Assembly (NCBI GenBank): GCA_036630325.1
Contig: CP142736.1
Coordinates: forward strand, 310,001 to 374,000
Length of the DNA: 64,000 nucleotides
Origin: Vairimorpha necatrix
Lineage: Eukaryota
Direction of reading: 5' to 3'
The position numbers and the translations under genes were made by a program. How positions within the stretch are numbered: position 1 is the first letter of the stretch; each line of letters starts with the position of its first letter. Below, one piece after another: positions 1 through 64,000 of the stretch. The notes beneath the pieces were generated by a model, which did no database searches, had not been told where the DNA came from, and was given only the letters and a program-made list of their open reading frames with translations.

Positions 1-1347
1 TAAATATTTATAGCGTAGTTTTATATTCTGTTTATCTTGGTGTAATTTATCAATTTTAGAAAGAATAAATAATTTGATCTGGGAAATATCTTCTTTATAT
101 GAATTAATCTTAGTATTATTAATTTTTTTAGGATCTTGATTTTGTATTGGTGTGTTTGTCTCATACATGACATTATTCAGATTATTATTTGCAAGGCCCG
201 ATTTATGTATTTCGTACTTGACATTATTTGTAGGTGCTGATATGTTTGTCTTATACTTATCATTACTTAGATTATAATTTGTTGGTCCCGATGTGTGTAT
301 TTCGTACTTGATATTATTTGAATTATTATTTACAGGAGTTGCTGTGTCAATTTTGTAGTTGATATTATTGTAATTATTATTTACAAGTTCTGGTGTGTCT
401 TCTGCGTGCTTCATTTTTTTATGGTTCAAATTATACTGGACTGGATTATTCTGCATTGACGTGTCTATTTCATGATTATTATTTTTATATTTTCTTCGTA
501 TTGACTTGTCTATCTCATATTCTTCATTTTTAATATTTGATTTATTTTTTATATTTCTTTGTACTGACGTGTCTATCTCGTCATTATCATTTTTAAGAAT
601 TAGATTATAACCTACTGGAATATCTTGCGGAGAAAAATTCAGCTTCTTTTTTTCATGCGAAAAAATCGTTTGAGTTTTTAAATCCGCTTCTTTTGATAAA
701 TCTTTAAATTGTTTTTCGAAATTTCCATTCGTTTCATTAATTTGGTCTGTAGAATATTTGTTTGTATCATTATTTCCTTCTTTACAGTTTTTATTTGTAT
801 TATAATTTTCATCTTTACAGTTTAAATTCGACTTAATTTTTTTTGTACAATATTTGTTTGCCTTTTTATTTTCATCTTTACAGTAAAAACTTGTACCAGG
901 AATTTGATCTGTAGAATATTTGTTTGCCTTTTTATTTTCATCTTTACAGTTTAAATACGTATTATTATTTTCATCTGTAGAATATTTGTTTATCTTATTA
1001 ATTCCATCTTTACAATTTTCTTTAGTCTTTCGGCTTAATTTTTCATTATTTTTCGTCTCACTTTTTTCTTCACTATAACTTTTCTTACTTTCACTAACAT
1101 ATTGTGTCTCATTAAGACATTTGATTTCTTGTTCTTCGTCCAAATAATTTTTTTCATCGTTTATACTTTCTAGACATTCATCTATCTCTGATAATTTCTC
1201 AAAAGAATCTTCATGTAAAGCCTGTGATATTTGCCGAGAAATGTCGTCTTTCGTATTTATTTCTTTGAGGTTTCTGTTTTTGAATAAGATTATTGGTTTA
1301 GGTTTCATTGGAGTTGAATATCTAAACTTGGGATTTTTATCATTCAT
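1..1347 (-). CDS. Hypothetical low-complexity Asn/Lys-rich protein with internal repeats, runs off the window edge
   Basis: ATG at 1347 (MNDKNPKFRYSTPMKPKP...). The frame was open in every segment translated, including the last codons at position 1. Repeated NCKDENKKANKYSTD-type units at ~780-1020. Absent from the ORF track because no stop lies in the window. Confidence 0.75.
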   Translation of the reverse strand, partial: MNDKNPKFRYSTPMKPKPIILFKNRNLKEINTKDDISRQISQALHEDSFEKLSEIDECLESINDEKNYLDEEQEIKCLNETQYVSESKKSYSEEKSETKNNEKLSRKTKENCKDGINKINKYSTDENNNTYLNCKDENKKANKYSTDQIPGTSFYCKDENKKANKYCTKKIKSNLNCKDENYNTNKNCKEGNNDTNKYSTDQINETNGNFEKQFKDLSKEADLKTQTIFSHEKKKLNFSPQDIPVGYNLILKNDNDEIDTSVQRNIKNKSNIKNEEYEIDKSIRRKYKNNNHEIDTSMQNNPVQYNLNHKKMKHAEDTPELVNNNYNNINYKIDTATPVNNNSNNIKYEIHTSGPTNYNLSNDKYKTNISAPTNNVKYEIHKSGLANNNLNNVMYETNTPIQNQDPKKINNTKINSYKEDISQIKLFILSKIDKLHQDKQNIKLRYKYL

Positions 1348-1822
1348 GCAAAAAATTGGAAAAAAAAAATTATTTATGCTTTTTTGCATAAACTAAACAG
1401 TTTGTTTGTTTTTAAAATTAATAAATTGCTAATATAAGTATATTACAATAAAAAAACATGCAATGATGTAATATAGAAACACATAGATATAGAATAAAAA
1501 AACAATCACTTGAAATGATTGTTTTTAAGAGATATTTGAAAATTTTAAAAATTCAAAATAAAAGACGGAAATGTGATTAAAAAGCTTAAAAATACTGGCA
1601 CACCTCAAAATCTACAAAGCAGCGGCTTGTCGTCTTTTTGTTTTCACAGAGAAAATTACCTGATTTCTGAATAATAAAAACTTCGGATATTTTTGCGATA
1701 AATGAATTGGGCAAATTTATAATAGCCTTATTTAATTTAAAAAATTTACACATTGATACAATTTACCTTTTATTTTTTTCACTGAAATTTATTTCTAAAA
1801 AACTTAAAGAATTATTTTTAAA

Positions 1823-4800
1823 TTATTTTATTGGTTGTTTCACGTCTAATACCACTCTTATATTCATTGCTAATAACTCACTACAAAGATATTTAAAAAC
1901 ATATGGCATTTCCAGCGTATTGAAAGTTTTTCCTCCACACACACATTTGTTGTTATTTGTAAACAAAATAATTCTACAATTACAACAATATGTGAAGACT
2001 GAATGGTCACTACATTTCAATAATCTATCATTTAGTAAATACGGGGTACCATGTGCAATCATAGCATCTCTCTCCATTTCTCCAAATCTTATACCTCCTA
2101 AATTTTTTCTACCTCCTACTGGTTGTCTAGTGGTGGCCACTACTGCGCCAGATGCTCTGACTTGGTATTTGTCATTTACCATGTGTCTCAGTCTTTGGTA
2201 AAACACTACTCCTAAGAAAATGTCAGTTTTAAATTCATTCCCAGTTATTCCAGAATACATTGTTTCATTCCCAAAATAATTAAATCCATTATTTTTTAAC
2301 TGTTCACCTATAGAAATATTTGATAAGTCTTTTATGTCGTCATTATTATCTAAAAAAGAATTTTTTTCAAATGGTGTGCCATCTTGAATCTTTCCTTCGC
2401 AGCAACCAGCTTTTCCTGCCATACTTTCAATCAACATACCTATCGTCATTCTTGATGGGAAAGCGTGCGGGTTGATAATAATGTCTGGTACAATACCGGA
2501 ATCTGTAAAAGGCATGTCTATTGAAGGCCAATGCATCGAACAAACTCCTTTTTGTCCATGTCTACTACAAAATTTATCACCAATATTCGGATTTCTTATA
2601 ATTCTAAATTTAATATTCGCGCACATGCTTTCATTCTGAAAAATGTCGATTCTTTCAATTATGTACCCGTCACTGCTTTTACAAAGGACTACAGTTTCTT
2701 TACCACCTAAATCTGTGTATTTATAAAAAATATCGCCAGTATTAATTTTTAATCCGACTTCGGGTAAAAAAGAAAAATAACAATCTTTAGGTAGTTCTAT
2801 CTTGTCTACTTTGTAAACATATCCTGTAAAAAGTCCTCTTTCCATACTTCCTTTATTAATAACCATAGCATCTTCCATATCATACGCTGTATACGAAAGT
2901 ACTGCCACAATACAATTAATTCCTAGTGGGTAATCTTGGACAAGATCATATTTCTTATTTCGCACTATAGGATGTTGTGTATAATTCAACATGTAAATTT
3001 TCGAATCATTCCTCGTCTTAAAATTGTGCACAGGGTGGCCCATGCTTTGTTTCGCCATCTGGCATTGGTACATATTTCTAGGCGACTGGTTATACTCGGA
3101 AAATGGCGTTAAACTGGCGACAAGACTGAATATATTTTGATTATCAACTTCTTTATATTCGAAATCCGCTTTTGTAATCGGATTATCTTTTTTAATTTTC
3201 ATATCTTGTAAATTAATATCGAGAAAAACTTGTTCCATGATTCCAATATACTCGATCATATTACTAGATTTATGTAAAATAGGTCTGACTAATCTGGAAA
3301 CTGTATTGTAAATCTGTACCGATTCATACAATTTAAGACCGACAAAATGACAAATTTCGACCTGTAAATTGTTTTTTCTTCTAAAAGATCGTAAACTAGA
3401 GACTAAATCCTTAGGATTTGTTGTAAATCCCACTAAAAAACCATTATAAAATACTGAGACTCCTTTGACGAATTGTCTAAAAGCAGGTATTACACCAAAA
3501 TCATACAAAATTTTACTATCAAATTTACAAGGCGTATTAATCAAAGAAGCAGCAGAAGTCAAGTGCGTCAAAAGACCACAAGGCGTTCCATCTGGCGTGT
3601 GCACAGGACAAAAAAATCCCCAACTTTCCGATCTTAATTTACGCACACTCGTAGTTTTTACATCTTGAAAAAAAGATCCTCTGTTTACACTCCTAAAATG
3701 ACTAACGTACCTATAAAAATTAATTCTTTCGGCTATGATACAAAATCCTGCATTTTGTAAAATATCACTAGAATGTTGTATATTAATATTTCCTGTAGAT
3801 AAAAAATGTTCAAACCCTTTGCCGACACTAGCACAGTCTAATAACTTAAAACATTTCATAAAATCTTCTAATGTAGATTTACTTTCAGTTTCATTGGTGT
3901 CATTTTCTTTTGCTTTCTTTTTCTTTCGCGAAGAAATTCGCACGTGTAAAGCTTTTAATTGGTTTTTTAAATTTTCAAGTTTGTCTTTAAAAATATTAGC
4001 AAAAAGTTGTGTCTCTGTTAACATTTCATGAGTAGCCGGCGAATCGGAATCATCAGGAATGATGTCATCTCTAACAAGTGCGAATAATTTTCGAATTGCG
4101 TGTATAATAAAATTAAATTTGTCTTCGTTATTTTTCAAATGCGGACAAACATAATACTTCAATATTTCAAAACACGCTTCTTCGTTCGTAGTAGCTCCCA
4201 TAGTTTGTCTAAATCTTGATCCAATATATTCAATACATTCGCTTCTACTAAAAACTTGTTCTTTTGTAGATTTTCTTAATGGCACTGTCATATAATTATC
4301 TTTATCCACTAAATTGAAAATTTCTTCATCTGTTGTATTAATTAGAGCTCTTAGAATTATAATAACAGGAATGTGAAACTCAAATCTTTTTCTAAAGAAT
4401 CTAAAAAATACATCTCCGTCTACACTATAATTTAAATAATTAATGTGTCCTAACTCGTCATCGCCTACACTACGAATACAAATATATTTGTCAGTATAAA
4501 TCTTGTTTCTTTGTGGTCTACTCAAAGCAAATGCGTAATTTCTCTTTTGCATTATATGAAATCGTACTAATTTATCAATACCGTTTATTATAAAATACCC
4601 ACCTATGTCATTTTCATCTTCGTCAATGGAATTTGGATTCTGTTCATCTAAAAGATGACAAAATCCAGATTTAACCATAATTGGGAAACCACCACAAGGA
4701 CGGGAATCTGATTGTATGAGTTTGTCGTCATAATATAAATTGAATTTTATAAATAAGTTGCCTTTATAAGTAGTATTTGTAAGTCTAGCTTCTCTTGGTA

Positions 4801-4993
4801 ATAATCTTCTATCTATACTAATATTATTCTGTTCTTTAATAAATGGTTGATGGATTATAAAATCAGCAATTTCCATTTTAAAATTTTCAATAGTTATTGG
4901 TTTTATATTTTTAACTATATTTTTAAATACTTTGTTATAAAAAAGAGCGTTATATGATTCAATGTGTGGTTTTGTAATGTCTTCTATTTTCAT
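1823..4993 (-). CDS. RPA2: DNA-directed RNA polymerase I second-largest subunit (Rpa135/Rpa2)
   Basis: Motifs CPVHTPDGTPCGL, GDKFCSRHGQKG, PDIIINPHAFPSRMTIGM, QRLRHMVNDKYQVR, GGIRFGEMERD; CCC before ATG. Confidence 0.95.
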   Translation of the reverse strand: MKIEDITKPHIESYNALFYNKVFKNIVKNIKPITIENFKMEIADFIIHQPFIKEQNNISIDRRLLPREARLTNTTYKGNLFIKFNLYYDDKLIQSDSRPCGGFPIMVKSGFCHLLDEQNPNSIDEDENDIGGYFIINGIDKLVRFHIMQKRNYAFALSRPQRNKIYTDKYICIRSVGDDELGHINYLNYSVDGDVFFRFFRKRFEFHIPVIIILRALINTTDEEIFNLVDKDNYMTVPLRKSTKEQVFSRSECIEYIGSRFRQTMGATTNEEACFEILKYYVCPHLKNNEDKFNFIIHAIRKLFALVRDDIIPDDSDSPATHEMLTETQLFANIFKDKLENLKNQLKALHVRISSRKKKKAKENDTNETESKSTLEDFMKCFKLLDCASVGKGFEHFLSTGNINIQHSSDILQNAGFCIIAERINFYRYVSHFRSVNRGSFFQDVKTTSVRKLRSESWGFFCPVHTPDGTPCGLLTHLTSAASLINTPCKFDSKILYDFGVIPAFRQFVKGVSVFYNGFLVGFTTNPKDLVSSLRSFRRKNNLQVEICHFVGLKLYESVQIYNTVSRLVRPILHKSSNMIEYIGIMEQVFLDINLQDMKIKKDNPITKADFEYKEVDNQNIFSLVASLTPFSEYNQSPRNMYQCQMAKQSMGHPVHNFKTRNDSKIYMLNYTQHPIVRNKKYDLVQDYPLGINCIVAVLSYTAYDMEDAMVINKGSMERGLFTGYVYKVDKIELPKDCYFSFLPEVGLKINTGDIFYKYTDLGGKETVVLCKSSDGYIIERIDIFQNESMCANIKFRIIRNPNIGDKFCSRHGQKGVCSMHWPSIDMPFTDSGIVPDIIINPHAFPSRMTIGMLIESMAGKAGCCEGKIQDGTPFEKNSFLDNNDDIKDLSNISIGEQLKNNGFNYFGNETMYSGITGNEFKTDIFLGVVFYQRLRHMVNDKYQVRASGAVVATTRQPVGGRKNLGGIRFGEMERDAMIAHGTPYLLNDRLLKCSDHSVFTYCCNCRIILFTNNNKCVCGGKTFNTLEMPYVFKYLCSELLAMNIRVVLDVKQPIK

Positions 4994-5291
4994 ATGGGCT
5001 GAATTTTAGAAATTATTTTTTAATATTGTCAGTTGAAAATTCAATAAAAATGCTCAATTTTTAAATTGTCAAATGATCAGCAAAATTTACCAGTAGAATT
5101 GTTTTTCACAAAATTTAATTTTGCTAAAAATTTTAAAGTTGTCTTTATAAAATTGTCAGTTGAGAAAAGACGTTAATTAAAATTTCTAGTTGAAGAACAA
5201 GTGCTCAAATTATTAGAATAAACTCCTAAATCATACCAGAAAAAAATTATAAAAATTTTATTTTTTTTGATTTTTCCCCCTTTATCATTTT

Positions 5292-6467
5292 ATGAACTTA
5301 TTATTAGTAGAATTCGAAGACCAAAATGGCAAACCATTATCCGATAAAATGCAAGTCCCAGACAATATCACTCTAGATCAACTTAAATCTCTTATTAATA
5401 CCAATCTTTCTTTATATATCAACGGAGAACCAATACTTGACACATTATTGTCAACAATAAGCTCTTTAAATTTAAACAACGAAGACATTATAAAAATCAG
5501 AACAAACAAAGAAGAGCCCTCAACACAAGCTGCTACTTTCTGTTCTTCTTCGTACAGTGGCCACGAAGGCCCAGTTTTATGTTTAAAATTCGATGATATT
5601 TTAGTTACTGGCGGCAGTGACTGCACTATTAGATTCTGGGATTTGACGACCAAAACACAAAAGAAGATTTTAAAAAAGCACAATCACTGGATACAATGTC
5701 TTAACATTTCACCTTGTAAGAAGTTTGTGGTGTCTGGGTCTATAGATGGAGACATAAAACTCTGGAGCAGTGACGGCGAATTTATAAGAAGTTTTATCGG
5801 GCATAGAGACAGTGTAGTGGCTATAAATTTTTTTAAAGATATGATCGTATCAGCTTCAAGAGATAAAAGTGTCAAAGTATTTGATTTTAATGGGAAATGT
5901 ATTTTTTCATATGCACACACTAAACCAGTTACATGTTTAGTCAACAATAGCGAAGATCTTGTGTCAGCAGGTAGAGACGGGAAGATGAAGATTTATAAAG
6001 GCCACTCAGATTTACGAGAAATTAATGGACACGGGTCACCTATAAATTGTCTAGATATGAATGGATCGTTTATGATTTCTGGTTCTGATGATGGAAATAT
6101 AGTTGTATGGAAAGATTTTGTAGTTCATAAGCGCGTTAAACATGACAGAGAAGTTATTTCGCTGTCATTGAGTAGTAATAATATTTATTTTGCCAGTGGG
6201 TCTTTTGATAAAACTGTTCGTCTTTGGTCAGTTGAGACTGGGAAGATGATTAGTAAATATTTTCATGTTGATTTCGTCTATAAAGTAAAATTATGTAATG
6301 ATTTAATAATATCAAGCTCGAGAGATAAGACAGTTAAGATGTATAGAGTCTCTAAGAAGAAGGTCATAAGGGATTTTATATGTGATGATGAAGTTTATTG
6401 TTTTGATTATTTTAATAACCAGTTGGTATGTGGTACTAAAAGCAACAGAGTATATTTTTTCAATTAA
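5292..6467 (+). CDS. RSA4: WD40 ribosome assembly factor Rsa4/Notchless-like
   Basis: N-terminal NLE-like ubiquitin fold, then FCSSSYSGHEGPVLCLKF and multiple GH..WD repeats. Confidence 0.8.
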   Translation: MNLLLVEFEDQNGKPLSDKMQVPDNITLDQLKSLINTNLSLYINGEPILDTLLSTISSLNLNNEDIIKIRTNKEEPSTQAATFCSSSYSGHEGPVLCLKFDDILVTGGSDCTIRFWDLTTKTQKKILKKHNHWIQCLNISPCKKFVVSGSIDGDIKLWSSDGEFIRSFIGHRDSVVAINFFKDMIVSASRDKSVKVFDFNGKCIFSYAHTKPVTCLVNNSEDLVSAGRDGKMKIYKGHSDLREINGHGSPINCLDMNGSFMISGSDDGNIVVWKDFVVHKRVKHDREVISLSLSSNNIYFASGSFDKTVRLWSVETGKMISKYFHVDFVYKVKLCNDLIISSSRDKTVKMYRVSKKKVIRDFICDDEVYCFDYFNNQLVCGTKSNRVYFFN

Positions 6468-6683
6468 TAGATCAAATAAATATTTTAATTTAAGTCATGG
6501 GCTTGTTGGCAATAACGCACAAAAATTCGTCGAATATATTCGAAGACAAATCGCTTTTTTTTTAAAAACAGCTTTTTAGTTGTTATGTTCCAAGTAAAAG
6601 TCACGTGCTTATTTAGTTTAACGAAGAATCGATACTAAGACGTAACTTAACATATGTACTTGTGTTAAATAGCTCGTATAAAC

Positions 6684-6954
6684 TGTGATTTACATGGCTA
6701 CATCAAAAGGATAGATGTCATATATATCACGTGTCATTCATATCCAAGACATGTCCAACGAATCGTATCGCCTGTTAAGATACGGCACACAAAAAATACA
6801 AACAAACGGAAGTTGTATGATTAGTATTACATTACTAAATATGCCAATGCGTGTATTTAGCAATAAAAAATTCATAAATTAAAAATAAAATAAAAAAAGA
6901 AGTTTCTTTGGAAAAAACGACAGATTATCGAAGCGAAAACTACAACGAAAGGCA
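6684..6954 (+). mobile_element. Diverged remnant of the solo-LTR family found at 57054 and 58973 (right end not defined)
   Basis: Starts TGTGATTTACATGGCTACATCA (cf. TGTGATGTACATTACTACATCA). Contains CAAACAAACGGAAGTTGTATG...GCCAATG and AAATTAAAAATAAA in the same order as those copies. Confidence 0.6.
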
Positions 6955-7262
6955 GTCAATTTTTTTCTATAAAAGTAGTGCAATCCAAAGGAGCTACCTC
7001 CGAATAAAAAATCTACTAAATACAATTTTATAGTAATTTTATGGGCAAGCTGGGCATCTTGGTTTAGTTTCCGAGGTATTGACCGAAAGTTAGCCGTTTC
7101 TTGGTCAAGGATTATAAGGGAATTGATCATTGTTCCTGCCATGATATATTACGACAGGGCTGAAAACGGATAAAGTTAATTTTTGAGTAGACTGGTCTAA
7201 ATAAACTATTCCAAAAAGGCAAATTGATAAATTAAAATAATTTGTGGTAATAATTATACCCA

Positions 7263-8025
7263 GTAAGTAAGAGTTGGGCAGAACCTTTACATAGAGACCA
7301 GAGAAATCAGGTGTAAACTTTATCCAACTGATACTGAGAGGTATTTACTCACTTAACTACCCACCAAATAACTTGCCAGGGTGGCTTGCTCCGTTGTATT
7401 CATTGCTATTCCCAACAGGAGAACTTTTTCTATTTATACCTCAAGTCGCGTTCATAGTGACCTCACAGGGATTTACTCTACGTTTATGGGTACCTGAAAC
7501 CAGAGGATAGACCTCGTCGTACTAACTTTAGTCCCTACAATCATATGTATCGAGCAAACATGCTTTCTGTCGTTACATGGCAGGCTGATATTAAATTATA
7601 CTGCGTTAACCACCAGTCTTTTACTTGTTTTGGCCACCGTGTTAAGAATCTTGGGATGGGTCCACGAGACCTTCCATTGCTCTATTTTGCCTAGTCTCTT
7701 AGTTGGCTCTGGGATTCACTCTAGAGTTCACCATCTATGGGCTCCAACTGCGCCGTATCCATCAGATACTTTTATGTGTCATTGAGTCACCACAAGAGTG
7801 ATGCTGCTTTTCGGCCTTAAAGTGCGTTTATACACTAGATGCTAATCTTCTTATGGCTGACAGCACAAGTTTTATTGAATCAACTTAATATTTATCGTGG
7901 ACATTTACATCATCTGAGTGGTCCAAACTGCATCATATATAGTAAAAACAATTTTTGTGTCACTGCGATTCGACCAGCCATTGCTAAGCGGAAGTATCGC
8001 CTCTAAACACTTAGGTAAGAGCACC
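7263..8025 (-). ncRNA. tRNA-headed ~765-nt structured non-coding element (SINE or large ncRNA), copy 1
   Basis: Colinear similarity over the whole length to 12968-13736; degenerate tRNA-like head at ~7955-8025; no ORF. Confidence 0.7.
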
Positions 8026-11000
8026 TTGTAAAGTAGTCAAAATAATGACACTATTATTAAACATAGCAACAAAAATATATTATCTTTTTACATAAACTAC
8101 TTAGAAAGCTTTTTTGAAAATCACAAAATCGCAATGATACATGACGTATAACTCTCCCTTAGTTATTGTGAGAGACTACAAAAAAATGGGATGTCTTGGG
8201 GATCTCTACCACGTAGCATATAATTATAGAATATAAAGTTGCACTTTGTGGCGTTAAATGTGGGATGTACGATGATGAAAGTTTTCTCGCTTTCACATGT
8301 CTTTTTAATGATTGTATCACTTGTGAATTATTCTAGCCAAAAAATAATATTGGCATTTATAGCGTAAATCCGAAATACTATTTGGAGTGTGTTCGCGTTT
8401 TTTTTTTCAGTTCGAAAAAAAATATTTAAATAGAGCGCGACCATTGCAAAAAAAAACACTAAAAAATATCAAATAATTTTAAAAGGAAGATGTGGTATCG
8501 ATTACTACATTAATTTATTTTTTATCCAATAAATGCTTTTTCTAGAAAATATTAGTTATATAATATTTGTTTTTATTTTACTTCTAAGGGCAACGGGGAT
8601 GAGAATGACGAGAGAACAATTACGTGTAACCAAAAAATATTAAAAAATATTTATGTAACGTATGTTGCAGAGGGAGTATCATAGAATGCTTTGTGCAATT
8701 CAGAGACCTCCCTGGGGCAACACCATAAAAAATGCAATTAAACGTAAAAATGATCCTTGAGCGGACTACCAATAAATTTTTTTACATGTCGACTGTTATA
8801 TAAATGTTTTTTTTATAATAACACATATTTTGCTTATATAAATCCATTTTTTAAAAAAAAATTACAGAAAAAATTATACATGAAGTCATAGATCAATTTT
8901 GACGCAAAATATTTATAATGTCATGGTAAGTGTGTATATTATTTCTACAACAGCCAATTTTCTCATTTTTATAAAATTTGAATTTGCTAGAAAATTTTTG
9001 TTGTAAATAATTTTTACAAAAAAAAAGAAGTCTACACATAAGAGGATATGAAGAGAAAAAGGTATAAAAATAGATAAAGAAACAAAAAGACTGTAAAAAA
9101 AAATTTTATAAATTTCTATTAATGTACTTCCTCGCTAGGAAGTTTTTTTCGAAACCAACGGAAGTATGAAAGTGCAAAAAACATCCAGAATCTACTAAGA
9201 TATAGTAAAAAAATTGACGCAAATTACAATATCTTCTAAGGAAAAAAAATTCACTGAACAAAATTGAATTGAATAAACATATGTAAGTTGAATATCTCTA
9301 TACAAAAAACACCTCCGAAAAATATTAATTAATATAGTTATGTTGGTAAAAGGCGGCGTATAGACCATAAAAATATCGCTATAAATGAAAAATATTTTTT
9401 TTTATCTTAGGTCTCGACATATACTCCAATAAATTAGTCTAGGGTTGTTACTAAAGTATCATAAAGACACGTGGCAAATGAATGTGGTATTGAGAAGGTC
9501 AAAGGACAGAGAAATAAGAAAAATGTCAATTTAATTAGTAAATAAGAAGATTGCAAACCTATAAGCATATATTAAGGGTAGATGAGCCGATAAGTATATT
9601 TTACGAAGTTTTTGAAAGGATATATAAGCTCATCTAAGTTAGTCATAAGTCAATTTTTAACTAGAGAATTTTTTATTTTTTAAAATGTATAAAGTTTATA
9701 CCTACAACGTCGATAAAAATCGATGATGTTGTTAAAGTGTGATTTTTGGCTAAGATAGGACTAAACATTGCACAAATTTATAAAGACTTGTTTGTTTTTT
9801 CGAGAAATAATCTAAAAATTCCTTTATGTTAATAAAAATGACTTTACACAAAGACCTGTGGGCTAAATATGCTCCCAGGAAGGGGGGTAAACAATTTTTG
9901 TCCTAAAATTTTATTTTAACACGTGTTTAGTGTCATTCGGGTTGGTAATTATAGTGCTGTGCTTAAACACCTTTTTAAAGTATGTTTGTAAGAAAAAGAG
10001 TCAATTCTTCGTGAATTAGTGTTTGAGAACCTCCCGCCGAAAAGAGGTAGAAGAAGAATAACGTCAACAAATTCTAACCAGATTGAATTTTTTATCTGAC
10101 TACGATCTATCAATTCACGCAACTTACCTTTATGTACAATATCATAGCAAAAAAATATTCGAATTTTTCGAATTTTAATTATTACTCGACTTTTTTTTAT
10201 TTTAATGTTATCAAACCAGCAAACAATATATTAAAATATAGTGACGAAGAATGGTCTTCTGTTTTAGTATAAAATACTTTATTGTAAGTTATAGTGTTTT
10301 TATGAAAAACTGTTCATTTGAGCGTTGAAAGAAAGCAGTGACAAAAAATCTTTATTTAGCCGAGACATGTCAAATATAGATGAGGCACAAAGCGAGCCCA
10401 TGTTACTACAAGATAAAACGTGCTCTTTAATGAATAAAATGCTTTTGAATTTGGTAGGTATTTAAATTATATACTTTCTCGCATACAAATATAAAAGGTT
10501 AGAGAGCTACATCAATGAAAACTTGAAGATCATAGTGTGCTAACATCTTTTTTAATTTATTAAATTGAGTCTAGAGCAAAAAAAAAATCTGTTCAAAATA
10601 TACTGTCAGATAATGCATATAAATTAATGTATAAACATTCAATAAGACTGAACAAAACTAGGTAAAAAGTCCAAAATTAGTTTATAAACGTTACAAAAAG
10701 AGTTTATATTTCTGACGTTGAATTTTTATAAAATACGAAATAATAGAAGAGTCGTCGACACATCTAAAAAATTGAGGCTCATATTCAGAATCTAACCTTG
10801 AAAGGACTTAAAAAATATTTCTACAGTGTAAAGACATACAATCTACGGGTTTAAATAATTTTTAGGGAAAGATTAAGAAAAAATATTTTAACAAAAAATG
10901 GAATGAGGGGTTTGTGTTAATAACCACCTTGTTATAAAATTGAAATGAATATGTATATATATATATTTATTCTTTTATAATATACTATTAACCTCAAAAT

Positions 11001-11221
11001 ATAAAATTATAATCTCTTAAGTATTTGGAGATAAAAACATGAAATACTACTTTTTCTTCGTTTTGATAAAAATACACGTTTACATATTAAAATTTTTTCT
11101 ATAATATTTATATATATTGCACCTCTATATTGTATTTAATTTAGAAAGATGTTATATTTAAAGAATTAGTATATTTTTTACAGCACATTACAGATTAAAA
11201 GAACAAAAAAACTTAGATACT

Positions 11222-12088
11222 TTAATTCAAACCTAAAGGATTACGAAGCAAGTAAGCCAATGAACAGCCCGCCGCGATAGAGGTAGGATAATAAGAAGGT
11301 ATAACCCCTTGATTACTAACATAGTCATAATTACTAATCGGGTTGTCTTCTTGCATGAACACGGAAAGTTCTTCAATCATTGCCATGTTGTCTTGCCTGG
11401 TGATAATACTATCATCTTGAGGGGTCATGTTGTTTTCGTCTTGACTTATATTATTTTGATAGCCAATCGTCGTGCTAATTTCTTGGGTATTAGTATCTTC
11501 ACTTTCATTTATGTTAAAACTTTTCTGCAAATCATCAATGTTTTTCAAATCGTCTTTTGACATAAATTGTACGTAACGTATTATTTTGTCGTCGTGGTTA
11601 CCTATAGGTTTAACTTTATCAATATAGTGTTGTATCTTAAATTTATCAATTTTTATACCATTAAAGTCCATGCATATTAAAGCTTCTAATATCCCTTGTG
11701 TATATAATGCAATATAATATATTTCAAAGTCAACACGTTGTTCTTTTGCGACGAGACCCTCCGCTCTTACTATTCCATTTATCAATTTCGCCCAGTAATG
11801 TTCATATTTCAGGTCTTCGCGAGTAATTGTAATAATTTCAATTTTGTTAGTCTTCGGGGGGAAATATGTACGCTTTAAAGGAAACTTAATTCGATCCAAA
11901 ATAGTCTCAAAAAGAATCCTTGCTATTTTTTCCACATCAAAATTCATGTGAGAATCTCTACTGATATGTCCCCCAAAATTGTATAGCTCTTTAGCACATT
12001 CATTAATTGTTTTCATGTTATTTTTAGCTACCGGATTAGCTATAGACTTTTTGATATTCATAACGAAGACTAAAAACCCCAAAAACAT
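11222..12088 (-). CDS. Hypothetical protein, possible signal peptide
   Basis: 288-aa ORF, CCC motif before ATG (gcccataaaATG), hydrophobic N-terminus; no family recognised. Confidence 0.75.
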   Translation of the reverse strand: MFLGFLVFVMNIKKSIANPVAKNNMKTINECAKELYNFGGHISRDSHMNFDVEKIARILFETILDRIKFPLKRTYFPPKTNKIEIITITREDLKYEHYWAKLINGIVRAEGLVAKEQRVDFEIYYIALYTQGILEALICMDFNGIKIDKFKIQHYIDKVKPIGNHDDKIIRYVQFMSKDDLKNIDDLQKSFNINESEDTNTQEISTTIGYQNNISQDENNMTPQDDSIITRQDNMAMIEELSVFMQEDNPISNYDYVSNQGVIPSYYPTSIAAGCSLAYLLRNPLGLN

Positions 12089-12967
12089 TTTATGGGCTAC
12101 TAAATAGATGGCTATATATAGAAAAACACAAATTTTTAATTTATTTAATCAAATAAATATTCACTGAAATTTTAAAGTTTACAATAAATATTAAAATTCT
12201 CCAGTGTTTTTTGCACCTTTTGATTATTCTTATGTATTTTTATATTAAAACAAACAAACAAAAAAATTCGCACATTGAAATGATGTTATATTCGACATTT
12301 TTCTTTTTTTTTAAATATTAATCTTTTAATTAAAAAACTTAACAAACAACAATAAATCTTTACAAAACACAAAGGTTTATGATGCAATTTATAATTAATT
12401 ATAAATCGCACATTTTTTTTGATTAAACATTTGGCTAAAGTTTGATTATCTAAAAATTTTGATGATGGGGTTTTTTATTTATTCTTTTTTCAAAAACAAA
12501 GAAAGAAATTTTGACAAGAGAAGAATTAGAAATCTCCTACAAAAAAGAATTCTATATACTAGAACAAAACAAAATGTTCATTAAATAATTTTTAAAAATA
12601 ATTACAGGCTTAAGATAGATTTTTGATCTAAGAAAAAAAGAAGTACCAAGAAAATATAATTTTGATCGGTCTTTTACATTAGAAGAAATTAGTTAAAAGG
12701 CCCACTTAGAGCGTTTTTTTTTGACTATAAATATTTTTTATAAAAACCCCCTTTGAACGTCCAAACGGCAAAAAAAAAGAAAATATAAATTTAATAATTT
12801 TGTGATTTAATCACCTATAAAGTCCCTTTATAACATATACTAATGGCCAGTAATCAGTTCTATGCTTGCGACTTTCTGCAATCACAATTTTTTACTATAC
12901 ACCAAATACATTCATTGGTATTAGTTGGGCAGTGGTTGAAATTATTACAAAATCTATTTTTTTCTTT

Positions 12968-13736
12968 GCAAGTATGAGGTAAGAGAACCCTTACATATGA
13001 CTAAGGAAATTTTAGTGTGATCCTCATCTAACTGGTACTGATTGATTCTTACTCGCAAAACCCCCTCCACATAACTTGCCGGTGCAGCAAGCACTGCCCT
13101 TTCCATTGAACTTTAGCTCCAGGAGAAGACTTTCCATTTATACCTCAAATCGCGTTCAGAGTGACCTCACAGCGGATATACTTAACGGCATGGTTATCTA
13201 TAACCCGAGGAGAGACATCATCGTACTGACTCAAAGGTCCCTACAATCATCTGTATTGCACACACGGCTCCTTACACGACCACATCACCAGCCCAGCGTT
13301 TTTATTGGGCTGCGTTGATCACCAGTCTCCCACTAGTTTCGGCCACCGTGTTACAGAATCATGTAGGATAGGGTCCACGAGACCTTCTATTGCCATACTT
13401 CGTCTACTCTTAGTTAGCTCTAGGATCACACTCTAGAATGCACCAGCCATGGACCTTAACTACGCCGTACCCATTAGATTCTTTTATGTATCATTTAGTC
13501 ACCACAAGGGGGATACTTTTTTTTAGCCTTGGGGTGCGTTTCTACTCTAGATGCTAATCCCCTTGCGGCTTGATACACACAAGTTTCATTGAATTAACTC
13601 AATGATTGTCGTGGACATTTTGTCATCTGAGTTGTTAACTGCATCATAGAAAGTAGAAACAATTTTGGTGCCACTGGGAATCGAACCCAGCCATTGCTTA
13701 AAAAGCATTTTCTACGGCCACTGTGCTAAGAACACC
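12968..13736 (-). ncRNA. tRNA-headed ~765-nt structured non-coding element (SINE or large ncRNA), copy 2
   Basis: Head 13666-13736 has A box TAGCACAGTGG, perfect T-arm CTGGG-TTCGATT-CCCAG and acceptor-like GGTGTT/GGCACC-A. The ~690-nt body is shared with copy 1; an A-rich stretch follows the 3' end. Confidence 0.75.
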
Positions 13737-14259
13737 TGTTACTACTCTTCATACAAACCAGAATAATCTATTAATTTAGTAGTTATCCTGTAATATACGA
13801 ATAATTATTAATCATTATTATCGTAGAAGCTTCGGATCTGCCTCATGTTTGAAATTGCTCAATATTTAAAACAAATAGATTTTACCTCAAGTAAGATGGA
13901 AGTAAGAGAAAAAAAATAACCTTATCGACAATTATGATTCCATATTTTTTACGTCGATAAGTCTCTTTTCGAGCTTTTAAATTGTTCTAAAATCTATAAA
14001 GTTCGTTTTTTTTTATCCTCCATTGTCCCCGAAAAATAAAATTTTTGTATAATGTCTTAGGTAAAAATTGCAAAAAAATTTCTATATTTGAAATTTAAAC
14101 TATAAAAAGTTGAAAAAAAATCTTATTCATTTTATAACAATACCAAACATATCTTACTTGTAATGTAGTTTTAAATGAAATTTCGAATCTACAAATTCTT
14201 CTTTTAAAAAAAAAAATGTAGGTACGTTCTTAAAATATATTTAACTTATACATTTATTT

Positions 14260-15174
14260 CTATGCCATTCTATGACGCCCTGTTATATATTCCCATATCC
14301 TTCTAAATATCCCTTTCTTACTCTCTCCTCTCATAAATTTTTCATATCTCCTTAATTTTTTCTCATCATACCTATGTCTCTCAATATATTCTAAGGGTAT
14401 CTCTGACGCTTTACTTTTCTCACTCATACTCTTCTGAAATTTAAATGGTTTATATTTGACTTTACACTTTATTAAGTCCATTACGTCTCTTACTTGTCTA
14501 TTAAATGGATACAGTCTTTCTTTTATATCCATTTTTTCTTCATACTCGTTCTTCAATCCTTTTAATTGTTTTTGGTACCAAATGTAGTCAATAAAAGAAT
14601 GATGATGCCAGAAGACTGGATCATTTGGACTGAACATTTGTGTCATGTCTCCGCCCAGATTGGAATGTACCAGTGCATGTGGGACTAGTTCGAGTATATC
14701 TCTGAATTCCGAGTAAGTACCTTTTTTATTAACAAGTCTTTTTATATCAACATCAGTATAAAATGGAGCGAAAGATGTGTTTCTTACTAGACAATGAGGA
14801 TAAGGGAATGTTACTTGGTAACATTCGCTTATTCCCCAGTATTCGTCTTTAAAGATGGAAGATTTACTTGGGTCGTGTGCGTCTACTGACCAGTCCCAGT
14901 AAGGAATTGCCATTGATGGATCATTAGTAAGCATTTGTAAGATTGACTCGACGTGTAGAAGAAGCATCCTGTGCCAAGGAAGGAATCTACCATTCTTGTG
15001 GGCGTACATGTCCAGATCTACATGGATCTGAGATATTTTCTCCAGATATCCTTTGTCCTTGAATAAATTGAAAGCCTTTTTGTATTTGTTCCATTCTTCT
15101 TTAGACATGTCTCTTATTTCTTTTCTTATTGCCATATTAGCAAATAAGATTTTTAAGATAAAAAAAATTTTCAT
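14260..15174 (-). CDS. Tyrosinase / type-3 copper phenoloxidase with signal peptide
   Basis: CuA IH..AH..FLPWHR, PYWDW, CuB PHALVH..GG.M..SPNDPVFWHHHSFID; hydrophobic N-terminus. Confidence 0.92.
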   Translation of the reverse strand: MKIFFILKILFANMAIRKEIRDMSKEEWNKYKKAFNLFKDKGYLEKISQIHVDLDMYAHKNGRFLPWHRMLLLHVESILQMLTNDPSMAIPYWDWSVDAHDPSKSSIFKDEYWGISECYQVTFPYPHCLVRNTSFAPFYTDVDIKRLVNKKGTYSEFRDILELVPHALVHSNLGGDMTQMFSPNDPVFWHHHSFIDYIWYQKQLKGLKNEYEEKMDIKERLYPFNRQVRDVMDLIKCKVKYKPFKFQKSMSEKSKASEIPLEYIERHRYDEKKLRRYEKFMRGESKKGIFRRIWEYITGRHRMA

Positions 15175-15299
15175 GCAAAATAAAAAAATAAAAATTATTT
15201 ATGAAAAAATTTAATTCAAGTCATGCTTAAAAAATAATGTTTACTTTTGTAAAAATCATAATTTTCATTTCTAAAATTTAAGCTTCAAGAGATTACAGG

Positions 15300-18200
15300 A
15301 GATAAATATTATTTCCACTTGAATTTCCTCTTGAGTCTGTTTTTATATCTTTAGATAACTTGTTTTGTAACGTGATTTTTAGTCATTTATGTTTGACATT
15401 CTTTTATTTAACCACATTTTCTGTTGCGAGTAGCCCTTCTCGTGGTAAAATGAGTTAAGATACACGTCTAAAGTTTTTTCACTTTACCCAACCTAAACTT
15501 CCAAAATTCGATACTTTTTCAGCTTCTCTGAGTACTTTTAATTGAATTTCACTACCAATGCAGAATTTGTCAGTAAATAAGGTGCTCTAGCCTCCTATAG
15601 ATCTTGTGATTCCTTGAAAATTCTTTTATTTTCTAATTTACGAATTCTTTATCATTATCTCTAAAATGTTCGGGAGTCGGTATTTTAGTATAATTTTTTC
15701 AATTTCTCTACGCCTTTCGTTTGCATCTTTTGATCGTAACGATATTACGTTTAAAATTTTGGAAAGTGGTCGATTATCGTTAATATACACTTATGCACTT
15801 GCTGGCCTTGAAGGAGTAGACCTACTGTATCGATTTTCTATATAAAGTTTGATTTAGATGAGAAAGAAAACTGAAATAACACCTTTTCTTATATAGTACG
15901 ATCTTACTTGCTTACATCAAAGATATTTGTTAATACGTTTTGCACATCTCTATCAAATTTTGTTTTTGCTCCTAGTAAAGAGCACATTCATTTATTCTTT
16001 GATATGGGCTAAGCGATCGTGCGTTTTTTGCATCAAATCTTTCACTTTCCTTTGTTCTTTACAATATTAATTGATTCGCTTATCATTCTACTCAGGCAGT
16101 CACTTGGGTCATTCTCTTTTTGATATGCATAACTTCATATCATGTTTTTAAAAATACAATGTCCAATCTTGCAAACTCTGTTTTCATGTTTATACTCAAA
16201 AACAAATACTTTAAGGCAGTATGTTCTGTTTTAAGTAAAATTTTTTTCCTTATAAGATAACATTCATGATGGTCGATTGCTGTAATCACCACCAGTAGCT
16301 CTTTATCAATTGTCAAATATTTTTTGTTAATTTTTAATTAAAATACGAATAGTAACTTATACTTTTTTTCCATACTGTATCTGTGATAATATTGAATTTG
16401 ATCCGAGGTCTGGAGCTTCGAGTGTTAAAATAAATCTTATGTTTAGATTGGGCATTGCAAGTAATAATGATTGTCCTGTGTTATCTTTTATCAATTTATT
16501 AGCTTTCACAAATTTATTTTAGCCGACAAATTTCTTTCAGTCAACATTTACAACCTTTTTTATAAGTCCAGATAGATATGCCGTCTTCTTTGATAATTTT
16601 TTATATATTTACTGCAGTATTTGATTGTGTCTAAGAAAGATTCTATTTCTTTTCTATTTTTGGAACTGTAGGTTCTTGAATTGCTTTTATTTTTTCTAGA
16701 TCAATCCTAAATCCTCTATGATCCACTACAAGGACTAACATGTGAATTTGTCTCTTTTATACATTCGCATTTTTCCTTGTTAAGCTTCAATCCTTCAAGT
16801 TTTTTCGTGTTCTTCTACCGATTTGCTGCGTATAATAACATCGTCCTTATATGCCATTGCGAATTTTCCTAATAAGGTTTCAATATTCTGTTCATCGTTC
16901 TCTGGAACGCTGCCAAGGCGTTTACAAGACCAAATGATATATATAAGAATTGGAAAGACGCCTCCCCATGCAAACGCAGTCTTTTTCGTACCATTTTATT
17001 CTAGTGGTATATCAAATGTGGATCTAGTTTGGTAAAAAAAAAATAGGTACATGCCAGAAAACATAATATTTGTTTCTACTCCGATCTTCTAATTAGAGTC
17101 TTTGATGCTATTTTCGTTAAGTTTTTGCATAAGACACATAGCCTAAAGGCGATGTTTTTTTTTCTTTGCAAGTACTACTGGGCATTTCCATCAGTTATAA
17201 GATACTATTAATCCCCTCTATTAAGTACTATTGTACAATCTTTTTTGCTTCAAGTCCTAGTCTGTAACAAGCACTGGTCATTGATAGGAGGTTTTGTGTA
17301 GTGATTTTTGTAATCCGAGCTTATTATTTTCCGTATTCACTTCTGTCCATTCGATTTGGCAATCTGCTCCAAAATCAACTTTAACGTTATGTTATCTGAG
17401 AATGTACGATACAATGATCATATTAGAAGTTATATTGTTCGTTGCCACAAAGTTTCCTTTCCAGTCGTAAACTTCTGTTTTATCACACTTGGAGTCTTAA
17501 TTTCGGGACCATTACCTGAGATGAGGTTTTTTACCAGTTCTAATATCTTATTCCTTACAATTTTTACTTTAGTCGACTTTACACATGCTCCAGAGTCGGC
17601 TAATGCTTGTATTTTGAAATACTCAATATTTATTAAGATTGTAAGGTCTTTAATATACGTATCCCCGAGCGATCGAACTCAAGTATAAAAATTGAGACTT
17701 TTATTGTCGTCAAGAAGATAATTTCCCCACTATTTCGTTCCGTTTTTGTTTTCGAGATCTTTCTTAATGTGTCCTTTTCTACCACAGTATCAGCATTCCT
17801 TATTATTGTACAAACTTCCATTATTGATTTTGAAGTAGCGTCAGGTATGCCCTCAACCTAATGACGCAATCTAGTCTTTCAGACGCATTGTTTAAATCCA
17901 TGTGGCTTCTGCTGGTGTTTTCATGAGTAACATGCCTCTAATATCTTCAGGCAGTTCATTCAATACAAATGCAATAAACACATTGTCTGTGAATGCAGTT
18001 TTCATTTGATCAAGATTAGTAAGATTGAATCTTCCGTATGTAAACATCTTGTCAGATTTTTTATATGTTCGATGCTGCTTAACCTTTCGTTGTATCTTTT
18101 CAAATCCGCAGCTCCGTAGCACTAAATGAGCCCAAATTGTTGCTTCGCCTGCTATGTGGTCTATAAATAGATTTACTTTCACCACAATTTGCTATCATTG
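15300..18200 (-). mobile_element. Decayed Ty3/gypsy LTR retrotransposon internal region (boundaries approximate, no LTRs found)
   Basis: Minus-strand fragments: PVVLAKKK, KKTAFAW, AYKDDVII (RT), GFRIDLEKIKAIQEP, YLTIDKELL (RNase H); many stops and frameshifts. Confidence 0.8.
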
Positions 18201-18445
18201 CCCATTTTTATATGCCAAATGGCATCAAATCATCATCTCTGCTATTTCTGAAATTTCTATTTTTTGTAGTACTCAAAACTGTTATTATTTAACATGTCTT
18301 CATTCATTTATAGTCAAAATGTACTCTAATCATACTCTAGTCATATTTTTCACAAATGTATTTATTAATGCACTAGTCACATTTTTTACAAATGTACTCT
18401 AATAATGCACTAGTCACATTTTTCTTTTTTTTCTTACCCCCCTTC

Positions 18446-18694
18446 ATGAATATTCTCAACAAGTTAGATCAGCCCATTGACTACCATGGCCAGGAATTAT
18501 CAAGAAAGCTTTTCTATGTCATAATCTACATAGGATACACTTTCTCTCTCCTTACTGGTATACTGTACAATGATCTGAAATATACTCTATTCTTAGGACT
18601 TATTACTGTAGCTTGTGTATTCTTGACATGTGTGCCTTCTTGGAAAATTTACAGAAAGAATCCTTTGAAATTTACAAGAAAAAGTAATAAATAA
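18446..18694 (+). CDS. SPC1: Signal peptidase complex subunit SPC12/SPCS1
   Basis: IDYHGQELS + two TM segments + VPSWKIYRKNPLKF; start moved to the ATG after ACCCCCCTTC. Confidence 0.88.
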   Translation: MNILNKLDQPIDYHGQELSRKLFYVIIYIGYTFSLLTGILYNDLKYTLFLGLITVACVFLTCVPSWKIYRKNPLKFTRKSNK

Positions 18695-18758
18695 AGAAAA
18701 CTTTATAATTATTTAAAAATAATCTTTTTTTATTTTTATTTAAGATTTCTTATTCTGC

Positions 18759-19205
18759 ATGAATATGAAGAATCCTGTACTTAATCTTAATTCCTTCTGC
18801 TCGTCGCCTTTGTTCCTCTTAAATTCTGATGACATGTCTTTATTAGAGAGCCCTTTTTCTCTAGACGAGTATAAAGTCCCAAATAAGAAGAGTAATTTTA
18901 AGCCGACTGATTATTATAAGCCTAGTAAAACAAGGGGATTAAAAGAAGATAAAGAAGGATATTGTTTAGAATGTGACACATGGCTCAAATTAAAGAACAG
19001 TTCTTACTGGTATCATATGAATTTTATACATGGAATTAATTCGAAAGGGATGAAATACCCCGAGCCAGAGATTATTAGGAAGAATAATGGGAAGAACGAA
19101 GGATATTGTGGAATATGTGAAGAATGGATCAATTTAGGGAGTAAAAGAGATCAGAAGAGATGTAAATTTGGATGGTATAGGCACTGTCAAAAGATACATA
19201 AATAA
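18759..19205 (+). CDS. Rua1-C/DUF4451-type zinc-finger protein
   Basis: EGYCLEC..WLKLKNSSYWYHMNFIHGI and EGYCGICEEW...WYRHCQKIH match the fungal family pattern. Confidence 0.75.
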   Translation: MNMKNPVLNLNSFCSSPLFLLNSDDMSLLESPFSLDEYKVPNKKSNFKPTDYYKPSKTRGLKEDKEGYCLECDTWLKLKNSSYWYHMNFIHGINSKGMKYPEPEIIRKNNGKNEGYCGICEEWINLGSKRDQKRCKFGWYRHCQKIHK

Positions 19206-19248
19206 ATTATGTAAATTCAATATATTATTAGATAATCTTTGTTCTTTT

Positions 19249-19380
19249 CTACTTCTTAAATTTATTGATAAAATTCTCAATCTCTTCAAGTTCAATAAAT
19301 CTGTGATTCTCTACTGCTTCTTGGATATCTTCCTCCTGCTTCTCAGGGCTAATCGAGAAGTCTTTACTTTCCACTGACAT
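19249..19380 (-). CDS. Small acidic protein, 43 aa (below ORF-track cut-off)
   Basis: ACCCTTTTTTATG start context; MSVESKDFSISPEKQEEDIQEAVENHRFIELEEIENFINKFKK*. Confidence 0.65.
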   Translation of the reverse strand: MSVESKDFSISPEKQEEDIQEAVENHRFIELEEIENFINKFKK

Positions 19381-20088
19381 AAAAAAGGGTCTTTTTATGA
19401 TATATTATTCTTCTTACTAGTATGAGGATTATCACCCAGTAAATAAGACACAATCTTCTTTAAATATAATTACATTTAAACATGCCTCTTATTACTTGCA
19501 TCAGTCAAGTATGCAAAAAATCTGAATATATTTCTTCTTCAATAACCAGCTCTCCTTCTAGGAACAATATATTTTTATATTTTGTAAATTTCAAATTTTT
19601 ACATTTTGTAAATTTCAAATTTTTATATTTTGTAAATTTCAAATTTTTATTTATGCTTAATTTTTTCCTTTTATATTTTTATTTTTCAGTTTGTTTGTTA
19701 ACAAACAAACTGAGGAAAGTATCAGAATAATGAGATCATAAGATGACTCAACCACATACCAAAGTGATGCAAAATCTAAAAACACATCAAAATACAATGT
19801 GTAAAAATCAAATAATGTGTAAAAATTTAATAATGTGTAAAAATCAAATAATGTTATTATTGTTTTAATCTAATTTAACTGTAAATTTTACATATTTACT
19901 CTATAAATTTATTATACAAACTAAACAATGCATGTATTATTTTACATTATACACATTAAAGTATGTATACACATTAAATAATGTATACACATTAGTAATG
20001 TATACAAATTATATAATTTTACATATTTTACAATTTCTTTTAAATTTATTTCACATTTAAATATTTTTTATTTTTTTTTATCCTCAAA

Positions 20089-22605
20089 ATGACAGAAATA
20101 AAAATCGATCCTTTGAAATTTTCATTAAGAATTGATAAAATTAGGAAATTAATTCCTGATCCACTCTTAATAATCCTAGGTAGTAAATCAGATTTAGAAC
20201 AAGCAAATCTAAATTCTGCCCTTTCAAATTATCTTATAGGATATGAATTCCCCAATACTATGATTCTTATAGATAATCAAGTAAGAATTTACAGTAATAA
20301 GAAGAAATTAGATTTACTCCGAATTTTATCAAATTGTGATCTTTTTCCTTTAGAAAAAGATTTCTCAAATATTCAAGAAATTATAAAAAGTTTATCAATT
20401 TTCCCTAAACTTTGTTTAGTTGATAAAAACAAAATCCAAGGATTTTTAAGTGAAAATATTTTAAATACATTAATTTGTGAAGATGTAAGTTATAAAATCG
20501 AGAAATTATTTCTTTATAAAGATGAAGATGAATTAATAAATTGTAAGAAAGCAGGTCTTGTAATAAATCATCTTATAAAGAATTGTACAGAATTAATTAA
20601 AGAGAATAATTTAGAAGAAGACAAACTTGAAGAAATAATTGACATGCCTTTAGATGGAATAGATAATGAGAATATTGAATATAGTTTCCCACCAGAAATA
20701 TCTAAATATTCTTATAGAATAGGAATAAGATATAATGGATATTGTGCAGAAGGAGGTAGAACAATTTTCCAAGATATGAATATATTTTATAATGCTCAGA
20801 AATTTATATTAAGTTTAATAAGAGTAGGAGATAATTCTAAGATTGTATATGAGAAAGTTAAAGAATATTTAAAGAGTAATGATTTAGAAGTAGATGATAA
20901 TTTCTTATATACTACAGGATTATTAAATGAAGAAGTGAATTTTAAAAATGAATTTAGAATTCTAAATGGACTTGTTTTTGTATTAAGACTTAGTAATGGG
21001 GTGTCAATTTTAAGTAATACATTTTTTATGGATGAGATACCAATTTTCTTAACAATTTCTGATAAATTTGAAGATTTTTTAGATCAAAGGCCGAGATTTA
21101 GAGACAAAAGTCGAGAATTTGAATTAGACGTAAGAAGAAAAGAACATCAGAAAGAATTATTAGAGAAATTAATAAATGAGAGATTAGAATATTATAAAAA
21201 TAAAAGGAATAATGTATTAGAAGAAGATAAAAATGAGAATATACCATATCTTAAAGAGAATTTAATACCTAGAAAAGGGAAGATATATGTAGATTTTAAT
21301 AATAATTGTGTATGTTTACCAATAAGTGATTTTATATTACCAATTCATATATCTTCAATTAAGAACATAGTTTTAGTAGATGAAACAATACTTAAAATTA
21401 ATATTACATGTAATAGTGTTAATAATAGCTTATTAAAAAGTAATAGTACTACTAATATTAGTGATAATAATTATGTTAGTAATAGTATTTTAAAAAGTAT
21501 TAATGTTATTATTAATTCGGGTAGACAAATTTATGAAGAAATTCAAGAATTAAAAAATAAATTCACTTTATCTTCTGATAAAGAAATTATAAAACAAGAT
21601 AAATTAATTGAAAAATCTTCAAAATTCATTTTAGAAGATTTATTCTTAAGAACTGATATAAAAACTCCTATAAAAAAAAGAAAATCAAATACTTTAGAAT
21701 GTCATGAAAATGGATTTAGATTCTTAGAAGATAAATTAGACATTTTATTTTCTAATATAAAAAATATCTTTTTTTTAAAAGGAGATGTTCAAAATAAGAC
21801 AATTTTACATTTTAATTTAATAAGTCCAATAATAATAAATAATAAGAAAACTAAAAATATTCAATTTTATCAAGAAGCAAGTGCAAATATAACATTTAAT
21901 ACTAATAAAAGAGGAGATGATCATATGGAATATTTAATAGAAAAAGAAGAAAAAGATAAACAAAAAAGACTAAATTATTTATTTGAGAATTTTGTAATGA
22001 AAATTGAAAATGAAACATTTCTTAAAGTTCAAAGACCAAAAGATGGTTTCACAGGGGTACCCTTTAAAGAATCAGTTTTTATACAGAAAACTCATGAATG
22101 TTTAGTAGCACTTTATGAGCAGCCTTTTTTTATATTAAATTTGGAAGATATTGAAGTTTGTAATTTTGAGAGAGTAGTATACAATGTAAAGACTTATGAC
22201 GTCATATTTATATTTAAAGATTATACTACTAGTAAAATATTGAGTATTGAGTCATCTTATATGTCTAAATTTAAGGATTATTTAGATTATCATAATATTG
22301 TCTATATGGAGACAATATTTAATATTCAGTGGAAAAATGTATTAAAGAAGATTCAAGATGATCCAATAGGCTTTTATAGTACGGGAGGATGGACAGAATT
22401 ATTAGTGGAAGATAATGAGAGTGAAGAAGAAGTAGAAGAAAGTGAAGAAGAGAGCGAGAGTGAGAGCAGTGAAGAGGAGTCAGACATTTCTACAGTGAGC
22501 AGTAGCTTCAGTGAGGACACTGAGAGTAGTGAAGAAGAAGAAGAAGAAAGCAGTGAAGAGATGAGTGACAGTAGTGACGAAGGAAGAAAGCGAAGAAGAA
22601 GGTAA
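20089..22605 (+). CDS. SPT16: FACT complex subunit Spt16
   Basis: YLIGYEFPNT, RRKEHQKEL, PIHISSIKN, LECHENGFRF, FTGVP, NFERV, GGW + acidic tail. Confidence 0.95.
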   Translation: MTEIKIDPLKFSLRIDKIRKLIPDPLLIILGSKSDLEQANLNSALSNYLIGYEFPNTMILIDNQVRIYSNKKKLDLLRILSNCDLFPLEKDFSNIQEIIKSLSIFPKLCLVDKNKIQGFLSENILNTLICEDVSYKIEKLFLYKDEDELINCKKAGLVINHLIKNCTELIKENNLEEDKLEEIIDMPLDGIDNENIEYSFPPEISKYSYRIGIRYNGYCAEGGRTIFQDMNIFYNAQKFILSLIRVGDNSKIVYEKVKEYLKSNDLEVDDNFLYTTGLLNEEVNFKNEFRILNGLVFVLRLSNGVSILSNTFFMDEIPIFLTISDKFEDFLDQRPRFRDKSREFELDVRRKEHQKELLEKLINERLEYYKNKRNNVLEEDKNENIPYLKENLIPRKGKIYVDFNNNCVCLPISDFILPIHISSIKNIVLVDETILKINITCNSVNNSLLKSNSTTNISDNNYVSNSILKSINVIINSGRQIYEEIQELKNKFTLSSDKEIIKQDKLIEKSSKFILEDLFLRTDIKTPIKKRKSNTLECHENGFRFLEDKLDILFSNIKNIFFLKGDVQNKTILHFNLISPIIINNKKTKNIQFYQEASANITFNTNKRGDDHMEYLIEKEEKDKQKRLNYLFENFVMKIENETFLKVQRPKDGFTGVPFKESVFIQKTHECLVALYEQPFFILNLEDIEVCNFERVVYNVKTYDVIFIFKDYTTSKILSIESSYMSKFKDYLDYHNIVYMETIFNIQWKNVLKKIQDDPIGFYSTGGWTELLVEDNESEEEVEESEEESESESSEEESDISTVSSSFSEDTESSEEEEEESSEEMSDSSDEGRKRRRR

Positions 22606-22859
22606 AAAAAATAAAGTGGAATTTATTTAATACGTCCATATATTATATATAATATATATTAATATTTTATTTATATTTTATTTATATTTACTTATGTATA
22701 ATTTATATTTAATTTTAAGTTAAATTAATTATGACGTCATAATTAATATAAGTAAATTAAATCTAAAAATTTTTATATAACACAAAGTTCCAAAATCTAA
22801 TATAAGTAAATATAATTATATATATAATTAAATATAATTATAATATGCAAATATAATTT

Positions 22860-24577
22860 TTAATTATGCTGCTCAAGTTTTATTTTAGTCCTCGTGGAAT
22901 ACTGAAGTGATATACTCCCTATAATAAACCACAGGACTGTATAAAGCCACATTAAAAAGATACACCACCACATTCCTATTATAAATGTATCATTAGCATA
23001 AATAAACTCTTCTCCTGGTACTGAGCCCTGATTACTGTAAAATTCTACACCACTAAACTGATTTTGTATTAAAGCTGTAAACGCGTAATAAACTGGACTT
23101 ATAAAAATCATCCATCTCAACCAAGCAGGTATAGCATTTGTACTCCCAAATGCTCCACTATAAATAGTAAAAAACAATATACAAGTCCCACCAATAATCT
23201 GCGCAATATTCTGACTAGGACTTAATGAACTTATTGCTAATCCGAAAATTATAGAAAAATTTATTAAACTTGCGTAAATTATTAAACATATAAAAAATCT
23301 ACCTGCACCAGAATTAAGTCCTATAATCCAATATAAACAAGATAAATAAGAAATTTCATATATTAAATTAAAAGGTAACTCAGAAATATATTTAGATAAA
23401 AATGAAGTAAATGCGGAATACATTCCTGATCTTCTTTCTCTAATAATAACACGCTTTTCATCAGGGAAAACATTGAAAATTGGTGCACAAATTCCAAAAA
23501 GACAATTTAAAATTAAAAATGTTAAAGAACCTTTTCGGCTTGGTATTTCTAAGACAGTATTGTTCATTCTTAAATAAGCTAAGCCGAAAATTAATAAAAA
23601 TATTAATTTTTGTAAAATCTTGATTTTTAAATATGTCTTCTTTCTCCAATATTCTAAAATGTTTCTTTTTATTAATAAAGGTAAGATTACTTTATTATTA
23701 ATATTCTGCTTATTTGTAAGTGGTTTCGTTATATTTGGATTATGATTTATATTATGACTCATCCATACGTCATTAATATAATTTATTTTATTGTAACAAT
23801 TATTCATATTTTGATCATTTCTAGTGTCTAAACTTATAGTATCTAAAAAGAAATCTGTCGGGTTTGTATTTCTTGGTAAATTGTAACCACATTCTTTAAA
23901 AAAGTCTATACATTTTTCAAATGATCCTTCGTAGATCATTTTCCCTTGGGATAATAAAATGATTCTCTGAAAATATTGTATTTGATTATAAGAAGGCTGA
24001 TGAATTGTGACAATAATAGTTTTACCTATTTTAGCCAATTTAATTAATAATTCCAAAATATTTAAAGCATTAAATGAATCTAATCCACTTGTAGGTTCAT
24101 CTAAGAATAAAATACTAGGATTTCCTAATAATTCGAACCCATACTTAATCTCTTCTTTTCACCACCACTAAGTTTAGAAATTAAATCATTTTTAGATTTT
24201 ACTAGTCCCAATATATTGATGACGTCATCAACAGACAAATCAGAATTTTTTATTAATTTGCAGAAATTTAGAGTTTCAAAAACTGTCTGGTTTTCAAAAG
24301 AAAGGAATTCTTGTTCTACGTAGCCCATGATTTGTGGCCAATTTTGATCTCTAGGGTAAGAATTTAATAAAATTTCTCCTGATAATTTCATGTTTAAGGG
24401 TAGACGACCTGCTAAAGCGTTTAGTAAAGTTGTTTTGCCTGCTCCACTTGGGCCCATAAGAGCAGTCATTGAAGATGGGCCTACTATGCCTGAGATATTT
24501 TGGAGTAAATGTTTTTTTCCACTGTATAAATTGAGATTTCTCCAAATTAATTCATTTTCCTCTGTTGAGAAATTCAT
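22860..24577 (-). CDS. ABCG (White-type) half transporter; 1-bp frameshift at ~24138-24140
   Basis: Walker A GPSGAGKTT and LSGGEKKR in one frame; GFELLGNPSILFLDEPTSGLDS, TIHQPS and the ABC2 membrane domain in the next. Confidence 0.9.
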
Positions 24578-25245
24578 TAGGGGGAAAAGATGTACATTAA
24601 ATTTAATATTTGTAAAATTATAATATATATATATATTTGTATTACATTAATATTATTATATATAAATATATATTTGTAATATATAAATATATTGTATTGC
24701 ATTAATATATTGTATTACATTATTACAAATATATTGTATTACATTAATATTATAATATTTTTAGGAATAATTGCTATAAGGGTTATGCAGACCTGACAAA
24801 TATCTCATCCATGTCATGTTTAAACGACAATAATCAACAAACAAAAATATTCTCTAGAAATATCTTAATAAATGAAAGAATACTCTAGAAATATCCTAAT
24901 AAATGAACAAACAGAATAATACTCTAGAAATGAACAACACAAATATGTTCTAGAAATAAATTTATGTAAGCCCAGCACGACAGATGATCGAAGAGAAAAC
25001 TACAACAAAAGGCATGAAAAATAAATGAACTATAATTTTAATAAATTTCCATATATACAAGACAAATCTATAATTTTTATTGTTTTTGAGTTGATTTTAA
25101 TATATAATTAGATTTTGTTTGTTTTTCAATTAAGACTTTGTTTATGCAAATTTTCTATAAATAAATTTCTTTTTTTCATTCTGCATGAAAATTTATATCA
25201 ATATTTTTTTTTCATTTATTATACCAGTAAGAGTGATCTTTTATA

Positions 25246-25494
25246 TTATTGTTTACTAGACTGTAAGTGTAAAAGTGAAGGGTCCACATTCACTGTCTTT
25301 ATGCTTGTCCCTCTTACATAACATTCCTTGTAGAATATTACTTGCCCGTCTATATCTTCCATATTCATGTTTACTATATGCAGATTCATAAGTAAGTCAC
25401 ATTTCTTTAGGAATCCTCTGCATTTTGACCCACTTTTGAGTTCGAAGTTTATGTATTTATTTCTACTTAATCTTACAAGAGTGAGGGGATACAT
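25246..25494 (-). CDS. LSM4: Sm-like protein LSm4
   Basis: MYPLTLV..ELKSG..G.L..CD..MN..ECYVRGTSIK matches the LSm4 pattern. Confidence 0.82.
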   Translation of the reverse strand: MYPLTLVRLSRNKYINFELKSGSKCRGFLKKCDLLMNLHIVNMNMEDIDGQVIFYKECYVRGTSIKTVNVDPSLLHLQSSKQ

Positions 25495-25590
25495 TTAAGG
25501 GATAAAAAACTACAATATTTTATAATAAGAATAATCATTTTAAAATAAGAGAATGATCATTTTAAAATTAGATATGATATTTGTTTTATA

Positions 25591-25806
25591 TTATTTCCTG
25601 TATAGATAATCTATTACACTCCCTCTTACAAATAGAGACTTAAAAGGTACACATTTGTCTAGTGTCTGATATTCCCCATTTATAAGGAATGAGTTAAGAT
25701 ATCCGTCTATAGAAATCAGAGTCCCAGATATTTTAGTATTATCAAACTGCCTGATAATTATGTCAGAATCCACAAATGACTCGTAAATATTGAACTCATT
25801 TTCCAT
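25591..25806 (-). CDS. Sm/LSm protein (LSm6/SmF-like)
   Basis: Sm1 GTLISIDGYLN and Sm2 LFVRG motifs; CCC before ATG. Confidence 0.8.
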   Translation of the reverse strand: MENEFNIYESFVDSDIIIRQFDNTKISGTLISIDGYLNSFLINGEYQTLDKCVPFKSLFVRGSVIDYLYRK

Positions 25807-26066
25807 TTAGAAGGGTAAAAACAAATGAAATAATTATATAAATAACACATTATATAGAAGATTAGTATTATATAGAAGATTAGATATATAGAAAATGTAT
25901 TATATAGAAGATTAGATATATAGTATAGATCATTTAAGTTAATTTAATATTATATAAGTAAATATAACATAATAATACTACAAATATAATACTACAAATA
26001 TAATACTACAAATATAATATTACGAATATGACATTAGATATATAATATTGATATTATTAAGTTTGT

Positions 26067-27017
26067 TTATTCCTCATTATATGATTCTATAAATGTATAC
26101 GCAAAATTAGTCCCTGTCTCTTCCTCGTCACTATCTTCTATAATCCTGTCACTCTTCCAACTCTCACTGATCTTCTTAAACTTCTCAAGAGACTTCTCTT
26201 CTACACAGGAAAAGAAGGCATATTCCTTAGGAAGCCCATACCTAAGAAAACACTCTATAAAAAGCTTGAGCATCTTCAAGTGTACGAGGATCTTGTACAA
26301 TTCTACGAAATGTGTCTCTACGAATAAATCAAGCCCATCTGGCTCACTGAAAGGTAAAGGGGGCATATTCGTCTCTTTTATATGAAATCCCTTCAGACTG
26401 CATTCCTTCTTGAAGTCTTTTACATGTGTCTTAAGGATTAAGATCTTGTACAGAATATATTTCTCGTCTTCTTCTATTTTCACTAGTGTCTCCTCTGAAG
26501 CCATCTCTGAATTACAAATGAACTCTGAGAAATCTGACGAGTCTTTTTCTACCACCAAGTAGATCTCCTCTAGGAATTCATATTCAGTCAGGTTTATATT
26601 TAGATCTTTCTCTAGAATATCTCCTTGTGTCCTCTTCCTTAATTTCTCACTATATTTCTTATATTTCATATTGTCTTCTTTCTTCTTATTGTAAATATTC
26701 TTTATGTGTAATAAATCCTCCTCTAGCATCTTGAGACATTCTTCCAGATCTAAGCAGGCGTATTTCTCTGTGTCCCAGTGACACAAGTTTCTCTCGAATT
26801 TGTATGTTTTTATTCTACTAAATCCCTTGATCAAGTCTATACATTCCTTCTCTGATTTATTTAGTGAGTCGTCGTATGAATTACAAGATGAGATATTCAG
26901 ATGTATGAAGTCTGGGATATTTATTATCTCCAGATTTATATTATATTTTCTCTTGTACTGTATTATTTCTTCTTGTATATTTATATTCTCTTCTAGTGGG
27001 AGGCCTATGAGTAGCAT
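26067..27017 (-). CDS. VMA5: V-type ATPase V1 subunit C
   Basis: WDTEKY and HLKMLKLFIECFLRYGLP motifs. Confidence 0.88.
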   Translation of the reverse strand: MLLIGLPLEENINIQEEIIQYKRKYNINLEIINIPDFIHLNISSCNSYDDSLNKSEKECIDLIKGFSRIKTYKFERNLCHWDTEKYACLDLEECLKMLEEDLLHIKNIYNKKKEDNMKYKKYSEKLRKRTQGDILEKDLNINLTEYEFLEEIYLVVEKDSSDFSEFICNSEMASEETLVKIEEDEKYILYKILILKTHVKDFKKECSLKGFHIKETNMPPLPFSEPDGLDLFVETHFVELYKILVHLKMLKLFIECFLRYGLPKEYAFFSCVEEKSLEKFKKISESWKSDRIIEDSDEEETGTNFAYTFIESYNEE

Positions 27018-27303
27018 GAAGGGGTAAATAAATAAGGACAGAGTTCTTTAGTGAAATGTCCCCACATGAAACAACTGTCAACCATGAAACAACTGTCAAC
27101 ATATAATACAAATTTATATTATATGATAAAATATATATTGTACGATATCATATTGGATAATATATATTGAGAGTATGTTCAAGATATATACTGTACATAA
27201 GATAAATATTCCTGTTTATAGTTTAACCCTATATGGTATCTAATTCTATATGTTTTATCAGGCGCTCTTCGGGATATTTTAAAATTTTCATTTTCTTGCC
27301 CTT

Positions 27304-27957
27304 ATGTTCACGTTGCCTAAACTTAAATACGAGTACAATTCCTTAGAGCCCGTCATCAGTGAGGATATTATGATCACTCACCATAAGGAGCATCATCAGA
27401 CTTATGTAAACACTCTCAATAAACTAGTACAAGACAATAAGCTACAAGGGAAATCTCTGAATACTCTCTTATATGGTAATAATAGGGATACCCTCCTTGA
27501 TAAACAATTAAGGGACTACGGAGGTGGTCACTTCAATCACAGTCTCTTCTGGGTGATGATGTCTCCTCAGAAGAAGGATATTCCTGATGATCTCCTCTTC
27601 CTCATCTCTGAGGCCTTCGGGTCACTAGAGAAATTCAAGGAGGAATTTAATTTCATGGCTACTAAGTTATTTGGATCGGGGTGGGTCTGGTTAGTCTACA
27701 AGGATAAGGTGTATATTGAGACTAGTACTAATCAGGATAATCCTATGATGAGGGACTGTAAAGTCATTCCTCTACTGTGCCTTGATGTCTGGGAACATGC
27801 TTATTATTTACAGTATAAAAATAGGAGAAAGGAGTACATTGAGAAGTGGTGGAATGTAGTGGACTGGGAAGCAGTGAATGAAATATATCAAGAGTGTGTA
27901 GTGAATAAGAAGAATTTACAAGTAACCTCAGATGGACTCATTAATTTCAGTAAATAA
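27304..27957 (+). CDS. Fe/Mn superoxide dismutase (Mn-type signature)
   Basis: HHKEHHQTYV, GGGHFNHSLFW, FGSGWVWL, DVWEHAYY. Confidence 0.97.
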   Translation: MFTLPKLKYEYNSLEPVISEDIMITHHKEHHQTYVNTLNKLVQDNKLQGKSLNTLLYGNNRDTLLDKQLRDYGGGHFNHSLFWVMMSPQKKDIPDDLLFLISEAFGSLEKFKEEFNFMATKLFGSGWVWLVYKDKVYIETSTNQDNPMMRDCKVIPLLCLDVWEHAYYLQYKNRRKEYIEKWWNVVDWEAVNEIYQECVVNKKNLQVTSDGLINFSK

Positions 27958-28131
27958 TCATTAACTATTTATACTGTTTTATATGATCTATATTTTATAG
28001 GTCTCATATGCCTTATATTTAATATGCTCTATTTTATATGCCTTATATTTAATATGCCCTATATGCTTATCAGTATATAATCCACCATTTTCCAAATATT
28101 CATCTTTATTCAAATATAATTCCTTCCTCTA

Positions 28132-30315
28132 TTAATTTCTATATTTTATTAGGAGAATATCTCGTATGAGTAAATTCGCTCTCTTATCTATTTCTATACA
28201 CTCTACTAGTTCCATAAGTATCCCATTTATTATGTAAATGTTCTTATACTTGATAATTATCTCTAATATTGTAAATATCTCGGAATATTCTATCTGATAT
28301 TTCATCCTCTTTAACTTCCCTTTGATAATATTGATCATCTTTCTATTGTCAATATTATCCCCAATCAATACTTCATATACTTCCTTGGAGTATAAATTAG
28401 TACTGAGAATACTGAAGAGCACTCTAATGCTCACTTTATATTTTACATATTCCTTGAATAAGATCTTGTCTTCTTTAAAATGCATCATTATTCTATCTCT
28501 GTTTACATTATATTTCATTAAGCCGTAAGGGACTTTGTTGTTTAATAAACAAACTTGTACATAAAAGTGAAGAAACTTTGTATGGTCCAGAAAAGGCTTA
28601 CAAATCTCATACATGTAGTCAGGACATGAATGATATTTCATATATTTTAGTATGTCTAAAAATATTTTGTCTCTAAGCGTATTGTGGTCTTCTATATTTG
28701 TTTTATTTATATTCTCTAAATAAGTGTATTTAACCTCGTTCTTTTCTATATTGGATATGTCTTGACTATTTATAATCTTATTAAGTATCTTCCTTAGTAT
28801 TTCTTCTTCTTGGTATATTTCTTCCATCTTAAATATCCTCTCTACATATTTCAGTAAGATCTCTTTCCTGAAAAATCCTAAATATTTTATTAATACTTTC
28901 TTATCTTTTAATTCTTCAAATATATCATATCCCTTATTTATAAGGTCAATTATAAATGTTTCATTTATCTCTAATTTACATAATTCCTTAGCTGTCTCTT
29001 CATTTGTAATATCTTCTATTGAAATTAGTGGACTAAGATATTTCTCTTTTATAAGTTTGAGTAAATATTCGTATCTTCTAGTGTATTTGATGAATAATAT
29101 CACATATTGTAAATGGTCCTTATTGTGGAAATTATCATTTAGGAAATCTGTGACACATTCGTCTTTGTCGTAGAGGAATAAATTTCTAAGAATTTCATTC
29201 CCTTGGTTTATTATTCTATAATCTGGGTCTTCGTCAAATTTATCATTCTCATATTTATCCACTTTAATTGATTTAGCTTTTTGATCTACTTTATTTAAAT
29301 TATCTTCTTTGGCGTGCGTATACCCAAATAACTTATTATTGGTAAGTTTCTTGTTGACTATCATGATAAGTCTCTTCTTATATTTATATTTCTCTATTAC
29401 ACCCTTCTTGATTTTATATTCTATAACTTTTAAAATACATTTAGTCTTAATTTCATTCCTAATCATATAAATATACTCAAGTATTTCTTTATTAAACTTC
29501 TTCAATTTGATAATTTCTTCTTTTTCTTTTACTACTTGAAAAATTCTCAATCTTTCATTTTTGAATTTTTTATGCAAATAAATATTTTTATAAAATTCTG
29601 CACTTTGTTTGCTTAAATAAACAAACTCTCTAAATTTATATAATTCGTCAATATTAAGAAAATCTAGTTTACTTTCTCTAACTCGTTTTAAAAAATTAGG
29701 TGGTCCTACAAAGAATCCCAATTTAATGTAATATTCTTCATTATCTAAATCTGATAATTTGGTTTTTATTATTTGTAATTGTGTAGGAGTAAATTGTACT
29801 TGTGTTATTAGTTTATATAAAATTATACAGATTTGAGTACTTAAAGGCTGGTCTAAGAGAGATGAAATAATTATTGGGTTGTAGTTTAAGATTTCTAGAA
29901 TGTTGGTTGGAGTATTGAGAAGGGAAATTAGTAAAGAGTAGGATTTGTATGATTTGGGGATTAGAGGGATGATGTCTTCTCTGTTTATTTCGTCTTTGTT
30001 CATTTTGTTTGTTTCGAATTTGTTGATTATCTTCACGTCTTTGTTTGTTTTTGCTTGCTCATCTTTTTTATTTATTTTTGCTAGCTGTAGATCTTGAATT
30101 ATTTCTTTTTGCTCTTCCGTTCGCTCTCCTTTATTTAAAAATTCTTCCGTTTGGTCGTCTTTATTTATAATTTCTTTTTGCTCATCTTTATTTAAAATTT
30201 CTTCTGCTGGTTGATCTTCGTCTTTCAATGTCAAAATTGCTTCTTGCTCATCCTTAAGTTTTTCTTTATTTTGACGTGTGGCTTTTGAAATTTCTTCTTG
30301 TTTTAGAAATGGCAT
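28132..30315 (-). CDS. Hypothetical helical protein with N-terminal EEILNKDEQ-like repeats
   Basis: 727-aa ORF, CCC before ATG; no family recognised. Confidence 0.8.
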   Translation of the reverse strand: MPFLKQEEISKATRQNKEKLKDEQEAILTLKDEDQPAEEILNKDEQKEIINKDDQTEEFLNKGERTEEQKEIIQDLQLAKINKKDEQAKTNKDVKIINKFETNKMNKDEINREDIIPLIPKSYKSYSLLISLLNTPTNILEILNYNPIIISSLLDQPLSTQICIILYKLITQVQFTPTQLQIIKTKLSDLDNEEYYIKLGFFVGPPNFLKRVRESKLDFLNIDELYKFREFVYLSKQSAEFYKNIYLHKKFKNERLRIFQVVKEKEEIIKLKKFNKEILEYIYMIRNEIKTKCILKVIEYKIKKGVIEKYKYKKRLIMIVNKKLTNNKLFGYTHAKEDNLNKVDQKAKSIKVDKYENDKFDEDPDYRIINQGNEILRNLFLYDKDECVTDFLNDNFHNKDHLQYVILFIKYTRRYEYLLKLIKEKYLSPLISIEDITNEETAKELCKLEINETFIIDLINKGYDIFEELKDKKVLIKYLGFFRKEILLKYVERIFKMEEIYQEEEILRKILNKIINSQDISNIEKNEVKYTYLENINKTNIEDHNTLRDKIFLDILKYMKYHSCPDYMYEICKPFLDHTKFLHFYVQVCLLNNKVPYGLMKYNVNRDRIMMHFKEDKILFKEYVKYKVSIRVLFSILSTNLYSKEVYEVLIGDNIDNRKMINIIKGKLKRMKYQIEYSEIFTILEIIIKYKNIYIINGILMELVECIEIDKRANLLIRDILLIKYRN

Positions 30316-30550
30316 TTCTTTAGGGTAGTAATCAAAGAAGAATAAGTAGAAAGTCAGATTGTTGTGACTTGGAAATTTGCTTTTATCTTTAAATAAAATA
30401 TATCTTATTTTATTTAGGTGTATTTATAAATTATATCTTAAAATATAACACATTTTAATTTATTATGTCTTACTGTAATTTATTTCATGTTATTGTGTCT
30501 TACAGTGTTTCATTAGCTTAAAAATGCAATTTTAAATTTCTAAATTTTTT

Positions 30551-30576
30551 TTCTAGAAAAAATGAATTTTCTTGAA
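30551..30576. promoter_or_regulatory. Heat-shock elements upstream of Hsp70
   Basis: TTCtaGAA (30551-30558) and GAAttTTCttGAA (30564-30576), alternating nGAAn units ~45 bp before the start. Confidence 0.65.
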
Positions 30577-30618
30577 TTTTTTTTTCTATAAATTGAATTT
30601 TTTTTCATGCCCCTCAAA

Positions 30619-32658
30619 ATGAGTGAACCCAGTAAAACTTCAAATGCAATTGGTATTGATTTAGGCACAACATATTCATGCTGTGGTGCTTACATTAATG
30701 GTAAAGTAGAGATTATTACTAACCCTGATGGAGACAGGACTACTCCTTCTATCGTCGCCTTTGGTGACTCTGGGAATATTGTAGTCGGTTCTGCTGCTAA
30801 GAGTATGTACACTAGTGACCCGAGTTCTGTAGTCTTTGACGCTAAGAGAATGATAGGCAGAGGATTTGATGATGAAAATATTCAGAAATGCGTGTCAAAA
30901 TGGCCATTCAAAGTCGTCAGATACAATTTCAAAGAGAAGAAAGAAGAAGCTGCCCCTGCTCCAGGAGCCCAGAAAGTTATAGACAATATTGCTATTAAGA
31001 TTGAGAAGAATGGGAAAGTAGATTATTACGCTCCTATTGAAATTTCATCAAGAGTCTTGACATACATGAAGAGAGCCGCCGAAGCCAGACTTAGTACAAA
31101 AGTCGACTCTGTGGTCGTGACAGTCCCAGCTTACTTTGAGGAGCCCCAGAAAGAAAGAACAAAAGAAGCCGCTATTATTGCAGGATTTAAACCAGAGAAC
31201 ATTAGATTACTCGCTGAGCCCACTGCTGCTGCTATGGCTTATGGTCATATTATGACTCAAGGAGATTCTCCCCTTGAGACTAAAGAAGATGTCCTTGTAT
31301 TTGATCTTGGTGGTGGTACTTTTGATGTGTCAGTCTTAGACTTTGAATTTAGTAAAGAAAATGGATCAGTGGGAATTACAAAGGCCACAGACGGGAACAC
31401 TTTCTTAGGAGGAGTAGATTTTGACAATCTCTTGATCCAACACACTCTTGCCGAATTTAAGAAGAAGAACAGAATTGATGATAAAGAAGAATTTAAACAG
31501 AACAGTATCTTGAGATTAAGAGCAGAAGTCAATAAAGTCAAGGCTTTATTAAGTTCTACTACTAATGCCCAGATTTATGTCCCATGCTTCCACGGAACAG
31601 TAGATTTGAATGTTGACATCACAAGGACAAGATTCGAATATTTATGTGACTCCTTATTTAAGAATTGCTTAGAAAGAGTAAAAGGATGTCTTTTATTATC
31701 TGAAGATATAAAAGGAGTAAATTATTCTAAGGATGGTACTAAATTATTACTTACCCCAGAATTAGAGAGACAACTTAATGATATCAAAAATAGAATCAAG
31801 AAAGTCATTCCAGTAGGAGGATCATCAAGAATCCCAAAAATCAAGAGTATGCTTTGTGATTATTTCGGAGCTAATAAAGTAGTCGAACCAGTAAACCCTG
31901 ACGAAGCTGTGGCTTATGGTGCTGCTTATCAAGCCGCTTCAGTCTTCTCTGACGTCATAGGCGACAGTAATGGCTTATTGCTCATTGACTGCTGTCCTCT
32001 AGACTTGTCTATTGAAACTGCTGGTGGTGTGGCCACTGTCTTAATTCCCAGAAATAGTTCTATCCCTGTAAAGAAGACTGAGACATTTACTACCTACTCT
32101 GATAACCAAACAGCAGTAACTATCAATGTCTACGAAGGAAACAGAGCTCTTGCTAAAGAAAACAATCTCATTGGTTCATTTAACTTAGATGGCATTATAC
32201 CTGCCCCAAGAGGAGTCCCAAAGATCGAAGTCACTTTTGATGTAGACAATAATGGTGTACTAAACATCACTGCTGAAGACAAACAAACCAGTAAACAATC
32301 ATCACTTACCGTATCAAATACTCAGAGTAGATTGACAGACGAACAAATTCAGAGAATGAAAGAAGCTGCTGAGGAACATGAAAAAGCAGACGAAAAAGTA
32401 AAAGAACTAATTTCTAAGAAAAATGGATTTGAATCAATGCTTAACAGTTTTAAAGGAGCAGTAGAACAACATCAACAATTACCACAGGAAAAGAAAGACG
32501 AAATATTAGGAAAATTAAAGCCTTATGAAGAATGGGTCTACGGAATTGATGGAACTAATTTTGATGAAGCAGAAATGGACCAGAAAGATCAAGAACTTAA
32601 AGATATGATCAAAGAAATCATGCCAGCAGGAGGACCAACAACAGCACCAGCTGCATAA
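30619..32658 (+). CDS. HSP70: Cytosolic Hsp70
   Basis: GIDLGTTYS, VFDLGGGTFDVS, VGGSSRIP, NPDEAVAYGAA. Start placed at the ATG after CCCCTCAAA (alternative 30607). Confidence 0.96.
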   Translation: MSEPSKTSNAIGIDLGTTYSCCGAYINGKVEIITNPDGDRTTPSIVAFGDSGNIVVGSAAKSMYTSDPSSVVFDAKRMIGRGFDDENIQKCVSKWPFKVVRYNFKEKKEEAAPAPGAQKVIDNIAIKIEKNGKVDYYAPIEISSRVLTYMKRAAEARLSTKVDSVVVTVPAYFEEPQKERTKEAAIIAGFKPENIRLLAEPTAAAMAYGHIMTQGDSPLETKEDVLVFDLGGGTFDVSVLDFEFSKENGSVGITKATDGNTFLGGVDFDNLLIQHTLAEFKKKNRIDDKEEFKQNSILRLRAEVNKVKALLSSTTNAQIYVPCFHGTVDLNVDITRTRFEYLCDSLFKNCLERVKGCLLLSEDIKGVNYSKDGTKLLLTPELERQLNDIKNRIKKVIPVGGSSRIPKIKSMLCDYFGANKVVEPVNPDEAVAYGAAYQAASVFSDVIGDSNGLLLIDCCPLDLSIETAGGVATVLIPRNSSIPVKKTETFTTYSDNQTAVTINVYEGNRALAKENNLIGSFNLDGIIPAPRGVPKIEVTFDVDNNGVLNITAEDKQTSKQSSLTVSNTQSRLTDEQIQRMKEAAEEHEKADEKVKELISKKNGFESMLNSFKGAVEQHQQLPQEKKDEILGKLKPYEEWVYGIDGTNFDEAEMDQKDQELKDMIKEIMPAGGPTTAPAA

Positions 32659-32780
32659 GTAAGACAATAAAGAAATTATTTTTAAAAAAAAACATTTTTT
32701 ATAATATTAATATATCTTGTTTTAAATAAATTTTACTTTTTAAATATTAGTTTTCATATTTAATATTATAAAGCATATTC

Positions 32781-33056
32781 TCCTACAACACCACCTTAGG
32801 TGCTCTAGTAGCAGATAAGTATGGAATCTGTGACTCGCAGATTAAGCACATACTATCAAAAGTAGACAACAGGCAGATCAGGAACTACACCAGGCTTCGG
32901 TGTAATTTAGTCAGATGGTCTTCTGCTTTGGCTAATGCCAACAGAATCCCTCCTTTTTATAGGACTCATTGTTTCCTATGTGAGGGAGAATGAGAAGACC
33001 TTGAACACTTCTTGTTAGACTGTCCGACGCTCTCTAACACAAGATCTCTATATGAG
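32781..33056 (+). repeat. 276-bp near-identical copy of the LINE ORF2 3' region (37873-38148)
   Basis: Direct repeat with about 6 substitutions, one creating a TGA. Confidence 0.95.
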
Positions 33057-36000
33057 GATAAAATACTGGAAAAAAAAATGGGGTTTACCAAACGCAAAAA
33101 AAAGGAGGAAGAAACTTGCGAGATTGAGGCCGACTTATCGACCTCTGGAGTACAAGAAAGTGTTAATTCACTAGTATTGGAAGGCTACAAACCAGAATGT
33201 GAAGTTAGCAGCTTCCGCAAGGCTGCTATTCACACAGACCAAGAATTGATAAAATTCTGGTCACGAACAGAGACTTTATTCAACAGAATAAAGATAGAAG
33301 AAGGCAGAAATGCCAACCAAAGGTACTGTGGGAGAGCTGGGCCGATGGCTAGCCTTGCTTCCTATTGTAAGAGCTCACATGGAGTGACAAGTATTCATCA
33401 GGAGTACTTAGATGCCATCTGTGAAGAGCTCAATGAACAGAGATTCAAGCTTAAAAACTTGAAGAAGCAGCACGAGATTGAGATTTCCGTAATGAGAAAC
33501 CAACTCAACACACAAATTGATGCCCTAAAGGCTTCAAATGAAAGATTAGAGCAGAGAATTGACATGATTCTCACTGCAAAAAAGGAGAGTGTGAAGAACC
33601 AATCACAAAAAAAGCTGATCGTACTGATCAAAAAAAGGAAAAGGAGAAGTTTGGTGTCTTCGCTAAAGCTCAAGATAAAGAGCAAATAAAGGTTACGGGT
33701 AAAAGGATCCCATCATCCAATACCATTAATGTGTTTTTACGGAAGGTAACCGCTGCCGTAAAAGGAAACAGGAAATTGTTGAAGAAAAATATTCTTCTAA
33801 CAGAAAAGACGGAGAATGACTGGACAATCATTCTTAAAAATTGTGATATGAAACCAAAGGTTTCAAAAAAAGCTGATGCCTCAAAAACAGCAGATGCCAA
33901 TAGGTTTGCCCCATTCCTAGAAGGTATAAAAAAGAACTTCAACTGTGATACGAAACAGTTGAAAGTACCCGCTTCAAGTTCTAAAACTTGTAAAAAAATA
34001 CTGAAAGATGATTTGTTACTGTCATCTATAAAAGGTTGGGCGAAGTCGAAATCTATGACTGAGCGCAAATCCAAGATGAAGAAAACATCTTTACCAAAGG
34101 CACCTTCTTCTCACATTACGAGGAAGAAACCAACAAATTGGATAGATAAACTATCCAGAGAAGAGTTGCTAGACCTAGCAATAAACGGAAAGAGGCTCAA
34201 AGACTGCAAATACAAAATTGTGGTCGCTCATGGTTTCCCCGAGGGGAACACATTATCAGGGAGACCTGGGCCAAATTAATGGGCATAGAGGAAGAGAACA
34301 TTCCCCTAGTAAAAGACATTGAAGGCGAGGGCAGAATCTTTCTCATTAGAGATGAATTCTGCTTTCAAGCTGCAGAAGCTCTTGAGAACGCTTCAGAAAA
34401 TGTAAGAGTATTAGTTGCCGAAAACGAAGTAGGCAATTATATCTCTAGGAACAGATCAGCTTTGACGAAAATATTCTCCGATCTTCGTCAAAAATGGAGG
34501 AAGTATGTGCCTGTCGATAAGGCAGTAAAAGTTATAAAAAACGGTCTATCTGACAAGCCTACAGTAAGCCATGAAGAGTTCTTTCTATCCGAGTTAAACT
34601 TTGAGCATCTCGGGAAAGACAGGAAAGTTGATAGTAAACATCACAATGAACAGTGATAAAAATGCTATTATTAAAAGATTTTTATTAAATAATATATATT
34701 TTAATAAAAAACAAGTTATACGGCTTCTTAGCTGTACTAAAATTAATTGTCTACCCAACAATTCACCAAAAGTTAGTAACTTTACTAATAAAAGTAATGG
34801 ATGTAAACTGAGATTTTAATCTCATGTCTATATCATGGTAAAAGCTAGAATGCTGAGAACAAGCATTCAAAAGGGGTTGTGTCTAGTTAAAACAATGGCC
34901 AACCATATCAATGGAGAAGAACTCCGACAGCAGTTAGACGGAGTGTCAACGGGATTATCGGACTCTCTTATCTATACCAGAAAGCATCGCAGAAAAGATG
35001 CTAACTTCACCTTCTGCGTAGTCAGAAGGTCAAGAAAAAAAGAAATTTCTGAAGCCATGGATATACTTGGCCTAGAAATATTAAAAGAAATTCCAACTCG
35101 TGATAGGGTGGAGAATAAAAGAAGATGCAAGTCCATAGAGAAGGCCAAGCTCTATAGTCTTAACATCAACCATTTCTACGGAAAGAAGGAGGACTTGGAA
35201 ATCCTCCTTAAAGTAGAAAAGCCAACAGTCTTGTGTCTTCAAGAAACTTGGATGAAATCCTTAGGTTCTACGAGACTAGAAAAGTATGTGGTGGAGACAC
35301 CAGCCATAGGAAAGAATCGGCCGGGTCTAATGACTCTAGTCAGAAAAGACGGGGCAGTAAGATGTTCTAAAAAGGGGGATGACGACAATATTCTACAAAC
35401 TGTCGTTGAATTCAAAACTAGTACGGGATTGACAAAGGTCTTAATAATCAATGTTTACGTTCCACAAGAGAGAGAGAGTTAAAGGCCGAAACTCTAAGTA
35501 AAGTAATTAACTTTCATAGTATTTAGAAGGATAAAAGAAACTACAAGGAGATTGTAGTTATGGGGATATGAATACAGTGATTCTTCCCTCAAAAAGAAGC
35601 TTGCTATCGCAGGGTTAAGCCCCGCAATAAACTATAACAGATTACCAGGGACAAGAATCCTGAGTGATGTACAAGTCTCTAAAAGACGTATTGATACGAT
35701 ATTTAGGGTCTTAATTCAGGACAACGAGAAAGTAACAATCTCTCGAAGATGGACGGTAAGTGATCATCTCTTGCTGAAGAGAATGATATCTCTTCCTTCT
35801 CCAGTGAGAGAACGGCCATTTGCCTACAATAGGAAGAAACTTGAGCATCCAGGAATGGAAGCTAAGCTTTCAAGAAAGTTGAATGAAAAAACATTCACAC
35901 AAGATGAACTCTCTAGAGTTTTAAAAGACGTTTGTATATCCTCCAAGATATACAGTAAAGTGGGGACATTCAAAGGGCTGCCCATCAGATGGAGACACGT

Positions 36001-38670
36001 AAATGTCTTTAAAAGTTTTAGATATGCTACTAAGCGTATGCTAACGAATAGGTCCGTAACGTCTGTGCATAGGTACATGTTACTGAAGGATAAAATTAAG
36101 GCAACAAAGATAAAAGTTCGGAAAGATCGAGCCAAACTTTGGGCCTTCAAGGGCATTGAGCTCTATAAAAGTAACAGATCCAGAGACTTCTGGAAATGGT
36201 TGAAAAGTTCTTCTAACGTCACTGTTAGATTAGACAATGTTTGCTTGAAAGATGTATCAGGCATGGCTCATAACGAGCATAAAAAGAAGTTAGAGATAGC
36301 CAATGACTTTTACGCTAATCTAGCTAACTCAATTTCAGACGTTGAAAATGTCTATCAAAAAAATATCGAAAGGGATACTCCAGAGAACATCACTATGGAG
36401 GATTTACTGAGAGCCACTAATAACTGTGTCAACAACAAGGCAGCTGGGCCGGATGAGATTCCAACCAAGCTATACAAGGTACTACTTAAACCTAGTTTAG
36501 TAGATAAAAAACTACCTCTGTTCCTTGTGAACGAGTTCAACAGAATACTAACAGGAGACAGCCCTCCTGTTAGCTGGAGTGCTGCTGACATGATTTGCCT
36601 CCATAAAAAAGGAGATGTGTCAGATCTCAACAACTATAGAGGAATTGCGCTAATTAACACAATAAGCAAAATTTACTTAAAAATAGTAAACGACAGACTT
36701 ACACAGTTTGTTAAAGAAAAGAACATTCTTTCTCCTTTCCAAGCCGGATTTAGAGCAGGAGAAGAATGTATGAATCAGATTGCAACCTTGCTGGAGGTGG
36801 TTAAAAGAAGAGAATTTCGAAGTCAACAAACATTTCTATGTTTTATTGACTTTGAAAAAGCTTACGACAATGTTAGCCATGAGCTACTATTTAATAAGCT
36901 AGAAAGGTATAGTATTCCAAGATATCTTATAAACACATTGAAAGATATCTATGGAAATACTAAGATGAGAATCCGTATATCGGAGACACAAGTAGTGGAT
37001 ATCTCTACAAAAAAGGTGTGAGACAGGGGTGCCCCTGTTCTCCTACGCTGTTCAATCTATTCATAAATGATATTTTTGACGGCATGACAGGATTGAGCGT
37101 TCCTCGCTCAAATATAAGCCTGCCCGGACGGATGTTTGCAGATGACATCGTAGTTCTAGGCATTACTCTTGCTGATTTGAAACACAAAGTATGTCAAGTC
37201 AGCAGATGGGCAGTTGAGAATCGTATGGAGATCAACTGTGACAAAAGTGGTATCTTAGTATGGGATGCCAGTAATATATCCGAGTCTGTAGATGTCGCTA
37301 TCAGGACTGACTTTGGAAAAATCGGTGAAGTCGCCGAATACAGGTATTTGGGTGTTCTTATAAAAAGATCTACTTTAGAAGAACACCTAGTAAGAGATGG
37401 AGCCTTCAGAGGCAAAAAAGCTTTAGAAGTCTTAAAACCAAAGCTTCTAAATAAAGGAATCAATATAGCTTTTAAAGGTATATTAATAAAAAATGTGTTT
37501 TTTCCCACTAATGTACGGAAGTGAATTATGGGGGATGTCTAGTATAAGGTCTGGTGGGATCAATAGAATCCTAAGAAAAGCGATCCGAATGAAATTTCGA
37601 ACCAAGATAGTGCCATTAGATAGGATAATGGACGAACTTTGTAGAATAGAGTTCACATACAGGCGGCCCTAAGTAGATTTAGGGCATTAAAGAAGTGGAA
37701 ACACAATAAAACCATTATCTCGGAATTCATTTACCAACCTCCGAGGGAAAGGAAAACAACGTGGAGTTCGAGGACTAGGCGTTGGTGTAAGAGATATATC
37801 GGGAACGATTATGAAAGCATTGCCTACATTACAGGCAAGAACAAGATTTTAGAGGTACTTAAGGCAAGGGGTTCCTACAACATCACCTTGGGTGCTCTAG
37901 TAGCAGATAAGTATGGAATCTGTGACTCGCAGATTAAGCACATACTATCAAAAGTAAACAACAGGCAGATCAGGAACTACACCAGGCTTCGGTGTAATTT
38001 AGTCAGATGGTCTTCTGCTTTGGCTAATGCCAACAGAATTTCTCCTTTTTATAGGACTCATTGTTTCCTATGTGAGGGAGAACGAGAAGACCTTGAACAC
38101 TTCTTGTTAGACTGTCCGACGCTCTCTAACACAAGATCTCTATATGAGAATAGAATATCTGAGTTGAGATCTTCAACTCAAACAAAAGAGGAGCTAATAA
38201 AGATGATTATTGGCAACATCAATGGCATCAAAGCTTCTTTTGATAAAAGGAAGTCTCTACTTGTAAGAGTAGAGTTCTTAGACAAGATGATTGTACAACG
38301 ATATATCGTTATACGAGAAAAGGAAAGGCTTGTAAGCCAGAACAGATCTAGAGAAATCTAGAAGAAAAAAAAAACACACTTTTACCTGGGGGAGGTATGG
38401 CAAGCTGCTGGTGCCGTAGCATTTACGTTGAACTAGTTAGGTTCTTAACTGACGAGTAGGTCAGACGTGTTATTCTCTTAGAACCCTGCTGAACGCAGGT
38501 CACAGATAGGAATGTTTGTGGTTCTAATCCTAAGGGATATTTTTTCTCCTACAAGCAAGGCCTTTATGGTATGCTGGTGTGTATCACAAGTTATTGGCTG
38601 TTGAAGTTTTTATTTGCTGGGTGGCTTTTCTTTAATAACAATAAAAGTTTTTTAGTTTTTTTTTTTTTTT
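33057..38670 (+). mobile_element. Near full-length non-LTR retrotransposon (ORF1 + APE-RT-CCHC ORF2), frameshifted
   Basis: Coiled-coil ORF1 from ATG 33078. APE SLNIN..LCLQETW..INVYVP..SDH. RT KAAGPDEI, NYRGIAL, QAGFR, FIDFEKAYD, RQGCPCSP, MFADD, YLG. C-terminal CFLC..E..EHFLLDC. 3' UTR with AATAAA and T-rich tail. Confidence 0.95.
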
Positions 38671-39133
38671 TCTCTACTTGTAAGAGTAGAGTTCTTAGAC
38701 AAGATGATTGTACAACGATATATCGTTATACGAGAAAAGGAAAGGCTTGTAAGCCAGAACAGATCTAGAGAAATCTAGAAAAAAAAAAAAACACACTTTT
38801 ACCTGGGGGAGGTATGGCAAGCTGCTGGTGCCGTAGCATTTACGTTGAACTAGTTAGGTTCTTAACTGACGAGTGGGTTAGACTTGTTATTCTCTTAGAA
38901 ACCTGCTGGACGCAGGTCACAGATAGGAATGTTTGTGGTTCTAATCCTAAGGGATATTTTTTTCTCCTACAAGCAAGGCCTTTATGGTATGCTGGTGTGT
39001 ATCACAAGTTATTGGCTGTTGAAGTTTTTATTTGCAGGGGGCTTTTCTTTTATAACAATAAAAGAATTTTAGTTTTTTTTTTAATTTTCTAGGTGGCTTT
39101 TCTTTAATAACAATAAAAGTTTTTTAGTTTTTT
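38671..39133 (+). repeat. Tandem extra copies of the LINE 3' end
   Basis: 38671-39082 repeats 38254-38670; 39092-39133 repeats the last ~40 bp; each ends in a T run. Confidence 0.93.
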
Positions 39134-39149
39134 ATATTATAGACATTTA

Positions 39150-41460
39150 CAAGATTATTAGGTATTGACGATTTTAATAAATAAGTAATCATAGACATTT
39201 ATAATGATATTGTATTCAACTTAAGTTGATGTATTTAAGTTTCTAGCAATATTGATATCATCAATAAATTTTATACTATTCTCGGAATTTATAAATCTAT
39301 CAGATTATTTTCTTTTACTATTGTTTTAATATTTTTTAATTTCTTAATATTCATTTCTAAATTATGATTTTTTGATTCTCTTTTAAAACATCACATATAT
39401 CTTTTTTTATTCTTTCAATTGTATTAACTCTAATTTTTAGTTCGACATTTAGAATAAAGATTTTTATACATTCTTCTTTATACTTCTCTATTAAATCTTT
39501 ATTATCTTCATATTCATACCTTTTGACATTATGATCACTAAATGAACTTTGTATTTAATATAATCCTTTATAAATTATCGCTTTCAAAACCTGTATAATA
39601 TTTTTAATATCATCAACTAATGCAGTATCTTTAATTGCATTCAATCTTGGTCTTAATTTTTTTATTTTGTATTGCTTTTATGACTTTTTTAATCTTAATA
39701 ACATTAATTTTTACTTCTAATTTTTGAGAAAATTTTTCATTATTATTTCAATAATATTTTTATCAAGTTCAAACATTTCTATAACCCGATTTCGTTTTAT
39801 TATAAAATGTTCATTAATTCTTATATAAAATATATATTCCCATTTTGTATACAACCCTGATATCAACATCATGGCATCTATAAACTCATTATTAAACTAC
39901 ATAATATCTTTAAGATTTACTAACACTTCACTAAATATTCTTTGTAAACTGAATTTGTATGTGGAGATATATTTAGACTTTTGATAATTATTATTTGTAT
40001 CTTCTGGTAAAATTGTTTTACTGATAAGTTTTAAACTATAGAATGTTGAATGTCCTAGTATATAATTTTCATTTATATATTTTTCTGTGGCCAAAACAAA
40101 CAAAGTTTGAATAATTCAATGCACCAATCAGTAGTTAAAGAGCATCTCTTGATAAATCTTTTTATTAAATTTTAGTGTTCAATTTTTTGTCTTTTACTAC
40201 AATTTTTATATCATCTTTGTCAACTATTTCTTCGTAAAGAAAAATATGTGTGATTATCAAATTCAGAGCAAATTTTGGATCATTAAAAATTTTTTCCAAA
40301 ATGAAAAAAACTAGATTTCTACTTTTTATTAGTTTAAAAATATCTCGATTTCTTCTTTTCTATAAATTTTACGGATCAAAGTTAAAATTTTTCTAATTCA
40401 TCGAAATATTCTTCAGTGATGATAATAGTGTCATCTTTTTCTTTCAATAAATAATTATAAGTGTCATTTTTATGATAAAACTTTACATATTTTTTATCTC
40501 CTACAAGCTCTAAGAATTTTATGTATCTAGGGAAATTATCAGACGATTCCATGTCGAATAATGGCATACTAGACGAGGTATCCCCTTTATATAGTGATTC
40601 CCCTGATATGCTACTATTATTTTCTGACGATTCACTTGAATAAACACGAGCATCATCTATTATTTCGTTATTTTTGTATTCAATCTTTTCAGCTAGACAT
40701 TTTACACGAGAATAATCAGTATAAAGAGGCTGATCCGTGTCATTTACAAAATTATTCAGTTCATAAATATTTCTATGTACTTTTTTTTTGTATTTTGTTT
40801 GTTTTTGAATATTAATTTATAAAAAAATTTCATAAAATTGATTACAATCAACATCAAAGAAATAACAGATATTTCTGTCGTAAATACCAAATCTAACATA
40901 ATAGACATTATTATGATATTTGTAAGTTACCGGTATCCATATATTATGAGATCTATCTTGATCAAATATTATTAGTTTTGACATTATATAAAAAGTTGTG
41001 TATTTCTCAAAAATGTATTCGTAAATTATTTCATTACGATTATTTTGTTTTTTCTTTCATTATTATCTTTTTCAATATGATTTAAAATTTTAACATTAAA
41101 TCGGAAAATTTCCAGTCTTTATCGTTCCAGACCAATATAATATGATCTCTGGGCAATGTTACTATGATATTGTTAATCTAGTATTTTATTTGTATGACTT
41201 TCATTTCTACATCATTCATTTTGACAATTAATTACAAAATCTTTTGAAACTTGCTGTAGAGATTCAGTTATATTTCCAATAATATTTAAGTTGGCGTATT
41301 CATATGGTAATGTTACCCTCAAATAGGTTTTATCGCGATAAAATGTGTAAAAATCATGTTGTTTTATTATTTTGACAATTTTGTCTGTTAAAGTATCGTA
41401 AATAAGACTACTATTTTTGACTGATAAAAGCCAAAAAATATATTGTATACGTTAATAAGG
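39150..41460 (-). pseudogene. Decayed protein-coding region, unknown family
   Basis: Coding-like minus-strand fragments broken by stops (includes track ORFs 39897-40103 and 40382-40567); CCC motif near 41460. Confidence 0.35.
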
Positions 41461-43425
41461 GACAATTTACTTATTAATTTATCAAAAAAATTAATTAAAT
41501 GCATATTATCACAAAAATTAACAAATATTTACCAAGATTCAATACAAGTTAAATTTATTTACAAATGTAAACTAAGTATTGTTTGAATAATACAATATTG
41601 GGAAAGGTAATATCTAGAAATTATAGATCATGTGTAAACGAAAATTTATATGTGTCAATTGTAGTGGAAACAATGACGCGACGGTTTGTCATAAACTTAT
41701 ACAATCACAATATAGATTAATGAGTAATAAACAACTTTAGAATAACGAATTTAATTTTTAAAGATGAGATTAGTTTAATGTAGAGTAAAACCTTTTCTGT
41801 ATTTTATATAAACAATCAAGGCAAGTACGAATCTAAATGCAAAATTAAAATGCTTTTTGGCTTGAATGATTTAACAACGTTAGTAGTAACTCAAAAGAAC
41901 AACAAAAAAGTGACGAGTTTAATGTTAAATAATGCGATAATTGGTTAAGAAATTCCATTTTTCATATAAAGCAAACATCTAAATTAAGATTATATAATAT
42001 TTATTATTTTATAATATTTTGCAAGAGGCTTGAACTTCGAATTCATAAGTCAGATCGTACCGCTGTTATAACTCTAATTATGTATAAATCAGCAAAGACG
42101 ATTGAAATTTTCGCCTCTCAACATTATGACATTGTCGAATGAAGGTACATAAAGAGGTTTTTTGCTTAAAGTAAGATTTCAAATCGGCAACTTTCTGCTT
42201 TTACTTAACCTATTTTTTGTTGTCTCTACCGAAATATGATACAATAAATTTTCGGGGTTATTTCCTTTGCTGTTTGCATATTTAGAGCTACTTCGTAGGT
42301 ACATAATGAATTTGTATTAATATTTTGTAAATTTAACTATAAAAGCCTTTGCATACAAGGAAATAAAACTATTGATATAAAAAGTAAAGTTTATTCACAA
42401 CTTTATTACGAGCGCAAGCTAAATTTTATTGATTTCTTTTATTAATTATCATTTAATAACGCATCAAAATACGTTTTTCAGTTAACAACTTGGCCGCTAT
42501 GATAAGAATCTGTAAAATTTTAACACCACAATGACAGAGCATAAACTAGATTAATAACGCTAATATATATAAGAGTGTGTTATAAAGAATAGAAACTGTG
42601 ACGATTAACAAATATGAATAAAAAAAACTATAAGGTGTAATTAGATCCTTTTTTATAATGTGTAAAATTAAATAAATTAATAACGGTCAATTTATATCCC
42701 TTTTTTATAAAAGGGGATCAAGATAAAAAGCAATAAATCAATAAGGATATAAAACTGAATAAAAGTGCTCAAATTACAAAAAATCTACATTAAAATGATT
42801 GTTTGTTTTCTTTTCCCATTTAGGCTATTAAAAATCGTATACAAGCATTAATCACTGGTAATTATTTATTAGCATATTCTATTCACAACTATTATATTCC
42901 CGTTATGGCTATATTGTGTGATGCATAAACTCCTGTATTCGATTTCTTTTACTGCTAAATTTAACAATTTTTTTTCTCTGGATCTCTTTCGCAATGTTTT
43001 TGACGTATTACCGACATGTAATTGATAGATTTCATTCTTTGAGTCGATAAGTTACACCAATCCCTCCTGTGTTTGATGTGATACTTGATTTTGATAATAA
43101 CTTATCATATAATCGTTTAATTACGTTGTAATCTGTAATATATGTGGAACGAAGTTAAGTTATATTTGCAGATTATTTCGATGACTAATCCTCTAAACAA
43201 TTTTAAGCATAAAAAGAATATTATTATTTCAATAAAAGTATTATTAATTAATATTTAACTTCGAGAAATGTCAACGATTCTTGCTTTTTATTATGATTAT
43301 TTAAAAAATGTTTATATAATTTTAACATTGAATTACACTTAAATTAAGCTTAAATACATTTTTGAGCTGTAAATTTTTATATTTACATATAACTTTTTAC
43401 TTTTAGTATTTTTTTTATTTATGGA

Positions 43426-43942
43426 CTAGCGTATGCTTTCCCGTTTTTGAAAACGGGATCTAAGTGTTTAGTTTGCTAATATGTCTTATATCCTTAAATT
43501 TTGTTGAGTTTCCATTTTTGATAACTGAATTTAAAAAGAAAACATGATTTTGAAAAATACTTTTTAGTAACATATAAGGAGTAAACTTAATCTAAAAACA
43601 TTTAATAGTTATAATGAGATAATTTTGGGAACTTTTAAGCTCAATTTATGACACTTATATTCATTTTCTTTTTTTGGCAATTATTTTTAAAATTTTTCTA
43701 GAAGGGTTAAATAAATTCTAAAAAACGATTCTGACGATATTTTGGAACTGAGTTTTACAAAACAAAGAATTGCAATGAAAATGCATTTACATACAGTACA
43801 CGCACCTATGATAGTCAAAATTCTTCATTGAGTTTATATTTTCTATTGCAATATCACAATAAGCTATAATAAGAAGTTTAGATTTTACAAAACCACAAAA
43901 AAGAGGGGTAAAAAATTAAATAAAATTCTTTTATATATATGA
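43426..43942 (-). mobile_element. Non-autonomous Helitron, copy 1
   Basis: Minus strand 5' TCATATATATAAAAG, 3' CCCGTTTT..AAAACGGG hairpin + CTAG followed by T. Confidence 0.9.
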
Positions 43943-44462
43943 CTAGCGTATGCTTTCCCGTTTTGAAAACGGGATCGAAATGTTTAGTTTTTTAATATGT
44001 CTTTGATCCTTGAATTTTTTTGAGTTTACATTTTGGGATGATCGAATTTTATAGGATGAAATCATCTTTTTCAAAAATACTTTTTAGTAGCATATTAGGA
44101 GTAAAGTTGAGTTAAAAACACTTTTGAGTCATATTGAAATAATTTCGGGAACTTCTAAACTCAATTTTTGACACTTATATTCAATTTTTTTTGGTTATTG
44201 TTTTTGTGAATTTTTTCTAGAAGGGTTAAATAAATTCTAAAAAACGATTCTGACGATATTTTGGAACTGAGTTTCACTTAAATAATAATCAAAATTAAAA
44301 AGTATTAACTAATAACATACACACTTAGAATAGTCAAATTAAAGCAATAAATCTATATATGATATTTAAATAACATAGAAAGCTTAAAATATATAGTGTG
44401 GAAATTTAAAATTGACAAAAAAGAAGGGTAAAAAATTAAATAAAATTCTTTTATATATATGA
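43943..44462 (-). mobile_element. Non-autonomous Helitron, copy 2 (head-to-tail with copy 1)
   Basis: Same termini, preceded by A on the minus strand; diverged internally from copy 1. Confidence 0.9.
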
Positions 44463-44466
44463 TCTA

Positions 44467-44829
44467 GGCTAAAGGTGTTAAAAGACCCCCCCCCTCTGAG
44501 GGTGTTCACTTTGTTTTTTTGAACCCAAAAAACGAAGTGCAAAATAAAGGAGGAGCGGGAAGATGACAAAAATTACTAAGCACTCATGACATTAAAAACA
44601 AGAAATAAACATACTTTAATGTACATAATTATATTTTAATTTGAGAATGTACATTCATATAAATTTATAAGCATTTTTTACCCTTATGATTTATTGGAAT
44701 TGGGGACCAAAACGCCCCCCTCTGAGGGTGTTCATTTTATAATTTTAAACCCCCCAAAACGAAGTGCAAAATAAAGGAGAAGCAATCATTAGCACCCTAA
44801 ATACTTGCATCTTTAGACAGTAAAAATAC

Positions 44830-44868
<39 letters not shown>

Positions 44869-45317
44869 ATACGTAATTTAATTTAAAAAAAAAAATATAA
44901 CCATAAAACTATATAATTCCGAATAACATAACATATTTTATATTAAATTTTTTGATTTAATAATCTGTATAGATTGTTGAACATTTATTTAAATATTCTT
45001 ATATGCATAATATTTATAATTTTAATTGTTGGTATTACAAAGTAGGGTTTGAAGAAAATCCCTTTTTATAATAAACCAGCAATTAAAAAAAATTGAAAAA
45101 ATAAGGAGGGAGAAAAAATACAATACTATAAATAATTATTATAACTATATTTAAAATTAATTTTCGTATTAAAGCATCTATTTATTTGTTATTTTTAATG
45201 TCATAAGTGCTTAGTAATTTTTGTCATCTTCCTGCTCCTCCTTTATTTTGCACTTCGTTTTTGGGGTTTGAAAAAATAAAGTGAACACCCCCAGGGGGTC
45301 TTTTGGATCCCAGCTCC
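44467..45317. mobile_element. MITE with ~150-bp TIRs, Merlin-like
   Basis: 44467-44620 is inverted at ~45165-45317. GG...CC ends; 8-bp TSD TGGATCTA/TAGATCTA (left copy split by the Helitrons). Extra partial TIR at ~44696-44783; internal (TA)n. Confidence 0.8.
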
Positions 45318-45577
45318 TAGATCTATATCAATCAATTTCTTTCATGCACATGTGTCAAACCAAAATTTATAATTTTTTAACACATGATTTATCTAATTAA
45401 AATAACCTCCTCCTTTTTTTTTTTAAATTTTGTAAAAGGAGGAAATTTTAGAATATTCACTCTAAAATAAACACTAAAGGGGTCAAAAAAAATAAAATAA
45501 ACGATTGGTTGATTTTGACATAATTCGAAATTTGACGTTTATCAAATTCTATTTTTAATACCAATATGAGGAGGGGT

Positions 45578-47195
45578 ATGATTTTACACTCAAAAAAAAT
45601 TGGAGTTATTATTAGTATTATTGAACTTATATCTTTGACTTCTTTATTAATACTTACAGAAATAATATTTGATCATTCTATTATATATGCATCATTGGCT
45701 ATATTTTATATGTTAATTACACTAGTAGTATCTACTTTCGTGTATTCGTTGGTAAAAAATACTATTTATAATGCTCTAGTCTCTTTTATTTCTCTAATTC
45801 TTAGTGTTATAATGACTATAATATTATTCTTTAAAAAAACAACAGTTAGATTTTATTTTATAAATTCAACATCCGCGATCGTTTTATTAAATGCACTAAA
45901 TAACAATGATACAAAAATAATTATGAAAACCGAAAATGAATACACAAGTAAAGACGCAGTAACAATACTATTGTACCACGATGAAAAAAAATCACAAATA
46001 TTTTATCAAAAAGACGAGATTTCAAAAGAAAAAATAAAAGAAATAAAAAAACAATATAAAACAAAAATAATGAATGCTTGTAGTAAGAGAAAAGATTTAA
46101 ATGTCCCTGTCACTGTACCCTTACATTATTTAGATCCCCACATAAATCCCGCGACATTAATAGAATATAATGCTATTGTGATTGATCAAATTCATTTTTC
46201 TAAGTTTAAAAAAAACTTATTGATTATAGTTGAAGTTCCTGATAAAAAAATATCTAAAGAAAAATGGATATAAAAATTTTTTAAAATACAATAAAAGCAA
46301 AAAAATAGAAAAACTATCAATATCCTATAAAAATAATACTTATTGTGGCTTAAAAAATTTAGGAGCTACATGTTATTTTAATAGTTTTATACAAACAATT
46401 TTTCATATTACTGAATTTAGAAAAAAAATTTATGAATGTAGACCGTTTGGAATAATTAAGCATTTACAAAATTTATTTTATTCGATGGAAAATGAAAAAG
46501 TTTCTAATCCCGAAGATTTAGCCAGATTAATCATTGATAATGTTAGAATTCACGAGGATATTAATGAATTCTCATTAAAATTTTTTGATGTTCTTAGCAA
46601 CGAAACAAATAATAAAACAATATATGAAGCTCTTGATTTATTAACAGGAACTATAAAAGAGACGCGCATGGAAAACGATAAACAAGTTAGTGAAAATTCA
46701 TATCCTTTTAAAAATATTTTTTTACCGATAAGTAACTCTGATGGAACAATTATTGATAATTTACAAGAATCTTTGATTGCAGAATTTACAAATGATAATA
46801 AATCAAAAAAAGAAATAGAAAAAGCACCAGAGATTTTATTTTTACTTATTAATCGATTCATTGTGGATAAAAAAAGAAAATCATTTGAAAAATATAACGG
46901 ATTGTTTAAATATCCCTTGGAATTAGATATCAGCTCATTTTGTGTCGATAAAACAACTAAAAAGATCTATAGACTACATTCTGTTATACTACATAAAGGT
47001 GGGGTTGCCGGCGGTCATTATGTTTGCAATATTCTCATAGATGGTGTCTGGTACAATTTTAATGATGAAATAGTCACTGTCATCAACGAAGAAGAAGCAA
47101 CTAAAAGAAATTTTGGGGGTCCCGGAGAAAATTCTGAAGAAATAGGAAATTTTACGGCTTATTACTTAATATACGTTAAAAAAGAATTAAAATAG
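45578..47195 (+). CDS. Ubiquitin-specific protease (C19) with N-terminal transmembrane region; frameshift at A7 run 46244-46250
   Basis: Cys box GLKNLGATCYFNS and His box HKGGVAGGHY..WYNFND. The USP frame has no ATG before the Cys box; it overlaps an upstream 3-TM ORF that has a GGGGT-ATG start. Confidence 0.8.
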
Positions 47196-48457
47196 ATATT
47201 TATAATTACCTATGAATTTTAACCAATTTCTCAAGCAATTGGAATATTTTATGTTTTTAGTAATTTCCAATTATTATTTTTTAGTATAAAAAGTACATTT
47301 AAAAATTATAAAAATTTTTTATTTATTTTCAATGATACTACAAAATTACCATTAAAGGCGATTAAGACGAGTTAGATATGGATATAATAACTATAAAAAA
47401 TAATTTTAAAATAATTCATAAAGTTCTTGTTGATCAACGAGACGAAAATTGCATCATATTTTTAAATCCTGAAAAATGAAAATGATTTTAAAGGATAAAA
47501 AATGTCTTGTTTTGTAATAACATACAAAAAAATATTTTGAATCATTAGCAGACAGATCAGATTTTTGCTGTTAATTTCTTGCGTTTCTAAGACGCGCCGC
47601 TACTAAATCTGATGTGAATAATGTAAATTCCGATTTGATATGTGTAGGAAATTTTGTTAAATCCTGGCCATGGGCGGATGACCTTGGCTGTAAAAGCTAT
47701 GTCCAAAATTTATGTGAAAAACAAAAACTTTAAACTACCTCTAGAATCTACAGAGTGGCAAAGATTATATTTTAGTGTTAAATCTTGTAAGCTTACTTTT
47801 TAAAGGAATTTAGAGCTATCATGATTTTGTTAACATACACTTAATTTTTGAAAAATAATTTCGGATAAAATTTTTCATTTGACATGTTTTGGAGACATGT
47901 CATGTTGAATAGAAAAAATTTAACTAATTATAAAAAGGTAAAATCATGTTAAAATTATTGTTCGAAGATAATTATTACATTGATATATTAGCATAGTACA
48001 AAGGCAGATTTTAAATGCAAATACATTTTAATTTTTATACAAAATTCAACGAAAAAAAACTATTTAATGTACAGCTTTTAAACTTATTATAAAGCAGATC
48101 CTACCATAAAAACTAAATCATAAATTTAATAAGTTTACTTTTCAGATTCAATGTCAATATCAAAAAGATTTTGTGAAATTAATAATGCAAAACATAAAAT
48201 ATTGTTTAATGGTAGAAAGTTATATGATTTTTCTTTTTATGTCTATCACACAGCATAGTTTTTTATGTATTAGCAATTTAAATTTATTAATAAAGGAGTT
48301 GACACCTTTCAAAAATAATTAAGTCGTATTACTTCTATTGAATGCAATTTTTTAAAACATATTTTTATTAAAATTGAACTATAATCACTAATATTTGCAA
48401 AAAAAAACGTTTTTATCATGATACTATAATATAAATAATTTTTTTACAATCTACCCC

Positions 48458-50371
48458 ATGATCAAACAGCAATTTTTCATACCGACAATTGCATTCTTTT
48501 GTATGAAAAATTTTATTAAAACTATTGAAATTGCCAAAGAGACCAGTGAAATGATTGACCAAACTCTGGATACATATTCTAGCAATTTTGTAAAAAAGCA
48601 TGATAATATTAATGAGTTGAAATATATAGATCATTCAGGAATTTGTTTTGAAAAAGATATTGAAAAAACTAATAATATTTCTGTATCTAAAATATTAAAT
48701 GATCTGCAAAACGAAAATAGCATATTTGGAAGCCCGTATGAGAACCTAAACGATAAAAAAACGAATAATATTGATTTTTATGTCCTTAAATATGTTTGTA
48801 ATAAGTTTTTTCATTTATTACTGTTGGAAAAGCCCTTTTATAGTAGGTTGCCCAAATTTTATCTTGCTAGAGAAAACACTACCATTTTTCCTGAAGAAAT
48901 GGAGGTAATTTTTTATAACGCAGTTAAAAATCATGCTTGCGGTGAAGAGTTACTTTCATCTGTCAAAGACTCCGCTTATGAATATTTAAACCCTTTTGTA
49001 ATTGAAAGTTTAGAACTTATTTACATATTATCTAGTAATGAGTTTCAAAAATTATTTCTGAAACCATTTGAGCTTGATCGAATATGGTCAGATATTGCCA
49101 AATGTTTTGATTTAAAATATTCAACTAATGAAAAAGGTAAATTAGAAACGATGTTCGAAAGCATAAAGTACAAGAAAATTCTGAATAAACTGTTTAGATT
49201 AGTTAATAAGTCCAATGATAAATTAAATTTTAGCAATAAAACTCGAGATAAGAAGCCCAATTTTTTTAAACATTTGTTTGCCACAGCTTATGGATTAGCT
49301 TTATTGCCCTGTGCGAGTCTGGTGCCATTAGAGAATAATTCACTGCCTAGCGTAAAAAATGTTAATTATGATGCTAACAATGAAATTGAATCGGTATCTC
49401 AACACTCTGTAGTGATAAATGACAATTTTAATGAAATTATTCATAATACAAAATACGGGTACAACAGAGAACTAGAATTACCAATTGATATGCGAGATGA
49501 AAATGAGGAGAAAGAATACATAATTGGAGAAAATGAATATAGTATGACTGAAAGTGAGGACGGTAAAACTTCTAAGACGATGAAAAAATCCGACAAGGAA
49601 ACTACAGGTGATTTGAATGCGATCAGTTCAACAATAGAAAATTCTTTTGATAAACCTAGCCCAGAAGAAGTTTCGTCTACTCATTACTTTTTATCTACCA
49701 ACAAAAAGATTACGAACGAGGAGGATTTGACTGTTGTTGATAATACACATGCTTCTTTATCACCTTATATTGAAGCTAATAGTAAGACTAATAATAATTT
49801 TAACATAGATCTGCCTTTTACAATTACAACCGAAGTAAACAAAATGGTTAAAAATGAAAAAAATTATATTGACCTAAAAGAATCAAAAACAAAAATGCCG
49901 GCTAAAGGAAAAGAAAGGAGCAAAAGAGCACCGAAAGGATATAGATATAAATTCAAATTTAAACCTAAATTTAAACCCAGTAAACCAGCAAAAACTGGTG
50001 GAAGCAACCTTAAGCCCTCTAAAAACGGAGGGAAAAGTGAAGGTATCCCCAAACCAACGAAAAACGGAGGGAAAAGTGAAAGTAAACCCTCTAAAGGTGG
50101 AAAAGCTGGTAAAGGTCTTTTTAAGAAGGGAGGTAAGAAATTAAAAAATCCTTTTAAAATGCCCGATTTCAATTTAAAAGAATTTTTCAGTAGAATATTT
50201 GAACTAATAAAGTCTGGTTGGTATATAGTGCTACCAATAATAGGTATCATAATTTCTATTATTGGCGCACTATGTCGTTTCTTTGGTAAAAAACTTTTCA
50301 AATGTTGCTGTTGCAAGAAGAAAAAATCTGACGAGGATAAAGAAAAACTTATACCAAATGAGAAAAAATAA
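48458..50371 (+). CDS. Type I membrane/surface protein, paralog A
   Basis: Signal-like N-terminus, domain shared with 60352 ORF, Ser/Thr-rich then Lys/Gly/Pro-rich region, TM, KCCCCKKKK tail; AATCTACCCCATG start. Confidence 0.85.
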   Translation: MIKQQFFIPTIAFFCMKNFIKTIEIAKETSEMIDQTLDTYSSNFVKKHDNINELKYIDHSGICFEKDIEKTNNISVSKILNDLQNENSIFGSPYENLNDKKTNNIDFYVLKYVCNKFFHLLLLEKPFYSRLPKFYLARENTTIFPEEMEVIFYNAVKNHACGEELLSSVKDSAYEYLNPFVIESLELIYILSSNEFQKLFLKPFELDRIWSDIAKCFDLKYSTNEKGKLETMFESIKYKKILNKLFRLVNKSNDKLNFSNKTRDKKPNFFKHLFATAYGLALLPCASLVPLENNSLPSVKNVNYDANNEIESVSQHSVVINDNFNEIIHNTKYGYNRELELPIDMRDENEEKEYIIGENEYSMTESEDGKTSKTMKKSDKETTGDLNAISSTIENSFDKPSPEEVSSTHYFLSTNKKITNEEDLTVVDNTHASLSPYIEANSKTNNNFNIDLPFTITTEVNKMVKNEKNYIDLKESKTKMPAKGKERSKRAPKGYRYKFKFKPKFKPSKPAKTGGSNLKPSKNGGKSEGIPKPTKNGGKSESKPSKGGKAGKGLFKKGGKKLKNPFKMPDFNLKEFFSRIFELIKSGWYIVLPIIGIIISIIGALCRFFGKKLFKCCCCKKKKSDEDKEKLIPNEKK

Positions 50372-50968
50372 ATATTTTATCATATTTTACTTATATACAT
50401 CTTAATATACTTATGATATACAAGCAGGTAGATAAATGAAATAACGTATCGAATTCTAATAGGAAAAAAAATATTTGTAGTATTTGTTAGTATAGATCCC
50501 AAAATCTAAGTTTTTGTGGTATTAATATAAATTATACTTTTCATAAAATGTCCATTTTTTATAAGATCATAGTCAGACAATTTAAATACTTATGAGACGC
50601 TATTGTCAATGCTTGAGCTTATAATAGATAGCGAGCTGAATTTCGGCGATTTTAATTGTTGAAAAGAGTAGATGAGTCTAAACGAAATTGCATATTTTTT
50701 AAATAACTTCTTTTTTTATTTTATATTTGTTTCTGAAACAATGGTTTGTGATAACCATAGTGGAATGGACACACTTGTGGTAAAACTGTTTGATATGTGA
50801 TTAAAAACGATAATTGGGAACTAGAGTTACAACAATTATAATAACAAATTTAATGGAAGGAGAGCATTGGAGAAAACCTAATGTTTAATATGAAAAAAAT
50901 AGTTTCTAATAAGATTACAACATGATTCAATTTGTATGAAATAAAAAGAATATTGTAAAAAAAGTTTA

Positions 50969-53900
50969 TGTCTTTATTTATCATAATAGTGGGTAGAAAT
51001 TATACAAATATATCACATCCCCACTCAAGACGGTTAGTTCCATATAATTTTCAAATCTATCCCAATCATACATTTCAGATCATAATGTCTCTTCTTCCCA
51101 GGCCTACCATTACTAAGTTTTACAATATAAGAATCTTTTCCACACTTTTCAACAATTTTCCCTATATCCAAAAATCTTCCTTTTTCATACTTATTAACAC
51201 CTGCCAAATTTTCTCGTTTAGCTATTCTTACCAATTGACTTTTACTAAATTTTTCAATCTTTCCTTTTCTAAACCTATTACAGTATTTCCCTATAGGGCT
51301 ATTTTCAAGCATACGTCTCCAGTTTTATCTTAAGTCGCTTCTATTGGTGTACATTTTATTCCTGCATGATAGCTCTGATTATATATCGATACTTTTATAA
51401 ACTTTACCTTCAAAAGTTTGCGCTTCCGACTTAAAATATTTTCTCTCAGTTTCTATAACACGCTCTACTCTACCGTTACTTCTATGCGCTTCTATGATTA
51501 TTGTTGAAGTATTATATCCAGATCTCTACAAATTTTTATAAATTCCCGCCAATAAACTCTTTCTCGTTATCTGTAATATTTCTTTCGGTTTCTTCCCTTG
51601 CTCACATAATCTTTTCAAAAATCCAAAAACATTATTACTTGACTTGTTATTTATGACTTTTTTCCATACTCTTCGTGTAAAATAATCGATAGCAACTAAA
51701 ACATATTTCTTCTCATTTCTAAAGTCTATCAAATCTAATGCAATCTTCTCTAGGTATCTCGACGTATCAACAAATTTACAACCATTTATATTTTCCTGTT
51801 ATATATCTGACATTTCTGACACTGTTTTAAAACCTCGTTTATTTCTTTCTTTACTTCTGGCCAATAATATTCCTCTCTCATTGCATAATAAACACTTGGT
51901 ATGCGTCTGTGGTCTACCTTTTCAGAATATTTTTGGTTAATTGTCTTCTAATATTCTCCGGTGGTATTTCAATTTTACGTCCTGAATCAAACTTATAATA
52001 ATGATTTAAATTCTCAGAAGAAACATGTGCCTTCCATTTACCTTCTGTTTGCTTGATTGTTCGCTATTGATTTTTCATTTGTTTAATATCCTCTTCCATG
52101 TTTATTCGACTCAACGCATCTGCTACCACCATCTCATAAAGTTTTTTTATATATAATGCTAAAATCACATTTCTGTATTCTTTCGATTAAGCGATTTTAT
52201 CTGTTTTTGTTAAAAACGATTTGTTTCTTATCTCCGCCAGTGTTTTGTGATCCGTTTCTATCTTGAATTCCTACCTTTTACTCGTATTTAAATTTATCAA
52301 TGCCCCAATATATCGCAAGCATTTCTTTTTCTGATATGCCATATCTTACTTCTGTCGGTGTTAGCTTTTTTAATGCCCATTGAATAGCAACAAATTCTCC
52401 ATTCTTCTGAAGTAATACCGCACCTAATCTCAAGTTGCTAGCATCTGTTCTTGGGATGAACTCCTTATTATAGCCCGGCAATCTTAGTCTTCTCATAATT
52501 CTTAAAACGCTTTTCATTTTTGTAAATTCCTCCCCCATCTCTTTCTTCCATTTCCACGAATTGCCGTTTTTCTATATACTATCAGTAATTTCCAATGTCA
52601 ATCCGGCATAATCCTTTATAAATGGTCTGATCCGCCCAGTTAATATTAGAAGCCTCCCCTATTCCGTCAAACTTTTCGGTTCTGGATACTCAAGGGCCTC
52701 ATTTTTCTTTATTTCGTCAGTCATCATGTGTTTCATTCAACGTCACACCTAATAATTTTACTTCCTCTTGTCTAAAGGTATTTTCGCACTCCTTAATTTC
52801 ATTTTATGTCTCTAATTCATTTTAAAACCTCTATGACTAGTTCATCGTGTTTACGTTTATTGAAGGCATGTATTACTATATCGTACATGTATATCTCAAC
52901 ACCATTCCTTCGCAAATCCCCCCAAAACGTATTCATCGTCGCTGTAGTATCTGTAAGAAATTTATGTATCCCATCACCATACTATTCCATTCGTAAACTT
53001 TTTTATTAAATTCAAACGCCGTCTTATGTTTATCTTTTTCTTCGATTTTAAAATAGTAAAATGCTTCTTTGCAATCAACAACAGTAAATATCATCGAACC
53101 TTGCTAACTCTTATTATTTATCTCATATTAGATAGCTCATATGGTCTTTCTTGACTAATTCATTCAAACCATTAAGTTACTAACTACTATTACTTCGCCA
53201 CTTGGTTTTAGTATCGCTTTCGTTGGATTTATCCATTTCGACTACGATCTTCATATAATCTTTCTTTTTTCCGAATCATAAATATATTCCTCTAACTGTT
53301 TATTTAAAGCCGCGGGATCGCCTGGCCCTTTCTGACCATTTTCTTACCCTCTGGAGAATCTATCTTACACTTCTCTAATATACAATAGCCTTAACCTCAT
53401 CTCATTGTTCAAAAACTTCTTCATGTTTCGCTGAGGTCTCCAACGTAAATTCCTTCTTCAGTAATCTTCTTTTGTCTCTTTACTGCACGCATATATTCTT
53501 TCTATCTGTCTTCTATCACTATTATTATATTTCTTTGACTTAACTCGTTTAATCTCCATTATTATCATCACCGCTACTACAACTTTGACTTTCGTCTAAC
53601 TTTTAATGCGATTTCAAATTGTAAACATTTTCCTGATTATTGTTCCTTCCTACATAGCAGTTCCTAGCCATATGGCCAAATTGTCCACAATTAAAAAAAT
53701 TACTGTTTCTTCTTGTTTCTTGTACTGGATTCCTTATAACTAAATTTTTCTTGCATTTCTTTTCTCATGGTTTCTCTAAATTCTCAATTATAGCCTCCAT
53801 AATTTCTTTCAATTTTCTTCTTCTTTTTTTTTGTGTCTTTCTTCTTTACACATTGCCTCCTATAATTTCTCAATTATTTTATAATATTTGTCCACTTTAC

Positions 53901-54133
53901 TAATTCTTTCTACCATATTATTTTTTATTTCTTAACTTCCTTCTATAACTATTCTCTGCTTCCACAAACTGGAATCTACTTCCTCCATCTCTAACTTATA
54001 CAAAGTTCTTCTAACTTCCTTCGTAGCTTTTTGGACTCCAGACCACAGTCCACGCTTGTAAAAAACGATTCGGTATCGCCCCTATGTCTTTATTTATCAT
54101 AATAGGGTGTAGAAATTATACAAATATATCACA
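50969..54133 (-). mobile_element. Decayed Ty3/gypsy retrotransposon with 49-bp LTRs
   Basis: LTRs 50969-51017 and 54085-54133 (47/49 identical, TG...CA); PBS-like TAGGGGCGATACCG; PPT GAGTGGGGA; TSD GTTTA/GTTTT. Remnants of gag knuckle NCGQFGHMARNC, RT, RNase H TDASN..YGISEKEMLA and integrase VAIDYFTR. Confidence 0.92.
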
Positions 54134-55299
54134 GTTTTTATAATTCAAAAATATACTTTCAATCCTACCATAAAAATTAACTTAATTTTTATATTATAAA
54201 ATATGACTAAAAGTACGAACATACTCTTGGATCAATGACATAAAAATTAATTAAAACCCCATTTTTGATCAAAAACAACGTAAACTTATAGGAAAAAAAT
54301 GAATATTATCTGTAATGCATTCTATAATTTTATTGTATGTCTAGGGCGATAGCTATAAACCTTTTAACATTTTTACTTCATTATTTTTATGATTAAAATA
54401 TGCTTTAAATCCATATCACTATTTGAGGAAAGATTATAAAGCTCCATTTATTGATCAAAAAAAGAAAGTATGTATGATGTTGAAATGCATGATTAATCGA
54501 TCTCTTTCAAAAATTGTAAGGCGCAATCTACACGAGAGTACAGACGGCATGAATTTTATAATATCTTAAATATTGTAAAACTTAACAACATATAACAAAT
54601 TTTAATTATATAGGAATTTAAGGTAGAAATATGCTTATAATTTCATTTTATAATAAAATTTTGGTTGTATCAGCCTCATAAATATCTTTAGGCTCTAGAA
54701 AAAATCCCGATAGATTAGATCGAGAATTTAGGGGTTTCCCTCGGTCATTTTTGAAACCAAAATAGACAGAATTAATATTTAAATAAATATTTGAGTGAAT
54801 TTTGACATAGCAGAATTAAATAAACATATCCTCTTTGTAACTTTATAGAGTTTTTATGCCAAAAATTGCTTTTTTTATGACTTCGGTGCGATGATGGGCT
54901 AAACCTGTAAATTTGTTTTTCTTCTCTCTATTAATATTTTTATAGAAAATATGACTATGTAAAAAAGAAGAAAGGGTATTACAACCCTCGTATGTAAAGA
55001 TCGTTCAAATTTAATTTTTGCATAAAAATAAAAATAAAAAAAATGTCGAACTATAAAATAACAGAAATCGCCGACACTATTTATCATTTAAAGCGATTTA
55101 TAAAATGTGATTATGTACATTTTTTGATTTATAATTGCGTTATCATTACTAAATTATTTCTTATGTCACATTTGACCTAATTTTAATAATTATTTTTACC
55201 GTTCGGAGCGGACCCCAGGGAAAATGCTCGCACGAAAAGGGTAAAAAATAAAAAAAAACGTTGGTATTTATTGTAATTTGGATATAAATTTCTTTAATT

Positions 55300-56650
55300 T
55301 TAAGGGCATGAAAATAAAATTGAACAACAATGGAAGACAAGAAGTTTTTGTCTTTCAACAGGCTGGTTTTGTTCCAACAAGGTTGGTTAAAAACAATAAA
55401 GGATGGCTTTTATGAAAAAAGCAAAAAAAATTATCGTTCTTAAAGATGTAATTAATGGTATCACATAGCTCACGGTGAGATTTAAAGTAGGTCTATATAA
55501 TATATCAAGATTCTTTGCCACCCTCTAGCAACGCTTTTAAATCGAATATTTAAAATTGATCCACGTCTCAAATGGGCATGCGGGACGGGACAGATTGTTT
55601 CTATTATTGCGAACAAAAGTCTACGACGCAACACAAAAAGATATCCAGAGGGTCTTGAATAGCTGTGATATATGTCAATCAAAGAGAAATCTAGTAACTA
55701 GACCAGTCATTAGACCAATTGTAGTAAAGTATCCAAGGGAAAGATATGTTGCAGACTTGATTGATCTCCGGCTATATCACGAACTCAACGAAGGATATAA
55801 ATGGTTATTGAATATTGTAGATTCTTTTACAAAATTTTGTTGGACGGTACCACTATATGACAAATCAAGTATTAGTGTAGAGAATGCTTTTGAAACATTG
55901 TTTAGGACGTTTGGTTCTTGTTATATACTTCATACTGATAACGGCAGAGAATTAGTAAATCAAACACTCGTCGATTTATGTCAGAAATATGAAATAAGAC
56001 ATGTAAGGGGGAGAGCTAGATGTCCATGGATACAAGGACAGATAGAACGATGCAATCAAACTTAAAATGGATGATTGCATCTAATCTCAGGACAAAAATA
56101 TTTTGGGTCAGTGGACCAAAGTACGAGAAGAAGCTACCTGGTCTTATAATAATTTAAGACACTCTACTACGAGACAAACACCATTCTCTCTGATGTTTGG
56201 CAGACCCATTACGGACATAATGGACGAGTCTAGAATCATGGGTATTCTAGAATCGATTAATATCAGAAATCACTAACAAGAATGTGAAAACGAAAAACGC
56301 GCTGAAGAAAGTTTATCAGATGTTCTAGATCGCAATACCAATTAAGAAATACAACAACTATATGCTCTTAATAACACAAACCTTTTTTTTAATAAAATTT
56401 ATCATGACGCAGCTAGAATTCATACACAAACTGCTGCAGAAAAAATGGTACAAAGAAGTATGTGGAGAAATGATTTCTTAGTATTTAAAATAGAAGATAG
56501 AGTCCTTTAGGACCTTTATTTTACAACGACTTCAATACCAGAAAACATTCTTTTTATGAACATTTAGATGCAGAAATCTATCTTGTTATAGACATAATGC
56601 AATTTATGTAGATAAATTGTGCAGAGAAAATGATTATTTAAATACTATAG
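55300..56650 (+). mobile_element. Ginger-like retroviral-integrase-type DDE transposase pseudogene (boundaries approximate)
   Basis: H..NGHAGRD...CDIC zinc motif, ADLID, VDSFTKF, LHTDNGRE, QGQIERCNQT; no adjacent RT. Confidence 0.75.
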
Positions 56651-57053
56651 AAGAAATAAGGGCTAAAGTGCACTTTGGCACGCAAAATTCGATATAGGGT
56701 TTTTTGTTTTTTTACTCTTTTTAAAAAATGATGGAGAGGATTTTATAGAGAGAAGAATTGGAAATTATATATAATGATTTAATAATGAAATTTCAAAATA
56801 AATGTTGTGATTTATTCTATGGTAGAATGAGAAAAGACAGTAGTACCTTAAAGTGTACTTGGAAAGATTGTAAAAAATTAATTTCCATTAGGCATGATAC
56901 GTTCTTTAATAATTGTAAACTTAACCATGTAACATGTTTACAATTACTTAATAAGTGGGTTCTCGGTTATTCTCGTAAACATTTTTGTCAAATTTTGAGT
57001 TGTACGAAATAATCAATATCTTTACCATTGAAAAAAAACTAAAGGAAATATGC

Positions 57054-57402
57054 TGTCATGTATCCGGGGTACATGGCCATTTTTATAATATCTCTCTAAA
57101 TAGTTTTTAATGTAAATATGTTTATTGATGGTTTTAGTCTCGCTCTTGGATTCTATATATTCCATACCCTTCACAGACAGACTTTCTTTTATAGTTTATT
57201 TTTAATTTAAAGATTCTTGTCAACACTAAACTACAAACATTGGCGTACTTACGAATGTAGTAACGACCATGCAACTTTCGTTTGTTTGTTTGTTTGTGTG
57301 ACTCATCTTGACATGTAACTGAAATGCTTGACATGTCTTTGGACATCAGCGACAGATGACATATTTGACATCTGTTCATGTGATGTAGCAATGTACATCA
57401 CA
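57054..57402 (-). mobile_element. Solo LTR, family 1
   Basis: TGT...ACA ends, perfect 5-bp TSD TATGC, homologous to 58973-59344. Confidence 0.9.
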
Positions 57403-57581
57403 TATGCATTTACGATAAATATTTATCTTCTCTAAACGTGCTGGGTGGAGAAGGGATAATAGTAGAAATCGACGAGTCAAAAATAGGAAAAACTTAAATA
57501 TAAATGAAATAAATTAGTGAAAGGCTTCTGGTGTTTTGGTATGGTCGAACGAACCATAGAACGTAGAATAATAATGGTACA

Positions 57582-57890
57582 TGTCAGGCGACGAACCTAC
57601 GCCGACAATAAGAATCCCCAAGTGTGAATGATTCTTATTTAAAATGAATGTGAAAGATGATATTAATGACAGGTGGTTATTTAATATTGGGCGTGAGCAT
57701 TTAGAGAGTTACTTCTATCGCTGCAATTTACTCTTTTCGGAATAGACCGTCATAATGATCTATTCCAAATATTTCCTATTTATTTATTTTCCAGCCCTTA
57801 CCCGTCATCATAAGTTAAGGACACAATCCAAATAAATCTATTATTGATACTCCGTCTAATATTTTAGATCAGACCTCGTGTCTGATCACA
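57582..57890. mobile_element. Solo LTR, family 2
   Basis: TGTCAG...CTGATCACA ends, perfect 5-bp TSD GTACA; Merlin reading frame resumes after removal. Confidence 0.85.
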
Positions 57891-58972
57891 GTACATATAA
57901 AAAAAGAAATAAAGAAATACTTACTGATCTTTTATTGAATTAAATAAGAGGAAATACCATTATATATATAGCGAATTGTGGAGATCCTACAATTCTTTGG
58001 GTACAATATTTAATTAACATCATTTGGTTAATCTTTCATTGCACTTCGGAGATCCAAATACAAAGGTATATACCAATACCATAGAAAGGAATTGGTGATC
58101 TTGAAAAATTCCATATCAAATAAAAAGAGTCGTTCGACGCGCAAAGCATTATTTGTTTAATATATCCTTTAAATTTATTTAACAACCCCATTGTTAGAGC
58201 TTATTTACATCATTCATGTTATTTTTTATTTTTGTTCCTTCCTCATCATTTTCTTTCCTTCAATTTCTAAAAAGGACAAAAAACTTCTATATTGAAATTT
58301 TGTAACTAAAACTGACTTTAGTCAATATTTTCATTGTAAACATATTTATATTAATTTATGATTTAAAAAACGGGGTTATGGCTTGCAATTAGATTTTTAT
58401 GGCATAAACAATAAATTGTCCGTTTGCTACTTTGTTGATTTATATAGCAGATCAAAGATAAAACTAAAAGTCTTAGTATTTCAAACATCATTGAGTCAAT
58501 AATAATATCAAATTTATAAAATATGATACATTGACCTTATAAAAGTAAAGATATATCTTTTTATATGGAGTTATTTCTTACAAAATCATATATAACAATT
58601 TAATATATTTATAATAGTATTGATTACATATAAATAGAAAAATCTTATATTATCATATTTCATATGCGCCTTTCTAAATTTTTTTTTGATTGCGTTTCTC
58701 GTCGTTTTTTTTAGGATATTAAAATCAAGGTTTAAAAATAAATGTTTGTTTATATGTTTAAGGTGTTCTAAATGAGAACGCCATTGATGTGAAAAATTGA
58801 AATATGTATAAATAAAATTTTTCAATATCTTATTGTATAAAATTACATACCATAAATTATGCCATTTTTAGATTCGTAAGGATAAGATGTTTGTGTAAAT
58901 GGTAAGTTTCCTAAATCCATGCATCGTAAAGATAATATGTTAGATGCTAAAAATGTGACAGATAAATTTAAG

Positions 58973-59344
58973 TGTGATGTACATTACTACATCACATAAG
59001 CAGTTGTCAATACTAGCAGCTGTCAAAACTATCACATGTCGAAACTATCAACCGGCGAACATTTCAAGTTGCATGTCAAGATGAGTCACACAAACAAACG
59101 AAAGTTGCATGGTCGTTACTACATTCGTAAGTACGCCAATGTTTGTAGTTTAGTGTTGACAACAATCTTTAAATTAAAAATAAACTATAAAAGAAATATT
59201 GCTGAGAAGGGGACGCGGAAATGATTAGAGAAGATTCATTAAACAATCAGAACAAATATCATAATAAACTTAATAAAACTATTAACATTAACAATTATTT
59301 AGAACAATATTACAAAAATGGCCATGTACCCCGGATACATGACA
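58973..59344 (+). mobile_element. Solo LTR, family 1
   Basis: TGTGATGTA...TACATGACA, TSD TTAAG/ATAAG; inverted relative to the 57054 copy. Confidence 0.88.
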
Positions 59345-60351
59345 ATAAGTAAGAAAAACTTTACATTTAAATTTTAAAAACCTCAAACGTTGGTTTAACC
59401 CGGGTAATATTCTAAAAAAAACTTTATGGAAAGTCTAATGGCATCAACAATCTACAGTGCTATTATTAATTTATATGAATAATTATTACACAAAATTATA
59501 GTTAGCATTTTTTTAAAATTGTCGATTATTCAGAATTAAAATTAATATTAATAATAAAATCGAAAGAGTATTAAAATAATATATCGGTACATATTTCTAG
59601 TGTTTATTTAACATATTTTTCAAGTAGCGAAGGAGGTGACTTGTTGAATGTAATACTCTCATAAGTTTGGGCATGTCATCGTCGTAGTCTTCATAATTCC
59701 TTTTCAGATATCTACTTACTTCTTATACGTACATTTCATATTGATATTCTCATAACGCATCATGATTTTTTTTCAAAAATTTATTTCAGAAAATTCGTCG
59801 ATGTGTTTGACAGTTAAAAGTTTAATATTACGTGAAAACATTAATATAACAAAGGAGATTTTTCAATACCTAGGAGTAATTACATTTTTTTTGTTTATAA
59901 GAGCTAAGTTGTACTATTTTTGCGAAATAAAAATCAAGAAATCTTTTGAATTGTGCATAGCTGAAACTTTTAATAGACAAATAATGTTTTAAAATACAGA
60001 AGCTTTTTTTATCTACCTTTTTACGGTTTAACAGACGATAGCCGATTTTTTTCACATTATAGCAGATAAATAAAAAAGATCAAAAATTAATAAAATATTA
60101 AAAATAAGGTACTTTATGCAATAATGTATTTATTACACCAGTATATAATTGGTCAATACAAAATTTTTACATTATAAATAATGATTTGACATCTCTCTGT
60201 GATTCTATAATAAAATGTCAAAAAAAATCTATAATTGTTGTAAATAGTTTATATTTTATAATTTTTAATATATATATATAAAATATTTTTGGAAATACGG
60301 TTGAAAAATATGACATGAGACCATATATATATAATTTTCAAAATCTACCCC

Positions 60352-63153
60352 ATGATTAAACGGCTCTATTTAATACTAACAACTGTTTTTATTTGTTTGT
60401 TATTTTTCAATCAAAGTATTGCGCATATAGTAAAAAATAAAGAAATGATGACGAAAACTATGGATACCTATCTTAGTAATATGGCCGAAAAACATGATGA
60501 TATTGATGAATTGAGATTTTCCGACCAGCCAGAAAAAAGCCCTATTACAGATGTTGAAAACTTTTGTCATAATAATACTGAATTAACGACATCATTTAAT
60601 TTGCGCAACGAACATATCATAATTCAAAGTCCTTTTGCGAATGAAAACAAAGAAATAACAAATAATATCGATTTTGTAGTTCTTAAACATGTATGTAATA
60701 AGTTTTTTCAATTATTATTAACGAAAAATGAATTTAATAGTAGGCTGAGGCAGATTTATCTTGCCACAAATAAAACTTATTCGTATCCCAAGAACTTGGA
60801 GGAGCTTTTTTATATATCAGTTAAAAATTATGCTTGCAATGTAGAATTACACCCATCTATCAAAATTTTGTATTTTGAATATTTGAAAGATTTTGTAGCC
60901 GAAAGTTTTGAACTGATATTTATATTATCTAGTAAAAAATTTCAAAGATCGTTTTTGACGCCACTAGAATATGAACGGATATGGTCTGATATAGATAAAT
61001 GTATTGAAATAAAATTTTATACTAATAGTGAGGATAAATTAGAAAAAATGTTCGATGGCATAAAATACAAGAAAATTGTAGGTAACCTCCAAAAACTTGC
61101 TGATAGATTAAATGATCAATTTTATGCAACCAATAGAGCTAAAAATCAGATGCCTAGTTTTTTGGAATATATGTCAGCTGCTACTAATGGATTATCTTTG
61201 CTAAAATACATGAGTCAGATATCAAATAAAAATAATGTATTGCCTACTGAAATGGTAATGTATGATGATCATAATAATCTGCGCGAAACAACTACTCGAT
61301 ATTCTTCGGTTATAGATGATAATCCTTATGGATATATAGCCAATTCAAATTACGACTATAGCAGAGAACCTGAATTACCATTTGATGTGCAAATTAAAAA
61401 TAATGACAATTCTACTAAAGTCGGCAAAAATGAATATAGCACAATTAAAAGTGACATTGACTCTGCTGCCGACACAATAAGAATTTTCCACTTTGATACC
61501 ACAACAAAGGTCGATTCTTCTACTGAGACAACTAAAAAATCAGACGAAGAAACAGCAACAAGAAAACATTTGGTTAGTTCAACAACAGACAACCATTTTT
61601 CAGTTATAACTGAAGTTGATACAATCAGTTCACAATATAATAATTCTTTTGATCGAATTACAACAGAAGAGAATTCTACTAATATGACTCGAATAAAACA
61701 CGAAGAAAAAACTGCAAGAGAAATTTATACAAATAGTTCAACAAACGATGATTTATTTGGTACAACTACAAAAGAAGAGCATTCTACATATAAAACAGTG
61801 AAAAGTTCTGACGACGAAAATACAACGGAAGTTAATACGTTAAGTTCAACGATAGATGATTCATTTTTTAAAACTACAAAAAAAGAGGATGCTGCTAATG
61901 TAACAACAAAAATTTATGAGGAAGAAACAACAACAGAAACTAATAAGAGTGTAACAATCAATGATTTTGTGTATAAAGCCCCCGAAGAGACCATTTCGAC
62001 AACTGTTTTAAACGTTTCTAGTAGTGAAGAGATATTAACTGACGGATTCTTGACTGTCGTTGATTTTAATACTTCTGTATCTCCATCACCATACATAAAA
62101 ATTAATGATGCGAATGATGATAATTTTAAAACAGAATTACCTTCAACAATTACAACCGAAATAAACAAGATAGATAAGATTAAAAAAAGTTCTTATGACG
62201 AAAATGATAAAAATAATACTCAGCCGATTAGATATTATTTACCTGATCAAAATTATAATAACCAAGATCCGTCCATTGAATCTGGTCCCAAAGGACCAGG
62301 TTTATTATCGAAAGTCGTCAAAAAAGTCATTGATGTGGGCTCGGACGCTGTAGATGCAGTTGAAGATATAGCTGTAGAAGCTGGTGGTGCGATAGCTAAA
62401 AAAGGCATAAGAAAAGTCACTAAGCGTATAGACAAAGGAATGCAAGCAGCCAAGGGAGCTTTAGATGCCATAGGCGTTGGTTCAGATATTGGCTCTGGTT
62501 TACAATCTATAGTAAAAAATGAGGGAAATTCAAAAAACTTTCCAATAAAAAAAAAATCAACAGGAATACAAAAGCAAAAAACGCATGGAAAGTATAATTT
62601 AAAGTCAAAAAAAAATAGTAGACAACAGTCAGTCGAAGGAACTAAAAAATCAGCAAGAGATAAAGGAGGAAAAACTAAAAATACAGATGGAAAGGAAGAA
62701 AAGAAAACTAAAAAACCAGTAAAAGATAAAGAAAGGAAAACTAAAAATACAATTAGTAAAGAAGAGAAGAAAATTAAAAAACCAGAAAAAGATAAAGAAA
62801 GGAAAACTAAAAATACAATTAGTAAAGAAGAGAAGAAAATTAAAAAACCAGTAAGAGATAAAGAAAGAAAAACTAAAAAACCAGTCAAAGATAAAAAAAG
62901 AACTGCAAAAAAATCAGGAGAAAACAATAAAAAGGAAAAAAGTGATCAGTATAAAATGGCTAAGAATAAATCAAAAGATTTTTTTAGTGGAATTGCGGAC
63001 GTTTTAAAACTTAATTGGAAAATATTGACCGCATTATTGGGTTTTATATTACCTATTATTGCCGTATTATGTAGTTGTTTTGGAAAAACAATGTTTAAAT
63101 GTTGTAGCCCGAAGAAGAAAAATATCGACGAGGAGAAAAAAGAATTGAGTTAA
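60352..63153 (+). CDS. Type I membrane/surface mucin-like protein, paralog B
   Basis: Signal peptide; shared NNIDF.VLK.VCNKFF / RIWSDI.KC domain; long Thr/Ser/Glu region; 22-aa Lys-rich tandem repeats (~62670-62900); TM; KCCSPKKK tail. Confidence 0.88.
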   Translation: MIKRLYLILTTVFICLLFFNQSIAHIVKNKEMMTKTMDTYLSNMAEKHDDIDELRFSDQPEKSPITDVENFCHNNTELTTSFNLRNEHIIIQSPFANENKEITNNIDFVVLKHVCNKFFQLLLTKNEFNSRLRQIYLATNKTYSYPKNLEELFYISVKNYACNVELHPSIKILYFEYLKDFVAESFELIFILSSKKFQRSFLTPLEYERIWSDIDKCIEIKFYTNSEDKLEKMFDGIKYKKIVGNLQKLADRLNDQFYATNRAKNQMPSFLEYMSAATNGLSLLKYMSQISNKNNVLPTEMVMYDDHNNLRETTTRYSSVIDDNPYGYIANSNYDYSREPELPFDVQIKNNDNSTKVGKNEYSTIKSDIDSAADTIRIFHFDTTTKVDSSTETTKKSDEETATRKHLVSSTTDNHFSVITEVDTISSQYNNSFDRITTEENSTNMTRIKHEEKTAREIYTNSSTNDDLFGTTTKEEHSTYKTVKSSDDENTTEVNTLSSTIDDSFFKTTKKEDAANVTTKIYEEETTTETNKSVTINDFVYKAPEETISTTVLNVSSSEEILTDGFLTVVDFNTSVSPSPYIKINDANDDNFKTELPSTITTEINKIDKIKKSSYDENDKNNTQPIRYYLPDQNYNNQDPSIESGPKGPGLLSKVVKKVIDVGSDAVDAVEDIAVEAGGAIAKKGIRKVTKRIDKGMQAAKGALDAIGVGSDIGSGLQSIVKNEGNSKNFPIKKKSTGIQKQKTHGKYNLKSKKNSRQQSVEGTKKSARDKGGKTKNTDGKEEKKTKKPVKDKERKTKNTISKEEKKIKKPEKDKERKTKNTISKEEKKIKKPVRDKERKTKKPVKDKKRTAKKSGENNKKEKSDQYKMAKNKSKDFFSGIADVLKLNWKILTALLGFILPIIAVLCSCFGKTMFKCCSPKKKNIDEEKKELS

Positions 63154-64000
63154 AATAAACAAATTTTTATTTTCTTTACATATAAATACATCATTATATG
63201 CTTGAAATATACAAAAAAGTTTTAATCTACATTAACATATCAAAACGCCGGAAGGATATGGTGATAAAATATAGGTCATAGCATGGATTTAAAAAAATAC
63301 AGTTACTGAGACATTAATAAATTATATTTATAGTAAATGCTTAGTTCTTATAACACCATAATCTACAAAATAAACGCTTTTCGACAATATTAGCAACACC
63401 GAGATTAAAATAATAGTGACATTATTTCGCTGATTATTATTATATTATATTATATGGAAAAGGAGATATTTGATATAAACCCTGTCATGGCCGATCAAAT
63501 ACTGACTAATCATATTCTAGAAAACGTACTGATGTGATTGGCCACAAAAAAGTATAGAAAATATATCAAAAGGATGGAATTAAAATGCAATAAAGTTTTT
63601 GACATTAATACATTAAAAAACTTTTGACTCTTTTCGCCCTATATCTTACTTGTTTGTCGATAATTGTATCTAAATCTCTCCCATTTCAGTATTTTAAAGA
63701 GAAGATACTCTTCTTGAATCTTAGTCCTTTTCTTAAAAGATAAAAATTATATTTATAAGAAGTTAATTGGATTGATTATTCTATTTTTTTATTATTAAAC
63801 TGTTTAATTTCTTGGTTTGTCTTTCTTTTTGCCCCAAGGACACTAGTTTCGAGTCCACGGGCGTAAAAAATAGTGTAAAAATAAAAACGTAGTCTGAAAT
63901 AGCTAAAAATCAGAGATAAGGTAAAATTTTATGTATATATATAAAAAAACAAAACTAGAATAAACAAAATTATTATCGTAAAGTGGGGAATGATACATGA

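Follow-up and report, generated by a model that had tools for sequence, protein, structure and literature searches.

Within a 64-kb stretch of Vairimorpha necatrix DNA (the whole of what was analysed here, referred to as the window), two GC-rich segments of about 0.77 kb can be aligned with each other from end to end, and the better preserved of them begins like a tRNA. What kind of element is this repeat: a retroposon, duplicated DNA, the two long terminal repeats (LTRs) of a single retroelement, or a gene for a non-coding RNA? Judging from the sequence, we favor with moderate confidence the view that both copies, termed A and B, are ancient and now inactive remains of a non-autonomous retroposon of the Pol III type with a tRNA-derived head, which would place them in the long (0.5-0.9 kb) size class of fungal SINEs. 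The window in which they lie is AT-rich (GC 0.294) and carries compact, intron-poor eukaryotic genes, including those for the RNA polymerase second-largest subunit, a WD40 protein, a tyrosinase, SPT16, HSP70, an Mn/Fe superoxide dismutase and V-ATPase subunit C.

Two diverged copies of one discrete element

Copy B, the better preserved one, occupies positions 12968-13736 of the minus strand (769 nt) and the more decayed copy A positions 7263-8025 of the same strand (763 nt), such that both have the same orientation and their starts are 5.7 kb apart. Blastn aligns them at 74.4% identity over 741 columns (E 5e-115), and an end-to-end MAFFT alignment contains 549 matches, 212 mismatches and 24 gap columns, that is, 72% identity. 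An earlier inspection of the letters alone (the sequence-only reading) had described two copies at precisely these places, alignable over their entire length, roughly 70% identical by eye and richer in GC than their flanks; blastn, MAFFT and base composition agree with it in each of these respects. When the 64-kb window was searched sensitively, both by blastn with word size 7 and by nhmmer with a profile built from the two copies, only A and B were matched and no third copy or fragment was found.

The limits of the repeat are sharp on both sides. At the low-coordinate edge, identity per 10 columns rises from 2-5 to 7-8 matches at position 7265 of A and 12970 of B, and on the high-coordinate side it drops back beyond approximately 8029 in A and 13740 in B. 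The flanks of the two copies match each other in 19 of 60 and 26 of 78 columns, which is the chance level, and no common sequence was detected among the 4.9-kb interval separating A from B and the 5.8-kb segments that precede A and follow B. We also looked next to each copy for decayed paralogues of the genes neighboring the other one (tyrosinase, ORF288, WD40 and ORF87) and found none. With unrelated flanks and no neighboring paralogues, the repeat is thus a discrete element and not a piece of a larger segmental duplication, which we reject.

Composition sets the copies apart as well. Their GC content is 0.415 (A) and 0.443 (B) as opposed to 0.27 in the DNA between them and 0.294 in the window as a whole, and the GC-richest 700-nt windows of the entire 64 kb fall in copy B. 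Where a strong base in one copy faces a weak base in the other, the G or C is held by B 92 times and by A 70 times; if most of these mismatches were losses, arithmetic on the counts would put the ancestral GC content at up to about 53%. The divergence is also distributed more patchily than uniform decay would leave it. Identity in 30-column bins has a variance of 15.6 versus 6.1, a value reached in none of 2000 shuffles, and there are 10 runs of at least 12 identical columns where 3.3 are expected. Constraint could be the cause, or the pattern may only stem from patches that align poorly, for instance columns 440-490 of the minus-strand alignment.

A tRNA-derived head at one end

The tRNA-like head lies on the minus strand, and the element therefore begins at its high coordinate, namely at 13736 in B and at 8025 in A. 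In copy B the head spans 70 nt (13667-13736, minus strand), retains six of seven acceptor pairs and displays an anticodon-like loop, TTTTTAA, which, as judged by eye, would fit an origin from a lysine tRNA with the anticodon UUU. Its A box (13718-13728) and its B box (13677-13687) are 30 nt apart and both fit the microsporidian tRNA consensus quoted in the portion of PMC5499648 that deals with it, and the B box is embedded in a perfect T arm of 17 nt (13674-13690). The pattern of AGTGG followed, after 25 to 45 nt, by the B box occurs once in the 64-kb window, in copy B, and in 0 of 100 shuffles. The corresponding head of copy A (7957-8025, minus strand) is degenerate, with two mismatches in the A box and a 2-nt deletion plus two substitutions in the T arm, and so the tRNA-type arrangement of boxes that is present in B is absent from A. 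The A box, perfect T arm with B box and acceptor pairing that the sequence-only reading had described in B are confirmed; the head of A, which that reading had also called tRNA-like, is broken and finds no Rfam match even at E<=10. The retention of the promoter boxes in B and their loss from A would fit copies of unequal age, or a promoter that was retained longer in B.

We reject the possibility that the head of B is a functional tRNA gene. ARAGORN predicts no tRNA gene anywhere in the 64-kb window; the minimum-energy fold of the B head is no cloverleaf but consists of the T arm and a 5-bp hairpin; and its best Rfam match, to the mascRNA-menRNA model, reaches 18.3 bits where the gathering score is 42.5, with all tRNA-clan matches below 13 bits.

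What makes the head informative with respect to origin is its position. In both copies the homology ends within about 4 nt of the tRNA +1 nucleotide, and this is an end that a transcription start would set and that a random duplication would not. A 5′ boundary at this nucleotide is what an internal Pol III promoter would bring about. As for termination, the B head contains a TTTTT run (13700-13704, minus strand), a potential Pol III terminator, and the aligned place in A has no such run. Runs of at least four T on the sense strand occur at positions 33 and 677 of B and at position 78 of A (TTTTT), none of them common to both copies, although their scarcity is not significant (2 observed versus 2.9 expected, and 1 versus 2.9). 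Since no T run is shared, the ancestor may have had none; given the TTTTT in the head of B and the one 78 nt into A, neither present copy should yield a full-length Pol III transcript.

Neither copy encodes a protein

The absence of a conserved ORF, already noted in the sequence-only reading, survives every comparison that we made. No ORF is common to A and B, and mismatches in the gapless blocks of their alignment show no codon periodicity (10/8/12 over the three codon positions in a block of 142 columns). A six-frame Pfam search of B, with stops read as X, returned no family above its cut-off, the only matches being LIM at 16.8 bits (cut-off 22.9) and PSD1 at 11.2 bits (cut-off 28.5). On the plus strand, open stretches of 90-95 codons are found, which is by estimate about what the composition would give, and the longest open frame of B (90 codons) has no protein with common words in a library of 5.8 billion proteins. 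On these grounds a decayed coding gene is rejected.

A SINE-like retroposon as the favored origin

If the head once served as an internal promoter, the remaining steps would be those of a SINE. An RNA of about 0.77 kb would have been reverse-transcribed and inserted by the endonuclease and reverse transcriptase of a LINE acting in trans, and the copies would have decayed after insertion. A possible source of such a reverse transcriptase is present in the window, 20 kb from the repeat, in the form of a LINE with fragmented ORFs (33078-37524, plus strand) that combines an APE-type endonuclease domain (Exo_endo_phos, 34835-35482) with reverse transcriptase domains (RVT_1, 35783-37021 and 37084-37524). 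The GC content of the repeat (0.41-0.44) is near that of this LINE (0.38-0.40) and far from the 0.27 of its surroundings. Moreover, the tail of B is directly adjoined by an A-rich stretch of 11 nt (12957-12967, minus strand), a candidate retroposition tail that has no counterpart in A.

Nor does the length of the repeat weigh much against this reading. The sequence-only reading had objected that tRNA-derived SINEs are usually shorter; the objection is weak considering the fungal tRNA-derived SINEs recorded in the introduction of PMC5063351, which include MgSINE (472 bp) and mgsr1 (800 bp) of Magnaporthe, Egr1 (700 bp) and EGH24 (900 bp) of powdery mildew, Foxy of Fusarium and AfuSINE2 of Aspergillus. 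According to the results of the same paper, the heads of AfuSINE2 do not fold into a cloverleaf. It is the boundary at +1, the non-coding and (see below) unstructured body, the LINE-like GC content, the LINE 20 kb away, the A-rich stretch after B and a length within the fungal range that together lead us to the SINE-like reading.

Several observations count against it: the two copies seen in the window are neighbors, no target-site duplication exceeds chance, A has no A-rich tail, no likeness to the LINE can be detected, TTTTT runs come early and conservation is patchy. The best flanking duplications of the copies are 8-mers with a P of about 0.11 each, situated 13-29 nt outside the ends of homology, and on account of both their chance-level P and their position we do not count them as target-site duplications; the sequence-only reading had seen none either. 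With a divergence of about 26% between A and B, short target-site duplications may have eroded. The same reading had found no match to the 3′ UTR of the LINE in the window, and this is borne out for the tails and for the whole copies: blastn detects no match between the copies and the LINE, and Smith-Waterman scores against the LINE, its 285-nt repeats and the 417-nt units that follow it are reached by 16-29 of 30 or by 18-52 of 60 shuffles. One of four comparisons between heads and tails yields a signal, the first 13 nt of the A head (8013-8025) matching a 13-mer near the tail of B (12977-12989, both on the minus strand) at 12 of 13 positions, which 7 of 2000 shuffles attain; the remaining three are at chance level. 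A short terminal direct repeat is thus possible.

An unusually long microsporidian SINE family, one of two options that the sequence-only reading had put forward, accordingly remains the best reading as far as the head of B, the end at +1, the non-coding body and the LINE in the window are concerned, whereas membership of the repeat in a SINE family is tentative, the evidence against it being the restriction to two copies in the window, the absence of a target-site duplication and the absence of a LINE tail.

The LINE region itself has a noteworthy layout. It extends from 32781 to 39138, and the LINE is bracketed by direct repeats of 285 nt (32781-33065 and 37873-38157) that are 97% identical. 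These are followed by two tandem units of 417 nt (38254-39138), 98% identical over a 292-nt core, and each unit includes a run of A as well as an 11-mer resembling the B box but for one mismatch. The arrangement resembles LINE 3′ ends that have been repeated in tandem or duplicated in part.

Possible duplication without retroposition

One alternative is that a GC-rich segment, itself immobile, with a tRNA pseudogene at one end by coincidence and perhaps a relic of foreign (for instance host-derived) DNA, was duplicated at the DNA level and dispersed to give A and B, with no retroposition involved. This would account for the presence of only two copies in the 64-kb window, close together and in the same orientation, and equally for the lack of a LINE-like tail and of a target-site duplication above chance. 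A GC content far above the local background, with an ancestor that by the above arithmetic may have been richer still, would also suit a segment of foreign descent, and the part of PMC4202319 devoted to the subject documents that microsporidia and animals have exchanged transposable elements. We nevertheless regard duplication of this kind as rather unlikely. An arbitrary breakpoint would hardly fall within about 4 nt of the tRNA +1 nucleotide in both copies, and, because the flanks and the 4.9-kb interior share nothing, the event would have had to copy exactly the element. Similar DNA was not found in plasmid or phage collections by blastn either. A 17-mer of the repeat has two matches among viral contigs, as chance would give, and a search of the literature, to the extent that its text is accessible, for pieces of the element of 13-14 nt recovered only one chance string, in four unrelated papers.

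The copies as a possible pair of LTRs

Two direct repeats of nearly equal length (763 and 769 nt), in the same orientation and with starts 5.7 kb apart, could alternatively be the LTRs of one ancient, non-autonomous, LARD-like retroelement spanning 7263-13736, the interior of which has decayed. A total of 6.5 kb is typical for LTR elements, and like a LARD or TRIM the putative unit would consist of equal-length direct repeats around a mostly non-coding interior of a few kilobases. The similarity ends there. Visual inspection in both orientations revealed neither TG..CA termini nor a primer-binding site adjoining the candidate 5′ LTR, and no visible polypurine tract precedes the 3′ LTR; the unit is not flanked by a duplication, the best common word being 6 nt long (P 0.67); and the 4.9-kb interior (8026-12967) holds no gag or pol remnant, given that a six-frame Pfam search with stops read as X found no family at E<=1.

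The interior does contain an intact orphan ORF, ORF288 (11222-12088, minus strand; 288 aa), with a hydrophobic N-terminus and no Pfam family. Only 11 clusters of related proteins are detectable. The four members whose names were looked up all come from Vairimorpha necatrix. Three of them, two at 31-34% identity, bear the name "putative SP-containing protein", a label for signal-peptide proteins, and the fourth, a distant relative, is named "pol polyprotein" (P0004, E 2.6e-6). On the strength of this last name we keep a little weight on the LTR explanation, even though none of the eight relatives scanned has a Pfam family above cut-off. The fold predicted for the ORF288 product (mean pLDDT 58.6) was compared with solved structures and had no match at E<=0.001, and together with the lack of a Pfam family this leads us to reject it as a gag-like protein. 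An LTR pair also offers no reason why the repeat should end at tRNA +1, and two LTRs of equal age would not be expected to differ such that both boxes are kept in B and both are lost in A. A whole tRNA-derived module at one end, as in the repeat, is not a known feature of LTRs. Altogether, an LTR pair seems to us quite improbable.

No conserved RNA fold in the repeat

Could A and B instead be paralogues that each encode a non-coding RNA of about 0.77 kb restricted to this lineage, with a functional body and with the tRNA-like module as promoter or as a signal for processing? The high GC content in a background of 0.27-0.29, with B as the GC-richest part of the window, is what such genes might show, as are the patchy conservation with its excess of long identical runs and the perfect A and B boxes of B. 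A tRNA-linked large structured RNA, similar in architecture to bacterial GOLLD RNA, was what the sequence-only reading had offered as its second option. Rfam, which that reading had proposed to consult for tRNA, GOLLD, ROOL and other families, gave no match at gathering scores over the 64-kb window. At E<=10 over positions 6800-14200, the only matches inside the copies were two sub-threshold, tRNA-like ones, both to the head of B.

Folding of the aligned copies points in the same direction. The pairwise alignment has a structure conservation index of 0.49 for the minus (sense) strand and 0.48 for the plus strand. Consensus folds of 200-column windows were scored against 40 column shuffles that preserve conservation, a comparison that has little power with two copies, and yielded minus-strand z values between +0.6 and -2.9 and plus-strand values between -0.2 and -1.9, so that sense is no better than antisense. 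Six of seven minus-strand windows lie between +0.6 and -1.6, and the last one alone, at the 3′ end, stands out with a z of -2.9 and speaks for an RNA gene. The z values for single-sequence folds, -1.3 for the minus and -2.3 for the plus strand, are unremarkable. The GOLLD-like option is thus unsupported, as no Rfam family was found and no fold is conserved beyond column-shuffled controls.

Further points argue against RNA genes of any such kind. With the head of A destroyed and that of B devoid of a tRNA fold, processing by RNase P or RNase Z is unlikely, and TTTTT runs occur early in both copies. Conserved 23-nt motifs of the repeat have no match in metagenome contigs, viral contigs or 185,579 prokaryotic genomes. 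Telomerase RNA, tried as a specific candidate, was discarded since neither copy has a template-like match to any of ten common telomere repeat units. We therefore consider paralogous non-coding RNA genes very unlikely. Just as doubtful in our estimation is a related proposal, that the copies belong to a Pol III gene family specific to Nosematida, whose tRNA-derived module is the promoter of a GC-rich, non-coding RNA about 0.7 kb long. Under this proposal B would be a still or recently competent source gene, its boxes and T arm having remained perfect while the rest diverged, and the conserved blocks of the body would be functional through, for example, protein binding or antisense pairing instead of a global fold.

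Relationship to known systems

Among the systems that we compared, fungal SINEs come closest to the repeat, the comparison being one of descriptions and not of sequences. They are likewise non-coding and 0.5-0.9 kb long, carry A and B boxes in a tRNA-related 5′ part and reside in genomes with LINEs. They differ in being dispersed in tens to hundreds of copies with target-site duplications and defined tails, whereas the repeat has two decayed copies seen in 64 kb, no target-site duplication above chance and a tail-like A-rich stretch at B only.

A tRNA-like module joined to a longer RNA is also a feature of the mascRNA and menRNA precursors (MALAT1 and MEN-beta) and of tRNA-snoRNA and tRNA-miRNA precursors. 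mascRNA occupies the 3′ end of the RNA from which it comes, and its tRNA fold allows RNase P and RNase Z to cleave it; the module of the repeat, in contrast, is at the 5′ end and has no cloverleaf fold. With GOLLD, ROOL and other bacterial large structured RNAs, the repeat has in common only its size and a tRNA-like sequence nearby, and it differs from them in having no Rfam match at gathering scores and no signal of conserved structure, in its eukaryotic host and in the absence of its motif from the prokaryotic genomes searched.

Microsporidian genomes serve as models of extreme reduction, yet some of them carry many mobile elements. We found no microsporidian SINE in the main texts of the literature searched, although supplementary tables may list repeat families: the word "SINE" has no occurrence in the main-text portions of a survey of microsporidian transposable elements (PMC4202319), nor in those of PMC12449221 and PMC10759460. 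If the SINE-like reading is true, the microsporidian mobilome would gain a class that has been missing from it, that of tRNA-headed non-autonomous retroposons, and the repeat would be a marker of LINE activity in trans. It would also represent extra TFIIIC-binding sites in a lineage where, according to the portion of PMC5499648 that covers Nosema and Encephalitozoon, such A and B boxes are otherwise found in tRNA genes only. As two decayed copies, the repeat amounts to a modest annotation result.

Other features of the window

Several further features of the window deserve mention in their own right. On the same strand as the repeat and 523 nt from the head of B lies the gene for a tyrosinase-domain protein (14260-15174, minus strand; 304 aa; Pfam Tyrosinase, E 3.6e-30), an unexpected enzyme for the reduced genome of a parasite. 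An ABC transporter gene (22860-24577, minus strand) is apparently split into an ABC_tran part (24125-24577) and an ABC2_membrane part (22860-23939) with 185 nt between them, which could be due to a frameshift, a pseudogene or a small intron.

Repetitive sequence is not confined to the elements discussed above. Two paralogous ORFs on the plus strand (48429-50371 and 60323-63153), which encode 637 and 933 aa and match no Pfam family, are about 70-72% identical at the DNA level and lie 11.9 kb apart; the second one includes eight tandem units of 33 nt (62607-62945), and a similar 33-nt periodicity is seen in an open-ended ORF at 1-1389 of the minus strand. Nested inverted repeats at 57054-59344, with one pair of arms (57183-57292 and 59087-59196) that is 98% complementary and further arms at 88% and 77%, enclose about 1.8 kb and are possibly a DNA transposon or a large palindrome. 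Finally, an ORF-poor stretch (43438-45298) contains tandem units of about 520 nt (43438-44462) that are 76-85% identical and are adjoined by a 148-nt inverted repeat (44492-44639 and 45151-45298) with 84% complementarity.
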